Virus record (IMG/VR): IMGVR_UViG_2778261643_000013
Direction: 5' to 3' (one strand)
DNA length: 36,636 nt
Source: a virus
Lineage: Duplodnaviria > Heunggongvirae > Uroviricota > Caudoviricetes
Shown here: positions 1 through 36,636 of the stretch, piece by piece
Position numbering within the stretch: position 1 is the stretch's first letter
How the letters are laid out: the number at the start of each line of letters is the position of its first letter
Notes under the pieces: model-generated
Seen by the model: the letters and a program-made list of their open reading frames with translations, nothing else
Databases searched by the model: none
Told to the model about the DNA's origin: nothing
Program-made: the position numbers and the translations under genes

Positions 1-600
1 TCAGAATTTATAACCGACACCAACGATGAAACTGTTGGTACGCCAGTCACCACTGCCGGAGCCTTCATAAGCAATATCAATGGCCACGGATTCGGTCGGG
101 TTAAACTGCACGCCAGCCCCCCACGCCAGAGACGTGTTGCTGTGGCGACCGTCATCACTTCCGGTCAGCACATCGTGCTTTTTCCCCTTGTTGTCAGTTA
201 CGCGAAGATAATCCCCGGAGAAAGTCGACACACGGCTGTAAGCTACACCCGCCATCGCATACGCACTGAACCATTCATTCACGCGCACAGAGGGCCCCGC
301 CATCACGCTGAACCAGCGGTTACGCACGGAATCCTCATGCCTGCGGGTATCGCTGTAGTGCGTTTTTTGCTCATCCTCAGCATTGGCATAACTGAAGGAC
401 GTAATCAGCCCCAGCGCGTCCGTAAACTCATAACGGTATTTCACGTTAATCCCGTTCAGATCATCGCTGCCGGGAGCGTTCGTACGGGCATGAAGATACC
501 CTGCGCTCAGTGTGGCCTGCTGCTCAGACGCCCATGCAGGCGCACCGGATACGGCCAGACAGATGGCTGCGGACAAAATGGCTGCACAAACTTTACGCAT
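1..600 (-). CDS. lom: Lom/Ail/PagC-family outer-membrane beta-barrel protein
   Basis: 199 aa with signal peptide, alternating beta-strand pattern and C-terminal ...GYKF; sits directly downstream of J as in lambda. Confidence 0.85.
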   Translation of the reverse strand: MRKVCAAILSAAICLAVSGAPAWASEQQATLSAGYLHARTNAPGSDDLNGINVKYRYEFTDALGLITSFSYANAEDEQKTHYSDTRRHEDSVRNRWFSVMAGPSVRVNEWFSAYAMAGVAYSRVSTFSGDYLRVTDNKGKKHDVLTGSDDGRHSNTSLAWGAGVQFNPTESVAIDIAYEGSGSGDWRTNSFIVGVGYKF

Positions 601-624
601 AATTACCTCTCGCTTTTCTGCAAT

Positions 625-648
625 AAAAAAGGCGCCATTTCTGGCGCC
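625..648 (-). terminator. Intrinsic terminator after J (GGCGCC-AGAAAT-GGCGCC then T-run)
   Basis: 6-bp GC stem at 631-636/643-648, followed on the minus strand by TTTTTTATT. Confidence 0.6.
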
Positions 649-667
649 CGTATATGGGTTATAAAAT

Positions 668-3600
668 TCAGCTGATACTGATGCCTGCGGTGGCTTTCTT
701 CATCACCACAACCAGCAAATCGCTGATACTTGCTGTGGGATACCAGTCATTTACCAGCCATGATGACACCGAAAACTCCAGCGTCATGTGGCCGCGACCA
801 GCTGGCATATCAATAACGCCACTGTAAATCAGCGTATTATCCAGCGCGGTACGGTTATAAATTTCAGCACCGTTTTTCCGTACTATCAGGCGGCATGACG
901 AATAAATATCGTTATTCTCCCGCTCATGTTTAGCGCCGCTGAATGCCACCGCCGGAATAACAATCTGCCGGTCAAACGGCTGATCGTCATAAACCCTGAC
1001 GGTGATGGTCCCTGATGGCCACCGTTCCGGTGCACGGGAGTCCCGGGGGAAAGCTTTGCCCACTGTTTTAACGAGATCGCCTTCAATCTGGTTGGCGGAC
1101 AGTTTTCCCAGAACCCGACAGTTCTCGTTAATCGTGACGTTGTTGAGCGTCCCGGAGTTCGCATTCACGTTACCGCTGATATCGGCATTTTTCGCCGTCA
1201 GCCGCCCGTCCGGTGTCAGGGAAAATGCCGGTGGATTTCCACCGCTGGTAATGGTGGGGGCCGTCAGGCGTTTCAGGAACACGTCGTTCATGAATATCTG
1301 ATCGCCCTGACCAACAAACATCGGTTTTGTGTTGCCATTCGCAGGATTAATCATCGCAATCCTGTCCGCCGCCAGCAGCACCTGACTCTGCATGCCGTCA
1401 GGGGTGTTCTCAATACCGGCACCAATACCCGCGATATAAAGGCGTCCGTCCTGCATCTGCTGCAGCTTCACAGCCCACATGCTGTTCAGGTTATTATTTG
1501 TATCAACCTGAACCTTCTGTATCTGCTGAATTGCCGCACTCTGGTCTTCCAGTTTCTTATTGACGGTCTGCGTGATTTCATTGCTGACATCCTTAATGGA
1601 CGTCCTGATTTCAGCCAGGTCAGGCGCAAGCTGACCGTTATCAATCTGCGTCCACAGCTCCTGAGCCAGATGGGTTTTCCCTATCTCGCCTTTGAAAAAA
1701 TCCAGATAGCCGGATGCATCATCACTCGGCTGACCAACAGCCTCCACGAATGCCGATTTGCCAACGGTGTTCACACTGCGAACGTAAAAATAATAATTAT
1801 GGCCCGGTTTGATATTGATACTGGCGGCTATCCAGTACAGCCCCGTGCCAAGGTAGCGCGCTGTGGTTTCAACCTGCCTGATATCGGTAATCCGCTTTTC
1901 CGAAAACCAGAACTCAAACTGTACCGTCGGGTCATAAACGGCAAGATGCGGCGTGGCGGTTATCTGAAAATACCCCGGCGTCAGCTCAATCCGCGACGGT
2001 GCTACCGGTGCGGCAATCCGGAACGATACCGACGCCGGATCGCCCTGCTGTCCCCACGCATTTACCGCCCGGACTGTCAGCGTGTACCGCCCCAGCGCCA
2101 GTTGCGTGAAGCGGTATGTGGTTTCCGTCGTCCGGGCCGTGCTGACCAGCCGCTCACGGCCGTCATCCGCTGCCACGGTCAGGCGAAGCAGGAAGCTCAC
2201 GCCCTTCACCACCTTCGGCGTGTCCCAGCGGGCCAGCACCTGGTATTCCCCGCTGTCTGCGGTGACTTCTGCGGTCAGGTGCTGCACCGCTGGCGGCGTG
2301 ACACCATTTACCGTGCCGCTCTGGTCGCCGTCAAAGTGCGCCCCGTTATCCACGATGGCCTCTTTTTCCGGTACATGCTGCACGGCGGTGATGGCATACG
2401 TGCCGTCGTCGTTCTCACGGATACTCACGCAGCGGAACAGGCGCTGGCGCAACGTCGGCAGCTTCAGCCCCCATACGCTGTATTCAGCAACGCCGTCAGG
2501 AACACGGCTCACTTTCACCTTCACGCCGTCGGTGACGGACTGAACCTCCACGCTGACCGGACTCCCCTGCCCGTCAACCAGGCTTATCAGCGTGGTGCCG
2601 GAAGATGGCAGCGTGATTTCACGGTCGAGCGTCAGCGTCCGGGTCTGGCTGTTCACAGCCAGCACGCGCCCGCCGATGCTGATACCGGCATAGTCATCAT
2701 CGCAGATTTCAATAACATCACCCGGCACATGGCGAAGCCCTTCGGCACCCACGCTGAAATCCACGGTCTGCGTCTCCAGCAGCTCCGTTTTAATCAGCCA
2801 CAGCCCGGCGCGGTGCGCCTGCCCCCGGCTGGTACAGCCAAAGGCATCCATCTTCGTGACGTTACGACCGTAACGGGCAATGGCCTGCGTATCTTCAACA
2901 AGCTCTGTCGCCGTCTCCCAGCCGTTGTTCGGGTCAATCCAGTTCACCTCAACGGCATTATGGCGGTCCTTCAGGGCGCTGAAGCTGTAGCGGAACGGCG
3001 CGCCATCATCCGGCATCACCACATTACTGCGGTTATAGGCCCACACCTTATCTGATGGTCGGTCCTGCACGAACGTCAGCGTCTGCCCGTTCCATACCGG
3101 CATACAGCGCATCGCCGAGCAGAAATCACTGAGCACATTCCACGCCTTGCGCTGTGTGGTCAGGTACGCATTACAGGTGATGCGCGGCTCCGTGCCGCCA
3201 AAGCCGTCCGGCACTGACTGGTCGCAGTACTGGCCGATGACATACAGCGCCCATTTATCCACATCCGCCGCACCAAGACGTTTCCCCATGCCGTAGCGCG
3301 GATGGGTCAGCATATCCCACAGACACCAGGCCATGTTGTTGCTGTATGCCGGTTTAAACGTTCCGTCCCAGATACCGCTGTATTGCCGCGTCTGCGGGTT
3401 ATAATTCGACGGCACCTGCAGAATACGCCCGCGCAGATGATAATTACGGCTCACCTGCTGGCTGCCGAACTGCTCCGAATCCACCTGCACGCCGACCAGT
3501 GCCGTGTTCGGGTAGCACTGTTTCACATCGATGATTTCGGTGTATGACGACCAGAGCGTTTTGTTCTGCAGCTGGTCTGTGGTGCTGTCCGGCGTCATCC

Positions 3601-4147
3601 TGCGCATCCGTATATTGAACGGGCGCGGCGGCAGGTTACCCACCACCACCGAGGCCAGATACTGCGAGGTGGTTTTGCCCTTAATGGTGATGTCTTTTTC
3701 CGTCACCCAGCCACCATTACGCTGGATCTGAACCAGCAGGCGGACTTCCGACGGATTCCGGTCCCCCTTTGAGGTGGTTTCCACCAGTGCCTGCACGCCG
3801 AAGGTAAAGCGCAGACGGTCGATGTTTGCAGACGTAATGGTGCGGGTGATCGGCGTGTCATATTTCACTTCCGTACCCAGCACCGTCTCGGAGCCGGAGG
3901 ATTCAAACCCCTCCGGCGGTGTCTGCTCCTGCTCACCGGCACGGAACACCACCGTGACACCGGAGATGTTGGTATTCCCCTCACTGTCCAGCACCGGCGT
4001 ACTGTTCAGCAGCACGCTTTTTAATCCATCCACCGGACCTTCAACCGGCCCTTCGCTGATGGCATCGATCACACTCAGCAACTGCGTGGACTTCAGGTTG
4101 TCCTTCGCTTCGCGCGGGGTATGCCCCTTACTGCTGCCTTTACCCAT
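668..4147 (-). CDS. J: Host-specificity / central tail fibre protein J
   Basis: 1159 aa; last tail gene before lom; ATG at 4147. Confidence 0.9.
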
Positions 4148-4170
4148 TCGTCATGCTCCATAAACGACAA

Positions 4171-4188
4171 AACCGCCCGGAGGCGGTT
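4171..4188 (-). terminator. Terminator-like hairpin between I and J (AACCGCC-TCCG-GGCGGTT)
   Basis: 7-bp stem with tetraloop and a short U-rich tail on the minus strand. Confidence 0.4.
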
Positions 4189-4207
4189 TCACATAAAACG
4201 TTTTTCA

Positions 4208-4855
4208 TCAGCGACCAATCACCACAACCTGACCACCATCACCTTCATCTGCCGTGCTGATCTCCTGAGATACCACCCGCGACCCCACACGCATTTCACC
4301 GTACAGAACGGGCAGGACATTGCCCTGGGCAACCATATTATCCAGTGAGGAGAAATAGGTGTTCTGTTTGCCGTTATCTGTACTGGCTGCCGTGGGCGTC
4401 CTGGCTTTCGGTGCCAGCATCTGCGCCACACCACCCAGGATCATACTGGCCCCTGCTGCATACATACCCGATACAGCCGCGGCCCCCAGCCAGCCCACAG
4501 GGTTCCACCATGCCACCGCAATCAGCGCCGCCCCCAGCACCACCTGAAACACACCGCCACTTTTAGCTCCCGCCAGACGCGGCACGATGTGGATCACGGC
4601 ACCATTTGCCAGCGGCTCATTAAGACGGGCAGACAATTCGGTTTCACCTGCATCACGCCCGGCAATGCGTACTTGGTACCAGCCGTCGCTCAGTTTCTGA
4701 CGAAACGCCGGGATCTGCATGGCCAGCGCCCGGATGGCTTCGGACCCCGTTTTCACTCGAAGGTCGATGCGGCGGCCAAATCGTTGCAAATCCCCGTAAA
4801 GGCAGATGCGTGCCATGCCCGGTGACGCCAGAGGGAGTGTGTGCGTCGCTGCCAT
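4208..4855 (-). CDS. I: Tail tip assembly protein I
   Basis: 215 aa; starts MAATHTLPLASPGMARICLYGD..., ends ...GDGGQVVVIGR as I recall for lambda gpI. Confidence 0.85.
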   Translation of the reverse strand: MAATHTLPLASPGMARICLYGDLQRFGRRIDLRVKTGSEAIRALAMQIPAFRQKLSDGWYQVRIAGRDAGETELSARLNEPLANGAVIHIVPRLAGAKSGGVFQVVLGAALIAVAWWNPVGWLGAAAVSGMYAAGASMILGGVAQMLAPKARTPTAASTDNGKQNTYFSSLDNMVAQGNVLPVLYGEMRVGSRVVSQEISTADEGDGGQVVVIGR

Positions 4856-5496
4856 TTGTCGGTGTACCTCTCTCGTTTGCTCAGTTGTTCAGGAATATGG
4901 TGCAGCAGCTCGCTGTCACCACAGTAAATGGCGGCATGATTCGGCACCGATGAACCAAAACAGCACAGCAGCACATCGCCCGGCTGCGCCGCTGACAACG
5001 GCACCTGATACAGCCCTGTGGCCTCCAGATTATCCAGATAGAGATTCTGACCGTTACGCCACCAGTCATCCCCGCGATGAAAATCCGGCATCTCAATCCC
5101 CGCCAGATGGTAAGCATCCCGGAACAGCGTGTAACAGTCCGTCACTCCGTGCTCAAAGCGCCGCCCGGTGAGATGCGGCACACAGCGGAATTTATGAATC
5201 TCACCCCGGCAGACCAGCCACCACGGCAAATTACTCTGCACCTGCAGCCGCCGATCGGCCTCACTCAGCCAGGGCAGACCACCGGGGTGGCTGTGGACCA
5301 GTGCCACAATCTCACCCTGCATCTCTGCCTGCAGCCAGTCCTCCGGAGCCATCCGGAAATAATCCTCCGGCTCACCGGAAATATTCACGCAGGGAAAATA
5401 GCTTTCCCCTTCCGGCGTGCTTACCACGAAGCCGCACGACTCCGCTGGCGCACATCGCCGGGCGTGCGCCAGAATCGCTGATTCTGTCTCTGTCAT
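4753..5496 (-). CDS. K: Tail tip assembly protein K (JAB/MPN plus NlpC/P60-like)
   Basis: 247 aa with HSHPGG JAMM-like motif and Cys/His NlpC-like motif; ATG at 5496; 3' end overlaps I by 103 nt. Confidence 0.8.
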   Translation of the reverse strand: MTETESAILAHARRCAPAESCGFVVSTPEGESYFPCVNISGEPEDYFRMAPEDWLQAEMQGEIVALVHSHPGGLPWLSEADRRLQVQSNLPWWLVCRGEIHKFRCVPHLTGRRFEHGVTDCYTLFRDAYHLAGIEMPDFHRGDDWWRNGQNLYLDNLEATGLYQVPLSAAQPGDVLLCCFGSSVPNHAAIYCGDSELLHHIPEQLSKRERYTDKWQRRTHSLWRHRAWHASAFTGICNDLAAASTFE

Positions 5497-5501
5497 GGGA
5501 T

Positions 5502-6200
5502 TTACTGCGAAAGTTTGTTAATGGAAAGGAAGCCGCCAAAGTTGCCGACGTTATTGCGAAACTTACAGCCGCTCAGGCATTTGCTGCATTTATCCTTCGT
5601 GATATCGGACGTCGGCTGGTCATATTCATCCGCAACCGCCGGACCGTGATAACCGCACTCATCACCGCGATAGGTCCAGGTGCAGGTGTTGGCCAGCATG
5701 GTACGTCCCGGAAAAACAGCACCATCCGTTTCCGTCGGCGTGGACAGTACAAAAGAGGCACTCACCGCGCTCAGTTCGCTGCACTGCTCGATGCGCCAGC
5801 GGCTGATCACCTCCTGCTCTGGATCGGCTTCGCTGTTTCCGTTGACGAAGTTCACCACATCCAGAAAACGGGCGTAAACCTTACGCCTGACCACCGTTCC
5901 GCCGACCAGACTCTGCAGGTCTTCCGCCATCCCGGTGACCATGCCGTGCAGATTAGAGACTTTCAGCGTTGGCCTTGCACTGGCTCCTTTGCCGTTCATC
6001 TCAAATCCACTTCCCTGAATGGGATAGGCCTGATACTGCCGCCCCTGCCAGGTGACTGGTTCACCTTTTTCGTTCTGCTCATTACAGAAGAAATAACGAT
6101 CTCCGCCGACCTCTGTCAGATCAATTTCCCAGAGCACGACCAGCGCGGATTGCTCCGTTTTAGTGCACTCATTGAGTGTTTCCTGCTGTATATCCTGCAT
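5502..6200 (-). CDS. L: Minor tail protein L
   Basis: 232 aa; MQDIQQETLNEC...SINKLSQ, near-identical to lambda gpL from memory. Confidence 0.9.
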   Translation of the reverse strand: MQDIQQETLNECTKTEQSALVVLWEIDLTEVGGDRYFFCNEQNEKGEPVTWQGRQYQAYPIQGSGFEMNGKGASARPTLKVSNLHGMVTGMAEDLQSLVGGTVVRRKVYARFLDVVNFVNGNSEADPEQEVISRWRIEQCSELSAVSASFVLSTPTETDGAVFPGRTMLANTCTWTYRGDECGYHGPAVADEYDQPTSDITKDKCSKCLSGCKFRNNVGNFGGFLSINKLSQ

Positions 6201-6541
6201 CAGTGAGTGACCTCTTCAAAGGTACAGTTAAAATCGGTATACATGGCATTATCCGAAATGCTCCACTCCCTGCAGACAACCCGGACAGTCCTGTTGTGTT
6301 TTGGCGGACGCCACAAAAAAGCACGAACCCCGGCATGACGGGATAAAAAACTGTCCAGCGCGGCACGGGAATATTCATCCGTGACACGAAATACCGGTTT
6401 AAATGTTTTCAGATCTGCATTCAGACCACCAGCCCGTCGCTGTTCATATCCGTCACCGAACTTTACCGTAATAACAGATGGCTTTCGTGTCGTCTCCATC
6501 CCCTCGCGGGGGATCCAGTTAAAAAATTCAGACTCAGGCAC
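6200..6541 (-). CDS. M: Minor tail protein M
   Basis: VRFGDGY-type motif (KFGDGYEQRRAGGLNA); GTG at 6541 preceded by GGAGG with 8-nt spacer; alternative ATG at 6499. Confidence 0.75.
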   Translation of the reverse strand: MPESEFFNWIPREGMETTRKPSVITVKFGDGYEQRRAGGLNADLKTFKPVFRVTDEYSRAALDSFLSRHAGVRAFLWRPPKHNRTVRVVCREWSISDNAMYTDFNCTFEEVTH

Positions 6542-9500
6542 TGCATAATCCTCCGTCCCGACGTGATGACTGCATAATTGACACAACCCTGCTGTCGATC
6601 AGATCCACCAGTCCCCTGGCTGACTGCGTATCTATCTCGCCATTGCTCCCTTTATTCTGAATACTGATGTGATATACGGGAGAATAAACAAATCCACCGC
6701 CACCATTCACATTACCAATGGCTCTGACTCCAAGAGAGCCGTCCGCTGCCCGAGTCAGTGGCATGATAGCTTCAGGCCCGGCCTCGCCCATCAGCCCGGC
6801 ACCTTTCGCAAAAGCAAAATACGTCGGGGTATCCACAATGGTGTTACTGTAAGCACTCAGATTTGCCGATGTATAAACACCACCTTTTGCGTTTGCCACT
6901 GCACCGGAAAGCCAGTCGCCGACTGTACCAAGCCATCCTCCGGCACCGGACATGCTTTTGGAAAGTGACTTCAGCCCGTTAACGATGGCAGCGTTCATCA
7001 GAATTTTTGAAACTTCCTGGAGAATTGAACTCCCCCAGTTTCTCCAGTCCACAACATTTCCGGCCAGTGCATCGGAAATATTTGATACCAGCCCGTCCAT
7101 AGTGGAAACGACAGCATCTGCCGCCTGCGAAGCATAATCGGTGGCACTGTCTGCCCAGTTCGTCAGTCCCTCCTGGAGTCCGGCATTCCAGTTACTGCGT
7201 AAAGCATCAGCCTTTGCATAATAATCCTGCTGATCGCTGAGACGCTCTTCCAGATATTTTTCATTCAGAGATTTTTCCTGTTTCCACAGGGCTTCTTCAA
7301 TTTCTCCGGCCTGATTCTGTCTCAGTAGCTCGTTATTTTTCTGCTCAAACTCCTGCCGGATGCTCCACATTTCCTGAAGTCGTTCACGCATCCGTGAGCC
7401 TTCACCATATCCCAGTAACTGAGCCTCATTTGATGCTCTGACACTGGCATTACTGTCCGCCAGACTGCTCTCATACGCAGCAAGCTGCTCACGAATCTTT
7501 TTCTGGTCGATGAGTGCTGCATTCTGCAAAAGCGTTTTTTTCTGCGCTTCTGACAGGGTTGATAATTCGCCCTGGCTGACCTGATATTTCATCTTAGCCA
7601 GTTCAGTATTCTGCCCTGCCAGTGCTATTTGCTCTTTTTGCTGTTTAATCAGTCGCTTATAAGTATCTTCTATTTTTTCCGCTTCGGTCTTTTTATGCGC
7701 TTTGGGTTTATTTGCCTGGTTATTTCGCCATGCATCCAGTGAGTTATTTATATAATTCAGTCTTGCTGTCTGATACGCCTCTCCCACAAAGCCGAGATCA
7801 TCCGCAGCATAACCCAGGCGGGCACGCTCACGGGCTTCCCCCTTCAGGCGGGACAGAGCCAGTTCGCGCTCGCTGTTATTCAGTGCGGTCTGCTGTTTAT
7901 CATCCAGGGTTGCCTGTGGTAGCCGTAACGGTACATTCACCAGCCCCTGTCGCTGCTGAAGTAATTCATTACCGAGCCCGAGAAGGCGATTAAACTCGGT
8001 ATGCTGCCCATTCATGATCAACAGGGACTGATACGCTTTGTTTTGTTCCGCTGCCTGTTGACGGATCAACGCCACCCGTCGCTCCTCCAGCCCGGCAAGC
8101 ACATCCTGAATGGATTGCGCTTTGCCCTGCATTTGAGTGAGGCGAGACTGTTCAACTGCCAGTTGATTTGTTGCTTCTGCAAGCCCTTCTGTGACAGTTT
8201 TTACCGACGTCATGTGGTTAATCATAAAACCGTTATCGGTTGTCCAACCCGGATTTGCCAGCACATACTGATAGCCAGCAATTTTTTCCTGTAAGGATTT
8301 AATCTTACTTTTCTGCTCGTCAATTAACCTGTTTTGCTCCTTCAGTGCCTGTCGCGTCTTTTCCTCATTATCTGACGCTTCAGGAAGCGACATTGCCGAC
8401 GTTTTCTGGCGAATTTCGTCGATTGTTGCGGCATACTGGCGTGCAGATTCTCTGGCCTGCTCCTGATTCTGATACATCGTGTACCAGGCCGCAGCCCCCA
8501 GCATGACGAGTCCCGGCACACCACCAACCAGCCCCAGCGCGCCACTTAATAAACGACTCCCCACTGACGTAACATTATTCAGCGTTGTCTGTGCCGCTGT
8601 TCTGGCCGCAATATTACGGGTAAGTGACGCCTGGGCAGCTGTCAGCTTCGCTTCTGCTGCGGCCTGCCTTTCGGTACCGCGAGCAGCAACAACCGCCTGT
8701 TGCGCACGATAAACCGCCGCACGCGCCCTGGCGGTTGCTATCTGTGTCCCCCGAAGTTGCACTTCAGCAAGAGCCACTTCGTTTCTGGCTGCAGTAATTA
8801 ATCCGGCAGTTGCAGATCCAGCAGACGACGCCATATTGCCAAAATATCGGGCTACCCCGACGGCAACCAGAGCACCGGCAGCGGTTGCCACGGTGTCAAT
8901 ATTGCCTGCAATACCATTCAGCACACCGGAGAGCGTCTTCGTCACTCCGCTTGCCTCGTTCGCACCACCAACCCAGGCCATAAAGGCGTTTTCAACTTTG
9001 GTTGCAGAGGATGAAACCGTATCAGGCATTGCCGCATATTCATCACGTAATGCCCCAAGCTGACTAATCAGTGCAGGAACAACCTTATCGGCGGTCAACT
9101 TTCCGTTATCCGCCATGGCCTTCAGATCCTTACGGGCAACTCCCATTCCCGCAGCCAGAGCACGAATAACACGATCGCCGTTCTCATTCACCGAGTTAAA
9201 CTCTTCACCGCGCAGCACTCCCTGCGCCAGAGCCTGACTGAACTGCGTGATCACCGAACTGGCTTCTGCTGTACTGGCACCGGATAATTTCAGGCCCGTG
9301 GAGATCGCCTCGGTGACTTTCAGTACCTCCTCAGAACTGTAACCATACTCCCGCATGGAAGCTGCAGAGCGGGCAAAAAGGCTGGCGTTATCAGAAAAAG
9401 CCGTCCCCGTTCTCTGGCTGATCGCCATTAATTCACGCTGTGATGACTGAAAATCATCACTGGACTGTGAGGCCTGCTTCAGACGGGCATTTACTGAATT

Positions 9501-9779
9501 CCACTCATCGGCGAGAGAAATAAGATGACCGGTAGCAAAAGCCCCGGCAAATGCCCCCGCCATATTCAGTGCCGAAGATTTAGCTGTATTTATCTGATCC
9601 GTCACTTCTGCCAGTGCACGCCGCATTTCACGGGATGCAGCAGCGGACTGTCGGCCTCCGTTCTGCATGGTACGGTAGTAATCCTGCCCCATACGCGAAG
9701 CCCGGGAGATCTCTGACTGGAATGACCGGGAATTTGCCGAGATTTTAATAATCAGTTCACGTAATGTCGCCACACTCAT
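6534..9779 (-). CDS. H: Tail tape measure protein
   Basis: 1081 aa, coiled-coil-rich with Gly/Ala-rich hydrophobic segments; follows G/T. Confidence 0.9.
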   Translation of the reverse strand: MSVATLRELIIKISANSRSFQSEISRASRMGQDYYRTMQNGGRQSAAASREMRRALAEVTDQINTAKSSALNMAGAFAGAFATGHLISLADEWNSVNARLKQASQSSDDFQSSQRELMAISQRTGTAFSDNASLFARSAASMREYGYSSEEVLKVTEAISTGLKLSGASTAEASSVITQFSQALAQGVLRGEEFNSVNENGDRVIRALAAGMGVARKDLKAMADNGKLTADKVVPALISQLGALRDEYAAMPDTVSSSATKVENAFMAWVGGANEASGVTKTLSGVLNGIAGNIDTVATAAGALVAVGVARYFGNMASSAGSATAGLITAARNEVALAEVQLRGTQIATARARAAVYRAQQAVVAARGTERQAAAEAKLTAAQASLTRNIAARTAAQTTLNNVTSVGSRLLSGALGLVGGVPGLVMLGAAAWYTMYQNQEQARESARQYAATIDEIRQKTSAMSLPEASDNEEKTRQALKEQNRLIDEQKSKIKSLQEKIAGYQYVLANPGWTTDNGFMINHMTSVKTVTEGLAEATNQLAVEQSRLTQMQGKAQSIQDVLAGLEERRVALIRQQAAEQNKAYQSLLIMNGQHTEFNRLLGLGNELLQQRQGLVNVPLRLPQATLDDKQQTALNNSERELALSRLKGEARERARLGYAADDLGFVGEAYQTARLNYINNSLDAWRNNQANKPKAHKKTEAEKIEDTYKRLIKQQKEQIALAGQNTELAKMKYQVSQGELSTLSEAQKKTLLQNAALIDQKKIREQLAAYESSLADSNASVRASNEAQLLGYGEGSRMRERLQEMWSIRQEFEQKNNELLRQNQAGEIEEALWKQEKSLNEKYLEERLSDQQDYYAKADALRSNWNAGLQEGLTNWADSATDYASQAADAVVSTMDGLVSNISDALAGNVVDWRNWGSSILQEVSKILMNAAIVNGLKSLSKSMSGAGGWLGTVGDWLSGAVANAKGGVYTSANLSAYSNTIVDTPTYFAFAKGAGLMGEAGPEAIMPLTRAADGSLGVRAIGNVNGGGGFVYSPVYHISIQNKGSNGEIDTQSARGLVDLIDSRVVSIMQSSRRDGGLCSA

Positions 9780-9788
9780 TCTCCGGAC

Positions 9789-9811
9789 GAAAAAAAACCG
9801 CCGAAGCGGTT
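9789..9811 (-). terminator. Terminator-like hairpin between T and H (AACCGC-TTCG-GCGGTT then T8)
   Basis: 6-bp stem with UUCG tetraloop and an 8-nt U-run on the minus strand. Confidence 0.5.
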
Positions 9812-9819
9812 ATGTTGAC

Positions 9820-10131
9820 TCACTGAGACACTATTAAAAGCGCGTTTTCCAGTCCAGCAAATGGATCTGATACGCCTTCTGTCTGCTCCTTCTCCCACTG
9901 AAGAAGCGCATCATTCAGTGGCACTTTGACCCCCTGCGCACCGTAAACAGCTGAAACAATCTGGGCAGCCCGGATATCAGCCCGTTCGTCCCCCAGCGGG
10001 CTGAATCTGTCAAATTCTGCCCACATCATGATTTCTGATGCGGACATTTCCCGGCGTAACTCTGACAATGTGCGCCCCATCCTGAGCGCCAGCATCATCA
10101 GAAAACGCATCCCCGGAAGCGCTACTTTTTT
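9820..10131 (-). CDS. T: T segment of the G-T tail assembly chaperone fusion (-1 frameshift product)
   Basis: 96-aa ORF one nucleotide out of register with G in the direction expected for a -1 shift; slippery heptamer at the end of G. Confidence 0.7.
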   Translation of the reverse strand, partial: KKVALPGMRFLMMLALRMGRTLSELRREMSASEIMMWAEFDRFSPLGDERADIRAAQIVSAVYGAQGVKVPLNDALLQWEKEQTEGVSDPFAGLENALLIVSQ

Positions 10132-10508
10132 TTAACCTCGCCGGCATCACTGATCAGTTCCAGAGACTGCCGAAGAAGCCGCGCATGCACCGGGCCATAC
10201 ACGGCAATCACCTGTTCACGATCATCCTCTGAAAATACAGGTTGCAGTCCGGTATCACACAGAACATCGATGAACAGTTCAACATCCGCTTCCAGATTTC
10301 GGCGGGCGCGCTCCGCAACGGATAACGGTGTCTCATCATCTTTTGCTTTAACGATCTCCTGCCAGCGCAACCAGGCTTCTGCAGAAGGTTCCCGTAATAC
10401 AACCGTTGCCCCTTCCCATTCAGGCACATCAACAGTTTTATGGCGAAACCCCGACATCGTTGCCAGTGCCAGATTACGGATATTTTTAGTCATCACATCT
10501 ATCCTCAT
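10122..10508 (-). CDS. G: Tail assembly chaperone G
   Basis: 128 aa between the major tail and tape measure genes; ends in the slippery site. Confidence 0.8.
   Translation of the reverse strand: MRIDVMTKNIRNLALATMSGFRHKTVDVPEWEGATVVLREPSAEAWLRWQEIVKAKDDETPLSVAERARRNLEADVELFIDVLCDTGLQPVFSEDDREQVIAVYGPVHARLLRQSLELISDAGEVKKK
10125..10131 (-). promoter_or_regulatory. Programmed -1 ribosomal frameshift slippery heptamer A-AAA-AAG
   Basis: G frame reads GAG GTT AAA AAA AAG TAG; slipping back one nt enters the T frame. Confidence 0.7.
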
Positions 10509-11212
10509 TAACTGACGGTAACAGTGCAGGAAGTAGAGGTCACCTTGTTAACAGGGCTTGCTGAATCAGAAATCTCGCAGGTATACGCACCGGCATCACC
10601 GGATGCTGCTGATGTCTTACTGAACGTTGCCGCCGTCTGTCCGGAAACAGGAGAACCACCTTTTTTCCAGGCATAAGAATAAGGCGGCACACCACCCGCA
10701 GCCTCAACCGCCATTTCAAGTTTCGCTCCGGAAGAAACCCGCAGCGTGCTTTTTAAATCGACCTTCACTTTCAGCGGCTCTGTCGTCAGCACAGGTTTAC
10801 CTTTCAGGCGCAGAGAAAACGTTGCAGCCACAACACCATTGGTTCCTGCAGACCAGGTATGCTGACGCACCTCTGCCATAAAGGTAAATCCGTTGCCTGA
10901 CGGAAAAATAACTTTAAAGCCATACGTGGTGTCATTGTCATAGGCACTGCGCAACGCGTTCTGGGCAGCATTCAGATAAAAGTTGCCTGACATGGAAATC
11001 TCTGAAGCAGCCCCAAGGCCGTTAATATTTTCCTGCTCAACAGAACACAGCGTGGTGACATCAATATCCTGCTTTTGTCCTGCGGTAAACTGCACCTCTT
11101 TGATTGTACAGCTCAGGCCAAGATAGCTGGCAGAATCCAGGGTTTCTGCTGTTACCGGTGCAGACGAAATCATAATTTTCGTCAGTTGCGAACGCTCAAA
11201 ATTAGAGGGCAT
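10508..11212 (-). CDS. V: Major tail tube protein V with C-terminal Ig-like domain
   Basis: 234 aa; position upstream of G/T; C-terminal GGVPPYSYAWKKGG...YTC motif typical of Big_2 Ig-like domains. Confidence 0.85.
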   Translation of the reverse strand: MPSNFERSQLTKIMISSAPVTAETLDSASYLGLSCTIKEVQFTAGQKQDIDVTTLCSVEQENINGLGAASEISMSGNFYLNAAQNALRSAYDNDTTYGFKVIFPSGNGFTFMAEVRQHTWSAGTNGVVAATFSLRLKGKPVLTTEPLKVKVDLKSTLRVSSGAKLEMAVEAAGGVPPYSYAWKKGGSPVSGQTAATFSKTSAASGDAGAYTCEISDSASPVNKVTSTSCTVTVS

Positions 11213-11224
11213 ACTCGTCTCCTG

Positions 11225-11252
11225 AAAATAATAAAACCCGCCAGCGGCGGGT
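11225..11252 (-). terminator. Terminator-like hairpin upstream of V (ACCCGCC-GCT-GGCGGGT then U-rich)
   Basis: 7-bp GC stem followed by TTTTATTATTTT on the minus strand. Confidence 0.45.
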
Positions 11253-11272
11253 GGGTAAAATCATTAATGACC

Positions 11273-11617
11273 TCAGGCTATTACCTGGAATTCAAGCGTG
11301 GCTCTGCTCAGACGGGAGTCAGGATCATAACCCTGCGTTTTAGAAATAACGGAGGGTGCCAGTTTTCTTACCGCATCAAGCGCCTGCTCACGAATATTAT
11401 CTGCGTCATCAGGTACTGTCGCCCAGACATCGATCTGCACGGTAATTCTGGATTCAGCCTGCCCATCAAGCACATCAGATGCCGTGTCAGACACCACAGA
11501 AAACACCAGCCACGGCGGAGATACCGCAGGCTTTCCCTCCGTCAGCGGGACCACATAAGGATAAACCTGTCCTCCGGCCAGCTGAGACAACAGGGAATAC
11601 AGTGTGCCCTCCCTCAT
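11273..11617 (-). CDS. Tail terminator / tail completion-like protein (lambda U position)
   Basis: 114 aa immediately upstream of the major tail gene; ATGA start/stop overlap with the upstream gene. Confidence 0.55.
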   Translation of the reverse strand: MREGTLYSLLSQLAGGQVYPYVVPLTEGKPAVSPPWLVFSVVSDTASDVLDGQAESRITVQIDVWATVPDDADNIREQALDAVRKLAPSVISKTQGYDPDSRLSRATLEFQVIA

Positions 11618-12060
11618 TTACTTAAGACCTCATCAATAGCCTGATTCATTCGCTGTATGGCAACCTGCGCCGCCAGCTCCTCTGTCGTATCGAAAGCCGG
11701 GCGAATGAATGGATGCGCGGGCATGTTTATCGTTCCCAGCTCCACAAAGCGCCAGTAAAATGCATTTCGGGGATCGCTGGCTTTCATGCTGTTATCACTG
11801 TTTCCGGTTCGCAGGTTCCGTCCGCGAATGTGGACACCCGAGATAATTTCCCCCCGACGCTTTGAACGCTGAGTGAGAACAACCACATTTTTCTTCAGTT
11901 TCCCGGTTCGCTCCGGCGCACGTTCAACAACTGCATCCCGCATAACTTCAGCACCGGCACGGGTGGCATCGCGCAGAACCTTATTGTTTTCTGCCCTGCT
12001 GAGCGTCTCCAAATCCCGTGCAATATCCGCCAGGCCGGAAAAATCAAGACTGAAATCCAT
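11614..12060 (-). CDS. HK97 gp10-family neck/tail attachment protein
   Basis: 148 aa; position between head-closure and tail-terminator genes; translationally coupled (TGATG). Confidence 0.55.
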   Translation of the reverse strand: MDFSLDFSGLADIARDLETLSRAENNKVLRDATRAGAEVMRDAVVERAPERTGKLKKNVVVLTQRSKRRGEIISGVHIRGRNLRTGNSDNSMKASDPRNAFYWRFVELGTINMPAHPFIRPAFDTTEELAAQVAIQRMNQAIDEVLSK

Positions 12061-12398
12061 CACACATTCCCCTTCAGGCTGCAGAGTATTTCAAGCCGGG
12101 TAGCGCGTGCATCCGGTATTGGTGGACCTTCTATACCCAGAATGGCCCCTTTAAATGCACCGGTCAGCACTTTCAGACGTGAAGTCGCTGTCACATCGCG
12201 CCGGAATCTCATCCAGACTCTGACCGTAGCCTGAGCGGTTTCTGCTCCGCCTGAGATTATCTCCCTCCCGCTGATACCCTTAACTTCTGCCCATACGGTA
12301 GCTCCCTCCGTCACCGTCTCCACCGGATGCCCTGACGAAGAGCGGGCGGTGGTGACATTCAGAATAATTACGCGATCACGTAATCTGCCCGCCTGCAT
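12060..12398 (-). CDS. Head closure / head-tail adaptor protein
   Basis: 112 aa; strong SD (AGGAGGAG) before ATG at 12398. Confidence 0.6.
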   Translation of the reverse strand: MQAGRLRDRVIILNVTTARSSSGHPVETVTEGATVWAEVKGISGREIISGGAETAQATVRVWMRFRRDVTATSRLKVLTGAFKGAILGIEGPPIPDARATRLEILCSLKGNV

Positions 12399-12406
12399 GT
12401 CTCCTC

Positions 12407-12724
12407 CTACAAAGGAATAAAACGATAAGGCTCCAGCAGAGAAGAAAAACCAAACGGGACTGGTGCCTTGCTGACATCTGAGGAATTTTCCCGGTTTTCG
12501 TACCAGTGCCCGACCAGCAACATGAGCGCCAGCAAAACATCATCAGCTATAAGCACCCCTTCAGGATCACCTTCCGGCACCGTCTCCTCATAAAGCTTAC
12601 GGTTGATAAAATTTTCTGCCTTGCGGCAGGCAGCCCGGAAATACAGCATCAGTAACTCATCATCAGTTGCATCATCTGTATCAATACGGCACTGCGCCCT
12701 GAGTTTTTCCACTATTGCTGCCAT
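12407..12724 (-). CDS. Head-tail connector protein (gp6-like)
   Basis: ATG at 12724 preceded by AGGAG; the longer ORF to 12904 overlaps the capsid gene and the terminator. Confidence 0.6.
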   Translation of the reverse strand: MAAIVEKLRAQCRIDTDDATDDELLMLYFRAACRKAENFINRKLYEETVPEGDPEGVLIADDVLLALMLLVGHWYENRENSSDVSKAPVPFGFSSLLEPYRFIPL

Positions 12725-12756
12725 CAGAAACTCCTGCCCGCAACACTGTGCGGGCA

Positions 12757-12780
12757 TAAAAAAACCGCGTCGGCGCGGTC
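12757..12780 (-). terminator. Intrinsic terminator after the major capsid gene (ACCGCG-CCGA-CGCGGT then T7)
   Basis: 6-bp GC stem plus 7-nt U-run immediately after the capsid stop. Confidence 0.6.
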
Positions 12781-12800
12781 TGTAACTGAACAACGAGTGG

Positions 12801-14018
12801 TTATTTGCCAGTGAGCGCCTTGATGGCTGCCACATCTTCCAGCACACAGTCAAAACGATGGAAAGCCAGAAATGCCACCTGATCAAACTCAGCATAACGC
12901 TCAACCAGACGTTTCAGTTCCATATAAGTAACGCGGCGAATGATAAAGCGGTTGAAATCCCCCAGGAAAATGAATTTTTTTCCGGTACCAATCCCGTCAA
13001 TAGCCTGATCAATAACATAAGGGATCCCCAGCACAGTAGCCGGCGTACCGCCTGCAATATCCGGCAGCCATAACGGGCGTTTCTGTCCATCCTCCATCTC
13101 TTCAATAGTCTGCAATGTGGCATCATTGAATGCCCAGCGGTATTTCGGCCCACCACGATATGCCGGATCAATGGCATGTTTCAGGGCATTCATTTCTTTC
13201 CAGGTGAAAGCGGCAGAGGCTGCAGTCTGGATGGTTCCCGTCACCGACGCTGCCAGCCCTTTTGGCTGTAACGGTGATCCCGTTCCGGTCCCCTGAACCA
13301 GATATTTCGCCTCTCCACGACCAATACGCTGGGCAATACGGTTTGCCAGATAAGATTCAATATCCACCCCACTGTCCTGGAGCAGCTCATTGGACACACG
13401 AATTATTTTTGATGACAGCTTTTTAGCCCCCAGAATAGCGGTCCCGAACGTCACATCTTGTTCCGTTGCGGCTGTATTTTCCGCCAGCAGTTCGCCCTCT
13501 TCAGTCGTGCCATCAGACGTTGACCAGGTGATATCCTGCCCGGTTGATGTGGTCAGAAGTTGCGCCACACTGGCAATCCCGCCATAAGCCTTCATGGTGT
13601 CAATGATTTTGTTACGCATCTGCGTGGGCACCGTATATCCGCCCTGAGAATCCGTTGTTACACTCTGAGCCCGCAGTTCACGCATCAGATTACGCTCTTC
13701 AGCATTCAGTTCTGCAAATCCGGCACGCAGAAAACGGTTAAATGCCGCAGCGCGCTTCTCTTCCACCGCCTTTTTCCCGTTCTCCGCCTCATTATTCTGG
13801 CGCTCTTCCGGCGCGGACTCATCCACATATGCCTGATCCTGACGGCGCAACTCTTCTTCACGGGCGATTTGCTCATCCAGCGCATCCAGCTCAGCTTTCG
13901 CCCTGTTCCACTCTGCCCGTTGCTCATCAGTCCATGCGTTATCACCAATTTTTTCATGCAGTGCACGCATATCCTTTGCAATGGTGTTTCGTTTTTGCTT
14001 CATCTCATGAAGTTTCAT
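12801..14018 (-). CDS. Major capsid protein, HK97 fold
   Basis: 405 aa with N-terminal coiled-coil delta-domain-like region; follows the prohead protease. Confidence 0.9.
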   Translation of the reverse strand: MKLHEMKQKRNTIAKDMRALHEKIGDNAWTDEQRAEWNRAKAELDALDEQIAREEELRRQDQAYVDESAPEERQNNEAENGKKAVEEKRAAAFNRFLRAGFAELNAEERNLMRELRAQSVTTDSQGGYTVPTQMRNKIIDTMKAYGGIASVAQLLTTSTGQDITWSTSDGTTEEGELLAENTAATEQDVTFGTAILGAKKLSSKIIRVSNELLQDSGVDIESYLANRIAQRIGRGEAKYLVQGTGTGSPLQPKGLAASVTGTIQTAASAAFTWKEMNALKHAIDPAYRGGPKYRWAFNDATLQTIEEMEDGQKRPLWLPDIAGGTPATVLGIPYVIDQAIDGIGTGKKFIFLGDFNRFIIRRVTYMELKRLVERYAEFDQVAFLAFHRFDCVLEDVAAIKALTGK

Positions 14019-14032
14019 CGTCAGTAGTATCC

Positions 14033-14632
14033 TTATGCATTAAGAAGGGTCAAAAGACGCTCACGCGCCATTCGTTCGTTAACAGCTTTCTTCAGCGCAC
14101 CACTCGCCCGCGCTTCCTGCCAGGCTTTCATTGAGCGGACACCGGAGTCTGCGTCCTGATAGGCCGGATATGTCACCGGGCTGACGTCATACAGACGAGA
14201 AATGCGCGTGATTTCCCGGATAACAATCCCCTCGTCGTCTTCATACCAGCTCTCTCCATCACGGGCGACGCGAAACGCGAACGAGGACTGATTAATGTCA
14301 CCACGCAACATTGGTGACAGCACCAGGTCACAAATCGTCGGCGTATCCGGTGCAACAATGTCATAACGCAAACCACGTTCATCCACTGATAATGACAACG
14401 TGCCGGCAGAACTTCGTCCGAGAATGAAATTAGGATCATGATTAAACAAGCCACGTACATCATCATTCAGCACGTCGTCAAAAGCCCCCGGCTTGATGAT
14501 TTCACGAAATCCCCACAGAGGTTCTGAACGACAGTTAAATACCGAGCCATACCCCAAAATATGAGTCGGGGCATTATCATATTGTTCTGCCCGCACTTCC
14601 CCGCTGTAACAGCGCGTTTCACGGTCATTCAT
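14033..14632 (-). CDS. Prohead protease (HK97 family)
   Basis: ATG at 14632 preceded by AGAGGA; longer ORF from 14671 overlaps portal. Confidence 0.8.
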   Translation of the reverse strand: MNDRETRCYSGEVRAEQYDNAPTHILGYGSVFNCRSEPLWGFREIIKPGAFDDVLNDDVRGLFNHDPNFILGRSSAGTLSLSVDERGLRYDIVAPDTPTICDLVLSPMLRGDINQSSFAFRVARDGESWYEDDEGIVIREITRISRLYDVSPVTYPAYQDADSGVRSMKAWQEARASGALKKAVNERMARERLLTLLNA

Positions 14633-15851
14633 CGTTCTTTTCCTCTTTGCCTTTCGTATCTTTAAAATCATTCAACGGATTTGCTGCATTTACGCTGACC
14701 AGCATTTCATCCAGACCATCAACCGGGTTCATGTCCTCAAATGCCCTCGCTTCATTCCGGCTCATCCAGCCATCTGTAATGGCAAAGTGATAGAACTGCG
14801 CACGCTCCTGTGGGGTCCCACGGAGCAACCCCGTGAGGTTGAAACGAACGTAATACCCGGCAGCCCGTTCTGTACGGGTAAACAGGCGACGGTTAAGCTC
14901 CTGCTCCCAGTTCGCAACCCAGGGCATCATCGTGTAGCGAACAAACTGAATAGCCTGCTGCGTAATATTCGAAAATGTGGCTTTTTCCAGGTCATTAATC
15001 ATGTGCGCCGGGACATTAAAAATCCCTGCAATCATCGACCTATTCAGCTTGGTCATATCAATGATCTGAGCATCCACCGGAGAAACTGTCAGAGCGCGGT
15101 AATCCAGTTGCGCAGGCAACAGCATGGTTTTATTTTCCTGGCTGCGAAGCGCTGTCACCGCCCGCTGCCACATATTTTTAAGCCTGCCCCAGCTCTGTTC
15201 GTTCAGTTCATTTTTCACAGAAATAATACCGGCAGGACGGGCATTACCGTTAAAAAAGGCGCTGGTATACTGCTGGCCACTCATTCCCATACCAATGGTT
15301 TCAGCATGCTGCATGATCGGGCTCAGTCCCATTTTCTGATTGTTTCCCAGCGCCCTGATATGGATCATGTCGTCCGGACTTACCGCAAATGCACCCTCTT
15401 CGTTATACACCCCGTAAGTATGACGCCCACCGGTGTTAAGTAACGTGGTTTCCCATGGCATACAGCATTCAAGGCTGGTAACCTCGCCACGACGATTACG
15501 TTTTACCCACGTATAACCATTGCCCCACCCCAGCACATGACGCTGCTTCAGTTCCCGCCACTTATAGCTGGTCTGCCAGGCATTAGGTTCATCATGAACG
15601 AGCCAGAACAACGGATGATCGCGTGCCGGCTGAACATGCTCATTCGTTTTTCGCATCACATGCAGGGGCATCTGAGCCACACTGGATGAAATAACATAAA
15701 TACAGGCATAGACAGCAGCCAGCTTCATGGATGTTTCCGGACTGACATACACATCCCGGGCAAAAATATTATCCGTCTCAGCGGCCTCTCCGGTTACCGG
15801 AACCGAGGGATTTTCCAGAGGCTCACTGCGAAACAGAGCATCAAGAAGCAT
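14625..15851 (-). CDS. Portal protein
   Basis: 408 aa between TerL and the protease; ATG at 15851. Confidence 0.9.
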   Translation of the reverse strand: MLLDALFRSEPLENPSVPVTGEAAETDNIFARDVYVSPETSMKLAAVYACIYVISSSVAQMPLHVMRKTNEHVQPARDHPLFWLVHDEPNAWQTSYKWRELKQRHVLGWGNGYTWVKRNRRGEVTSLECCMPWETTLLNTGGRHTYGVYNEEGAFAVSPDDMIHIRALGNNQKMGLSPIMQHAETIGMGMSGQQYTSAFFNGNARPAGIISVKNELNEQSWGRLKNMWQRAVTALRSQENKTMLLPAQLDYRALTVSPVDAQIIDMTKLNRSMIAGIFNVPAHMINDLEKATFSNITQQAIQFVRYTMMPWVANWEQELNRRLFTRTERAAGYYVRFNLTGLLRGTPQERAQFYHFAITDGWMSRNEARAFEDMNPVDGLDEMLVSVNAANPLNDFKDTKGKEEKNDE

Positions 15852-15981
15852 GTTTTCTCCTCATGGACACCACCAGTGCATAAAGCAGCAACAAACAGCC
15901 AGACAGCATCAGAGACGCTGGCAGACCTGCATACAGATAAACGCCAGCAGTGAGCAGACCGAAACCGATCAGCCCAGTCAT
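15841..15981 (-). CDS. Possible small hydrophobic membrane protein (46 aa)
   Basis: ATG at 15981; MTGLIGFGLLTAGVYLYAGLPASLMLSGCLLLLYALVVSMRRKHAS fills the terL-portal gap; stop overlaps the portal start; no clear SD. Confidence 0.3.
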   Translation of the reverse strand: MTGLIGFGLLTAGVYLYAGLPASLMLSGCLLLLYALVVSMRRKHAS

Positions 15982-15998
15982 ATCAGTAATAAGCTGTT

Positions 15999-17756
15999 TC
16001 ACAGAATTAACAGGTCCTCATCAGGATCAAGCGTGGACAGAAAGTCATTCACGCCCCCGCCATTTACCAGAAAGCGGCTCATGGCTGTAAAAAGCGCAAC
16101 AGGGCCGTCGATTTTGGCTTCCGGCGTGGATTTATTCGGGAAGATGTTGTCGTTTTTGTCCGGTTTTACAGTAACGTTAGACATCATCCAGTTCATGACC
16201 GGATGATTGCTGTGATGGAAACGCCCGGCATAAACCAGTGATTCCGTTTCCTTCATGGCCTCTGACAGATTGCGGACCGTCTGCGGAACCTCCACCAGCG
16301 GTATCCCTTCTTCAGCCAGTGCCAGGCTGAACTGCATTGCGCTCCACGGGTCAAATCCCAGTTCCCTGAGGTTTTCACCGCCAATCCATTCCAGTAAGTC
16401 ACTTTTTATCTGAGCATGATCGATAACATCACCATCAGTCAGGATGAGCTTATCCATCTCCGCCCACTTCCGGTAAAGTTCTGCCTGCTGCCGCGAGCAT
16501 CGTTCCAGCCGTCCTTCCGGAAGCCAGAATTTAAAATCAGCATGAACATGTCCGTTATCGGTTCGCCAGAGTTTTGCCGCCGCACAGATATCAATCTTAT
16601 GAGCAAGGTCGACGCCGACCCACATGGGATATGTTTTCAGCTCATGTTGTGGAGCAATGTATTCGCACTTCTCCCACTTAATCATATCCATCCAGGCAGA
16701 TTCGGCAGTGACCCACACATTCATGTGTTTGGTAAAAAAATTCACCCGCGCAGAGACCTGCTCCTTCGCTTTTTTCGCCAGACGACGCAGATCATCCCAG
16801 CGTTTACAGATGCCCAGGCCAGGATTCGCTTTCTGCCAGACCGTTTCATCAAACGGATCATCTCCCTCATCGAGCGTGTAAATGATCGCAAAGTAAGAGT
16901 CGTCTTTTACAGCGCCCTCCACGTCGCTGTTATAGCCTCGCAATACCTTGATGGCGTAATCACGCTGCTCGTAACAAATCCCTTCCTTGTTAAAGCCAGC
17001 CGTGGTGATACCAAATAACAGGGACTGCAGACGGGCACCGGTTGCTGTTTCCAGAACGTCCCACACGTCGCGGGTTTTATGTGCATGCAGCTCATCAATA
17101 ATGGCACAGTGGATGTTCAGACCGTCCAGATTGTTTGCATCCGAGGAAAGCGGTTCAAATTTTGATGCGCTCTGCTCCTGGTAAATCGCCAGCTTGTTGA
17201 AGTCAAACAACCGCCCGAGTGTCGACCGGGCTTTTCTGACCATATTTTTGGCGTCTTCAAACACGATTCTGGCCTGATCACGCGTGGTTGCGGCTGAATA
17301 CACCTCAGCACCACCTTCACCATCTGCCCCCGTCATATACAGACCGATACCCGATGACAGGGTTGATTTTGCGTTTTTACGGGCGACTTCGTTGTACGCC
17401 GTCCGGAACCGGCGCACCATCACCGGGCGTCCACTGCCATCGCTGCGCATGACAACTTCCCCGGTCTCTTCATTCACCAGCGGAATGACAAAACCAAAAA
17501 TATTAATGAGGATAAATACATGCCAGTCCATCAGTTCAATGGGCTGGCCTGCCAGCGCCCCTTTCACATGAGGCACAAATTTGTAGAAATTCAGGATGTG
17601 CTGCGCACGGGGTTCACTGAAATAAATCCCCCGCTCTTCGCCGTACTTCAGATCATCAAGAAAACGCTGGCAGGCTAGGCGGACAAATTCGCCAGCAACA
17701 ATTTCTCCTGCAACAACACGTTCGGCGTAGCGGATCCCGTCAGCCACTTTTGCCAT
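15999..17756 (-). CDS. Terminase large subunit
   Basis: 585 aa; position after TerS with 1-nt stop/start overlap. Confidence 0.9.
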   Translation of the reverse strand: MAKVADGIRYAERVVAGEIVAGEFVRLACQRFLDDLKYGEERGIYFSEPRAQHILNFYKFVPHVKGALAGQPIELMDWHVFILINIFGFVIPLVNEETGEVVMRSDGSGRPVMVRRFRTAYNEVARKNAKSTLSSGIGLYMTGADGEGGAEVYSAATTRDQARIVFEDAKNMVRKARSTLGRLFDFNKLAIYQEQSASKFEPLSSDANNLDGLNIHCAIIDELHAHKTRDVWDVLETATGARLQSLLFGITTAGFNKEGICYEQRDYAIKVLRGYNSDVEGAVKDDSYFAIIYTLDEGDDPFDETVWQKANPGLGICKRWDDLRRLAKKAKEQVSARVNFFTKHMNVWVTAESAWMDMIKWEKCEYIAPQHELKTYPMWVGVDLAHKIDICAAAKLWRTDNGHVHADFKFWLPEGRLERCSRQQAELYRKWAEMDKLILTDGDVIDHAQIKSDLLEWIGGENLRELGFDPWSAMQFSLALAEEGIPLVEVPQTVRNLSEAMKETESLVYAGRFHHSNHPVMNWMMSNVTVKPDKNDNIFPNKSTPEAKIDGPVALFTAMSRFLVNGGGVNDFLSTLDPDEDLLIL

Positions 17757-18238
17757 CAGTCTCTCGCTTTTAAAAGCTCCGCCAGCGGATCAACATCATC
17801 CGGTCCGGCGGTATTTACTTTCGCCCGGCTTGCCGGTGACATACCAAATTCTGCAAGCATCGCCCGGATCCGCTTCCAGGCATCCGCTTTCATCGCAGCA
17901 GCCGGGTGTGCCTTAATCAGCACATCACCGTTCTGCGTTTCCGTGCGGTAGGTATACCCCTCAACATCGAGTGTTTCGCAGTGATGCCGGTATTCGGTGT
18001 AGGCTTCCACCAGTAACTCGAGTGCACGCGCATCAAGCTGAGAAATGATCCCTTCCGCATTCAGTTCTTCCGCCATTCGCCTGAACCAGTACTTCCCCTG
18101 CGACCCTAAATGTTGCGGAATTTTAGGGAGACATTTTTCATCCTTTTTAGCGGTTTTTTTTGGGTCTTTAACGGGGCGCTTTGAGGGGTTGCCTCGTATC
18201 AAATGCAGGCGTGGCGGGGTTTTCAGGGGTCCTGGCAT
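17756..18238 (-). CDS. Terminase small subunit (P27-like)
   Basis: 160 aa, basic N-terminus; directly upstream of TerL. Confidence 0.8.
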   Translation of the reverse strand: MPGPLKTPPRLHLIRGNPSKRPVKDPKKTAKKDEKCLPKIPQHLGSQGKYWFRRMAEELNAEGIISQLDARALELLVEAYTEYRHHCETLDVEGYTYRTETQNGDVLIKAHPAAAMKADAWKRIRAMLAEFGMSPASRAKVNTAGPDDVDPLAELLKARD

Positions 18239-18385
18239 AATCTATTTTACCTATCAATCATTTAATCACATTCCAAAAAAAAGTTTTCGAACCTGCGGCG
18301 ATGCGAGGAAAGGTCAGGCGGCGGTACTGAACAGCCAGGGTTGCAGAGATTTGACCCGCCCCTCCCCTGCAGATGGGAGCTGTTA
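18239..18385. other. Candidate cos / packaging-signal region
   Basis: 147-bp non-coding gap between HNH and TerS, the usual cos location in HNH-terS-terL phages; GC-rich AGGTCAGGCGGCGG block. Confidence 0.25.
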
Positions 18386-18736
18386 TCAATTGATGCGTTC
18401 GCGCGCTGTTTTTGCTTTATGACAGGGCCAGCACAGACTCTGCAGGTTACTGTCTGCATCCGTGCCACCATGAGCTTTCGGAATGATGTGGTCCACAGTT
18501 CTGGCTTCAACGGCTCTCCCATTGCGCAGGCAGTTCTGACACAGATGATTATCACGCTTCAGTATGCGCGCACGTATGGCATCCCATTTCGAGCCATAGC
18601 CACGCTGGTGGCGGCTCAGTCCGCGTTGATGCTGTACCCATCCTTCGCCACGATGTTTATCGCAGTAACCAGAACTGTCTGTGGTTGTACCTGCACATCC
18701 ACGCTTACGGCAGGCGCGTGGGATTAGTGCTGGCAT
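18386..18736 (-). CDS. HNH endonuclease (packaging-associated)
   Basis: 116 aa with Cys-rich zinc-finger and ...VDHIIPKAHGG...N...LCWPCH... HNH motif. Confidence 0.85.
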   Translation of the reverse strand: MPALIPRACRKRGCAGTTTDSSGYCDKHRGEGWVQHQRGLSRHQRGYGSKWDAIRARILKRDNHLCQNCLRNGRAVEARTVDHIIPKAHGGTDADSNLQSLCWPCHKAKTARERIN

Positions 18737-18874
18737 GTTTCGCCCTTATATAAATCAAAGGTGACCTGCATTGAGTATCTCCATGGAATAGATTTGCTGC
18801 TGATATGAGACAGATCAATAGACTTCATGAGCCAACGGGTGTAGATATTACTTTTTACTTCAGAGGGTTAACTC

Positions 18875-19414
18875 ATGGATATTAAAGATAAAATCAATAC
18901 CATTTTGTTATGTGACATTGCCATCCACCTAGGTATCGAAACTGATATTGATCCACAGCTTGTTAAATATGCTGTGTCATCTGGTAATGATTGGGTTATC
19001 AAGGCCGAATATTCACATTTGGATGTTGACGAACCAAGTAAAGAAGATCGTGATTTTGTTACTGCTGTCTTGAATATGTATCGCGGACTTTCCAATACTT
19101 TCAGGAAACTTAGTGATGACGAGCAAAAAGAATTAGTCCGTGACCATCATCTAAAAATACATGATGGGGCAATTCAGCTCCCAGGTTTCGACGGTAATAA
19201 TGAATGCGATTACTTCAGTATCATTGAGGCGTATCAGAAATTTGATCGCTTCCCCGAACAGAAACAGCCCATTGCCAATACTCATTCACTTACAGAACAT
19301 CTCTATAACGCAATGCTTGATGAGTGTAAGAAAATTGACGCTGTAAATCGAAGCTGGGATTTATCGAAGGAAGAACTGGCATCCATTCTTTCCACAGCTC
19401 CACGCAGTTTCTAA
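18875..19414 (+). CDS. YfbU-family (UPF0304) protein, moron opposite to the late operon
   Basis: 179 aa; ATG at 18875 with GAGGG SD; AT-rich relative to flanks; resembles E. coli YfbU from memory. Confidence 0.7.
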   Translation: MDIKDKINTILLCDIAIHLGIETDIDPQLVKYAVSSGNDWVIKAEYSHLDVDEPSKEDRDFVTAVLNMYRGLSNTFRKLSDDEQKELVRDHHLKIHDGAIQLPGFDGNNECDYFSIIEAYQKFDRFPEQKQPIANTHSLTEHLYNAMLDECKKIDAVNRSWDLSKEELASILSTAPRSF

Positions 19415-19419
19415 GTGCT

Positions 19420-19686
19420 TTAGGCGGGTTTCCAACCCGCCTTATTATGCTCGCATATAGAGAAGGAAGCACCCAAATTAACCAGCGCGGATTTCTTTTC
19501 CTCAATACGGCTGTCAAGTTCAGCAACTGCATGCGGGCGTATGGCCTCAAGAAAAGCACTATATTGATAGGCAGACTGGATTGTCACACCAAGCCCTGCA
19601 CCACTTTCCAGTATACCTTTCTGTCGCTGTAGCTCTTTCATCTCGTTATAGATGTAATGTGCGTTACTTAGGTTTTCTACGTTCAC
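19420..19686 (-). CDS. Hypothetical protein (88 aa), doubtful
   Basis: GTG start, weak SD, 3' end runs through the hairpin at 19422-19442. Confidence 0.25.
   Translation of the reverse strand: MNVENLSNAHYIYNEMKELQRQKGILESGAGLGVTIQSAYQYSAFLEAIRPHAVAELDSRIEEKKSALVNLGASFSICEHNKAGWKPA
19422..19448 (+). terminator. Strong hairpin after the YfbU-like gene (AGGCGGGTT-TCC-AACCCGCCT)
   Basis: 9-bp stem with 3-nt loop, 8 nt after the stop; weak U tract (TATTAT). Confidence 0.5.
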
Positions 19687-19841
19687 GCCCTAAGTTCTTC
19701 CTGCAGTTAGCCTGCACTGATTTGTTATGCGCCAATATGTCCCGCTTCGTCTGTTGCATTATCATAAGTAATAGCGTAGGTTGACACCTTGGCTCTCTTT
19801 CGCCACCGACGAATCTTCAGCGGATTATCCTTGGCCGGTTT

Positions 19842-20309
19842 TTATCTGAGACATTGCTCACGAATGTATAGCTGTGCCCCTTCCAGTTGCTTCTGCATCG
19901 TCATCAACCGTTCTCTGAGGGTGAAATAATCCCGTTCAGCGGTGTCTGCCAGTCGGGGGCTGGTTGCATTATCCACGCTGGTGGGTCCGGTGGCTTCACG
20001 CACGGCTGCGGAGCAACTGGCATTGACCCGCAGGCGCTTACGACCAGCGGCAACATCAGCGCGCAGAGTTTCATTTTCAGCTTTCGCATTGGCTAATTCT
20101 CTCGAGTACTTTGCATCGAGCGCAGCAACATCACGCTGACGCTGCTGCATGTCAGCGATGGTGGCGGTCGCCTGCTTCAGCTCACTGACTTTTTTATCAC
20201 GCTGTTCTTTGTAGGCGATGGCGTTATCACGGTAATGATTGACCGCCCACGACAGGCAGACGATGGTGCAGATAACCAGAGTATAAATAATCGCTGCGAC
20301 TCTGCTCAC
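19842..20309 (-). CDS. Rz: i-spanin Rz
   Basis: GTG at 20309 overlapping the endolysin stop; N-terminal TM then coiled coil; SRVAAII...[14 protein letters not shown] matches lambda Rz from memory. Confidence 0.8.
19904..20089 (-). CDS. Rz1: o-spanin Rz1 (lipoprotein) embedded in Rz
   Basis: 61 aa in a second frame inside Rz; lipobox LVVSAC and proline-rich body. Confidence 0.75.
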
Positions 20310-20839
20310 TGATCTATCCCCCAACAGGCTAATGCGCTTTCCTGGTCACGACGAATAACCTGTCCATAGCAGTTATTTGAACGTATGCGGCAATCGCGCC
20401 CACCATCTTTTATCCACCAGCGAATCGCCTCGCATGCGCCCTTGCGATCACCGGCATTCAGCCGCTTATAAAACGTCGACGGGAAACACTTACCGGGGCC
20501 AATGTTATAGGGACAGAATGACGCTATACCCGCTTTCTGTGGTTCGGTCAGTGGTACTTTAATATTGCGCTCCACCCATGCCAGCGCCTTATCACGTTCA
20601 ATAGCGTTAACCTGGTCGCATTTTTCCTTCGACAGCTTCATTCCCGGTATGACGGGCTTACCATCCACCATTGTGGCACCACGACAGATGGTCCATATAC
20701 CGGAACCATCGCGGTATGCCGTAGTGTGGTTACCCTCTTTTTCATCCAGAAACTGGTCAAGTATTTGAGGAGCAGACGCGCCTGCAGCAATCAGCGCCAG
20801 AACCGCAGCTGACAGGCCGTATTTGATTTTTGCGCTCAT
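20306..20839 (-). CDS. R: SAR endolysin (T4-lysozyme-like)
   Basis: 177 aa; Gly/Ala-rich N-terminal signal-anchor-release helix; E...D...T catalytic triad spacing. Confidence 0.85.
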
Positions 20840-20894
20840 GGATATTTATCAGGATGCTACCAATGAAAGATACTGGAAAGCCAACTGCAAAAAG

Positions 20895-21209
20895 CTAACA
20901 ACCTGTAATCGAGTTATCAGAACTGTTAATTTTTATGGTATACCGCGCCTCTGAACAGGGGCGCGTTTCTGGCAACAGCTCGTCCCTTTCACATAACCCG
21001 GCAGCAACATCCAGGAAGACCTGTCTGATGCTCCTTCTGGCTGCTGCCTCATAAAACTCCAGCGCGGCACCTTCAACACGGTCCAGCGAGATGTCCAGGT
21101 CAAAAATTTCACCGTCAAAGCGTTTTTTGTCCCGTAATGCTACAGTTACCGCAACTTTATTCTCAAAATTGCGGATCCCTTTCACAATCAGTTCATAGTT
21201 TTGAGTCAT
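20895..21209 (-). CDS. Hypothetical protein (104 aa) between holin and endolysin
   Basis: ATG at 21209 with GGAGAG SD, 4 nt after the holin stop; no recognisable motif. Confidence 0.5.
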   Translation of the reverse strand: MTQNYELIVKGIRNFENKVAVTVALRDKKRFDGEIFDLDISLDRVEGAALEFYEAAARRSIRQVFLDVAAGLCERDELLPETRPCSEARYTIKINSSDNSITGC

Positions 21210-21213
21210 TGAA

Positions 21214-21429
21214 TTACTCTCCCCGTGCAGCCTTACGCTTGTCTTCTCTGATTTTGAAGTACAGATTTGTCAGATAAGTCAGGAAGCCCAGAACCAGACT
21301 CCCCAGTACACCAATCGCAGCCCACTGTGACGGACTGACCTGATCAAGCCACTGTAAAAACCAGTAGCCAGCACTGCCTGCGGAGGTGCCGTAGGCAATG
21401 CCCGTTGAAATTTTGTCCATGGATTTCAT
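21214..21429 (-). CDS. S: Class II holin (phage 21 S-type pinholin), dual-start
   Basis: 71 aa [29 protein letters not shown]... with Met1 and Met4 starts, two TM helices. Confidence 0.85.
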
Positions 21430-21589
21430 AGCCTCACCTCCGCAAATAACGGATGGCGTAGTTTTACACTGAGAAATGAAAGGGATTTGAAAAGAAAAAA
21501 CCGCAAAAGCGGGCGAAACGATATATACAGAAAGGAAAGCACTCTATCCAACAAACCACCCACAGTTAATCGGAATAAAAGCAGAGTGC

Positions 21590-21662
21590 TTATGAATGAT
21601 CGCCTGCCCGAAGGTTAGTATTTCTGCACAGCAATTTTGCAAAAAAAGGCGATCATTCATAA
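21590..21662. repeat. Perfect 16-bp inverted repeat (TTATGAATGATCGCCT) separated by 41 nt
   Basis: Arms at 21590-21605 and 21647-21662 are exact reverse complements. Confidence 0.6.
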
Positions 21663-21721
21663 CTTAAACGTCTTTCAGTCACTCCGGGATTTCCCATCAT
21701 CGCAGACTGAAAGACTCTAAC

Positions 21722-21796
<75 letters not shown>

Positions 21797-21799
21797 ATA

Positions 21800-21875
<76 letters not shown>

Positions 21876-21877
21876 AC

Positions 21878-21954
21878 TGGACCGCCACCGGGGACTCGAA
21901 CCTCGCACACTCAACTTAAAGGGTTGACGCTCTTTCCTGATGAGCTAGTGGCGG
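21878..21954 (-). tRNA. tRNA-like gene of uncertain identity (anticodon loop CCUUUAA)
   Basis: 77 nt; perfect 7-bp acceptor stem, normal D and T arms, 5-bp anticodon stem; positions 34-36 read UUU but position 33 is C and discriminator is U. Confidence 0.55.
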
Positions 21955-21955
21955 C

Positions 21956-22031
21956 TGGTGGCCCTTGCTGGATTTGAACCAGCGACCTGGCGATTATGAG
22001 TCGCTCGCTCTCACCACTGAGCTAAAGGGCC
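21956..22031 (-). tRNA. ileZ: tRNA-Ile2 (anticodon CAU, ileX/ileZ-like)
   Basis: 76 nt; anticodon loop CUCAUAA; closely resembles E. coli ileX rather than elongator tRNA-Met. Confidence 0.75.
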
Positions 22032-22040
22032 GGGCGCAGG

Positions 22041-22069
22041 ATAATAACGTTACGAAATCAATGTTGCAA
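22041..22069 (-). promoter_or_regulatory. Sigma70-like promoter directly upstream of the tRNA cluster
   Basis: -35 TTGCAA, 17-nt spacer, -10 TATTAT, about 9 nt before the tRNA-Ile 5' end. Confidence 0.55.
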
Positions 22070-22134
22070 GCATTCAAAAATCACCCTTATCTCCTCCACC
22101 AGCGCATTCACCATGTCTATCCGAGATAAGTGGC

Positions 22135-22160
22135 ACAAAAAACCCGCTTGTGGGCGGGTT
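22135..22160 (-). terminator. tR'-like intrinsic terminator downstream of the late promoter
   Basis: AACCCGC-CCACAA-GCGGGTT followed by TTTTTG on the minus strand. Confidence 0.6.
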
Positions 22161-22213
22161 TTGTTTGCTTTTGCCATCACGTACAAAATCGGCAAAATAT
22201 CAGATTTGCATGA

Positions 22214-22242
22214 AATATATGCCTTTCAATCTACTTTTGCAA
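22214..22242 (-). promoter_or_regulatory. Candidate late promoter pR'
   Basis: -35 TTGCAA, 17-nt spacer, -10 TATATT; overlaps the 3' end of the Q-like gene. Confidence 0.5.
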
Positions 22243-22915
22243 CACTTTGCTTTGAAAATGCCGCCTTTTGTTTTGAACGTGTTCTCATTACAAACAATAA
22301 AGCCTCACTATCCAGTCGGTGAAAAATGTGTTTCATTGCAACCCAGTGACGAGTAAATGTTTTGGACCAGTTTTTAGTTGTCACTCCCGCCAGTAATGCC
22401 AGCTCCTGGTATTCATAACCTTCCCCACCAAAAAGTTCTGCTTTTACTGCCTGCGCCGCCAGCCAGATTAATTTTTTCAGGCGTTCCTGCGTTTTCCCTG
22501 CAATTTTTCTGGTACCGGATTGAGTATTAAATTCATTCCACGCCCACTGTGTTATCGCGATCTGATATTCCCAACAAATACTCCCGCTGTAACACCACAA
22601 CAACCAGGCTTTATGATGTTCTTCAAGAGACAGAACAGCCCGCCGCCACGATGATGTCGAAAACTCAACCGGACTGACGAGAGGAATTGACGTCCCCTTC
22701 GCCAGCGATTGCTTTCCCGGGATTGGTGGATTATCCCGCGTTATCATTTTTCCAGTCACTTCATCGCGGTACCGGATTTTTTTACGCCTGTAACGCCCTG
22801 TATCAAACATGGCATTCTCCTGCCAGGCCTCAAGCTGCCCTTTTGTTGATCCACTCAAATCGGCGGTGGCAATCATGAGTTGCTCACGAACAAACTGTAA
22901 ATACTGGTTATTCAT
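22226..22915 (-). CDS. Putative late-gene antiterminator (Q-like)
   Basis: 229 aa immediately upstream of pR'/tR'; ATGA overlap with rusA stop; assignment by position, not by recognised sequence. Confidence 0.5.
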   Translation of the reverse strand: MNNQYLQFVREQLMIATADLSGSTKGQLEAWQENAMFDTGRYRRKKIRYRDEVTGKMITRDNPPIPGKQSLAKGTSIPLVSPVEFSTSSWRRAVLSLEEHHKAWLLWCYSGSICWEYQIAITQWAWNEFNTQSGTRKIAGKTQERLKKLIWLAAQAVKAELFGGEGYEYQELALLAGVTTKNWSKTFTRHWVAMKHIFHRLDSEALLFVMRTRSKQKAAFSKQSVAKVD

Positions 22916-23271
22916 GCGTACTCCAGTTCTGTGATTTTTATCCCCAACCGCCCACCAGGAACAAGCTGACCGCGCACAATATTAATTTCATCAAACTGCT
23001 CGTCGTCTATGAGCAGCCCCGCATGCGTCAGTGCATCCAGTGGTGCCTTCAGGATATTGTCCAGGTCACGACGGCGCTTATCCGGTGGCTCTGCAATAAT
23101 TTTTATTGCCAGCCTTCCGGACAGGTTTAATTTCAGTTGCTGCTGGCGAACAATAAGCGCCACATCACGGCGATAACGCTCACCGACTTTTGATACAAAA
23201 TATGTGCTGCCACGACGCCGCCAGTAGGTGTTCACCGTTGGCGGGTAAGGCAAAACAAACTCTATACGCAT
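22912..23271 (-). CDS. rusA: Holliday junction resolvase RusA
   Basis: 119 aa; ...PPDKRRRDLDNILKAPLDALTHAGLLIDDEQ... matches the RusA catalytic core. Confidence 0.85.
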   Translation of the reverse strand: MRIEFVLPYPPTVNTYWRRRGSTYFVSKVGERYRRDVALIVRQQQLKLNLSGRLAIKIIAEPPDKRRRDLDNILKAPLDALTHAGLLIDDEQFDEINIVRGQLVPGGRLGIKITELEYA

Positions 23272-23283
23272 CAGTAACCTCTT

Positions 23284-24333
23284 TTACCCGAGCACGCCGG
23301 TTGCAAAGGCGTGATCAAGAAAACGAAAAATTAAATCAATCTGGGAACCATGCTTTTCTTCGAACGCCAGCGGATCCGCATGAAGCTCGTTGTGATGCTC
23401 CCGACACAGCGGTAGCGTGAAAATATCGTGGGCCTTTGTTCCCATCCCTCCCTGACCGTGACCAATCAGGTGATGGGGATCGTCGGCTGGCTGACCACAA
23501 CACGCACACGGCTGTGTCTTCACCCAGCTCGTATATTTCTCATTTACCCAACGGCGACGTTTAGGTCGCCTCATGAAAGATTCCGGAGACTCCGGATCAA
23601 CGGTAATGCTGACCACCGCCTTTTCCTGTGCTGGGTTCTGTGGCTGGTGGGTGTGAAGCAACGGCGCAAGATTTTTTGTGCGCTGCTTCAGTATGCTGGT
23701 GGCGGTCTGCTCTCCCGGTACGATGTCGCTTTCGCGGTACAAGGAGCGGATTTTTTCCGCACGCAACCCCAGTGAACGACGTAATACAGCTTCCGGTAGC
23801 GCGTCCGCCACCTGATTGCGGACCGCCCACCAGGATAATTCAGCCAGAGATAATTCACGCTCCTGCGTACCGCTTATTGCGTGACCGATGACGTCAATCA
23901 TCCATGCTGACAGGTTTTGATGAGCAAGTTGCTCGAGTGATTCGGATGTCTGGTCACGCAGCTGGTTGTCGCAGTGCCAGCACAACACCATTGCGCCGGT
24001 ACCATAACGGTGAATGACGGTTTCACTGTGGTGATAATCGCCGTGTGGCCACTGGCAGGATTTAACATGGCGCAGTAACCAGTCAGACAATGCGCCAGCG
24101 CCACCAGCAGCACGAATCACTCGTTCGTCGCTGAAAAACGGCAGTAATGATTTATCCTCCGCCAGCGGCTGGCGAACGGCAGGAACGACCCCGGACGGCA
24201 GATTACGCATGCTTTTCGGTTCCGGCTCCACCAGTACCCGGGTATTGTGGAATACCGGCATGGATTCACGGCCCGGCTTAACGATCACCAGCCCGAGTTC
24301 CGGTACCAGAACAGGTCGAAGTAATACCCGCAC
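23284..24333 (-). CDS. DUF968-family protein with C-terminal HNH-like Cys/His cluster
   Basis: 349 aa; C-terminus CACCGQ...HHLIGHG...CREHHNELH; GTG start with GGAGG SD. Confidence 0.6.
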   Translation of the reverse strand: MRVLLRPVLVPELGLVIVKPGRESMPVFHNTRVLVEPEPKSMRNLPSGVVPAVRQPLAEDKSLLPFFSDERVIRAAGGAGALSDWLLRHVKSCQWPHGDYHHSETVIHRYGTGAMVLCWHCDNQLRDQTSESLEQLAHQNLSAWMIDVIGHAISGTQERELSLAELSWWAVRNQVADALPEAVLRRSLGLRAEKIRSLYRESDIVPGEQTATSILKQRTKNLAPLLHTHQPQNPAQEKAVVSITVDPESPESFMRRPKRRRWVNEKYTSWVKTQPCACCGQPADDPHHLIGHGQGGMGTKAHDIFTLPLCREHHNELHADPLAFEEKHGSQIDLIFRFLDHAFATGVLG

Positions 24334-24334
24334 G

Positions 24335-24613
24335 TTACCTCCAGATGCGTTGCTGGAATGTGCGGGACGGACGCGGTGGGCGTTCGGAGTAAGGAAGCCT
24401 GACGGAGATTATCCAGTGACGGTAGTCGAGGCTGAGGGCTTTTTTAACCTCGTATCCGCGCCTGCGGTAACACTGAATTATCCATTCAGCCTGCTCTTCA
24501 GTGCATGGTGGATGCTGGAACCAGTCCGATTTGAATGCATGAAAACGCCGTCCGCACCTGCTGGCAAAGACGGCAGAATCATCAGAATTGTGTAATTTGG
24601 TATCGTGCGCCAT
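24335..24613 (-). CDS. Nin-region small protein (YbcO-like, tentative)
   Basis: ATG at 24613 chosen because the longer GTG-initiated ORF would translate through a terminator hairpin. Confidence 0.45.
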   Translation of the reverse strand: MAHDTKLHNSDDSAVFASRCGRRFHAFKSDWFQHPPCTEEQAEWIIQCYRRRGYEVKKALSLDYRHWIISVRLPYSERPPRPSRTFQQRIWR

Positions 24614-24685
24614 CGGTTGTCTCTGCTGGCGCAGCAGGTGCCAGTTGTTCAGGCTGGCGTGCGAATTGTAAACCAGAATGCCAGG

Positions 24686-24712
24686 AAAAAACAAAACCCG
24701 CCGAAGCGGGTT
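24686..24712 (-). terminator. Strong intrinsic terminator in the early-right operon
   Basis: AACCCGC-TTCG-GCGGGTT followed by TTGTTTTTT on the minus strand. Confidence 0.65.
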
Positions 24713-24780
24713 AAGTGCGGGTGCGTTGAGGATGCCTGACACATCAGAGGTGGCGAGGGATTTCTCCCCCGCCTGGTCTC

Positions 24781-24936
24781 TTACTCCTCAGGTTCGTAAG
24801 CTGTGAAGACAGCGACCTCCGTCTGGCCGGTTCGGATTCGTACCTCGCAGAGGTCTTTCCTCGTTACCAGTGCCGTCACTATGACGGTTAAACAGATGAC
24901 GATCAGGGCGATTAGCATCGCCTTTTGCTGCTTCAT
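24781..24936 (-). CDS. hokD: Hok/Gef-family type I toxin
   Basis: 51 aa MKQQKAMLIALIVICLTVIVTALVTRKDLCEVRIRTGQTEVAVFTAYEPEE; AAGGAG SD; single TM. Confidence 0.85.
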   Translation of the reverse strand: MKQQKAMLIALIVICLTVIVTALVTRKDLCEVRIRTGQTEVAVFTAYEPEE

Positions 24937-25170
24937 AGCCTGCTTCTCCTTGCCTTTCGGCACGTAAGAGGCTAACCTAGATTTGCCGTTCATAGATTGA
25001 GCCTCAGATTAATGTTAAGCGTCTTGCAGGACGCGTAATGTTAACTGGGGCTTTTCTCTATCTGCCTTTTGGTGTTCATGCCTGAGGCAGATAGCCTCAA
25101 GCACCCGCAGCAATTTTACTTAACTCCCGCTACCTCGCCAATATGAAATCAATAAGAAAGGTGCTCCATA
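24937..25170 (-). promoter_or_regulatory. hok mRNA leader / presumptive Sok antisense region
   Basis: In-frame upstream reading frame (mok-like) and a 9-bp stem (CTATCTGCC/GGCAGATAG) with 19-nt loop at 25058-25094. Confidence 0.4.
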
Positions 25171-25173
25171 AAA

Positions 25174-25860
25174 TCACTCCTTCTCTTCTTTACCGTAGTG
25201 GAGTTGACCAATTTTGATAAGAGGGCGTCCCTGAGATTTGCGGTGTAGATTGGTATCGCGCAGAGAATACACACAGCCACAATATTCCTGCTGATAGAAT
25301 TTTTCGCGCTTGCTGATTTCAATCATGCGGGACGAGCCGCCCTGCTTGCGCCAGTTATAATCCCAGTACACCATGCCCGGATAATGCGCGACGGCTCGCC
25401 GCCCACAGTCGTTAACCTGCTGCATATTTTTCCAGCGTGAAATGCCCAGTGAACTGCTGATCACACTGAAACCATTTTCAGCAGCGTACAGCGCTGTCCG
25501 CTCAAAACGCATGTCAAAACACATGGTACAACGGATCCCCCTCTCGGGCTCCCATTCCATTCCTTTGGCACGTTCAAACCAGTTGTCTGTGTCGTAATCA
25601 GCATCAATAAATGGCACGCCGTGTTGTTCAGCAAAGCGAATATTCTCATCCTTACGAATTAAATACTCTTTCTGAGGATGAATGTTCGGGTTGTAGAAAA
25701 AGATGGTATAGTCGATTCCCGAGGCCTGAAGCGCCTCCATCACTTCACCGGAACATGGAGCACAGCAAGAGTGCAGTAGTAGTTTGTTTGCCCCGTTTGG
25801 GAGCTCCAATTTAGGCCGTTTGAAATCAGCAATAGTCATAAATATTTTTATTGGGGTCAT
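25174..25860 (-). CDS. QueH-like protein (DUF208, epoxyqueuosine reductase family)
   Basis: 228 aa with [15 protein letters not shown] and YCGCVYS cysteine motifs typical of QueH; start codon uncertain. Confidence 0.65.
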
Positions 25861-26023
25861 GAAAATAGCACAGAGTGTAGCATCAGAGCAGGGCTATCGG
25901 GAATAGATGTCTAAATCTGGTAATATCTGCTTTTGACACAAAGCAGACAACCACGCTAGCTCAATCCTGTGCCGTGAAAATGTCAATTCACATCTGAACT
26001 AATGCTCTTTAATCGAGTAACGT

Positions 26024-26440
26024 CTATAAATAACGAAAATTTCTCTGATAAAATGCCAGTATGCGCTGCATAACTTCGCTCTTCCGGCACTCACAGCAAA
26101 TTATGTTTTGGTGCCTGTCATAACGACGTATTTCTCCGTCAGGTAATGACCAGATAAGGTCCGGATCAACCACAGATGGTTTCTTCACCTTTGCCCTAGA
26201 TAGTTTTTTACGGGCATTTTGCCAGTCCTTACGAGCCTGTTCAGACGGGAATAACCCGTAGCCAGAGTTGTATACATCGCCACTGGCAACCAGCTCTCTG
26301 GCCAGAACGCTCATCAGATATCTTGTTGCCCCAGTTTTAGCTTCCAGTTGTCGTAACGTCTCGCGCCCACTCTGGCGTACGAGTTCAAGAACCTGCCCTT
26401 TAATTTTTTCCCGCTCTTCTTGTGTAAAAACTTTTGCCAC
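26024..26440 (-). CDS. Hypothetical protein (138 aa)
   Basis: GTG start with AGGAGGG SD; contains CCEC motif. Confidence 0.5.
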   Translation of the reverse strand: MAKVFTQEEREKIKGQVLELVRQSGRETLRQLEAKTGATRYLMSVLARELVASGDVYNSGYGLFPSEQARKDWQNARKKLSRAKVKKPSVVDPDLIWSLPDGEIRRYDRHQNIICCECRKSEVMQRILAFYQRNFRYL

Positions 26441-26480
26441 AAGCCCTCCTGAAAATTACCTCATGACTAGAAATTAACAC

Positions 26481-27701
26481 TTACCCCCTGAAGCCCGGCG
26501 GAATTTCGTTATCCGGTTCAGAAATATGATTCACACAACGCTGGTTGTTCGTGCCGCTTACCGGGAGCAACCAGGGGTTCTCAAAATTCCGGTCCGGTCC
26601 AAAAAACGTCGTCGCTCGCTGAACAAATTCCGTTCCCGTTTTCCCGGTAGCCGCCAAGTATCTTGCGTAACGCCTCACGCCATCCAGCATGGCCTCTGGT
26701 GGCACCCCCTCGCGCAATCTGGCCTTCCAGGCACTGAATGCGGATTTCTTCGGGTTTGCCCCGGCACGCAACGGGTATTCCCGCCAGACCTGTTCGAACA
26801 CATCCGGATAATCCACTCGTCCCACAGGCCGCCCGGTGTTTTCCGGGACTACCCGATCGGCTTCCCGCTGAATGGCGGAATCGGCTTCAGGCTGCTGCAG
26901 TTGGTGTGATTGCTCCGGCCTTGCGGTCATCACCTGCTGCACAGCACCCGAATCGGCTTTCAGCGCATACGCTGAATCGGCTTCCGGTGTCGTGCCTGCT
27001 GGCTGACCAGGATTGACGGTCTGAACATCCCCTGCCTGGTTCGTGGTGTTTTTTTCGCCATGAACCATAGTGTTTTTGTCCTGTTCCTGTTCTTTCTCCT
27101 GCTCCTGTTCTTGGCTTCGAAGCCCCTTAAAAGCCCCTTCGAAGCCCCTTACCGAATTTCGGCTATTATTCCGCCTCACATCCAGATGGAAATCCGTTTT
27201 ATATCTGTCGTAAAACGCTGACAGAAAAGCGTTTTCAGGTAATGATGCATACTCATTCCTGACACCTGCACAACGGTTATCGCCAGGCTTCAACGTTTCC
27301 CCAACCTGCCAGGCTGCCATTTCATGGACCCAGACCATCTCGGCATCATGGTCATAGCTACAAAAACCAGCTTCAACAGCCATTTTAAGCCCCTTTGAAG
27401 CCCCTTCCAGACCAAGCCCGGTTTCATGAGCAAGGTATAAAACTGGCAGGTAATACAAACCCAGCATATTTGCGTGAGGGGATGTCATCAGGTAAAAAGC
27501 AACAACTTGCGCTTCTGCACCCGCCTTTCTAAGTTCTCTCCCCGTTTCTCCCAACCAGAATCGCGGAGAAACTTTTGCGTAATCACGCATGGCTACCTCA
27601 TCTGGTGCCGAACCTTCCTCCGGATATAATCTGTGGTTCCCAATCGACAGAACCAGAGGAGGTTCGACATGTATTTTTTGAAAAGCCTTTATCAGGCTCA
27701 T
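26481..27701 (-). CDS. Putative replication initiation / replisome organiser protein
   Basis: 406 aa in the slot after cro/cII-like genes; internal acidic EQEQEKEQEQ linker and repeated GFEGAFKGL peptide motifs; no Walker A. Confidence 0.45.
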   Translation of the reverse strand: MSLIKAFQKIHVEPPLVLSIGNHRLYPEEGSAPDEVAMRDYAKVSPRFWLGETGRELRKAGAEAQVVAFYLMTSPHANMLGLYYLPVLYLAHETGLGLEGASKGLKMAVEAGFCSYDHDAEMVWVHEMAAWQVGETLKPGDNRCAGVRNEYASLPENAFLSAFYDRYKTDFHLDVRRNNSRNSVRGFEGAFKGLRSQEQEQEKEQEQDKNTMVHGEKNTTNQAGDVQTVNPGQPAGTTPEADSAYALKADSGAVQQVMTARPEQSHQLQQPEADSAIQREADRVVPENTGRPVGRVDYPDVFEQVWREYPLRAGANPKKSAFSAWKARLREGVPPEAMLDGVRRYARYLAATGKTGTEFVQRATTFFGPDRNFENPWLLPVSGTNNQRCVNHISEPDNEIPPGFRG

Positions 27702-27807
27702 GTATTAAATGTTACAGCAACAAACCGCTGGTGTAACAGCCCCGAAATGCTCCCGGATTACAGAGCCTGGCTGCGCGCCGAAACATACCTTCGTCTCGAC
27801 ATATTGA

Positions 27808-28317
27808 TTAGCGAACTTCAAAAAGAGACTGCATCCATTCATAACCTTCAGGGTATCGACGCTGTTCGCATTCTGGTGTCGCGCCATAGTGCTCTCTCAA
27901 TAATTGAAGTGCGTCATCTCTCTTTTTCTGAACTGATTTTCTTGCTTCAACCAGCTCTGGAATCAGCGAATATCCCACCGGAAGTGATCCAATACCCACC
28001 TCATGTTGACGAGCAGTTACAAGATGTGCCATACAACCAGCGTGCTGGATTGACTCCCTGCTCAGAGGCTGAATGGGATCACTCTCTGCTGAAGAAATAC
28101 CAAGATTTGTATAATCCTCAATAAGCCCGGCACACGCTTCTGCATCAGCCAGCTTTATTCTGGTTTCCTTGCGCTGTTCTCTGGCTGACAAACGCCAGAG
28201 CAGCGCATTAGCTTTATGTATCAACCACTCTGCCAGCTCCACATCAGATAAACCGCCACGCCAGATGTGCGGACTGTTTTCGTAAACGCTCAGTGTCAAT
28301 TTTTTGTCATTACTCAT
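27808..28317 (-). CDS. Hypothetical protein (169 aa)
   Basis: ATG at 28317 just after the stop of the upstream gene; the longer ORF starts with GTG inside that gene. Confidence 0.45.
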   Translation of the reverse strand: MSNDKKLTLSVYENSPHIWRGGLSDVELAEWLIHKANALLWRLSAREQRKETRIKLADAEACAGLIEDYTNLGISSAESDPIQPLSRESIQHAGCMAHLVTARQHEVGIGSLPVGYSLIPELVEARKSVQKKRDDALQLLREHYGATPECEQRRYPEGYEWMQSLFEVR

Positions 28318-28330
28318 ATTTATTACCCAA

Positions 28331-28756
28331 TTAATGCACAGCCAGAGTGTTTCCTGCCGGGCCACCACGATTCATCTGATCGAACAGAACGATCGCTGAT
28401 GCAACGAAATCATCAATATCTTTCACCAGCCGTTCCTTCGTCTCTACCAACTCCCGAAAATAAGCGGAACTGTGGCTGCGCATTCGGGCCACCAGCGGAG
28501 GCGGCATCGCTTTTTCGATCGCTGGTAACAACGCCTGAATTTTTTTAACCGCATCAGGAGTGTCTTTCTCCACCCAGCGGAAAATTTTCTGGGTGTTACG
28601 GCCCAGGGCTTCCGGATGGCTGTCGTCGTACAGTTCCGGGAACGTCATACCCAGTTCGAAATACGCTTTGGTAATTTTCGCAGCCGGTACTTTCTCGCCG
28701 TCTGGATGCGCCCAGGCATTCATCGCCATGCGGATGTGTTCATGCTTGATTTTCAT
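28331..28756 (-). CDS. YdaT-like protein (CII-position regulator)
   Basis: 141 aa; ATGA-coupled to the Cro-like gene, as ydaS-ydaT in Rac. Confidence 0.5.
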   Translation of the reverse strand: MKIKHEHIRMAMNAWAHPDGEKVPAAKITKAYFELGMTFPELYDDSHPEALGRNTQKIFRWVEKDTPDAVKKIQALLPAIEKAMPPPLVARMRSHSSAYFRELVETKERLVKDIDDFVASAIVLFDQMNRGGPAGNTLAVH

Positions 28757-29055
28757 GAATCAACTCCATCAGATAAGCATGCACTACAATCACCTTCAGC
28801 ATGAACTACATGTGTTTGCCCCAAACGAATGCCGCTCGCATACTCAGGCCAAATAAGCTCCCAATCATGGGGTCGTAGCTCCGCCCTACTTACTTGGCCT
28901 TCCGTCGCAGATTCGATCATAAGGGCGCGGGTTGGAGATATAGCTGCTCGTCCAGACGCCATTTGCGATAAGTAAGATGGCGATACACCAAGTCTGGCCG
29001 CGAATTTCTTAGCATCACCAACCCTCAATGATTTAATAAACTCTTTTAATGTCAT
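28753..29055 (-). CDS. Cro-like HTH regulator (YdaS family)
   Basis: 100 aa; HTH ...LGVSPSYLSQMASGRAAISPTRALMIESAT...; GAGGAAGG SD; divergent from the repressor. Confidence 0.75.
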   Translation of the reverse strand: MTLKEFIKSLRVGDAKKFAARLGVSPSYLSQMASGRAAISPTRALMIESATEGQVSRAELRPHDWELIWPEYASGIRLGQTHVVHAEGDCSACLSDGVDS

Positions 29056-29151
29056 ACCTTCCTCGGTTTAGTGTTTTTTGCGAGTTTAGTGTTTAATAAA
29101 CCATTAAGTCAAGTATTTGCTTGTTTAGTGATTACTAAAGATAATTACCAC
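29056..29151. promoter_or_regulatory. Immunity-region operator/promoter segment (PR and PRM with GTTTAGTG repeats)
   Basis: GTTTAGTG at 29066, 29084 and 29123; PR -35 TTGACT / -10 TAAACT on minus; PRM -35 TTGCTT / -10 GATAAT on plus ending 6 nt before the repressor ATG. Confidence 0.5.
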
Positions 29152-29523
29152 ATGCAAAAAAAAGAAATTCGCCGTTTACGTCTCAAGGAGTGGTTTAAAG
29201 ATAAAACTCTGCCACCCAAAGAGAAGAGCTACCTATCTCAACTAATGAGTGGGAGAGCCTCGTTTGGAGAAAAGGCTGCCAGAAGAATAGAGCAAACATA
29301 CGGGATGCCGGAAGGGTATCTGGATGCGGAATACGCAGAACAACCGGAGGTTTCTCTACCACATGCAGGGTTAACGTCTAATCAACTGGAATTATTGCAG
29401 ATTTTTTCAGCCTTCCCTGAGGATGAGCAACGCCAGATAATCAGCGAGTTAAAGCAGAAAAAAGAATCAATGGAAGATCTCATAGCGAGATGGATTGCGG
29501 CGCAAAAATGCCGCCGCGCCTGA
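29152..29523 (+). CDS. Prophage repressor (HTH_XRE, RacR-like), probably leaderless
   Basis: ATG at 29152 without SD; HTH ...EKSYLSQLMSGRASFGEKAARRIEQTYGMPEGYLD... Confidence 0.7.
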   Translation: MQKKEIRRLRLKEWFKDKTLPPKEKSYLSQLMSGRASFGEKAARRIEQTYGMPEGYLDAEYAEQPEVSLPHAGLTSNQLELLQIFSAFPEDEQRQIISELKQKKESMEDLIARWIAAQKCRRA

Positions 29524-29543
29524 GTTATAAAACCGGAGGAAAC

Positions 29544-29735
29544 ATGAATAGAGCCCTTTCACCAATGGTTTCTGAATTTGAAACCATTGAACAAGAAAAC
29601 AGTTACAACGAATGGCTGCGTGCGAAAGTAGCAACGAGCCTTGCAGATCCGCGCCCAGCAATTCCCCATGACGAAGTTGAGCGCAGAATGGCAGAACGCT
29701 TTGCTAAAATGCGCAAGGAACGGAGCAAGCAGTAA
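29544..29735 (+). CDS. Type II antitoxin (ParD/RelB-like)
   Basis: 63 aa; strong SD GGAGGA; ...WLRAKVATSLADPRPAIPHDEVERRMAERFA... antitoxin-like. Confidence 0.6.
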   Translation: MNRALSPMVSEFETIEQENSYNEWLRAKVATSLADPRPAIPHDEVERRMAERFAKMRKERSKQ

Positions 29736-29736
29736 A

Positions 29737-30015
29737 ATGTTACCCGTGTTATGGCTTGAAAGCGCAGATACCAACCTAGATGATATAACTAGTTATATTG
29801 CTCGTTTCGACATAGATGCGGCTGAACGCTTATGGCAGCGATTAAGGGGTTGTGTGCTGCCGTTATCCGAACATCCGTATTTATACCCACCAAGCGACAG
29901 AGTACCTGGCTTGCGTGAGATTGTAGCCCACCCTAACTATATAATTCTATACCGCGTAACAACATCAAGCGTTGAAGTAGTAAACGTGATCCACGCAAGA
30001 CGCCAGTTTCCCTAA
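29737..30015 (+). CDS. Type II toxin (ParE/RelE family)
   Basis: 92 aa starting 1 nt after the antitoxin stop; ...GLREIVAHPNYIILYRVTTSSVEVVNVIHARRQFP is ParE-like. Confidence 0.65.
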   Translation: MLPVLWLESADTNLDDITSYIARFDIDAAERLWQRLRGCVLPLSEHPYLYPPSDRVPGLREIVAHPNYIILYRVTTSSVEVVNVIHARRQFP

Positions 30016-30086
30016 CTTTCACTACCAATAGAAACATAACAACCGCAACGACTTTATCAAAAGCGTTGTGTTTGTTACGCCCCGCG

Positions 30087-30127
30087 GTTTAGTTTTTACT
30101 TGACTTAAGTTTAATGTTTATTAAACT
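30087..30127 (+). promoter_or_regulatory. Candidate PL-type promoter with operator half-sites
   Basis: GTTTAGTT at 30087, -35 TTGACT (30100-30105), -10 TAAACT (30122-30127); same hexamers as PR. Confidence 0.4.
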
Positions 30128-30225
30128 AAAAATACCAACCCACCCCGCCCCACAGAATGCAGGGCAATACTTCGAGTTACCAGGCAGTGGTCAGGGGTTA
30201 AGTAGCCAGCCCGAGGCGTAAGAAC

Positions 30226-30435
30226 ATGACGGCAGGGTTCAACTTTAACTATGCAGCAGGTTTTTGTTCCGCAACCCCGGCGTTAAGGGGAAATGAGGTC
30301 AGCATGGATACTATCGATCTTGGCAACAACGAATCTCTGGTGTACGGCGTGTTTCCCAACCAGGACGGAACGTTCACCGCGATAACGTATACCAAAAGCA
30401 AAACGTTTAAAACCGAATCTGGCGCACGTCGCTGA
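30226..30435 (+). CDS. Small early protein (69 aa, or 43 aa from ATG 30304)
   Basis: ATG at 30226 with GAGG; internal ATG 30304 also has GAGG. Confidence 0.4.
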   Translation: MTAGFNFNYAAGFCSATPALRGNEVSMDTIDLGNNESLVYGVFPNQDGTFTAITYTKSKTFKTESGARR

Positions 30436-30460
30436 CTGGAAAGAAACTCAGGTGAGTGAT

Positions 30461-30589
30461 ATGGATTTCGACACAATCATGGAAAAGGCTTACGAAGAAT
30501 ACTTCGAAGGCCTTGCCGAAGGCGAAGAAGCTCTCAGCTTCAGTGAGTTTAAACAGGCGCTTTCCAGCTCGGCAAAATCTAACGGCTGA
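30461..30589 (+). CDS. Small acidic protein (42 aa)
   Basis: ATG at 30461 after AGGTGAG SD; not in the ORF track because under 60 aa. Confidence 0.4.
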   Translation: MDFDTIMEKAYEEYFEGLAEGEEALSFSEFKQALSSSAKSNG

Positions 30590-30618
30590 TAAGCGAAGCA
30601 GCACCGCGAGGAATCAGT

Positions 30619-30837
30619 ATGCAGAAACGAGAACCCGTCATCATCGCGCCAGACTATACCGATGATGAACTTTATGAGTGGATGCGCCAGAAAATTAATG
30701 CAGCGCAGGATCTGAAATGGGCCAATGAAGCCAGGGCTAAGCAGGCTGAAAATCTGTCCGCTCTGGAGCAGGATATCACCAATCTGGAAAAAGCAGCGGC
30801 ATTAAGCATTGCCAGAATGATTACATACCCGCGTTAA
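30619..30837 (+). CDS. Small early protein (72 aa)
   Basis: ATG at 30619 with GAGGAA SD. Confidence 0.5.
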   Translation: MQKREPVIIAPDYTDDELYEWMRQKINAAQDLKWANEARAKQAENLSALEQDITNLEKAAALSIARMITYPR

Positions 30838-31404
30838 TAGCTAACCAACGAAGCTAAGGTTGGTAATTAAGGAGTTCTCCACGGGTGAGGTGGAGTGCGT
30901 GCGCCGGACACGGGTGAGCATCCGGCACTGACAGTTTACTGAAAGGATATTTCCATGAAAAGTCAGACCATAACGCGAAAGCGCACGGCGAGGTAGCTGG
31001 TTCATAGATAGCCTGTCGTTAAATTTTCGTCGACCGTGCGCTTCCGGTTGTGGCACTCCGCGAAATGACGCGGCGGTAAGTATGGCGGGGTTATTCCTTC
31101 CCCGTTGAGGACACCGGGTTGTCAGGTTGACCATACGCTTAAGTGACAACCCCGCTGCAACGCCCTCTGTTATCAATTTTCTGGTGACGTTTGGCGGTAT
31201 CAGTTTTACTCCGTGACTGCTCTGCCGCCCTTTTTAAAGTGAATTTTGTGATGCGGTGAATGCGGCTAAGCGCACGCGGAACAGTTAAAACCAAAAACAG
31301 TGTTATGGGTGGATTCTCTGTATCCGGCGTTAATTGTTAACTGGTTAACGTCACCTGGAGGCACCAGGCACCGCATCACAAAACTCATTGTTGAGGGCGC
31401 GATA
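30838..31404. other. 567-bp non-coding, GC-rich, highly structured region
   Basis: No credible ORF on either strand; multiple stems including a 15-bp long-range inverted repeat (31244-31258 / 31369-31383) and tandem GTTAAC palindromes near 31330-31350. Confidence 0.4.
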
Positions 31405-31593
31405 ATGAAAACGTTATTACCAAACGTTAATACGTCTGAAGGTTGTTTTGAAATTGGTGTCACTATCAGTAATCCTGTATTTACTGAAGATGCCATTAAC
31501 AAAAGAAAACACGAACGGGAGTTATTAAATAAAGTATGCATTGTTTCAATGCTGGCCCGTTTACGTCTGATGCCAAAGGGATGTGCACAATGA
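31405..31593 (+). CDS. Small protein (62 aa)
   Basis: ATG at 31405 with GAGGG SD; AT-rich. Confidence 0.45.
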   Translation: MKTLLPNVNTSEGCFEIGVTISNPVFTEDAINKRKHERELLNKVCIVSMLARLRLMPKGCAQ

Positions 31594-31781
31594 ATCCAGT
31601 ATTTGCACTTATTCTGACGGTTTTTCTTGTTTCCAGAGAGCCAGTTGATATTGCAGTCAGTGTTCACAGAACAATGCAGGAATGTATGGCAGCAGCAACC
31701 GAACAGAAAATTCCAGGCAACTGTTATCCGGTCGATAAAGTTATTCACCAGGATAATAACGAAATCCCGGCAGGATTTTAA
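31590..31781 (+). CDS. Small protein with hydrophobic N-terminus (63 aa)
   Basis: ATG at 31590 overlapping the previous stop (ATGA); N-terminal MNPVFALILTVFLV. Confidence 0.45.
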   Translation: MNPVFALILTVFLVSREPVDIAVSVHRTMQECMAAATEQKIPGNCYPVDKVIHQDNNEIPAGF

Positions 31782-31874
31782 AACAGCACCGTAATAAATA
31801 TCCAGTTTCATTCTTATATGTCAGCAATGGCAGAGATTTGTTCACCCTTAAATCTGTGATGAGGTTTACCAATA

Positions 31875-34316
31875 ATGAGCACTGATAAAGAAGAATTTGC
31901 ACTATATTGCGAAGCAAAAAATGACAAAGTAAGAAAACGCCTAGGAATTAAAGGTGGTTTTTACTGGACTACAGCAAAAAAATTATCTGTTGCAATCTCC
32001 CGCTGCATTACCGCAATGGATGACAACGATTATGATGAAGACGACTTTAAAAAACCCGTCCGCGTCAATTTGCCCGTTGTTGACGACCTTCCGCCAGAAG
32101 GCGTGTTTGATACTGAATTCTGCAACCGCTATGAAAAAGGCGGGAAAGATGGCATCACAATGACATTTATCGGCCCTTCCCCCTCTGTTCAGGACAAACC
32201 AGCCAGCACTGACAATACCAACATCAACGGCGAAGACATGACTGAGATTGAGGAGAGCATGCTTCTGCCTGTCTCCGGTCAGGAACTGCCCATTCGTTGG
32301 CTTGCTCAACACGGCAGCGAAAAACCAGTAACGCACGTTTCACGCGACGAACTCCAGGCATTACACATTGCACGGGCTGAAGAACTACCGGCTGTTACTG
32401 CCCTGGCTATTTCGCATAAAACCAGTCTGCTCGACTCGCTGGAGATTCGCGACCTCCACAAACTGGTTCGTGACACTGACAAAGTTTTCCCTAATCCTGG
32501 TAATTCAGACCTGGGACTAATAACTGCTTTTTTCGAAGCATACCTGGACGCTGACTACACTGATCGGGGTCTGCTGACAAAAGAGTGGATGAAAGGAAAT
32601 CGTGTTTCACGCATCACCCGCACGGCTTCCGGTGCTAATGCTGGCGGTGGGAACAAAACCGATCGCAATCCGAATTTAGTACACACCCTCGACACACTGG
32701 ATGTGGAGATTGCAGCAGCCACACTTCCGATGGATTTTAATATTTATGAAATTCCGGGCAGCGTTTATCGTCGCGCAAAAGAAGTAGTCCTGAACAAAGA
32801 AAGTCCGTTCAAAGAATGGTCCGCAGCACTTCGTGCAACCCCGGGTATTCTGGACTATTCCCGCGCCGCTATTTTTGCACTTATCCGAAGCGCACACCCT
32901 GAATTTTATCACTACCCGGGACGCCTTCAGGGGTATATCAACGCCTATTTGACGGAAACTGATCACGAGACCCCCAGCAAGGAAACTCTCACAGCTGCCC
33001 GGCATACGCCGGAAAAAGATATCCTGGAAGAAATTAACCGCGAGGTGGTTACTGAGCGTGAAACAGAAGAAGAAAAACCACAACCATCTGACGCAATGGC
33101 AGGTGAACAGGCAACAACTGAAACAATGGAACCGGATACAACTGAACATGGCCAGAACGCGCAGTCGCTGGATGCTCAGTCGCAGGTGAGTTCCGCTAAC
33201 CAAGTAAAAGTCACCGCTGACGAAGTAAACAAAATTATGCAGGCAGCCAATATCAGCCAGCCTGACGCCGATAAGTTACTTGCTGTATCGCGTGGTGAAT
33301 TTGTTGAGGGGATTAGCGACCCTAATGATCCGAAATGGGTCAAGGGGATCCAGACTCGCGATTCTGTGAACCAGAACCAGCATGAATCGGAACGGAACGA
33401 CCAAAAAGCGGAACAAAACAGCCCAAATGCGTTACAAAACGAGCCAGAAACGAAACAATCCGAACCAGTAGCGCAACAGGAACCGGAAAAAGTCTGCACC
33501 GCCTGCGGTCAGAGCGGTGGCGGCAACTGCCCTGATTGTGGCGCGGTGATGGGCGACGCAACATACCAGGAAACATTCGATGAAGAGAATCAGGTTGAAG
33601 TTCAGGAAAATGATCCGGAGGAAATGGAAGGCGCTGAACATCCACACAAGGAGAACCCTGGCGGCAATCAGCATCACGCCAGCGATAATAAAACTGGCGA
33701 GGCGACAGATCCCTTAATTAAGGTGAATGGTCATCATAAGCTCACATCCACCAGCAGAGCGGGGATTCATCTGATGATCGACCTTGAAACCATGGGAATA
33801 AATCCCGATGCCCCGATTATCTCAATAGGCGCAATATTTTTCGATCCACAAACCGGAGATATGGGACCGGAATTTAGCAAGACCATCGATCTGGATACTG
33901 CTGGCGGAGTCATTGATCGTGACGTCATTAAATGGTGGCTGAAGCAATCACGTGAAGCGCAGTCTGCCATTATGACCGATGAAATCCCGTTAGATGATGC
34001 ACTACTGCAATTGCGGGAATTTATCGACGAAAACTCCGGTGAATTTTTTGTTCAGGTCTGGGGTAATGGGGCCAACTTCGACAACGTGATTTTACGCCGT
34101 TCATACGAACGACAGGGTATCCCCTGCCCATGGCGCTACTGCAACGATCGCGATGTACGCACAATCGTTGAGCTGGGGAAAGCCATAGACTTCGATGCCA
34201 GAACTGCTATCCCATTCGAAGGTGAGCGCCATAATGCACTTGATGACGCTCGTTACCAGGCAAAATACGTTTCAGCTATCTGGCAAAAACTGATCCCGAG
34301 TCAGGCTGATTTTTAA
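31875..34316 (+). CDS. Large multidomain protein: RecE-N-like region, zinc ribbon, C-terminal DEDDh 3'-5' exonuclease
   Basis: 813 aa; CTACGQSGGGNCPDCG zinc ribbon (33496-33543); C-terminal MIDLETMG, WGNGANFD and HNALDDARYQ exonuclease motifs (33760-34313); occupies the exo/recE slot before xis-int. Confidence 0.7.
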   Translation: MSTDKEEFALYCEAKNDKVRKRLGIKGGFYWTTAKKLSVAISRCITAMDDNDYDEDDFKKPVRVNLPVVDDLPPEGVFDTEFCNRYEKGGKDGITMTFIGPSPSVQDKPASTDNTNINGEDMTEIEESMLLPVSGQELPIRWLAQHGSEKPVTHVSRDELQALHIARAEELPAVTALAISHKTSLLDSLEIRDLHKLVRDTDKVFPNPGNSDLGLITAFFEAYLDADYTDRGLLTKEWMKGNRVSRITRTASGANAGGGNKTDRNPNLVHTLDTLDVEIAAATLPMDFNIYEIPGSVYRRAKEVVLNKESPFKEWSAALRATPGILDYSRAAIFALIRSAHPEFYHYPGRLQGYINAYLTETDHETPSKETLTAARHTPEKDILEEINREVVTERETEEEKPQPSDAMAGEQATTETMEPDTTEHGQNAQSLDAQSQVSSANQVKVTADEVNKIMQAANISQPDADKLLAVSRGEFVEGISDPNDPKWVKGIQTRDSVNQNQHESERNDQKAEQNSPNALQNEPETKQSEPVAQQEPEKVCTACGQSGGGNCPDCGAVMGDATYQETFDEENQVEVQENDPEEMEGAEHPHKENPGGNQHHASDNKTGEATDPLIKVNGHHKLTSTSRAGIHLMIDLETMGINPDAPIISIGAIFFDPQTGDMGPEFSKTIDLDTAGGVIDRDVIKWWLKQSREAQSAIMTDEIPLDDALLQLREFIDENSGEFFVQVWGNGANFDNVILRRSYERQGIPCPWRYCNDRDVRTIVELGKAIDFDARTAIPFEGERHNALDDARYQAKYVSAIWQKLIPSQADF

Positions 34317-34332
34317 TGTTCAACCCTAATTG

Positions 34333-34356
34333 CCGCTAACCGTATATAGTTAGCGG
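34333..34356 (+). other. 8-bp hairpin (CCGCTAAC / GTTAGCGG) between the exonuclease gene and xis
   Basis: Perfect stem with 8-nt loop, no U tract. Confidence 0.4.
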
Positions 34357-34374
34357 CGGTTATGAGATATAGCT

Positions 34375-34578
34375 ATGAGCAGCTTATTTTTAACCGAAGA
34401 TGAATTGCTAATATTAACGGGCTGCAAATATGCAAGCCACCAGCGAAAATGGTTAATGGAAAACGGGCTTCCGTTCTATACCAATCGTAGTGGCAAACCG
34501 ATTGTCAGCCGGGATCTATTTACCTGCAATAAAACTTTACCACCACGCGAGGTAGAGCCGAATTTTGGTGCGATCTGA
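34375..34578 (+). CDS. xis: Excisionase-like protein
   Basis: 67 aa immediately upstream of int with ATGA overlap. Confidence 0.6.
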   Translation: MSSLFLTEDELLILTGCKYASHQRKWLMENGLPFYTNRSGKPIVSRDLFTCNKTLPPREVEPNFGAI

Positions 34579-35603
34579 TGGGAAGACGAAGGAAAAATCC
34601 TGAACACGAAAAATTACCTCCAAATGCATACCCAAATAAATATAGTTATGTATGGAAACCAACATCCAGAGAATCTGTCACACTAACCGCCATCAAGGAT
34701 GGTTTAGCTGCTTTATGGAAAAAGTATGAGGAAACTGTAAATAATCGCGATCGTGCAATGACATTCGGTCGCTTGTGGGAAAAATTCCTCGCCAGCGCCT
34801 ATTACAGTGACCTTAGTCCAAGAACACAAAAAGATTATCTGCAACATCAAAAAAAGTTGCTTGCCGTATTCGGTAAGGTACCAGCGGATTCCATAAAACC
34901 AGAACACATCCGTCGATACATGGACAAAAGAGGGGAGCAGAGTAAAACACAAGCCAACCATGAAAAAAGCAGTATGTCCCGTGTTTACAGTTGGGGGTAT
35001 GAGCGAGGGTACGTCAAGGCTAACCCATGTGCAGGTGTAAGTAAATTCAAGGCCAAAAACCGCGAACGATATGTAACCGACAAAGAATACCAGGCAGTAT
35101 TAAGCGTTGCACCTCTTCCTGTTTTTATCGCAATGGAAATTGCCTATCTGTGTGCAGCGAGGGTTTCCGATGTGTTATCGCTGAAATGGGAACAGATTGG
35201 AAACGACGGGATATTCATCCAGCAAGGGAAAACCGGAAAAAAACAGATAAAAGCATGGAGTCCACGATTACAGGCAGCGATCGAAAAAGCAAAACAGTTA
35301 CCAAAATCTGCCTATGTGATCAGCAATCAATACGGCAACCGATATATGTACAAAGGCTTTAACGAAATGTGGGTAGAAGCAAGAAATCGTGCTGGAAAAA
35401 TTTCAGGTATTTTAACCGACTTCACCTTTCATGATCTGAAGGCGAAAGGAATTTCAGACTATGAAGGAAGCAGCCGGGATAAGCAACTTTTCTCTGGTCA
35501 CAAAACCGAAGGGCAAGTGCTAATCTATGACAGGAAGGTTAAAGTTTCACCAACACTTGATGTCCCGTTACCTGAAAATATTCCAAGAAAATATTCCAAG
35601 TAA
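34578..35603 (+). CDS. int: Tyrosine-type site-specific integrase
   Basis: 341 aa; catalytic ...ARVSDVLSL..., ...HDLKAKG..., ...VLIYD... ; adjacent to the tRNA 3' end. Confidence 0.9.
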   Translation: MGRRRKNPEHEKLPPNAYPNKYSYVWKPTSRESVTLTAIKDGLAALWKKYEETVNNRDRAMTFGRLWEKFLASAYYSDLSPRTQKDYLQHQKKLLAVFGKVPADSIKPEHIRRYMDKRGEQSKTQANHEKSSMSRVYSWGYERGYVKANPCAGVSKFKAKNRERYVTDKEYQAVLSVAPLPVFIAMEIAYLCAARVSDVLSLKWEQIGNDGIFIQQGKTGKKQIKAWSPRLQAAIEKAKQLPKSAYVISNQYGNRYMYKGFNEMWVEARNRAGKISGILTDFTFHDLKAKGISDYEGSSRDKQLFSGHKTEGQVLIYDRKVKVSPTLDVPLPENIPRKYSK

Positions 35604-35655
35604 TTCCAAGTGTGATTTTTGTCACTGACTTAATGATGTGTAAGTGATTGAATTT

Positions 35656-35745
35656 TGGCGGAGAGAGGGGGATTTGAACCCCCGGTGGAGTTGCCCCCAC
35701 TCCGGTTTTCGAGACCGGTCCGTTCAGCCGCTCCGGCATCTCTCC
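35656..35745 (-). tRNA. serU: tRNA-Ser (anticodon CGA), integration target
   Basis: 90 nt with long variable arm; anticodon loop CUCGAAA; 3' end faces int. Confidence 0.85.
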
Positions 35746-35838
35746 GTTCAGATGGTTGCCATGATGCCAGGAAATTTGGCATTTTAACAGTCCCTGTCCG
35801 TGCAATTTTGTTCAAGTGACGAGTTTGCGAGCAAAACG

Positions 35839-36636
35839 ATGATTAAGTGGCCCTGGAAAGTACAAGAATCAGCACATCAAACTGCCCTTCCCTGGCAGGA
35901 AGCACTATCGATCCCCCTTTTAACGGGTCTGACGGAACAGGAACAAAGCAAATTAGTCACTCTTGCCGAACGTTTTTTACAGCAAAAGCGGCTTGTTCCT
36001 TTACAGGGCTTTGAACTGGATTCATTAAGAAGCTGCCGGATAGCACTTCTATTTTGCCTACCCGTTCTGGAGTTAGGACTGGAATGGCTGGATGGTTTTC
36101 ATGAAGTCTTAATTTATCCTGCGCCATTTGTGGTCGATGATGAATGGGAAGACGATATCGGTCTGGTGCATAACCAACGTATTGTTCAGTCAGGTCAGAG
36201 CTGGCAGCAAGGGCCTATCGTTTTGAACTGGTTGGATATACAAGATTCTTTTGATGCATCTGGTTTTAACCTGATTATTCATGAAGTCGCTCATAAGCTG
36301 GACACCCGTAACGGCGATCGCGCCAGCGGAGTTCCCTTTATTTCGTTGCGTGAGGTTGCTGGCTGGGAACACGATCTTCATGCTGCAATGAACAACATTC
36401 AGGAAGAAATCGAATTAGTTGGTGAGAATGCAGCGAGCATTGATGCTTATGCTGCCAGTGATCCTGCTGAATGTTTTGCCGTACTTTCTGAATATTTCTT
36501 TAGCGCCCCAGAACTTTTTGCTCCTCGTTTCCCTTCATTGTGGCAACGTTTCTGTCAATTTTATCAACAAGATCCTTTGCAGAGACTGCATCACGCTAAT
36601 GATACAGACTCGTTTTCGGCGACGAATGTTCATTAA
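35839..36636 (+). CDS. mtfA: Mlc titration factor A (host gene)
   Basis: 265 aa [28 protein letters not shown]... matches E. coli MtfA/YeeI from memory; HEVAH zinc-peptidase motif. Confidence 0.85.

Follow-up and report, generated by a model that had tools for sequence, protein, structure and literature searches.

A YfbU-fold gene between the lysis and packaging genes of a lambdoid Escherichia coli prophage is a candidate single-gene defence moron

A lambdoid prophage of E. coli carries, where its lysis module gives way to the packaging module, a 179-residue gene, ORF179 (18875–19414, + strand, ATG start), that has a YfbU fold, is oriented antisense to the late operon, and is a candidate single-gene defence moron. 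The window, i.e., the whole stretch of 36,636 nucleotides that was analysed, is a near-complete prophage in which every late gene is on the − strand. Our analysis favours the reading that ORF179 would be expressed in the lysogen and would act as a Kamadhenu-like single-gene defence against superinfecting phages, and we give this reading about an even chance. It is preferred because ORF179 has the anatomy of a single-gene moron in an exchangeable slot and because, of the relatives comparable in size and fold, the only one studied by experiment is a defence gene.

The slot is bounded on the right by the i-spanin gene Rz (19842–20324, −; PF03245, 167.5 bits), in which Rz1 is embedded (19904–20089). 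Beyond it lie genes for a lysozyme (20306–20839, −), a DUF1327 protein (20895–21209, −), a holin (21214–21429, −), and a Q-like antiterminator (22226–22915, −). The left flank is an HNH endonuclease gene (18386–18736, −; PF01844, 60.4 bits; phrog_144), which is the first gene of the packaging module and is followed by the P27-type small terminase TerS (17756–18238, −) and the large terminase TerL (15999–17756, −). HK97-type head genes are also present among the − strand late genes of the window, and four tRNA genes fall within the late region.

ORF179 has expression signals of its own. A Shine-Dalgarno sequence read from the DNA, AGAGGG (18862–18867, +), precedes the ATG by 7 nt; six homologues representing four genera all keep its AGG core. 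Alignment with homologues also points to a tentative −10-like hexamer, TAGACT (18819–18824, +), which is weak, has no good −35 element, and shares alignment columns with TATAGT in Enterobacter and TAGAAT in Providencia. A scan of the + strand upstream of ORF179 for consensus sigma-70 promoters found none and did not call TAGACT. Eight nucleotides past the stop codon is a hairpin (19422–19442, +) with a 9-bp GC-rich stem, AGGCGGGTT-TCC-AACCCGCCT, followed by TATTATG; its free energy is −17.6 kcal/mol (z-score of −2.7 relative to shuffled sequences), and it is the probable intrinsic terminator of ORF179. Because the + strand continues with TATTATG whereas the − strand continues with AAAGCAC, without a U-tract, the hairpin looks like a one-way terminator for ORF179. 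A strict terminator scan did not call it owing to the weak T-tract (TATTATG). In most of the homologues checked a hairpin likewise comes after the stop codon; its stem differs in sequence, and a T-run often comes next. An Rfam search of 18737–19871 matched no known RNA family. Thus, the ribosome-binding site and strong hairpin attributed to this gene in the original prediction, which was made from the sequence alone, are both upheld.

The same prediction described the segment as more AT-rich than the flanking late genes and as horizontally acquired, and composition and comparative data agree. ORF179 has a GC content of 0.391 and a GC3 of 0.344, compared with 0.507 for the whole window and 0.51–0.54 for the flanking genes. 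In a sister phage, vB_EcoM-606R7, which is 94–97% identical, only 72 bp separate HNH and Rz: blastn aligns it to 18000–18736 at 96.6% and to 19872–20600 at 94.5%, with no match in between. This empty site (72 bp versus 1135 bp here) sets the limits of the variable, imported segment at 18737–19871 (GC 0.42), from the HNH start codon to the 3′ end of Rz, the last 10 codons of which fall within it, with homology to the sister phage ending at 19872. Contrary to the limit of 19686 given initially, the foreign DNA reaches 19871. A search of 5426 complete E. coli genomes found ORF179 in 236 (about 4%), always on the chromosome, and in 224 of these 236 a single place spans at least 80% of the query segment 18737–19700. 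Strains CAU16175 and NS-NP030 carry this segment at 100% identity. As judged from these genome comparisons, ORF179 is demonstrably dispensable and foreign in origin.

Other phages carry other cargo in the slot. In vB_EcoS-733R4 it holds bor (PF06291, 104 bits), likewise antisense, together with a DUF4347 fragment, in agreement with the earlier suggestion that ORF179 occupies the bor position; in PhiR49_2, two other orphan genes are found there. A Klebsiella locus follows the window colinearly over 18057–19753 at 80% identity, in the order TerS, HNH, YfbU-like gene, ORF88 homologue (ORF88 is described below). Within the imported segment we also found the 3′ end of an o-spanin gene of the Klebsiella/Enterobacter type (19667–19756, −; tblastn, 77% identity, E = 4e-15), corresponding to residues 38–67, the last 30, of the 67-residue Klebsiella o-spanin. 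From its sequence, this remnant is best read as a scar left when the block arrived by recombination. Together with the Klebsiella colinearity, it shows that recombination inside a spanin gene linked a lambda-type lysis cassette to the block that comprises HNH-terminase, the YfbU-like gene, and ORF88.

Homologues of ORF179 recur at this position in other prophages. Among 78 YfbU-like loci from IMG/VR, 72 have recognisable lysis genes on the opposite strand no more than 3.5 kb downstream, and 56 have packaging genes upstream, also on the opposite strand; the position is kept down to 30% identity, with the 30–40% group included. In Enterobacter (58% identity) and Providencia (50%), homologues are encoded on the opposite strand, flanked on one side by lysis genes and on the other by a lambda-type DUF1441/GpA terminase. 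In spot checks of two further loci, the YfbU-like gene of one (L235) is preceded by a Terminase_2/Terminase_6C pair and followed by a GH19 endolysin, and that of the other (L250) is followed by Rz. The terminases identified next to YfbU-like genes (Terminase_4 with HNH, DUF1441/GpA, and Terminase_2/6C) thus represent at least three unrelated types. Comparison of neighbouring genes among the loci revealed no partner gene conserved across the ORF179 prophage clade.

ORF179 converges on a small late-strand gene of 88 codons, ORF88 (19420–19686, −), that had been considered doubtful but is a genuine conserved gene: it matches phrog_5415 (E = 5.9e-38), has homologues in 276 clusters at 90% identity (Escherichia, Klebsiella, Citrobacter, and Salmonella), and shows a dN/dS of 0.13–0.40. 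Proteins of 76 aa with the C-terminus ...SFS make up most of the 276 clusters; loss of the stop codon in this E. coli lineage has added 12 codons (19423–19458), which read through the hairpin. The AlphaFold2 (AF2) model of ORF88 is a two-helix hairpin in which the extension is predicted to be disordered (pLDDT <50), and a fold search with the model gave no match at E <1. In Klebsiella-type lysis cassettes ORF88 overlaps the end of the spanin gene and thus looks like the terminal member of the lysis module. Its association with YfbU-like genes is partial. ORF88 accompanies only YfbU-like copies at 88% identity or more (36 of 78 loci) and is lacking at the other 42, including all at 81% identity or less; conversely, 35 of 78 ORF88-family loci also carry a YfbU-like gene, and the remaining 43 have other cargo or none after ORF88. 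This cargo consists of orphan genes that encode 126–226 aa, lie mostly antisense, and match nothing in Pfam or PADLOC, and three slot orphans carry HEPN-like RNxxxH motifs, as read from their sequences. Small ORFs beside the Enterobacter and Providencia YfbU-like genes were compared with ORF88 and rejected as homologues. A 192-residue Citrobacter gene that follows an ORF88 homologue was likewise rejected as YfbU-like (hhalign probability 0.08%).

The assignment of ORF179 as a YfbU-like gene opposite to the late operon, also part of the original prediction, is supported by both sequence profiles and structure prediction. The YfbU family model (PF03887) matches residues 46–172 with 41.2 bits, above the gathering threshold of 25, and scores 45.7 bits for the Klebsiella copy. 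The AF2 model (pLDDT 91.5) predicts the two-domain, all-helical architecture of YfbU. A single-sequence phmmer search of the PDB with ORF179 returned no YfbU structure and only a chance match to stathmin; reaching 1WPB took a family profile rather than one sequence, and the profile of 36 family members finds 1WPB and 4LR3 at E = 4.7e-9. Crystals of YfbU comprise 16 chains. The expected resemblance to E. coli YfbU holds at the level of fold (hhalign of the ORF179 clade against YfbU: probability 95.8%, E = 7.6e-9) and does not extend to orthology. Identity to E. coli YfbU is 15–17%, the NCBIfam equivalog model for YfbU (NF003936) gives 32.6 bits, below its cutoff of 90, and ORF179 is in a prophage locus rather than a housekeeping locus. 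Hence, ORF179 has the YfbU fold, yet it is not an orthologue of chromosomal yfbU. The RefSeq label for the gene is already "YfbU family protein".

ORF179 is under strong purifying selection, with a dN/dS of 0.07–0.14 at dS up to 1.5, and its length of 179–180 aa is kept across genera. The prophage clade keeps nine residues without exception: C13, A33, W40, G104, F105, D106, E110, H137, and Y144. The G-F-D motif, E110, and Y113 are common to all 92 sampled family members, with the qualification that most of these loci were retrieved with the pattern GFDGNNE, and the conservation of that motif is therefore partly built into the sample. H137 is kept in 88 of the 92, including the Kamadhenu-like protein described below, and is Q in E. 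coli YfbU; G104, F105, D106, E110, Y113, and Y144 are common to ORF179 and chromosomal YfbU. A profile of the ORF179 family matches at least 2077 clusters (50% identity, E ≤1e-3) in 1.84 billion representatives, and only three of the 2077 fall in the close prophage clade; members of the superfamily occur on phages, plasmids, and chromosomes. A neighbour-joining tree separates type A (N-terminus RLILxNQY), comprising canonical YfbU and the Kamadhenu-like protein, from type B (N-terminus KLIxxLLCD/E), which includes ORF179. Truncated copies of 143–156 aa also occur in the family (P0028, P0030, P0034, and P0037). On contigs of bacterial chromosomes, type-B genes are found paired with a gene for a one-helix membrane protein, and among the relatives there are also fusions of YfbU-like proteins to a ribbon-helix-helix (RHH) domain.

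The YfbU fold had been thought to have no established function, but two of its members have been characterised functionally: Kamadhenu (PMC11381338) and E. coli yfbU, for the latter of which there is a deletion phenotype only (PMC2646832). Kamadhenu is a 180-residue lactococcal protein with a YfbU domain (PF03887) that constitutes a single-gene, abortive-infection (Abi)-like antiphage system; it is encoded on a Lactococcus plasmid (pUCCL624_130; BioProject PRJNA1086404) and was described by Grafakou et al. in 2024 (PMC11381338). It confers full resistance to every Skunavirus and Ceduovirus phage tested, and all escape mutants are altered at G22 of a Sak-like single-strand annealing protein (SSAP) (PMC12184496). 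Kamadhenu has no effect on phage replication, transcription, or translation, and a later step is therefore suspected (PMC13064643). In E. coli, deletion of yfbU abolished mazEF-dependent death after DNA damage (PMC2646832).

For comparison with ORF179 we used P0311, an intact 180-residue lactococcal YfbU-family protein that is a presumed stand-in for Kamadhenu (pUCCL624_130), and the comparisons below are with its clade. P0311 is 96% identical to a reconstruction from pUCCL629C, a plasmid from the same strain collection as Kamadhenu that carries a frameshifted copy of a P0311-like gene. A tblastn search of plasmids with ORF179 reached no Lactococcus sequence; with a Christensenella relative as a bridge query, the Lactococcus plasmid copy was reached. 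Alignment of the P0311 and ORF179 clades by hhalign gives a probability of 98.7% (E = 1.8e-16, 27% identity over 136 columns). Pairwise identity between ORF179 and the Kamadhenu-like protein is 24–30%, with the first ~28 residues unaligned. These alignments point to a remote relationship between the two proteins. PADLOC 2023 returned no match for ORF179, ORF88, the type-B relatives, or the Kamadhenu-like protein itself, a negative that is uninformative because this release predates Kamadhenu. GiPD474, a defence protein of Gifsy prophages, was considered and rejected; it is an unrelated ATPase in the immunity region.

ORF179 is best described as a self-contained moron, with its own ribosome-binding site, a weak putative promoter, and a probable terminator, that was imported into the lysis-packaging cargo slot of a lambdoid prophage and is read against the late operon. 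If it acts in defence, the following sequence of events can be envisaged. The repressed prophage would express it during lysogeny. Superinfection would then trigger the protein, the trigger possibly being, by analogy with Kamadhenu, the SSAP of the invading phage or its DNA intermediates, and the triggered protein would block a late step of the invader's cycle. Upon induction of the resident prophage, Q-antiterminated late transcription would run antisense through ORF179 and probably damp its expression.

Several other explanations of the locus have to be weighed against a defence function. ORF179 could be a modulator of host physiology, i.e., a prophage paralogue of YfbU that alters death under stress or DNA damage and thereby tunes lysogen survival or induction. 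The effect of yfbU deletion on mazEF-dependent death (PMC2646832) lends this some appeal, as do the YfbU fold and the six residues shared with the chromosomal protein (G104, F105, D106, E110, Y113, and Y144). However, we judge it unlikely given the 15–17% identity to YfbU, the equivalog score of 32.6 bits against a cutoff of 90, and the replacement of H137 (88 of 92 members) by Q in chromosomal YfbU; moreover, the report of yfbU as a death gene is a single study without a mechanism, and the nearer functional analogue of ORF179 is a defence gene. Alternatively, the gene may be kept so very strictly in one position because ORF179 is an accessory of the resident phage's late cycle, e.g., in lysis timing or packaging. 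A slot kept to 30% identity beside at least three terminase types would fit such a role, as would the late-step action supposed for Kamadhenu, which spares replication, transcription, and translation (PMC13064643). Nevertheless, the YfbU-like gene always runs against the late genes and ends in a terminator of its own, it is absent from the 94–97% identical sister phage, bor or unrelated genes take its place elsewhere, and its low GC content marks it as foreign cargo. We therefore regard a function in phage development as quite unlikely.

The arrangement of ORF179 and ORF88, which are adjacent, convergent, and overlap the same hairpin in the window, raises the further idea of a two-gene module: ORF179 would act as an effector, toxic or defensive, and ORF88, made once the prophage turns lytic, would serve as antidote or self-immunity factor. 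The two genes move as a pair in E. coli and Klebsiella, both are present in 35 of 78 ORF88-family loci and 36 of 78 YfbU-like loci, and prophage defence genes such as BstA have self-immunity partners (PMC8585504). Such a module is nonetheless very unlikely in our estimation: 43 of 78 ORF88 loci have other cargo or none, 42 of 78 YfbU-like loci lack ORF88, in Enterobacter and Providencia the adjacent genes encode spanins or are unrelated ORFs, and ORF88 looks like the terminal member of the lysis module, as its overlap with the Klebsiella spanin gene indicates. The two genes would also be out of place as a type II toxin–antitoxin system, as they are convergent, not co-oriented, and their co-occurrence is not obligate. 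Finally, low GC content, accessory status, the lack of a strong promoter, and the existence of truncated copies of 143–156 aa might suggest that ORF179 is an inert passenger, a horizontally transferred gene in decay with no current function. We consider this exceedingly improbable in light of the dN/dS of 0.07–0.14, the constant length of 179–180 aa across genera, the nine invariant residues, and the 224 of 236 E. coli genomes that cover at least 80% of the query segment 18737–19700 in one place.

The YfbU fold, the defence class, and the RefSeq family label are already known. What we believe to be new is the tie of the enterobacterial prophage clade to Kamadhenu, the strict conservation of the slot among highly divergent copies and over at least three terminase types, and the partner and fusion variants of its relatives. 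If the defence reading is true, the Kamadhenu/YfbU-fold class would extend from dairy lactococci to prophages of E. coli, Klebsiella, Enterobacter, and Providencia, and ORF179 would provide a tractable E. coli model for a Kamadhenu-type mechanism as well as the first concrete handle on the long-uncharacterised UPF0304/YfbU family; the lysis-terminase junction would then be worth mining for new defence genes. Should it fail, the locus still illustrates cleanly how the cargo of a moron slot can be exchanged. A broader scheme, which we advance tentatively as a possibility that is more probably wrong than right, is that YfbU-fold proteins constitute a large pan-bacterial Abi family, partly on mobile elements, of which ORF179 is the prophage branch. 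In this scheme the lysis-packaging junction would be a dedicated defence slot, the antisense placement of the cargo would provide self-immunity, the partner and RHH variants would be versions of one sensing module, and yfbU would be a domesticated copy.

Comparison with known systems places ORF179 at some distance from chromosomal YfbU, which has GFDAATE and Q where ORF179 has GFDGNNE and H137 and which is encoded in a housekeeping locus on the ackA side (DUF412 gene–yfbU–hxpA) rather than between HNH and Rz in a prophage. Lambda bor, a moron downstream of Rz that is expressed in the lysogen, shares with ORF179 the slot and the antisense orientation, and a sister phage has bor exactly there; the likeness is positional only, as Bor is a 97-residue PF06291 lipoprotein whereas ORF179 has no lipobox and no PF06291 match. 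The Tai defence genes, reported mostly "upstream of the packaging module" and giving anti-phage protection (PMC11364771), resemble ORF179 as moron-type genes just before the lambdoid terminase genes; Tai blocks tail assembly, and this likeness too is one of position. Kamadhenu differs in its Gram-positive plasmid setting, compared with a Gram-negative host and a prophage lysis-packaging slot for ORF179, and the Kamadhenu-like protein is of type A whereas ORF179 is of type B. The lactococcal 180-residue clade and ORF179 nevertheless have in common the GFDGN(N/E)E, N(S/T)H, and Y motifs, and Kamadhenu and ORF179, the latter a candidate single-gene system, both have ~180 aa and a YfbU domain and fold and are carried on a mobile element.

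The slot that holds ORF179, the YfbU-fold gene, carries a trace of recombination. Between ORF88, the convergent late-strand gene, and the lambda-type Rz lies a remnant of an o-spanin gene of the Klebsiella/Enterobacter type (19667-19756, minus strand), truncated to its 3' part and 77% identical to the last 30 residues; this segment marks the recombination joint of two different lysis cassettes. At its other end, ORF88 has lost the stop codon usual in its family and gained a C-terminal extension of 12 codons (19420-19458, minus strand), which run through the terminator hairpin of ORF179 and are predicted to encode a disordered segment.

In other loci, the slot following the ORF88 homologue carries different cargo. 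Three such genes, at L137 (4306-4869, plus strand), L147 (4264-4854, minus strand) and L182 (4306-4920, minus strand), are orphans with no match in Pfam or PADLOC, and each contains a HEPN-like motif of the RNxxxH type (LRNAFLHE, ARNSAHH and MRNDLAHN, respectively). These motifs hint that the slot is a collector of abortive-infection-type genes.

Elsewhere in the prophage, an early-region gene for a Ren-like exclusion protein (26024-26440, minus strand; phrog_142, E 4e-46) is a candidate for a second accessory or exclusion gene. An 813-aa RecE/exonuclease VIII-like protein (phrog_607) is encoded at 31875-34316 on the plus strand, and its annealing-protein partner would be relevant if the YfbU-like protein senses annealing proteins. 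The minus strand also carries four tRNA genes, Gly-TCC, Thr-TGT, Lys-TTT and Met-CAT (21722-22031), between the holin and the Q antiterminator, and a tRNA-Ser (CGA) gene (35656-35745) that adjoins an integrase-like gene (34578-35603) and is probably the prophage attachment site. Immediately downstream of the Q gene, a weak match to isrK, an Hfq-binding sRNA (22137-22209, minus strand; E 0.076), reaches 22.7 bits, below the gathering score of 50, and may be due to chance.

Two further arrangements were found among relatives of ORF179. In bacterial genome contigs of Pseudomonas, Psychrobacter, Marinomonas, Alteromonas, Arcobacter and others, genes of its subgroup, type B, are preceded on the same strand, at a distance of 10-22 nt, by a conserved gene for a protein of 164-173 aa with a single N-terminal membrane helix and no match in Pfam or PADLOC (L029, 4465-4968; L035, 4468-4968; L034, 4452-4973; also L030, L032, L036, L038, L048, L050, L051, L054, L055, L059, L068, L073, L076 and L084). 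The pair looks like an undescribed two-gene operon. In addition, among the 150 best representatives of the family, about 20 have a length of 224-251 aa and an N-terminal extension of about 55 aa (e.g., P0182, P0190, P0194 and P0219, and the proteins of L058, L024 and L063). On this extension, the CopG-type, DNA-binding RHH_1 model of Pfam scores 18.7 bits in P0190 and 20.4 bits in P0194, both slightly below the threshold of 20.5, and the long proteins look like fusions of the RHH-YfbU type.

Genes of the YfbU family are common on small plasmids (3-13 kb) of Acinetobacter, Psychrobacter and Pseudomonas (matches H54, H60-H62, H65 and H124) and occur on many Enterococcus plasmids (260), a distribution consistent with carriage of the family by mobile elements. 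The P2-like Yersinia phage vB_YenM_324 (Peduoviridae) encodes a type-B protein (L102, 3956-4534; PF03887, 83 bits), annotated as hypothetical, past the tail-fibre genes near its right end. A gene for a protein similar to Kamadhenu, the lactococcal phage-defence protein, is frameshifted on plasmid pUCCL629C (L100, 4257-4798) and has an intact copy, encoding P0311, on a 34-kb contig (L261, 833-1375). Because the neighbours of the intact copy are genes for an integrase and for a repressor of lactococcal phage type, the Kamadhenu-like clade is present in prophage-like elements too.

Follow-up and report, generated by a model that had tools for sequence, protein, structure and literature searches.

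Why does a lambdoid prophage of Escherichia coli carry a gene for the final step of queuosine (Q) synthesis on tRNA, a step for which its host already has an enzyme? The question was raised by an open frame at positions 25174..25860 of a 36,636-nt stretch of viral DNA (IMG/VR record IMGVR_UViG_2778261643_000013), the whole of which is called the window below. Queuosine affects the decoding of Asp, Asn, His and Tyr codons. E. coli has no de novo cobalamin synthesis, and to our knowledge the last queuosine step in this species has so far been regarded as strictly B12-dependent. QueH, which binds a [4Fe-4S] cluster and an adjacent iron, reduces oQ34-tRNA to Q34-tRNA. In the pathway, Tgt inserts preQ1 into the tRNAs for Asp, Asn, His and Tyr at position 34, QueA then turns this base into epoxyqueuosine (oQ), and either QueG or QueH reduces the epoxide to give Q (PMC5372724). 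The QueG step is cobalamin-dependent; E. coli makes oQ-tRNA, and queG mutants accumulate oQ (PMC4646009). QueH requires iron, not cobalamin (PMC13443448; PMC9508795). Staphylococcus aureus keeps both QueG and QueH, a pairing that has been interpreted as hedging against variable cofactor supply (PMC13443448), and deletion of queG left growth unchanged in one reported condition (PMC11841063).

The frame lies on the minus strand and contains 228 codons when counted from its first ATG, at 25860. The first-pass annotation of this DNA had given the coordinates and the 228-aa length and had left the strand unstated; the frame exists at those coordinates, while the conserved start gives 221 aa rather than 228. 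PGAP annotates the CDS as WP_021554705.1, "epoxyqueuosine reductase QueH", with 221 aa and a start at the second ATG (25839). The upstream regions of 14 phage, plasmid and chromosomal queH copies were aligned, anchored on a conserved 10-residue protein motif. The second ATG was present in 14 of 14 copies aligned at the queH 5′ end. The first ATG was replaced by ATT in the O7:H15 allele, in Enterobacter hormaechei and in the Salmonella and Klebsiella plasmid copies, and in AR_0085 a 1-nt indel lies between the two ATGs, the CDS being annotated as intact nonetheless. Because the first ATG varies, AR_0085 has this indel and the second ATG is universal, we take QueH to be a 221-aa protein starting at 25839. 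The queH CDS with this start occupies 25174..25839 on the minus strand (221 aa and the stop codon), as defined by the open frame, the Pfam, PDB and AlphaFold2 (AF2)/Foldseek matches described below and the PGAP annotation. The seven in-frame codons after the non-conserved first ATG (25840..25860, minus strand) are, given the ATT substitutions and the AR_0085 indel, probably a 5′ untranslated leader rather than coding sequence.

The protein matched the Pfam family QueH/DUF208 (PF02677) at E=1.9e-65, far beyond chance, with 220.6 bits against a cut-off of 23.5 and coverage of profile positions 1-174 of 175; a search against this profile was one of the checks that the first-pass annotation had proposed. 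The HSCCAPC, CxxC and CGC signature that it had pointed out was found as H30-S-C32-C33-A-P-C36, C111-T-M-C114 and C194-G-C196. Sequences of the Thermotoga maritima QueH crystal structures in the PDB matched residues 27-203 at E=5e-22. An AF2 model, built with 26 homologues as input, had a mean pLDDT of 73. When this model was compared with the PDB by Foldseek, the best five matches were all T. maritima QueH, with TM scores of 0.75-0.78 (target-normalised), and the next ones were the distantly related PP-loop enzymes TtuA, LarE and TilS with TM scores of at most 0.36. The prophage protein is thereby predicted to have the QueH fold with an adenine-nucleotide alpha-hydrolase-like core.

In a family alignment of 65 QueH representatives with pairwise identity of at most 50%, C32, C33, C111, C114, C194, G195 and C196 were invariant. 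At position 36, 61 of the 65 have Cys and four have Asp, among them T. maritima (Asp13); the prophage protein has the majority form. The titles of the PDB entries indicate that C9S and D13N mutants of the T. maritima enzyme were crystallised, and these residues correspond to C32 and C36. A search of NCBIfam with the prophage protein gave no match, which speaks neither for nor against the Pfam assignment. PHROG 3217, labelled "unknown function", matched at E=1.9e-138 over residues 41-228 only, so that the CCAPC motif was missed. The Pfam match, the T. maritima sequence match and the predicted fold bear out the earlier assignment to the QueH family. The prophage protein is an ordinary member of it, already named correctly in RefSeq.

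Positions 12000-36636 of the window are identical to a prophage of E. coli NS-NP030, and positions 1-12000 carry lambda-like tail genes (J, I, K, L, M, tape measure, T, G and V). The lambdoid prophage adjoins tRNA-Ser(CGA) and mtfA, where it is integrated, and has an HK97-type head module; in the annotated NS-NP030 twin the integrase is frameshifted. These tail genes and the PGAP annotation confirm that the gene lies inside a prophage. On the minus strand the order is a cro-like regulator, a YdaT-family gene, a replication "DNA-binding protein", DUF977, queH, hok/sok, a small ORF, DUF968, RusA, the Q antiterminator, four tRNAs and the lysis genes. The placement of queH in an "early region" was right in outline; more exactly, the gene sits in a slot of the rightward operon between the replication module and DUF968-RusA-Q. 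Its upstream neighbour and the last gene of the replication module is the DUF977 gene (26024..26440, minus strand; Pfam DUF977, E=1.4e-29). The DUF977 frame ends at 26024, in agreement with the 163-bp gap noted at first reading. Directly downstream of queH is a variable slot, here occupied by the hokD/mok toxin gene and the sok antisense RNA region (24781..25106, minus strand; Pfam HOK_GEF, E=3e-23), with the Rfam sok match at 24931..25106 (114 bits, E=1e-26) and a promoter-like site, the hok promoter, at 25141..25113 on the minus strand.

This arrangement recurs. DUF977 was found upstream of queH, either directly or past a small ORF or a methyltransferase remnant, in ten prophage contexts of Escherichia, Shigella and E. 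albertii, which include E. coli 042, NS-NP030, O7:H15 ST70, 95-3322, ST131 2822, O157:H7 (Z1811) and AR_0085. In phage HannyBb the upstream gene equivalent to DUF977 is annotated as "Ren-like exclusion protein". The slot downstream of queH holds hokD, an NgoMIV-type restriction-modification pair or a DUF1971 gene, and the replication, Q and head modules also differ among queH prophages, as in a Rac-like prophage at ttcA with RecET. The four phage tRNAs of the present prophage have the anticodons CAT, TTT, TGT and TCC. The first-pass annotation had connected queH with this tRNA cluster, a connection that did not hold: none of the four has a GUN anticodon (Asp, Asn, His or Tyr), and since this is the sole class that carries Q, the phage tRNAs are not the substrate pool of QueH.

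The limits of the transferred DNA were determined by blastn of positions 24700-26500 against other prophage alleles and chromosomal queH copies. Homology breaks at the stop codon (25167-25171) and, upstream, at 25888, 25904, 25910 or 25963 depending on the partner. With the E. hormaechei and Scandinavium copies, DNA homology extends only from 25889-25904 to 25167-25170. The breaks define a mobile queH cassette of about 0.8 kb at 25168..25963, in which about 45-125 nt of upstream DNA precede the CDS. Compared with E. coli 042, queH shows 100% identity and the neighbouring DUF977 gene a dS of 0.17, which reveals recombination at the cassette edge.

The upstream part of the cassette contains a candidate extended -10 element, TGcTACACT, at 25874..25882 on the minus strand, 34 nt upstream of the conserved ATG. 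The sequence TGCTACA(C/A)T was found at a fixed 34-37 nt from this ATG in 13 of the 14 phage, plasmid and chromosomal copies, and one copy has CGCTACAAT. The element is kept even in copies, chromosomal ones among them, whose flanks are otherwise unalignable. It has the extended -10 form, a TATAAT-like hexamer preceded by TGn, and its -35 (TTCCCG) is poor. The pattern TGNTACAMT occurs twice in the window against 1.8 expected, which is not above chance; because the motif is not enriched, the argument for a promoter is one from conservation. A scan for sigma-70 consensus -35/-10 pairs found no promoter on the strand of the gene in the upstream gap. A perfect TTGACA at 25986..25981 was rejected, having no usable -10 at 16-18 nt downstream and lying outside the conserved cassette. 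A promoter-like sequence in the gap had been proposed at first reading. A conserved candidate extended -10 is indeed there; it is probably not the element then noticed.

No terminator-like site was found between DUF977 and queH, and none from the queH stop (25174) to the hok promoter; within 24600-26500 a single such site was seen, at 24712..24695, after hok. An Rfam scan of 24500-26500 gave sok/hok-related matches only, and control by a preQ1 or cobalamin riboswitch was rejected for this region. From the conserved element we infer that queH could be transcribed independently in the lysogen, besides read-through from the phage early operon. Read-through in lytic growth may even be the main source of queH transcripts, since the gene is oriented like the rightward early operon of the phage.

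The source of the cassette was sought among the relatives of the gene. Outside Escherichia and Shigella the nearest proteins are those of Enterobacter, Scandinavium and Kluyvera, at 86-91% amino acid identity, and others are found in Serratia marcescens (88%), Erwinia (about 80-86%), Kosakonia (86%), Pantoea (about 78-85%) and Providencia and Proteus (83-86%). In a neighbour-joining tree, drawn without bootstrap, all Escherichia, Shigella and phage alleles form one clade nested among Enterobacteriaceae copies. None of 78 queH loci outside Escherichia and Shigella has DUF977, hok, DUF968, RusA or Q within 5 kb. Four Enterobacterales loci were inspected, and all are in non-phage settings: two in Enterobacter lie amid regulators and metabolic enzymes, one of them with an integrase-family fragment directly upstream, the Providencia gene adjoins tmcA, purC and dapE-like genes, and the Photorhabdus gene is also outside any phage.

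Within E. coli, queH was present in 995 of 5426 complete genomes (about 18%), almost always as a single chromosomal copy, and queG in all 5426. The earlier statement that QueG is the usual enzyme of E. coli agrees with these counts, queG being core and queH accessory. Since queG is universal, each queH-carrying E. coli has both enzymes. The carriers include 042, APEC O1, ST131, HUSEC2011 and O104:H4, O157:H7 and O111 isolates. At least 80% of the gene is covered in 985 of the 995 copies, and 39 of 40 copies sampled across the ranking are annotated as intact; CH4784 has a decayed prophage locus with a truncated queH. A DNA-level search of 50,697 phage records found queH in HannyBb only, an isolated phage in which it is annotated as "hypothetical protein". 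The remaining tblastn matches in the phage collection, mostly unannotated metagenomic "Bacteriophage sp." fragments or oversized records, were left out of the evidence for phage carriage. The gene was also found on 20 plasmids, 15 of them conjugative. On the Salmonella plasmid it adjoins fec iron-dicitrate transport genes, and on the Klebsiella plasmid TonB fragments and an IS element.

We consider it likely that the locus encodes a working QueH, captured as a self-transcribed cassette from an enterobacterial chromosome, which completes Q independently of B12. A single event would have transferred the gene, together with its extended -10, as a segment of about 0.8 kb out of a related Enterobacteriaceae chromosome. 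Recombination would since have passed it between the mosaic lambdoid phages that infect Escherichia and Shigella, in all of which it occupies the accessory-gene slot after the replication module. The enzyme would reduce oQ to Q without cobalamin, acting on nucleotide 34 of the Asp, Asn, His and Tyr tRNAs. This reading makes the prophage gene a B12-independent route to Q because QueG needs cobalamin, which E. coli cannot make de novo. The lysogen, and any phage growing in it, would gain B12-independent completion of Q, with a presumed benefit under B12 limitation. That conjugative plasmids also carry this gene suggests that the host, more than the phage in particular, profits from it. Corrinoids are often present in the gut, which bears on the size of any B12-sparing benefit; this and the unchanged growth after queG deletion speak against the reading.

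The gene could instead serve the phage itself. It would then be expressed as a delayed-early gene and convert oQ-tRNA to Q-tRNA in lytic growth, either improving the decoding of NAU/NAC codons or altering susceptibility to anticodon nucleases such as colicin E5-type toxins and tRNA-cleaving defence systems. The orientation and position of queH between the replication genes and Q fit a rightward early operon, the DUF977-queH junction lacks a terminator, and the gene is carried by a viable isolated phage, HannyBb. Against this, the codon usage of the prophage is unremarkable, with NAU fractions of 64% for Asp, 54% for Asn, 60% for His and 54% for Tyr. We take these fractions of 54-64% to be near typical E. 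coli values, and codon-usage support for a translational role in the phage was rejected on that ground. The same gene family is found on conjugative plasmids and at ordinary chromosomal loci, so a phage role is not needed for its maintenance, and the conserved candidate promoter element accompanies queH regardless of phage context. As to the nucleases, tRNA-targeting immunity exerts pressure on the phage lineage and colicin E5 is cited as targeting Q-containing tRNAs, whereas cleavage by AriB is independent of tRNA modifications (PMC12409363). PADLOC gave no match for QueH or for five neighbouring proteins, which counts against this alternative; on the same result a role of QueH as a defence system was rejected. 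Taken together, a function specific to the phage seems unlikely, though it is the strongest of the alternatives.

Selection on the gene bears on two further explanations. Among prophage queH alleles dN/dS was 0.02-0.04, with dS up to 0.47 and dN of at most 0.018 (186 aligned codons), against 0.05-0.15 for the adjacent DUF977 gene at the same loci. Purifying selection on queH is very strong, and tighter than that on the neighbouring phage gene. As far as the sequences can tell, queH is maintained as a working protein overall.

The first-pass annotation had also considered a repurposed Fe-S enzyme. On such an account the QueH fold would act on another substrate, perhaps a 7-deazaguanine in the DNA of the phage, perhaps some other nucleoside or epoxide. 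Phages do use the early queuosine pathway for DNA modification (PMC6884629), and queH adjoins DNA-metabolism genes. However, PGAP annotation of positions 12000-36636 and Pfam scans revealed no DpdA/TGT-type transglycosylase, no preQ0 gene (FolE, QueD, QueE or QueC) and no other queuosine-pathway gene in the prophage, and a role in DNA modification was rejected for this reason. The protein is 78-91% identical to QueH of other Enterobacterales, all invariant residues are kept, and the dN/dS values leave no sign of a relaxed or diversifying phase. The suggestion of repurposing thus found no backing, and we regard it as very improbable. Neutral or decaying cargo hitch-hiking with the replication module, an idea to which the many defective-looking host prophages might lend colour (the frameshifted integrase in the close relative; the truncated queH of CH4784), is effectively refuted by the dN/dS of 0.02-0.04, since selection exceeds that on the neighbouring phage gene at dS up to 0.47, 99% of the copies in E. 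coli are almost complete, and queH moves as its own cassette, independently of its neighbours.

The genomic setting of queH, not the enzyme, is what appears to be undescribed in the searchable literature. A literature search with QueH plus phage or prophage and with the RefSeq accessions returned no paper on a phage-borne QueH; the primary QueH papers lay beyond its reach, and an earlier mention there is possible. In a 2019 survey of 7-deazaguanine genes, the viruses analysed were reported to lack homologues of QueA, QueG and QueH (PMC6884629). The present finding corrects the view of viral queuosine genes as confined to the early, preQ0 portion of the pathway (PMC6884629). It also exposes a gap in annotation, as the PHROG 3217 and HannyBb labels illustrate. 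We propose tentatively, as a wider claim that may well prove too broad, that a self-transcribed queH is disseminated through E. coli by temperate phages and conjugative plasmids, that as a lysogenic-conversion gene it frees Q completion from its dependence on B12, and that it would be the first tRNA-queuosine maturation enzyme recognised as phage cargo.

If so, lysogens would keep fully matured Q-tRNA when corrinoids are scarce. One may speculate that the same would hold when BtuB, the B12 receptor and also the entry point for E-type colicins and some phages, is lost or repressed, and that sensitivity to nucleases attacking Q-family tRNAs would be altered as a knock-on effect. Should the prophage-encoded protein be active, Q formation in about 18% of sequenced E. 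coli would not depend on B12, a strain difference in the Q route that is invisible to K-12-based work. Such a difference would be relevant to studies of tRNA modification, of gut corrinoid competition and of codon-biased translation.

Comparison with known systems places the prophage gene among several of them. T. maritima QueH (PDB 7LC5, 7LC7 and 9DEU) has the same full-length domain, a similar length, the fold predicted for the prophage protein and the CC...CxxC...CGC set. The two differ in sequence (identity about 30-35%), in Cys36 of the prophage protein where T. maritima has Asp13, in about 25 additional residues at the C-terminus, a conserved basic tail also present in other Enterobacterales QueH, and in location, the T. 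maritima gene being at a chromosomal locus. The QueH proteins of other Enterobacterales (Enterobacter, Kluyvera, Scandinavium, Erwinia, Providencia and Photorhabdus) are much closer, at 78-91% identity, and the Enterobacteriaceae chromosomal copies have the same upstream TGnTACA(A/C)T element. The inspected ones lie amid metabolic or core genes, whereas in the Escherichia/Shigella clade queH lies between DUF977 and hok/sok in lambdoid prophages.

Phage clusters for 7-deazaguanine DNA modification (DpdA with FolE, QueD, QueE and QueC) likewise consist of phage genes from the queuosine pathway. They use the preQ0 branch and a DNA transglycosylase, whereas this prophage has only the last, tRNA-specific step. 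The cassette resembles the morons and lysogenic-conversion cargo of lambdoid phages in being a discrete insertion between conserved modules, with a candidate promoter of its own and a non-phage origin; as for moron-type genes, its slot also carries toxin-antitoxin and restriction-modification cargo in related phages, while the flanking terminator of a moron was not found at queH. QueG (YjeS), which is cobalamin- and [4Fe-4S]-dependent, catalyses the same reaction on the same tRNAs (PMC4646009) with an unrelated fold, and queG is core while queH is accessory and mobile. Lastly, cofactor-bypass pairs such as QueG and QueH of S. aureus or QueD and QueD2 provide two non-homologous or paralogous enzymes for one step, kept for their different cofactors (PMC13443448; PMC9508795). 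Unlike in the S. aureus pair, the second enzyme of E. coli comes horizontally, by way of prophages and plasmids, and reaches about 18% of genomes.

The queH gene of the window (25174-25860, minus strand) was compared, over the interval 25174-26440, with the copy that E. coli 042 carries in a Rac-like prophage, and the two queH genes were 100% identical. The adjacent DUF977 gene differed between the same two prophages, with a dS of 0.17. Otherwise the two prophages represent different phage types and occupy different integration sites. An identical queH beside a diverged DUF977 gene, in phages of different types, indicates by sequence comparison that the queH cassette was recently exchanged laterally between unrelated lambdoid phages.

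Just after queH lies a hot spot for cargo of the accessory or defence type. In the window, the queH stop codon is directly followed by hok/mok/sok (24781-25141), a type I toxin-antitoxin locus that is complete. This locus was supported by the Rfam sok model (114 bits), by Pfam HOK_GEF, and by two transcription signals, one promoter-like (25141..25113) and the other a terminator (24712..24695). At the E. coli O157:H7 Z1811 locus (L008, 1806-3816), genes for a restriction endonuclease of the NgoMIV family and for a cytosine methyltransferase take the place of hokD after queH, and the same slot holds a DUF1971 gene in a prophage of E. coli O7:H15 ST70.

Conjugative IncF plasmids also carry queH. 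On the Salmonella IncFII plasmid pCFSAN024441_02 (L096) the gene, at 4992-5660, adjoins the iron-dicitrate transport genes fecC/fecE and IS481, while on K. pneumoniae p90CM2-172k (L097) it lies at 4988-5656 and adjoins TonB fragments and IS3. The association of iron-uptake cargo with a plasmid-borne gene for an Fe-S enzyme may merit a look. The closest copy outside Escherichia was found in Enterobacter hormaechei B56 (L018, 4181-4885), directly downstream of an ORF encoding a 234-amino-acid-residue protein of the phage integrase family; the other neighbours are metabolic genes. Even "chromosomal" copies of queH may be located in small mobile islands.

The product of the window queH was matched by PHROG 3217 (E=1.9e-138), which is labelled "unknown function". 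The first residue of this profile corresponds to residue 41 of the QueH protein, and the profile therefore lacks the CCAPC cysteine motif. Residue 41 is an internal Met which is also the start of several database representatives. A miscalled start codon probably hides the QueH identity from phage annotation pipelines. The queH copy of the isolated phage HannyBb is annotated as "hypothetical protein".

A RelB/RelE toxin-antitoxin pair (29544-30015) and dicB (31405-31593) are further genes of the prophage. A YfbU-family gene (18875-19414, plus strand), located between the HNH endonuclease gene and the lysis cassette, and a gene for an "ECs1072 family phage-associated protein" (27669-28124, plus strand), within the replication region, both run in the direction opposite to that of the phage operons around them. 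Where tested, these two genes matched neither a Pfam family nor a PADLOC model, and they are possible further cargo genes. The integrase gene (34578-35628) adjoins tRNA-Ser(CGA). It is frameshifted in the genome of E. coli NS-NP030, whose prophage is identical to window 12000-36636, so that the element may not be able to excise.

The phage tRNA-Lys and tRNA-Thr genes are located at 21722-22031 on the minus strand. These two tRNA species are the two prime targets of AriB, the nuclease of the PARIS defence system (PMC12409363). The anticodon arm of the phage tRNA-Lys, tcaac-CCTTTAA-gttga, is unusual. As numbered by hand, position 33 is C and not U, and positions 39-41, at which AriB cleaves, are GUU in place of UCA. 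The phage tRNA-Lys may be a nuclease-resistant replacement tRNA. The phage tRNA-Thr retains the UAAUC|A site.

Follow-up and report, generated by a model that had tools for sequence, protein, structure and literature searches.

A paaR2-paaA2-parE2 toxin-antitoxin module in the rexAB-equivalent position of the immunity region of a phage Evi-like Escherichia coli prophage

The locus described here lies in a 36,636-nucleotide stretch of DNA (referred to throughout as the window) from a virus of the Caudoviricetes, IMG/VR virus record IMGVR_UViG_2778261643_000013. A first-pass annotation, made from the sequence alone, had placed an antitoxin-toxin pair with a 1-nt intergenic gap at 29544-30015, directly downstream of a repressor gene and upstream of a PL-like promoter. 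The pair is borne out by the list of open reading frames and the raw sequence, by Pfam, and by an identity of 99-100% to the solved PaaA2 and ParE2 proteins, and its location between the repressor gene paaR2 and the promoter is likewise correct (Table 1). The gap is exact and consists of the single base A29736. The antitoxin gene, paaA2, begins 20 nt 3' of the end of paaR2, and the toxin gene, parE2, ends 85 nt ahead of the PL-like promoter.

Table 1. Genes, promoters, operators and the putative terminator of the immunity region in the window
Feature	Position	Strand	Details
ydaT-like gene, CII analogue	28331-28756	-	Pfam YdaT_toxin, E=1.3e-9
YdaT operator OM, TTGATTTTCATGAATCAA	28746-28763		ydaS/ydaT junction; exact match to the published 5'-TTGATTN6AATCAA-3'
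ydaS-like gene, Cro analogue	28753-29055	-	Pfam YdaS_toxin, E=3.9e-12; HTH_3, E=1.4e-6
OR region, divergent PRM (+) and PR (-)	29056-29151	both	operator half-sites GTTTAGT at 29066, 29084 and 29123
PR-like promoter	29112-29083	-	TTGACT, 18 nt, TAAACT
paaR2, HTH repressor, CI analogue, first gene of the operon	29152-29523	+	123 aa; TGA stop 29521-29523
paaA2, antitoxin	29544-29735	+	63 aa; ATG 29544, TAA 29733-29735; GGAGG Shine-Dalgarno sequence at 29535-29539
parE2, ParE-family toxin	29737-30015	+	92 aa; ATG 29737, stop 30013-30015
Stem-loop just 3' of parE2, upstream of PL	30036-30078	+	from RNA folding; possible operon terminator
OL/PL, leftward early promoter region	30087-30127	+	two operator half-sites, at 30087 and 30109
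PL-like, sigma-70-like promoter	30100-30127	+	TTGACT, 16 nt, TAAACT

The two small proteins were compared with family profiles and with solved structures. Over all 62 aligned residues (62/62, 100%) the antitoxin is identical to PaaA2 of PDB entries 3zbe, 5cw7 and 5cze. It matches the Pfam family PaaA2 (PF21217, E=1e-19), which is the only Pfam family obtained at E<=10, and also NCBIfam NF050103 (E=5e-24). The toxin is identical at 91 of 92 residues to ParE2 of PDB entries 5cw7_B, 5cze and 5czf, with N13 here and D13 in the solved protein, and it covers the complete ParE_toxin profile (PF05016, E=2.2e-15, positions 1-89 of 89), no further Pfam family being matched at E<=10. When the full-length proteins were compared with those of the locus in E. 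coli O157:H7 strain TR01, the identities were 63/63 for PaaA2, 91/92 for ParE2 and 120/123 for PaaR2; the YdaS and YdaT proteins match those of CP-933P in the same strain at 99/100 and 121/141 residues. Judged by sequence, the antitoxin and toxin are PaaA2 and ParE2 as found in the E. coli O157:H7 prophage CP-933P.

The label ParD/ParE-like, under which the pair was initially described, holds for the toxin, which belongs to the ParE family, but fails for the antitoxin. No ParD or RHH family was found in the antitoxin in Pfam even at E<=10, and an assignment to the ParD family was rejected in favour of the PaaA2 family. The literature on the CP-933P module describes PaaA2 as being without any DNA-binding motif (PMC8630535). 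As a family name ParD does not fit, since PaaA2 is devoid of a DNA-binding domain; it is PaaR2 that takes over regulation, and the system accordingly has three components. A toxin of the ParE family, a short PaaA-type antitoxin lacking a DNA-binding domain, and an upstream HTH gene on the same strand (order R-A-E) are all present, and the locus shows every defining feature of a PaaR-PaaA-ParE three-component type II toxin-antitoxin system that can be tested on sequence. Canonical ParD-ParE systems (RK2; Caulobacter, 3kxe; V. cholerae ParDE2) resemble it in the ParE fold and family of the toxin, with a weak match to 3kxe (E=1.8e-4), and in an antitoxin that neutralises through a disordered segment folding on binding. 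PaaA2 differs from a canonical ParD in having no RHH DNA-binding domain and in leaving autoregulation to a separate repressor, and ParE2 differs from the canonical toxins in that binding to GyrA59 and inhibition of gyrase have been reported as negative (PMC10886550).

The repressor gene was found to start at the ATG at 29152 (MQKKE) and not at the GTG at 29071 of a longer listed open reading frame. PaaR2 of CP-933P has the same N-terminus, MQKKE, and its mRNA is leaderless (Jurenas et al. 2021, PMC8630535). The N-terminal domain of the window protein is identical to that in PDB entries 7nkv, 8c3k and 8c3l ('Phage repressor protein CI', E=1.7e-39), and its three differences from O157:H7 PaaR2 fall on linker residues 66, 67 and 69. 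The divergent ydaS-like and ydaT-like genes were considered as a second toxin-antitoxin pair on account of their Pfam names, YdaS_toxin and YdaT_toxin; this was rejected, as the proteins have been published as Cro and CII analogues (PMC8630535, PMC9986795). In CP-933P, YdaS competes with PaaR2 at OR and OL (PMC8630535), and YdaT activates PRE, giving rise to an alternative paaR2-paaA2-parE2 transcript (PMC8630535, PMC9986795). Between the replication-initiator gene and ydaT, in the opposite orientation, lies an ECs1072-family phage-associated open reading frame (27669-28124, + strand), which is absent from the same position in O157:H7 CP-933P and in phage Evi.

The operators and promoters known from CP-933P were then compared with the window. 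Across the 36.6 kb there are five copies of the half-site motif GTTTAGTNNTTA, three of them at OR and the other two at OL, against an expectation of 1.0, and a count of 5 was reached in 0 of 100 shuffles. This half-site was used instead of the operator pattern GTTTAGTN5TAAAC, which gave no meaningful matches in the window. PR and PL have identical hexamers. The OR region differs from that of O157:H7 only by one nucleotide missing from a T-run (window 29078-29079), which makes it 96 bp rather than 97 bp long, and the OL/PL stretch is identical to that of O157:H7 and one base off (A30098G) in phage Evi. The YdaT operator was defined as TTGATTN6AATCAA by Prolic-Kalinsek et al. (PMC9986795), and the single zero-mismatch match to this pattern in the whole window is the site at the ydaS/ydaT junction. 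In CP-933P, the DNase footprints of PaaR2 and YdaS cover the 97-bp intergenic region with its GTTTAGTAA-type repeats, beyond parE2 lie OL operators and a PL whose -35 and -10 elements are identical, and PaaR2 and YdaS repress this promoter, PL933P, about 100-fold (PMC8630535). The published operators, promoter hexamers and YdaT site are all recognisable in the window. Divergent repressor and cro-like genes with common operators that are repeated at the distal PL, the arrangement of a lambdoid immunity region, are present.

Co-transcription of the pair with the repressor, which the first-pass annotation had thought probable, agrees with published work on the CP-933P module, whose proteins are 97.6-100% identical: there, paaR2-paaA2-parE2 forms one operon within the immunity region, and PaaR2 is the analogue of lambda CI (Jurenas et al. 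2021, PMC8630535). In the window, a search of the + strand from 29152 to 29544, that is, within paaR2, yielded no consensus promoter that could drive the toxin-antitoxin genes alone. The absence of such a promoter between the start of paaR2 and paaA2 is compatible with co-transcription, and it is accompanied by the two short gaps between the genes and the conserved OR. Downstream of parE2, the segment 30010-30100 folds as RNA with -20.4 kcal/mol (z=-3.27), and only 1 of 200 shuffles was as good; the stem-loop within it is kept in O157:H7 and in phage Evi. A consensus terminator scan after parE2 called no terminator, the stem-loop being passed over because it is without a clean T-run. It is nevertheless a possible terminator of the paaR2-paaA2-parE2 operon.

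The module, including the analogy of its position to the rexAB slot, is already known from the literature of 2010-2023. The paaR2-paaA2-parE2 locus in CP-933P/Sp12, a cryptic prophage of E. coli O157:H7, is reportedly also the subject of Hallez 2010 and Sterckx 2016. CP-933P/Sp12 and the window have the same three genes in the same order and spacing, and the same PR, PL, OL and YdaT operator, with the 1-nt difference in OR. They differ in their surroundings, since the prophage of the window is Evi-like, has head genes of the HK97 type and is integrated at tRNA-Ser beside mtfA, whereas CP-933P of O157:H7 lies near ynfA and has an IS-disrupted exonuclease. The RecE-like exonuclease gene of the window (31875-34316, + strand) is intact and encodes 813 aa; the copy in CP-933P of O157:H7 TR01 is split by IS1203. 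For the O157:H7 proteins it has been established that ParE2 inhibits growth, that PaaA2 neutralises it and that PaaA2 is protease-labile (PMC8630535). The CP-933P locus is bistable (PMC8630535). Overproduction of ParE2 induces SOS, and ParE2 activity was detectable in neither of the two transcriptional states (Jurenas et al., PMC8630535). As a stabiliser of an unstable mini-F plasmid the locus equalled ccdAB, acting through ClpAP- and ClpXP-dependent post-segregational killing (PMC8630535). PaaA-ParE and PaaR are described as repressing independently (review, PMC4803016).

In our reading, the window very probably carries, within the immunity region of an Evi-like lambdoid prophage of E. coli, a paaR2-paaA2-parE2 three-component type II toxin-antitoxin system that acts as published. 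During lysogeny, PRM would give rise to a leaderless paaR2 mRNA that runs on through paaA2 and parE2, and a second route of transcription, from PRE, may be provided by YdaT as CII analogue. PaaA2, a short disordered protein, would wrap around ParE2 and neutralise it within a large hetero-oligomer, while being subject to degradation by ClpAP and ClpXP. Upon loss of the operon the antitoxin would decay and leave free ParE2, a nucleoid-associated, SOS-inducing toxin, and the freed toxin would arrest growth, amounting to post-segregational killing or addiction. The biological role is most likely the stabilisation of the immunity region or the prophage against loss or replacement.

For the operon, the regulation by PaaR2, YdaS and YdaT, the toxicity, its neutralisation, the Clp dependence and the plasmid stabilisation, this model draws on the literature on the 97.6-100% identical proteins, and the window itself contributes the identity of all parts and the conservation of promoters and operators. 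We infer both that the published steps hold in the window prophage and that stabilisation is what the module has been selected for. The window allele differs from the one studied by N13 for D13 in ParE2 (codon 13, 29773-29775), by the three substitutions in the PaaR2 linker, by the 1-nt shorter OR spacer and by 20 substitutions in YdaT. Prophage stabilisation had been suggested from the sequence at the outset, and plasmid data for the near-identical module, which stabilises replicons through post-segregational killing, speak in its favour; the stabilisation was seen on plasmids and not on the prophage itself (PMC8630535).

The distribution of the module was surveyed in 5,426 complete E. coli genomes and 50,697 phage records. 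Three complete E. coli genomes (KS-NP019, TK3046 and YC21-F17) share the 1.95-kb immunity module at 100% identity, and O157:H7 has it at about 96.4%; at least 80% of it is covered in 591 of the 5,426 genomes. Taken by itself, paaR2 is present in 593 of these genomes and the toxin-antitoxin pair in 633, so that paaR2 almost never occurs without the pair. The structural genes of the window are 95-98% identical to those of Escherichia phage Evi. The module is present in Evi as well, at 96.2% identity, and among the 50,697 phage records a ParE2 homologue was found in Evi alone. The parE2 gene of Evi (21406-21684 of locus L003; 24917-25192 of the record) is 98.9% identical and is unannotated in the GenBank record.

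The related phages Tritos and vB_EcoS-640R1 have the ydaT and PL-side flanks in common with the window, but their repressors differ and the interval from cI to PL is empty, which makes the toxin-antitoxin pair an accessory cargo of this slot. A PaaA/ParE pair of 90-95% amino acid identity stands behind a different, 132-aa XRE-type repressor in strain 2012C-4227 (L008, 2451-3358), and a pair that is 90-95% identical stands behind a PaaR2-like 123-aa repressor and this 132-aa regulator in tandem in GF60 (L004, 3167-4477) and 00-3076 (L007, 2110-3410). The PaaR2-like and the 132-aa XRE-type regulators have only their C-terminal ~50 residues in common, with 54% identity. These arrangements suggest an exchange of immunity specificities about a conserved anchor made up of the toxin-antitoxin genes and the oligomerisation domain.

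It may be argued from the same data that the pair is a purely selfish hitch-hiker, kept by addiction alone and of no benefit to phage or host, for which the slot merely supplies a promoter and a regulator. The empty interval between cI and PL in close phages with the same flanks and the occurrence of the cassette, at 90-95% identity, behind differing types of repressor would both be expected of such an element, as would the dependence on the phage repressor of a PaaA2 that lacks a DNA-binding domain, and the steady state in which no ParE2 activity is seen (PMC8630535). However, the cassette is kept at a DNA identity of at least 99% in 586 genomes, and we hold this explanation to be possible but rather unlikely. 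It is hard to tell from the stabilisation model, addiction being the mechanism of both.

In phage lambda, RexAB is a membrane-depolarising abortive-infection system. Its genes, in the operon cI-rexA-rexB, occupy the same slot as paaA2-parE2, directly 3' of the repressor gene and ending just before OL/PL, and like them are transcribed from PRM/PRE in lysogens. That the pair takes the rexAB-equivalent slot, as was noticed from the sequence, is explicit in PMC9986795, according to which it "replaces rexA and rexB", and is shown in PMC8630535. The two pairs have genomic position alone in common, and no sequence or family relationship: Pfam yields PaaA2 and ParE_toxin only and no homology to RexA or RexB, and PaaA2-ParE2, in contrast to RexAB, is a toxin-antitoxin pair of type II for which an addiction phenotype has been shown.

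The shared position raises the question of whether the pair, expressed from the repressor operon of the lysogen, serves mainly in abortive infection or superinfection exclusion, such that an infecting phage, by shutting off host transcription or depleting PaaA2, would release ParE2 and the infection would be aborted. Co-expression with the repressor in lysogens and a labile antitoxin (PMC8630535) are in keeping with this, and the module is not confined to cryptic prophages but occurs in the deposited genome of phage Evi too. We nonetheless consider it improbable as the main function, given that, besides the missing RexA/RexB homology, a PADLOC scan of all three proteins matched no defence-system model, that our literature searches found no paper on phage defence or exclusion by PaaA2-ParE2, and that the published phenotype is addiction; addiction and exclusion are not mutually exclusive. 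Since the module is present both in phage Evi and in an Evi-like prophage that appears largely intact, PaaA2-ParE2 could by analogy truly replace the function of RexAB in abortive infection or superinfection exclusion in a live temperate phage, and could also guard the immunity region, to which we assign a similarly low likelihood. That the two open reading frames are chance or decayed frames of a cryptic prophage, with no functional toxin-antitoxin system, has their small size and nothing else to recommend it and can be dismissed almost with certainty, being refuted by the Pfam matches and the near-identity to the solved PaaA2 and ParE2 structures, by two full-length frames with 99-100% identity to proteins whose expression, crystallisation and toxic or neutralising activity are on record, and by the Shine-Dalgarno sequence and the 1-nt coupling gap.

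The preferred reading, a stabilising toxin-antitoxin system, has parallels among other prophage-borne toxins of the ParE/RelE superfamily, namely ParESO/CopASO (Shewanella CP4So) and PfiT/PfiA (Pf4), which belong to other phages and hosts and which, going by the titles of the papers cited in PMC10886550, have been tied to prophage stability or phage production. As a near-identical copy of a module already characterised genetically, biochemically and structurally, the window locus matters little in itself. Its practical value is that the window prophage is close to phage Evi, whose genome record looks complete, whereas the copy studied so far is that of the defective CP-933P. Should Evi be viable and lysogenic, a copy in an Evi-related prophage would make the target of ParE2, its natural trigger, phage exclusion and the protection of the immunity region from recombination testable.

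The window differs from KS-NP019 by 21 mismatches over 28.3 kb, and by annotation transfer from that genome it makes up the greater part of a lambdoid prophage whose integration site is tRNA-Ser, beside mtfA. The integrase open reading frame (34578-35603) is uninterrupted, encodes 341 aa and appears intact; the annotation of the near-identical copy in KS-NP019 gives a frameshift. Adjoining the integrase frame of the window, and next to mtfA, is tRNA-Ser(cga) (35656-35745), which is probably the attachment site. Downstream of the toxin-antitoxin genes, the PL operon includes the DicF sRNA (31179-31230, + strand; Rfam, 76.7 bits) and dicB (31405-31593, + strand), both inhibitors of cell division, with ydfB, ydfC and DUF1391 genes alongside. 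A second toxin-antitoxin system of the prophage, of type I, lies at 24781-25106 on the - strand and consists of hokD (24781-24936, by annotation transfer) and the sok antisense RNA (24931-25106; Rfam RF01794, 114 bits). A QueH-family epoxyqueuosine reductase gene (25174-25839, - strand; annotation transfer) is carried by the prophage as cargo, with the replication genes on one side and hokD on the other. Four phage-borne tRNA genes (21722-22031, - strand) are located between Q and the lysis genes, namely Gly-tcc, Thr-tgt, Lys-ttt and one with a CAT anticodon, which is assigned to Met by ARAGORN and to Ile by PGAP.

Follow-up and report, generated by a model that had tools for sequence, protein, structure and literature searches.

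What occupies the 567 nt at positions 30838–31404 of the window, as we call the whole 36,636-nt stretch of viral DNA analyzed here? The original prediction described this gap as a GC-rich, highly structured and ORF-free region of an early-left prophage operon, and judged a structured RNA or a regulatory protein-binding array to be more consistent with it than spacer DNA. The ORF list and the sequence together place the gap precisely between the ydfC stop codon and the dicB ATG. It is almost certainly the stretch between the ydfC and dicB cistrons of a prophage dicBF operon, encoding the small RNA DicF together with its processing stems. The DicF/dicBF processing region is a real, functional and already known locus, and what had been overlooked is how well characterized it is, with a DicF gene, a terminator and published RNase III positions.

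DicF and DicB are prophage products that halt host cell division and rewire sugar metabolism, and they promote virulence in enterohemorrhagic E. coli. Identifying the gap as their processing region guards against mistaking it for a new element. The features of the gap and its surroundings are collected in Table 1.

Table 1. Features of the dicBF region and of the surrounding prophage (coordinates in the window).
Feature	Position	Strand	Basis or remark
Late tRNA cluster, Gly-tcc, Thr-tgt, Lys-ttt, Met-cat	21722–22031	-	
sok antisense RNA of hok/sok, full length	24931–25106	-	Rfam RF01794, 114 bits
PaaA2-type antitoxin (PF21217) and ParE toxin (PF05016)	29490–30015	+	Between the cI-like ORF and ydfA
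ydfC, upstream cistron, 72 aa	30619–30837	+	ORF; position and gene order match K-12 ydfC
ydfC-proximal untranslated segment	30838–30957	+	Small hairpins; mosaic/variable
Upstream RNase III hairpin, 22 bp in four segments (7+2+10+3)	30968–31053	+	Variable apical loop
Leader of the 190-nt pre-DicF, several hairpins, predicted to be removed by RNase E	31042–31178	+	Fold; PMC10448788
Hairpin with A/U-rich loop AUUUUC (31176–31181)	31168–31189	+	Inferred RNase E cut at the mature DicF 5′ end
DicF sRNA, 53 nt, intrinsic terminator included	31179–31231	+	Rfam RF00039; identity to K-12 dicF (b1574)
Long-range stem, 5′ arm (5 + 15 bp)	31238–31258	+	Predicted 3′ end of 72-nt DicF (~31250) lies inside
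Stem-enclosed multi-hairpin domain, diverged STnc100/PasD relative	31242–31382	+	Sub-threshold match to Rfam RF02076
10-bp hairpin with both GTTAAC copies (31336–31341 in the loop, 31344–31349 in the 3′ strand)	31326–31352	+	
Hairpin CCUGG-AGGCA-CCAGG	31354–31368	+	Loop and flanking CACC motifs conserved in STnc100
Long-range stem, 3′ arm	31369–31389	+	Ends 16 nt before the dicB ATG
dicB, 62 aa	31405–31593	+	Pfam PF05358, E = 5e-40, positions 1–62/62
ydfD (DUF1482)	31590–31781	+	Pfam PF07358, E = 2e-24; last small gene of the K-12 operon
RecE-like protein, 813 aa, Exonuc_VIII and Rv2179c-like 3′-5′ exonuclease domain	31875–34316	+	
tRNA-Ser (cga)	35656–35745	-	Just past the integrase ORF 34578–35603

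The gap carries an intact DicF gene

An Rfam scan, which had been proposed as a check, recovered full-length DicF within the gap: the RF00039 model matches 31179–31230 on the plus strand with 76.7 bits (gathering score 48) over positions 1–52 of 52 (E = 2e-15 for the whole window). In pairwise alignment, all 53 nt are identical to those of K-12 dicF. The gene sits between ydfC and dicB, with all three on the plus strand, which is the layout of dicBF. DicF of K-12 targets ftsZ, manX, xylR, and pykA (PMC5069750); given the identical sequence, the copy in the window should therefore repress the same four genes by base pairing.

The DicF terminator forms a hairpin at 31193–31229, composed of the stems 31193–31199/31223–31229 and 31201–31204/31216–31219, and is followed by the U tract UUUUU at 31231–31235. 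A simple terminator scan missed this hairpin because it limits loops to 3–8 nt. In the global minimum-energy fold, the 3′ strand of the terminator (31227–31232) pairs with the Shine-Dalgarno-like GAGGGC that precedes dicB (31393–31398); we do not consider this pairing a conserved feature, since it needs GAGGGC and most homologues carry GAGGAC.

In composition, the gap is GC-rich only mildly, at 0.50–0.54 compared with 0.38–0.49 in its flanks. Its high degree of structure is borne out by folding: the plus-strand RNA reaches -225.9 kcal/mol (z = -5.55), none of 100 shuffled sequences folds as well, and the stem-enclosed part at 31236–31392 stands out by itself with z = -5.98. In the ydfC-proximal segment, a 10-nt direct repeat, CACGGGTGAG, occurs at 30880 and 30909; judged by eye, without separate folding, each copy seems to lie mostly in the loop of a short hairpin.

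Two long stems at the RNase III positions of K-12

Processing of DicF has been worked out in E. coli K-12. There, the DicA-repressed promoter dicBp drives the operon, no internal promoter having been found, and gives rise to transcripts of 1146 nt, ending at the DicF terminator, and of 1608 nt, reading through to dicB-ydfD (PMC10448788). RNase III makes the 5′ end of a 190-nt DicF precursor, which builds up upon RNase E inactivation, and RNase E makes the 5′ end of the 53-nt form (PMC10448788). With these results, Ragunathan et al (2023; PMC10448788) confirm the scheme of Faubladier et al (1990). In addition, a 72-nt DicF acquires an alternative 3′ end through RNase III acting on the full-length mRNA (Balasubramanian et al, 2016, PMC5069750; 2022 review, PMC9438474). 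Where PMC10448788, PMC5069750, and PMC9438474 deal with RNase III cleavage in K-12, all three cite Faubladier et al (1990).

The gap contains two helices of the length expected of RNase III substrates (about 20 bp or more). The first, the upstream hairpin, folds with -37.4 kcal/mol (z = -2.8). The second is a long-range stem, a 20-bp helix of 5+15 bp with one 1x1 internal loop. Its core is the perfect 15-bp inverted repeat with arms 110 nt apart that had been pointed out before (31244–31258/31369–31383); the fuller arms, 31240–31258 and 31369–31387, comprise 19 nt each and are 95% complementary at the same spacing. By our own estimate, a perfect 15-mer inverted repeat is expected by chance about 1e-4 times in 567 nt.

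The lengths of the K-12 products allow their ends to be placed on these stems by arithmetic. Counting 190 nt back from 31231 leads to ~31042, in the 3′ strand of the upstream hairpin, and counting 72 nt on from 31179 leads to ~31250, in the 5′ arm of the long-range stem; as the positions are carried over from K-12 by nucleotide counting, they may be off by 1–2 nt. By analogy with K-12, both large stems would thus coincide with the published RNase III cleavage positions. When the 190-nt species is folded, the mature 5′ end of DicF lies in the A/U-rich loop and the terminator hairpin stays intact. With the DicF gene and its processing stems identified, the preference for a structured RNA over spacer DNA proved right.

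We propose the following scheme, with the cleavages, the responsible RNases, and the Hfq dependence taken from K-12. In this lambdoid prophage of the Qin/Rac type, dicBF would be the PL-like early-left operon, under a DicA-type repressor and transcribed on the plus strand within ydfABC-dicF-dicB-ydfD. RNase III would cut the hairpin 30968–31053 at ~31042 and release a 190-nt precursor ending at the DicF terminator, and RNase E would then cut the A/U-rich loop at 31178/31179 to give the mature 53-nt, Hfq-dependent DicF. Most transcripts would end at the DicF terminator, and those that read through would form the 31238–31258/31369–31389 stem. RNase III cutting of this stem at ~31250 would produce the 72-nt DicF and a dicB-ydfD mRNA with a short leader. 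The long-range stem can be formed by read-through transcripts alone, and its cleavage would split DicF from the dicB-ydfD mRNA. A further cut in the 3′ arm would leave a dicB leader starting roughly 27 nt before the ATG and might affect dicB expression. The enclosed 110-nt domain, including the GTTAAC hairpin, would represent a conserved RNA fold related to STnc100/PasD.

Long stems of this kind are familiar from phage lambda, where, in the N leader and in sib/int retroregulation, host RNase III cuts a long stem in an early transcript and thereby separates or destabilizes cistrons. The cutting of a double-stranded stem is alike in both cases; there is no sequence similarity, and, unlike in lambda, the cuts proposed here would also set the ends of an sRNA. 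DicF further resembles SroC (from gltIJKL), CpxQ, and SdhX, which arise from mRNAs by early termination and endonucleolytic 5′ processing (PMC9438474). However, these sRNAs depend on RNase E alone and lie at the very end of their operons, whereas DicF lies inside its operon and additionally has two RNase III stems.

Conservation of the DicF cassette

The region is widespread: of 5426 complete E. coli genomes, 4642 contain it, at a median of 2 and a maximum of nine copies. Among phage records, 39 contain it, and in one of them, phage Tritos, DicF is annotated at the same place. The PGAP annotation of E. coli genomes is mostly blank over the gap; scans will therefore keep flagging it, and the remedy is annotation.

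For comparison, we gathered 94 distinct versions of 30950–31412 from IMG/VR and from species-representative genomes. Across these homologues, 98.2% of the pair cells are paired, with 99.6% in the long-range stem and 94.7–98.5% in the stem of the upstream hairpin, even as its apex is replaced. Covariation analysis had been suggested as a check, and this set on its own proved uninformative: variation is too low and the shuffle control equals the observed 98.2%, so that the pairing among DicF-linked homologues counts as consistency only and not as proof. The long-range stem is polymorphic at two positions (C-G/U-G/U-A and G-C/G-U), and these changes preserve pairing only in plus-strand RNA.

Sequence conservation is distributed unevenly. 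Both the segment 31284–31320 and the apical loop of the upstream hairpin are freely replaced with the stems left intact. In contrast, 31330–31370 is nearly invariant and as strongly conserved as DicF. The hairpin that holds the two tandem GTTAAC palindromes (a pair correctly noted in the original prediction) is likewise nearly invariant in the 94 DicF-linked homologues. The invariance of 31330–31370 is beyond what RNase III recognition alone explains.

The limits of homology vary on the upstream side, where it sets in at 30858, 30880, 30898, 30950, 30958, or 30969 depending on the prophage, and all of these mosaic junctions lie upstream of the first RNase III hairpin. On the downstream side, homology ends in several prophages directly past the 3′ arm of the long-range stem. 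From these limits on both sides, we conclude that DicF, the two stems and the enclosed domain behave as one cassette. In one prophage (L027), a different 77-aa gene follows the cassette in place of dicB. In two further loci, L047 (1796–1984, minus strand) and L093 (5462–5650, plus strand), homology stops past the closing stem and no dicB follows directly; IsrK and C4 antisense RNAs are found downstream of DicF in these loci, at ~0.2 kb in L047 and ~1.1 kb in L093.

Searching 596 Gb of genome contigs with a DicF pattern of 17 specified bases gave 72 matches, most of which are chance matches, as expected for a search space of this size. Real loci are found only in Escherichia, Shigella, and Salmonella and on two contigs of metagenome-assembled genomes (MAGs); the Salmonella match has only DicF in common, over 47 nt. 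The two MAG contigs, L173 (Veillonella parvula) and L181 (Proteobacteria), carry true homologues of the dicF region (87–94% identical) and are most likely mis-binned E. coli prophage contigs. In a Planctomycetota MAG, MohnsGC08_bin181, the 19-nt DicF core is matched exactly at least eight times on different contigs (L130, L139, L151, L153, L155, L161, L162, and L191); these matches look like an unrelated dispersed repeat and not like DicF.

The stem-enclosed domain is a diverged relative of STnc100

In a permissive Rfam scan, the domain between the arms of the long-range stem matched the STnc100 family (RF02076) with 38.8 bits, below the gathering score of 47 (E = 3e-7 to 1e-6). The match spans positions 21–154 of the 206-position model, and the 3′ third (155–206) is missing; past the closing stem, the sequence continues into the ribosome-binding site of dicB. 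Of 13 further DicF-linked loci, none reached the STnc100 gathering score.

For the reverse comparison, we built a covariance model, R1, from 21 DicF-linked spacers only and searched the window, phage lambda, 22 loci with canonical STnc100, and L060, a locus with a DicF spacer as well as an STnc100 copy. R1 finds STnc100 in all 22 STnc100-containing loci (30–48 bits, E = 3e-6 to 3e-11) and finds nothing in lambda. In one locus, L198, the R1 matches coincide with four tandem STnc100 copies that score 77–132 bits in Rfam. These copies lie at 2265–3380 on the minus strand, between two tRNA genes and a gene for a 681-aa esterase-like protein, and indicate that the fold can be arrayed head to tail.

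Covariation was also assessed in a joint, model-fitted alignment of the DicF-linked spacers with STnc100. Here, pairing extends to 96.2% of the cells, and compensatory changes are seen in 28 of the 40 pairs; not one of 500 shuffles gets to the observed value, and slid controls are paired at 34–42%. This covariation is good but not unbiased evidence, since a model-fitted alignment leans toward its own structure. Where the spacer domain has the GTTAAC hairpin, STnc100 has hairpins of different sequence and the same shape, with compensatory changes in 8 of 10 pairs. The middle pair of the hairpin that follows is U-A here and G-C in STnc100.

The two RNAs share their overall architecture: a closing stem, GGUGAAU, a 5′ hairpin, a variable middle, a hairpin, and then the block UCACCnGGAGGCACCnGGCACC, which is nearly identical between the spacer domain and STnc100. 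Both are also found in lambdoid prophages, and STnc100 and the PasD sRNAs in Stx prophages too. The two RNAs differ in the closing stem, which has 20 bp in the spacer domain and 8 bp in STnc100, and in their location: the spacer domain belongs to the early-left operon, between dicF and dicB, whereas the canonical copies that we examined reside in the late region, between tRNA genes and the gene for a 681-aa esterase. Many canonical copies are accompanied by a terminator-like GC-rich hairpin and a U run downstream of the core. STnc100 has further been located 75 nt downstream of stx2 (PMC12370729). From the sequence, an alternative pairing is conceivable in which GGUGA (31254–31258) pairs either with CACC of the closing stem (31369–31372) or with UCACC (31351–31355) ahead of the last hairpin; the DicF-linked spacers and STnc100 alike conserve the two CACC motifs. 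We also considered STnc100 as a counterpart of an RNase III-processed late leader of phage lambda and rejected this idea, as the lambda Q–S region has neither an Rfam nor an R1 match.

Taken together, the spacer domain is a diverged relative of STnc100 and not a member of the family by Rfam criteria, because its score falls short of the threshold, the 3′ third of the model has no counterpart in it, and it belongs to a different operon. A 2026 preprint (10.64898/2026.05.13.724894) ties STnc100 structurally to the PasD sRNAs and does not mention DicF. The kinship of the dicF–dicB spacer with STnc100/PasD may therefore be unreported and new. This kinship points to the repeated use of a single RNA fold by lambdoid prophages, at several intercistronic positions, and leaves the overall picture of a DicF/dicB processing region unchanged.

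Possible further roles of the gap

The domain enclosed by the long-range stem (~31251–31377) could be more than a scaffold for RNase III: after excision, it might serve as a separate STnc100/PasD-type sRNA that binds Hfq, or it might control dicB translation or stability in cis. We regard this as a tentative addition to the processing scheme, which it would extend and not replace, and as distinctly less probable than a role in processing alone. It would account for the strong conservation of 31330–31370 next to the freely replaced segment 31284–31320, for the significant similarity to STnc100 in both search directions with its 28 covarying pairs, and for the module edge directly past the closing stem in prophages that carry another downstream gene. 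Its relatives also behave as RNAs in their own right: the PasD sRNAs are abundant, Hfq-bound, and validated by northern blot (preprint 10.64898/2026.05.13.724894), and RT-qPCR has revealed STnc100 in preparations of outer-membrane vesicles (PMC12370729). On the other hand, no stable RNA of the dicF–dicB spacer is described in the literature that we searched, and the score of the domain stays under the Rfam threshold. The unmatched model positions 155–206 weigh in the same direction, given that canonical copies often end in a terminator-like structure. RNase III products tend to be unstable unless they carry a terminator. If the spacer RNA is functional, it would link an element of the early operon to a widespread late-region prophage sRNA family, and the dicBF operon would have in this domain either a second regulatory RNA, once excised, or a cis element setting the amount of DicB.

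Hidden coding capacity is very unlikely. The view that the gap has no plausible ORF holds for supported reading frames, but not for mechanical ones, which do occur: a 111-aa ORF on the minus strand (30841–31176), ORFs of 26–29 aa, among them a 26-aa ORF at 31260–31340, and an open dicB frame upstream of the ATG, which provides a 97-aa in-frame extension from GTG 31300. A longer DicB starting at this GTG would be in line with the title of Cam et al (1988), as cited in PMC5069750, which refers to translation from an in-phase internal start. However, the 111-aa ORF has no match in a Pfam search and is interrupted by 1-nt indels among homologues (commonly CCCC vs. CCCCC near 31100), the small plus-strand ORFs are hit by the insertions and replacements in 31284–31320, and DicB fits its Pfam model end to end from ATG 31405. 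The K-12 annotation likewise has no coding gene within the ydfC–dicB gap.

Very unlikely as well is a DNA operator array governing dicB, formed by the inverted repeat and the GTTAAC copies: although GTTAAC is a perfect palindrome that occurs twice in 14 bp alongside one GTTAAT, is invariant in the DicF-linked set, and is accompanied by a weak promoter-like match on the minus strand (31340–31313), the substitutions in the long-range stem retain G-U pairing, which is meaningful only in plus-strand RNA, the STnc100 relatives keep the same hairpin paired without GTTAAC, K-12 experiments found no promoter inside the operon (PMC10448788), and the 10 GTTAAC copies in the whole window are not significantly above the 6.0 ± 2.4 expected by chance. 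Thus, of the two readings offered by the original prediction, the protein-binding array is disfavored by the pattern of substitutions, and the comparison with STnc100 (28 of 40 pairs covarying) favors an RNA structure.

The surrounding prophage

The gene content around the dicBF operon is lambdoid and agrees with the predicted placement in the early-left operon of a prophage. The window represents a fairly complete lambdoid prophage, with tail, terminase, lysis, Q-like, hok/sok, and replication genes. Upstream of the gap, the flanking ORFs encode YdfA (DUF1391, by Pfam match), YdfB, and YdfC; the YdfC product matches no Pfam family. The cI-like ORF has no Pfam match either, and we regard it as the DicA counterpart from its position. 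We also considered the upstream CCCUGAAAAGUCAGGG hairpin as a boxB-like nut site and rejected it; it is disrupted in the window and in K-12 and intact in some homologues. The dicBF operon contains no N gene.

The closest known system is the cryptic Qin prophage of K-12 (annotated in strain MG1655), which has the same gene order, ydfA-ydfB-ydfC-dicF-dicB-ydfD. Its gap is likewise 567 nt long and ~97% identical, differing by ~15 substitutions but by no insertion or deletion. The stems are shared as well, at the sites for which RNase III and RNase E processing has been published. The 15 bp of the long-range stem that are perfect here include two G-U wobbles in K-12.

Beyond the operon core, the two prophages diverge. 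The one in the window is far more complete than Qin and includes tail, terminase, lysis, Q, replication, recE, and integrase ORFs. The RecE-like gene directly follows ydfD, while the corresponding K-12 region is interrupted by IS2. The antitoxin–toxin pair PaaA2/ParE is inserted between the repressor gene and ydfA, where Qin has no genes. Unlike its K-12 counterpart, ydfA carries a premature stop (TGA at 30433–30435), so that the product ends in ...ESGARR and lacks the last 8 residues, WLERNSGE, of the L027 frame; some decay of the operon is therefore possible. The tRNA-Ser gene beside the integrase, which also sets this prophage apart from Qin, is probably the attachment site. Finally, sok lies a few kb from DicF in four other loci as well (L014, L015, L047, and L181).
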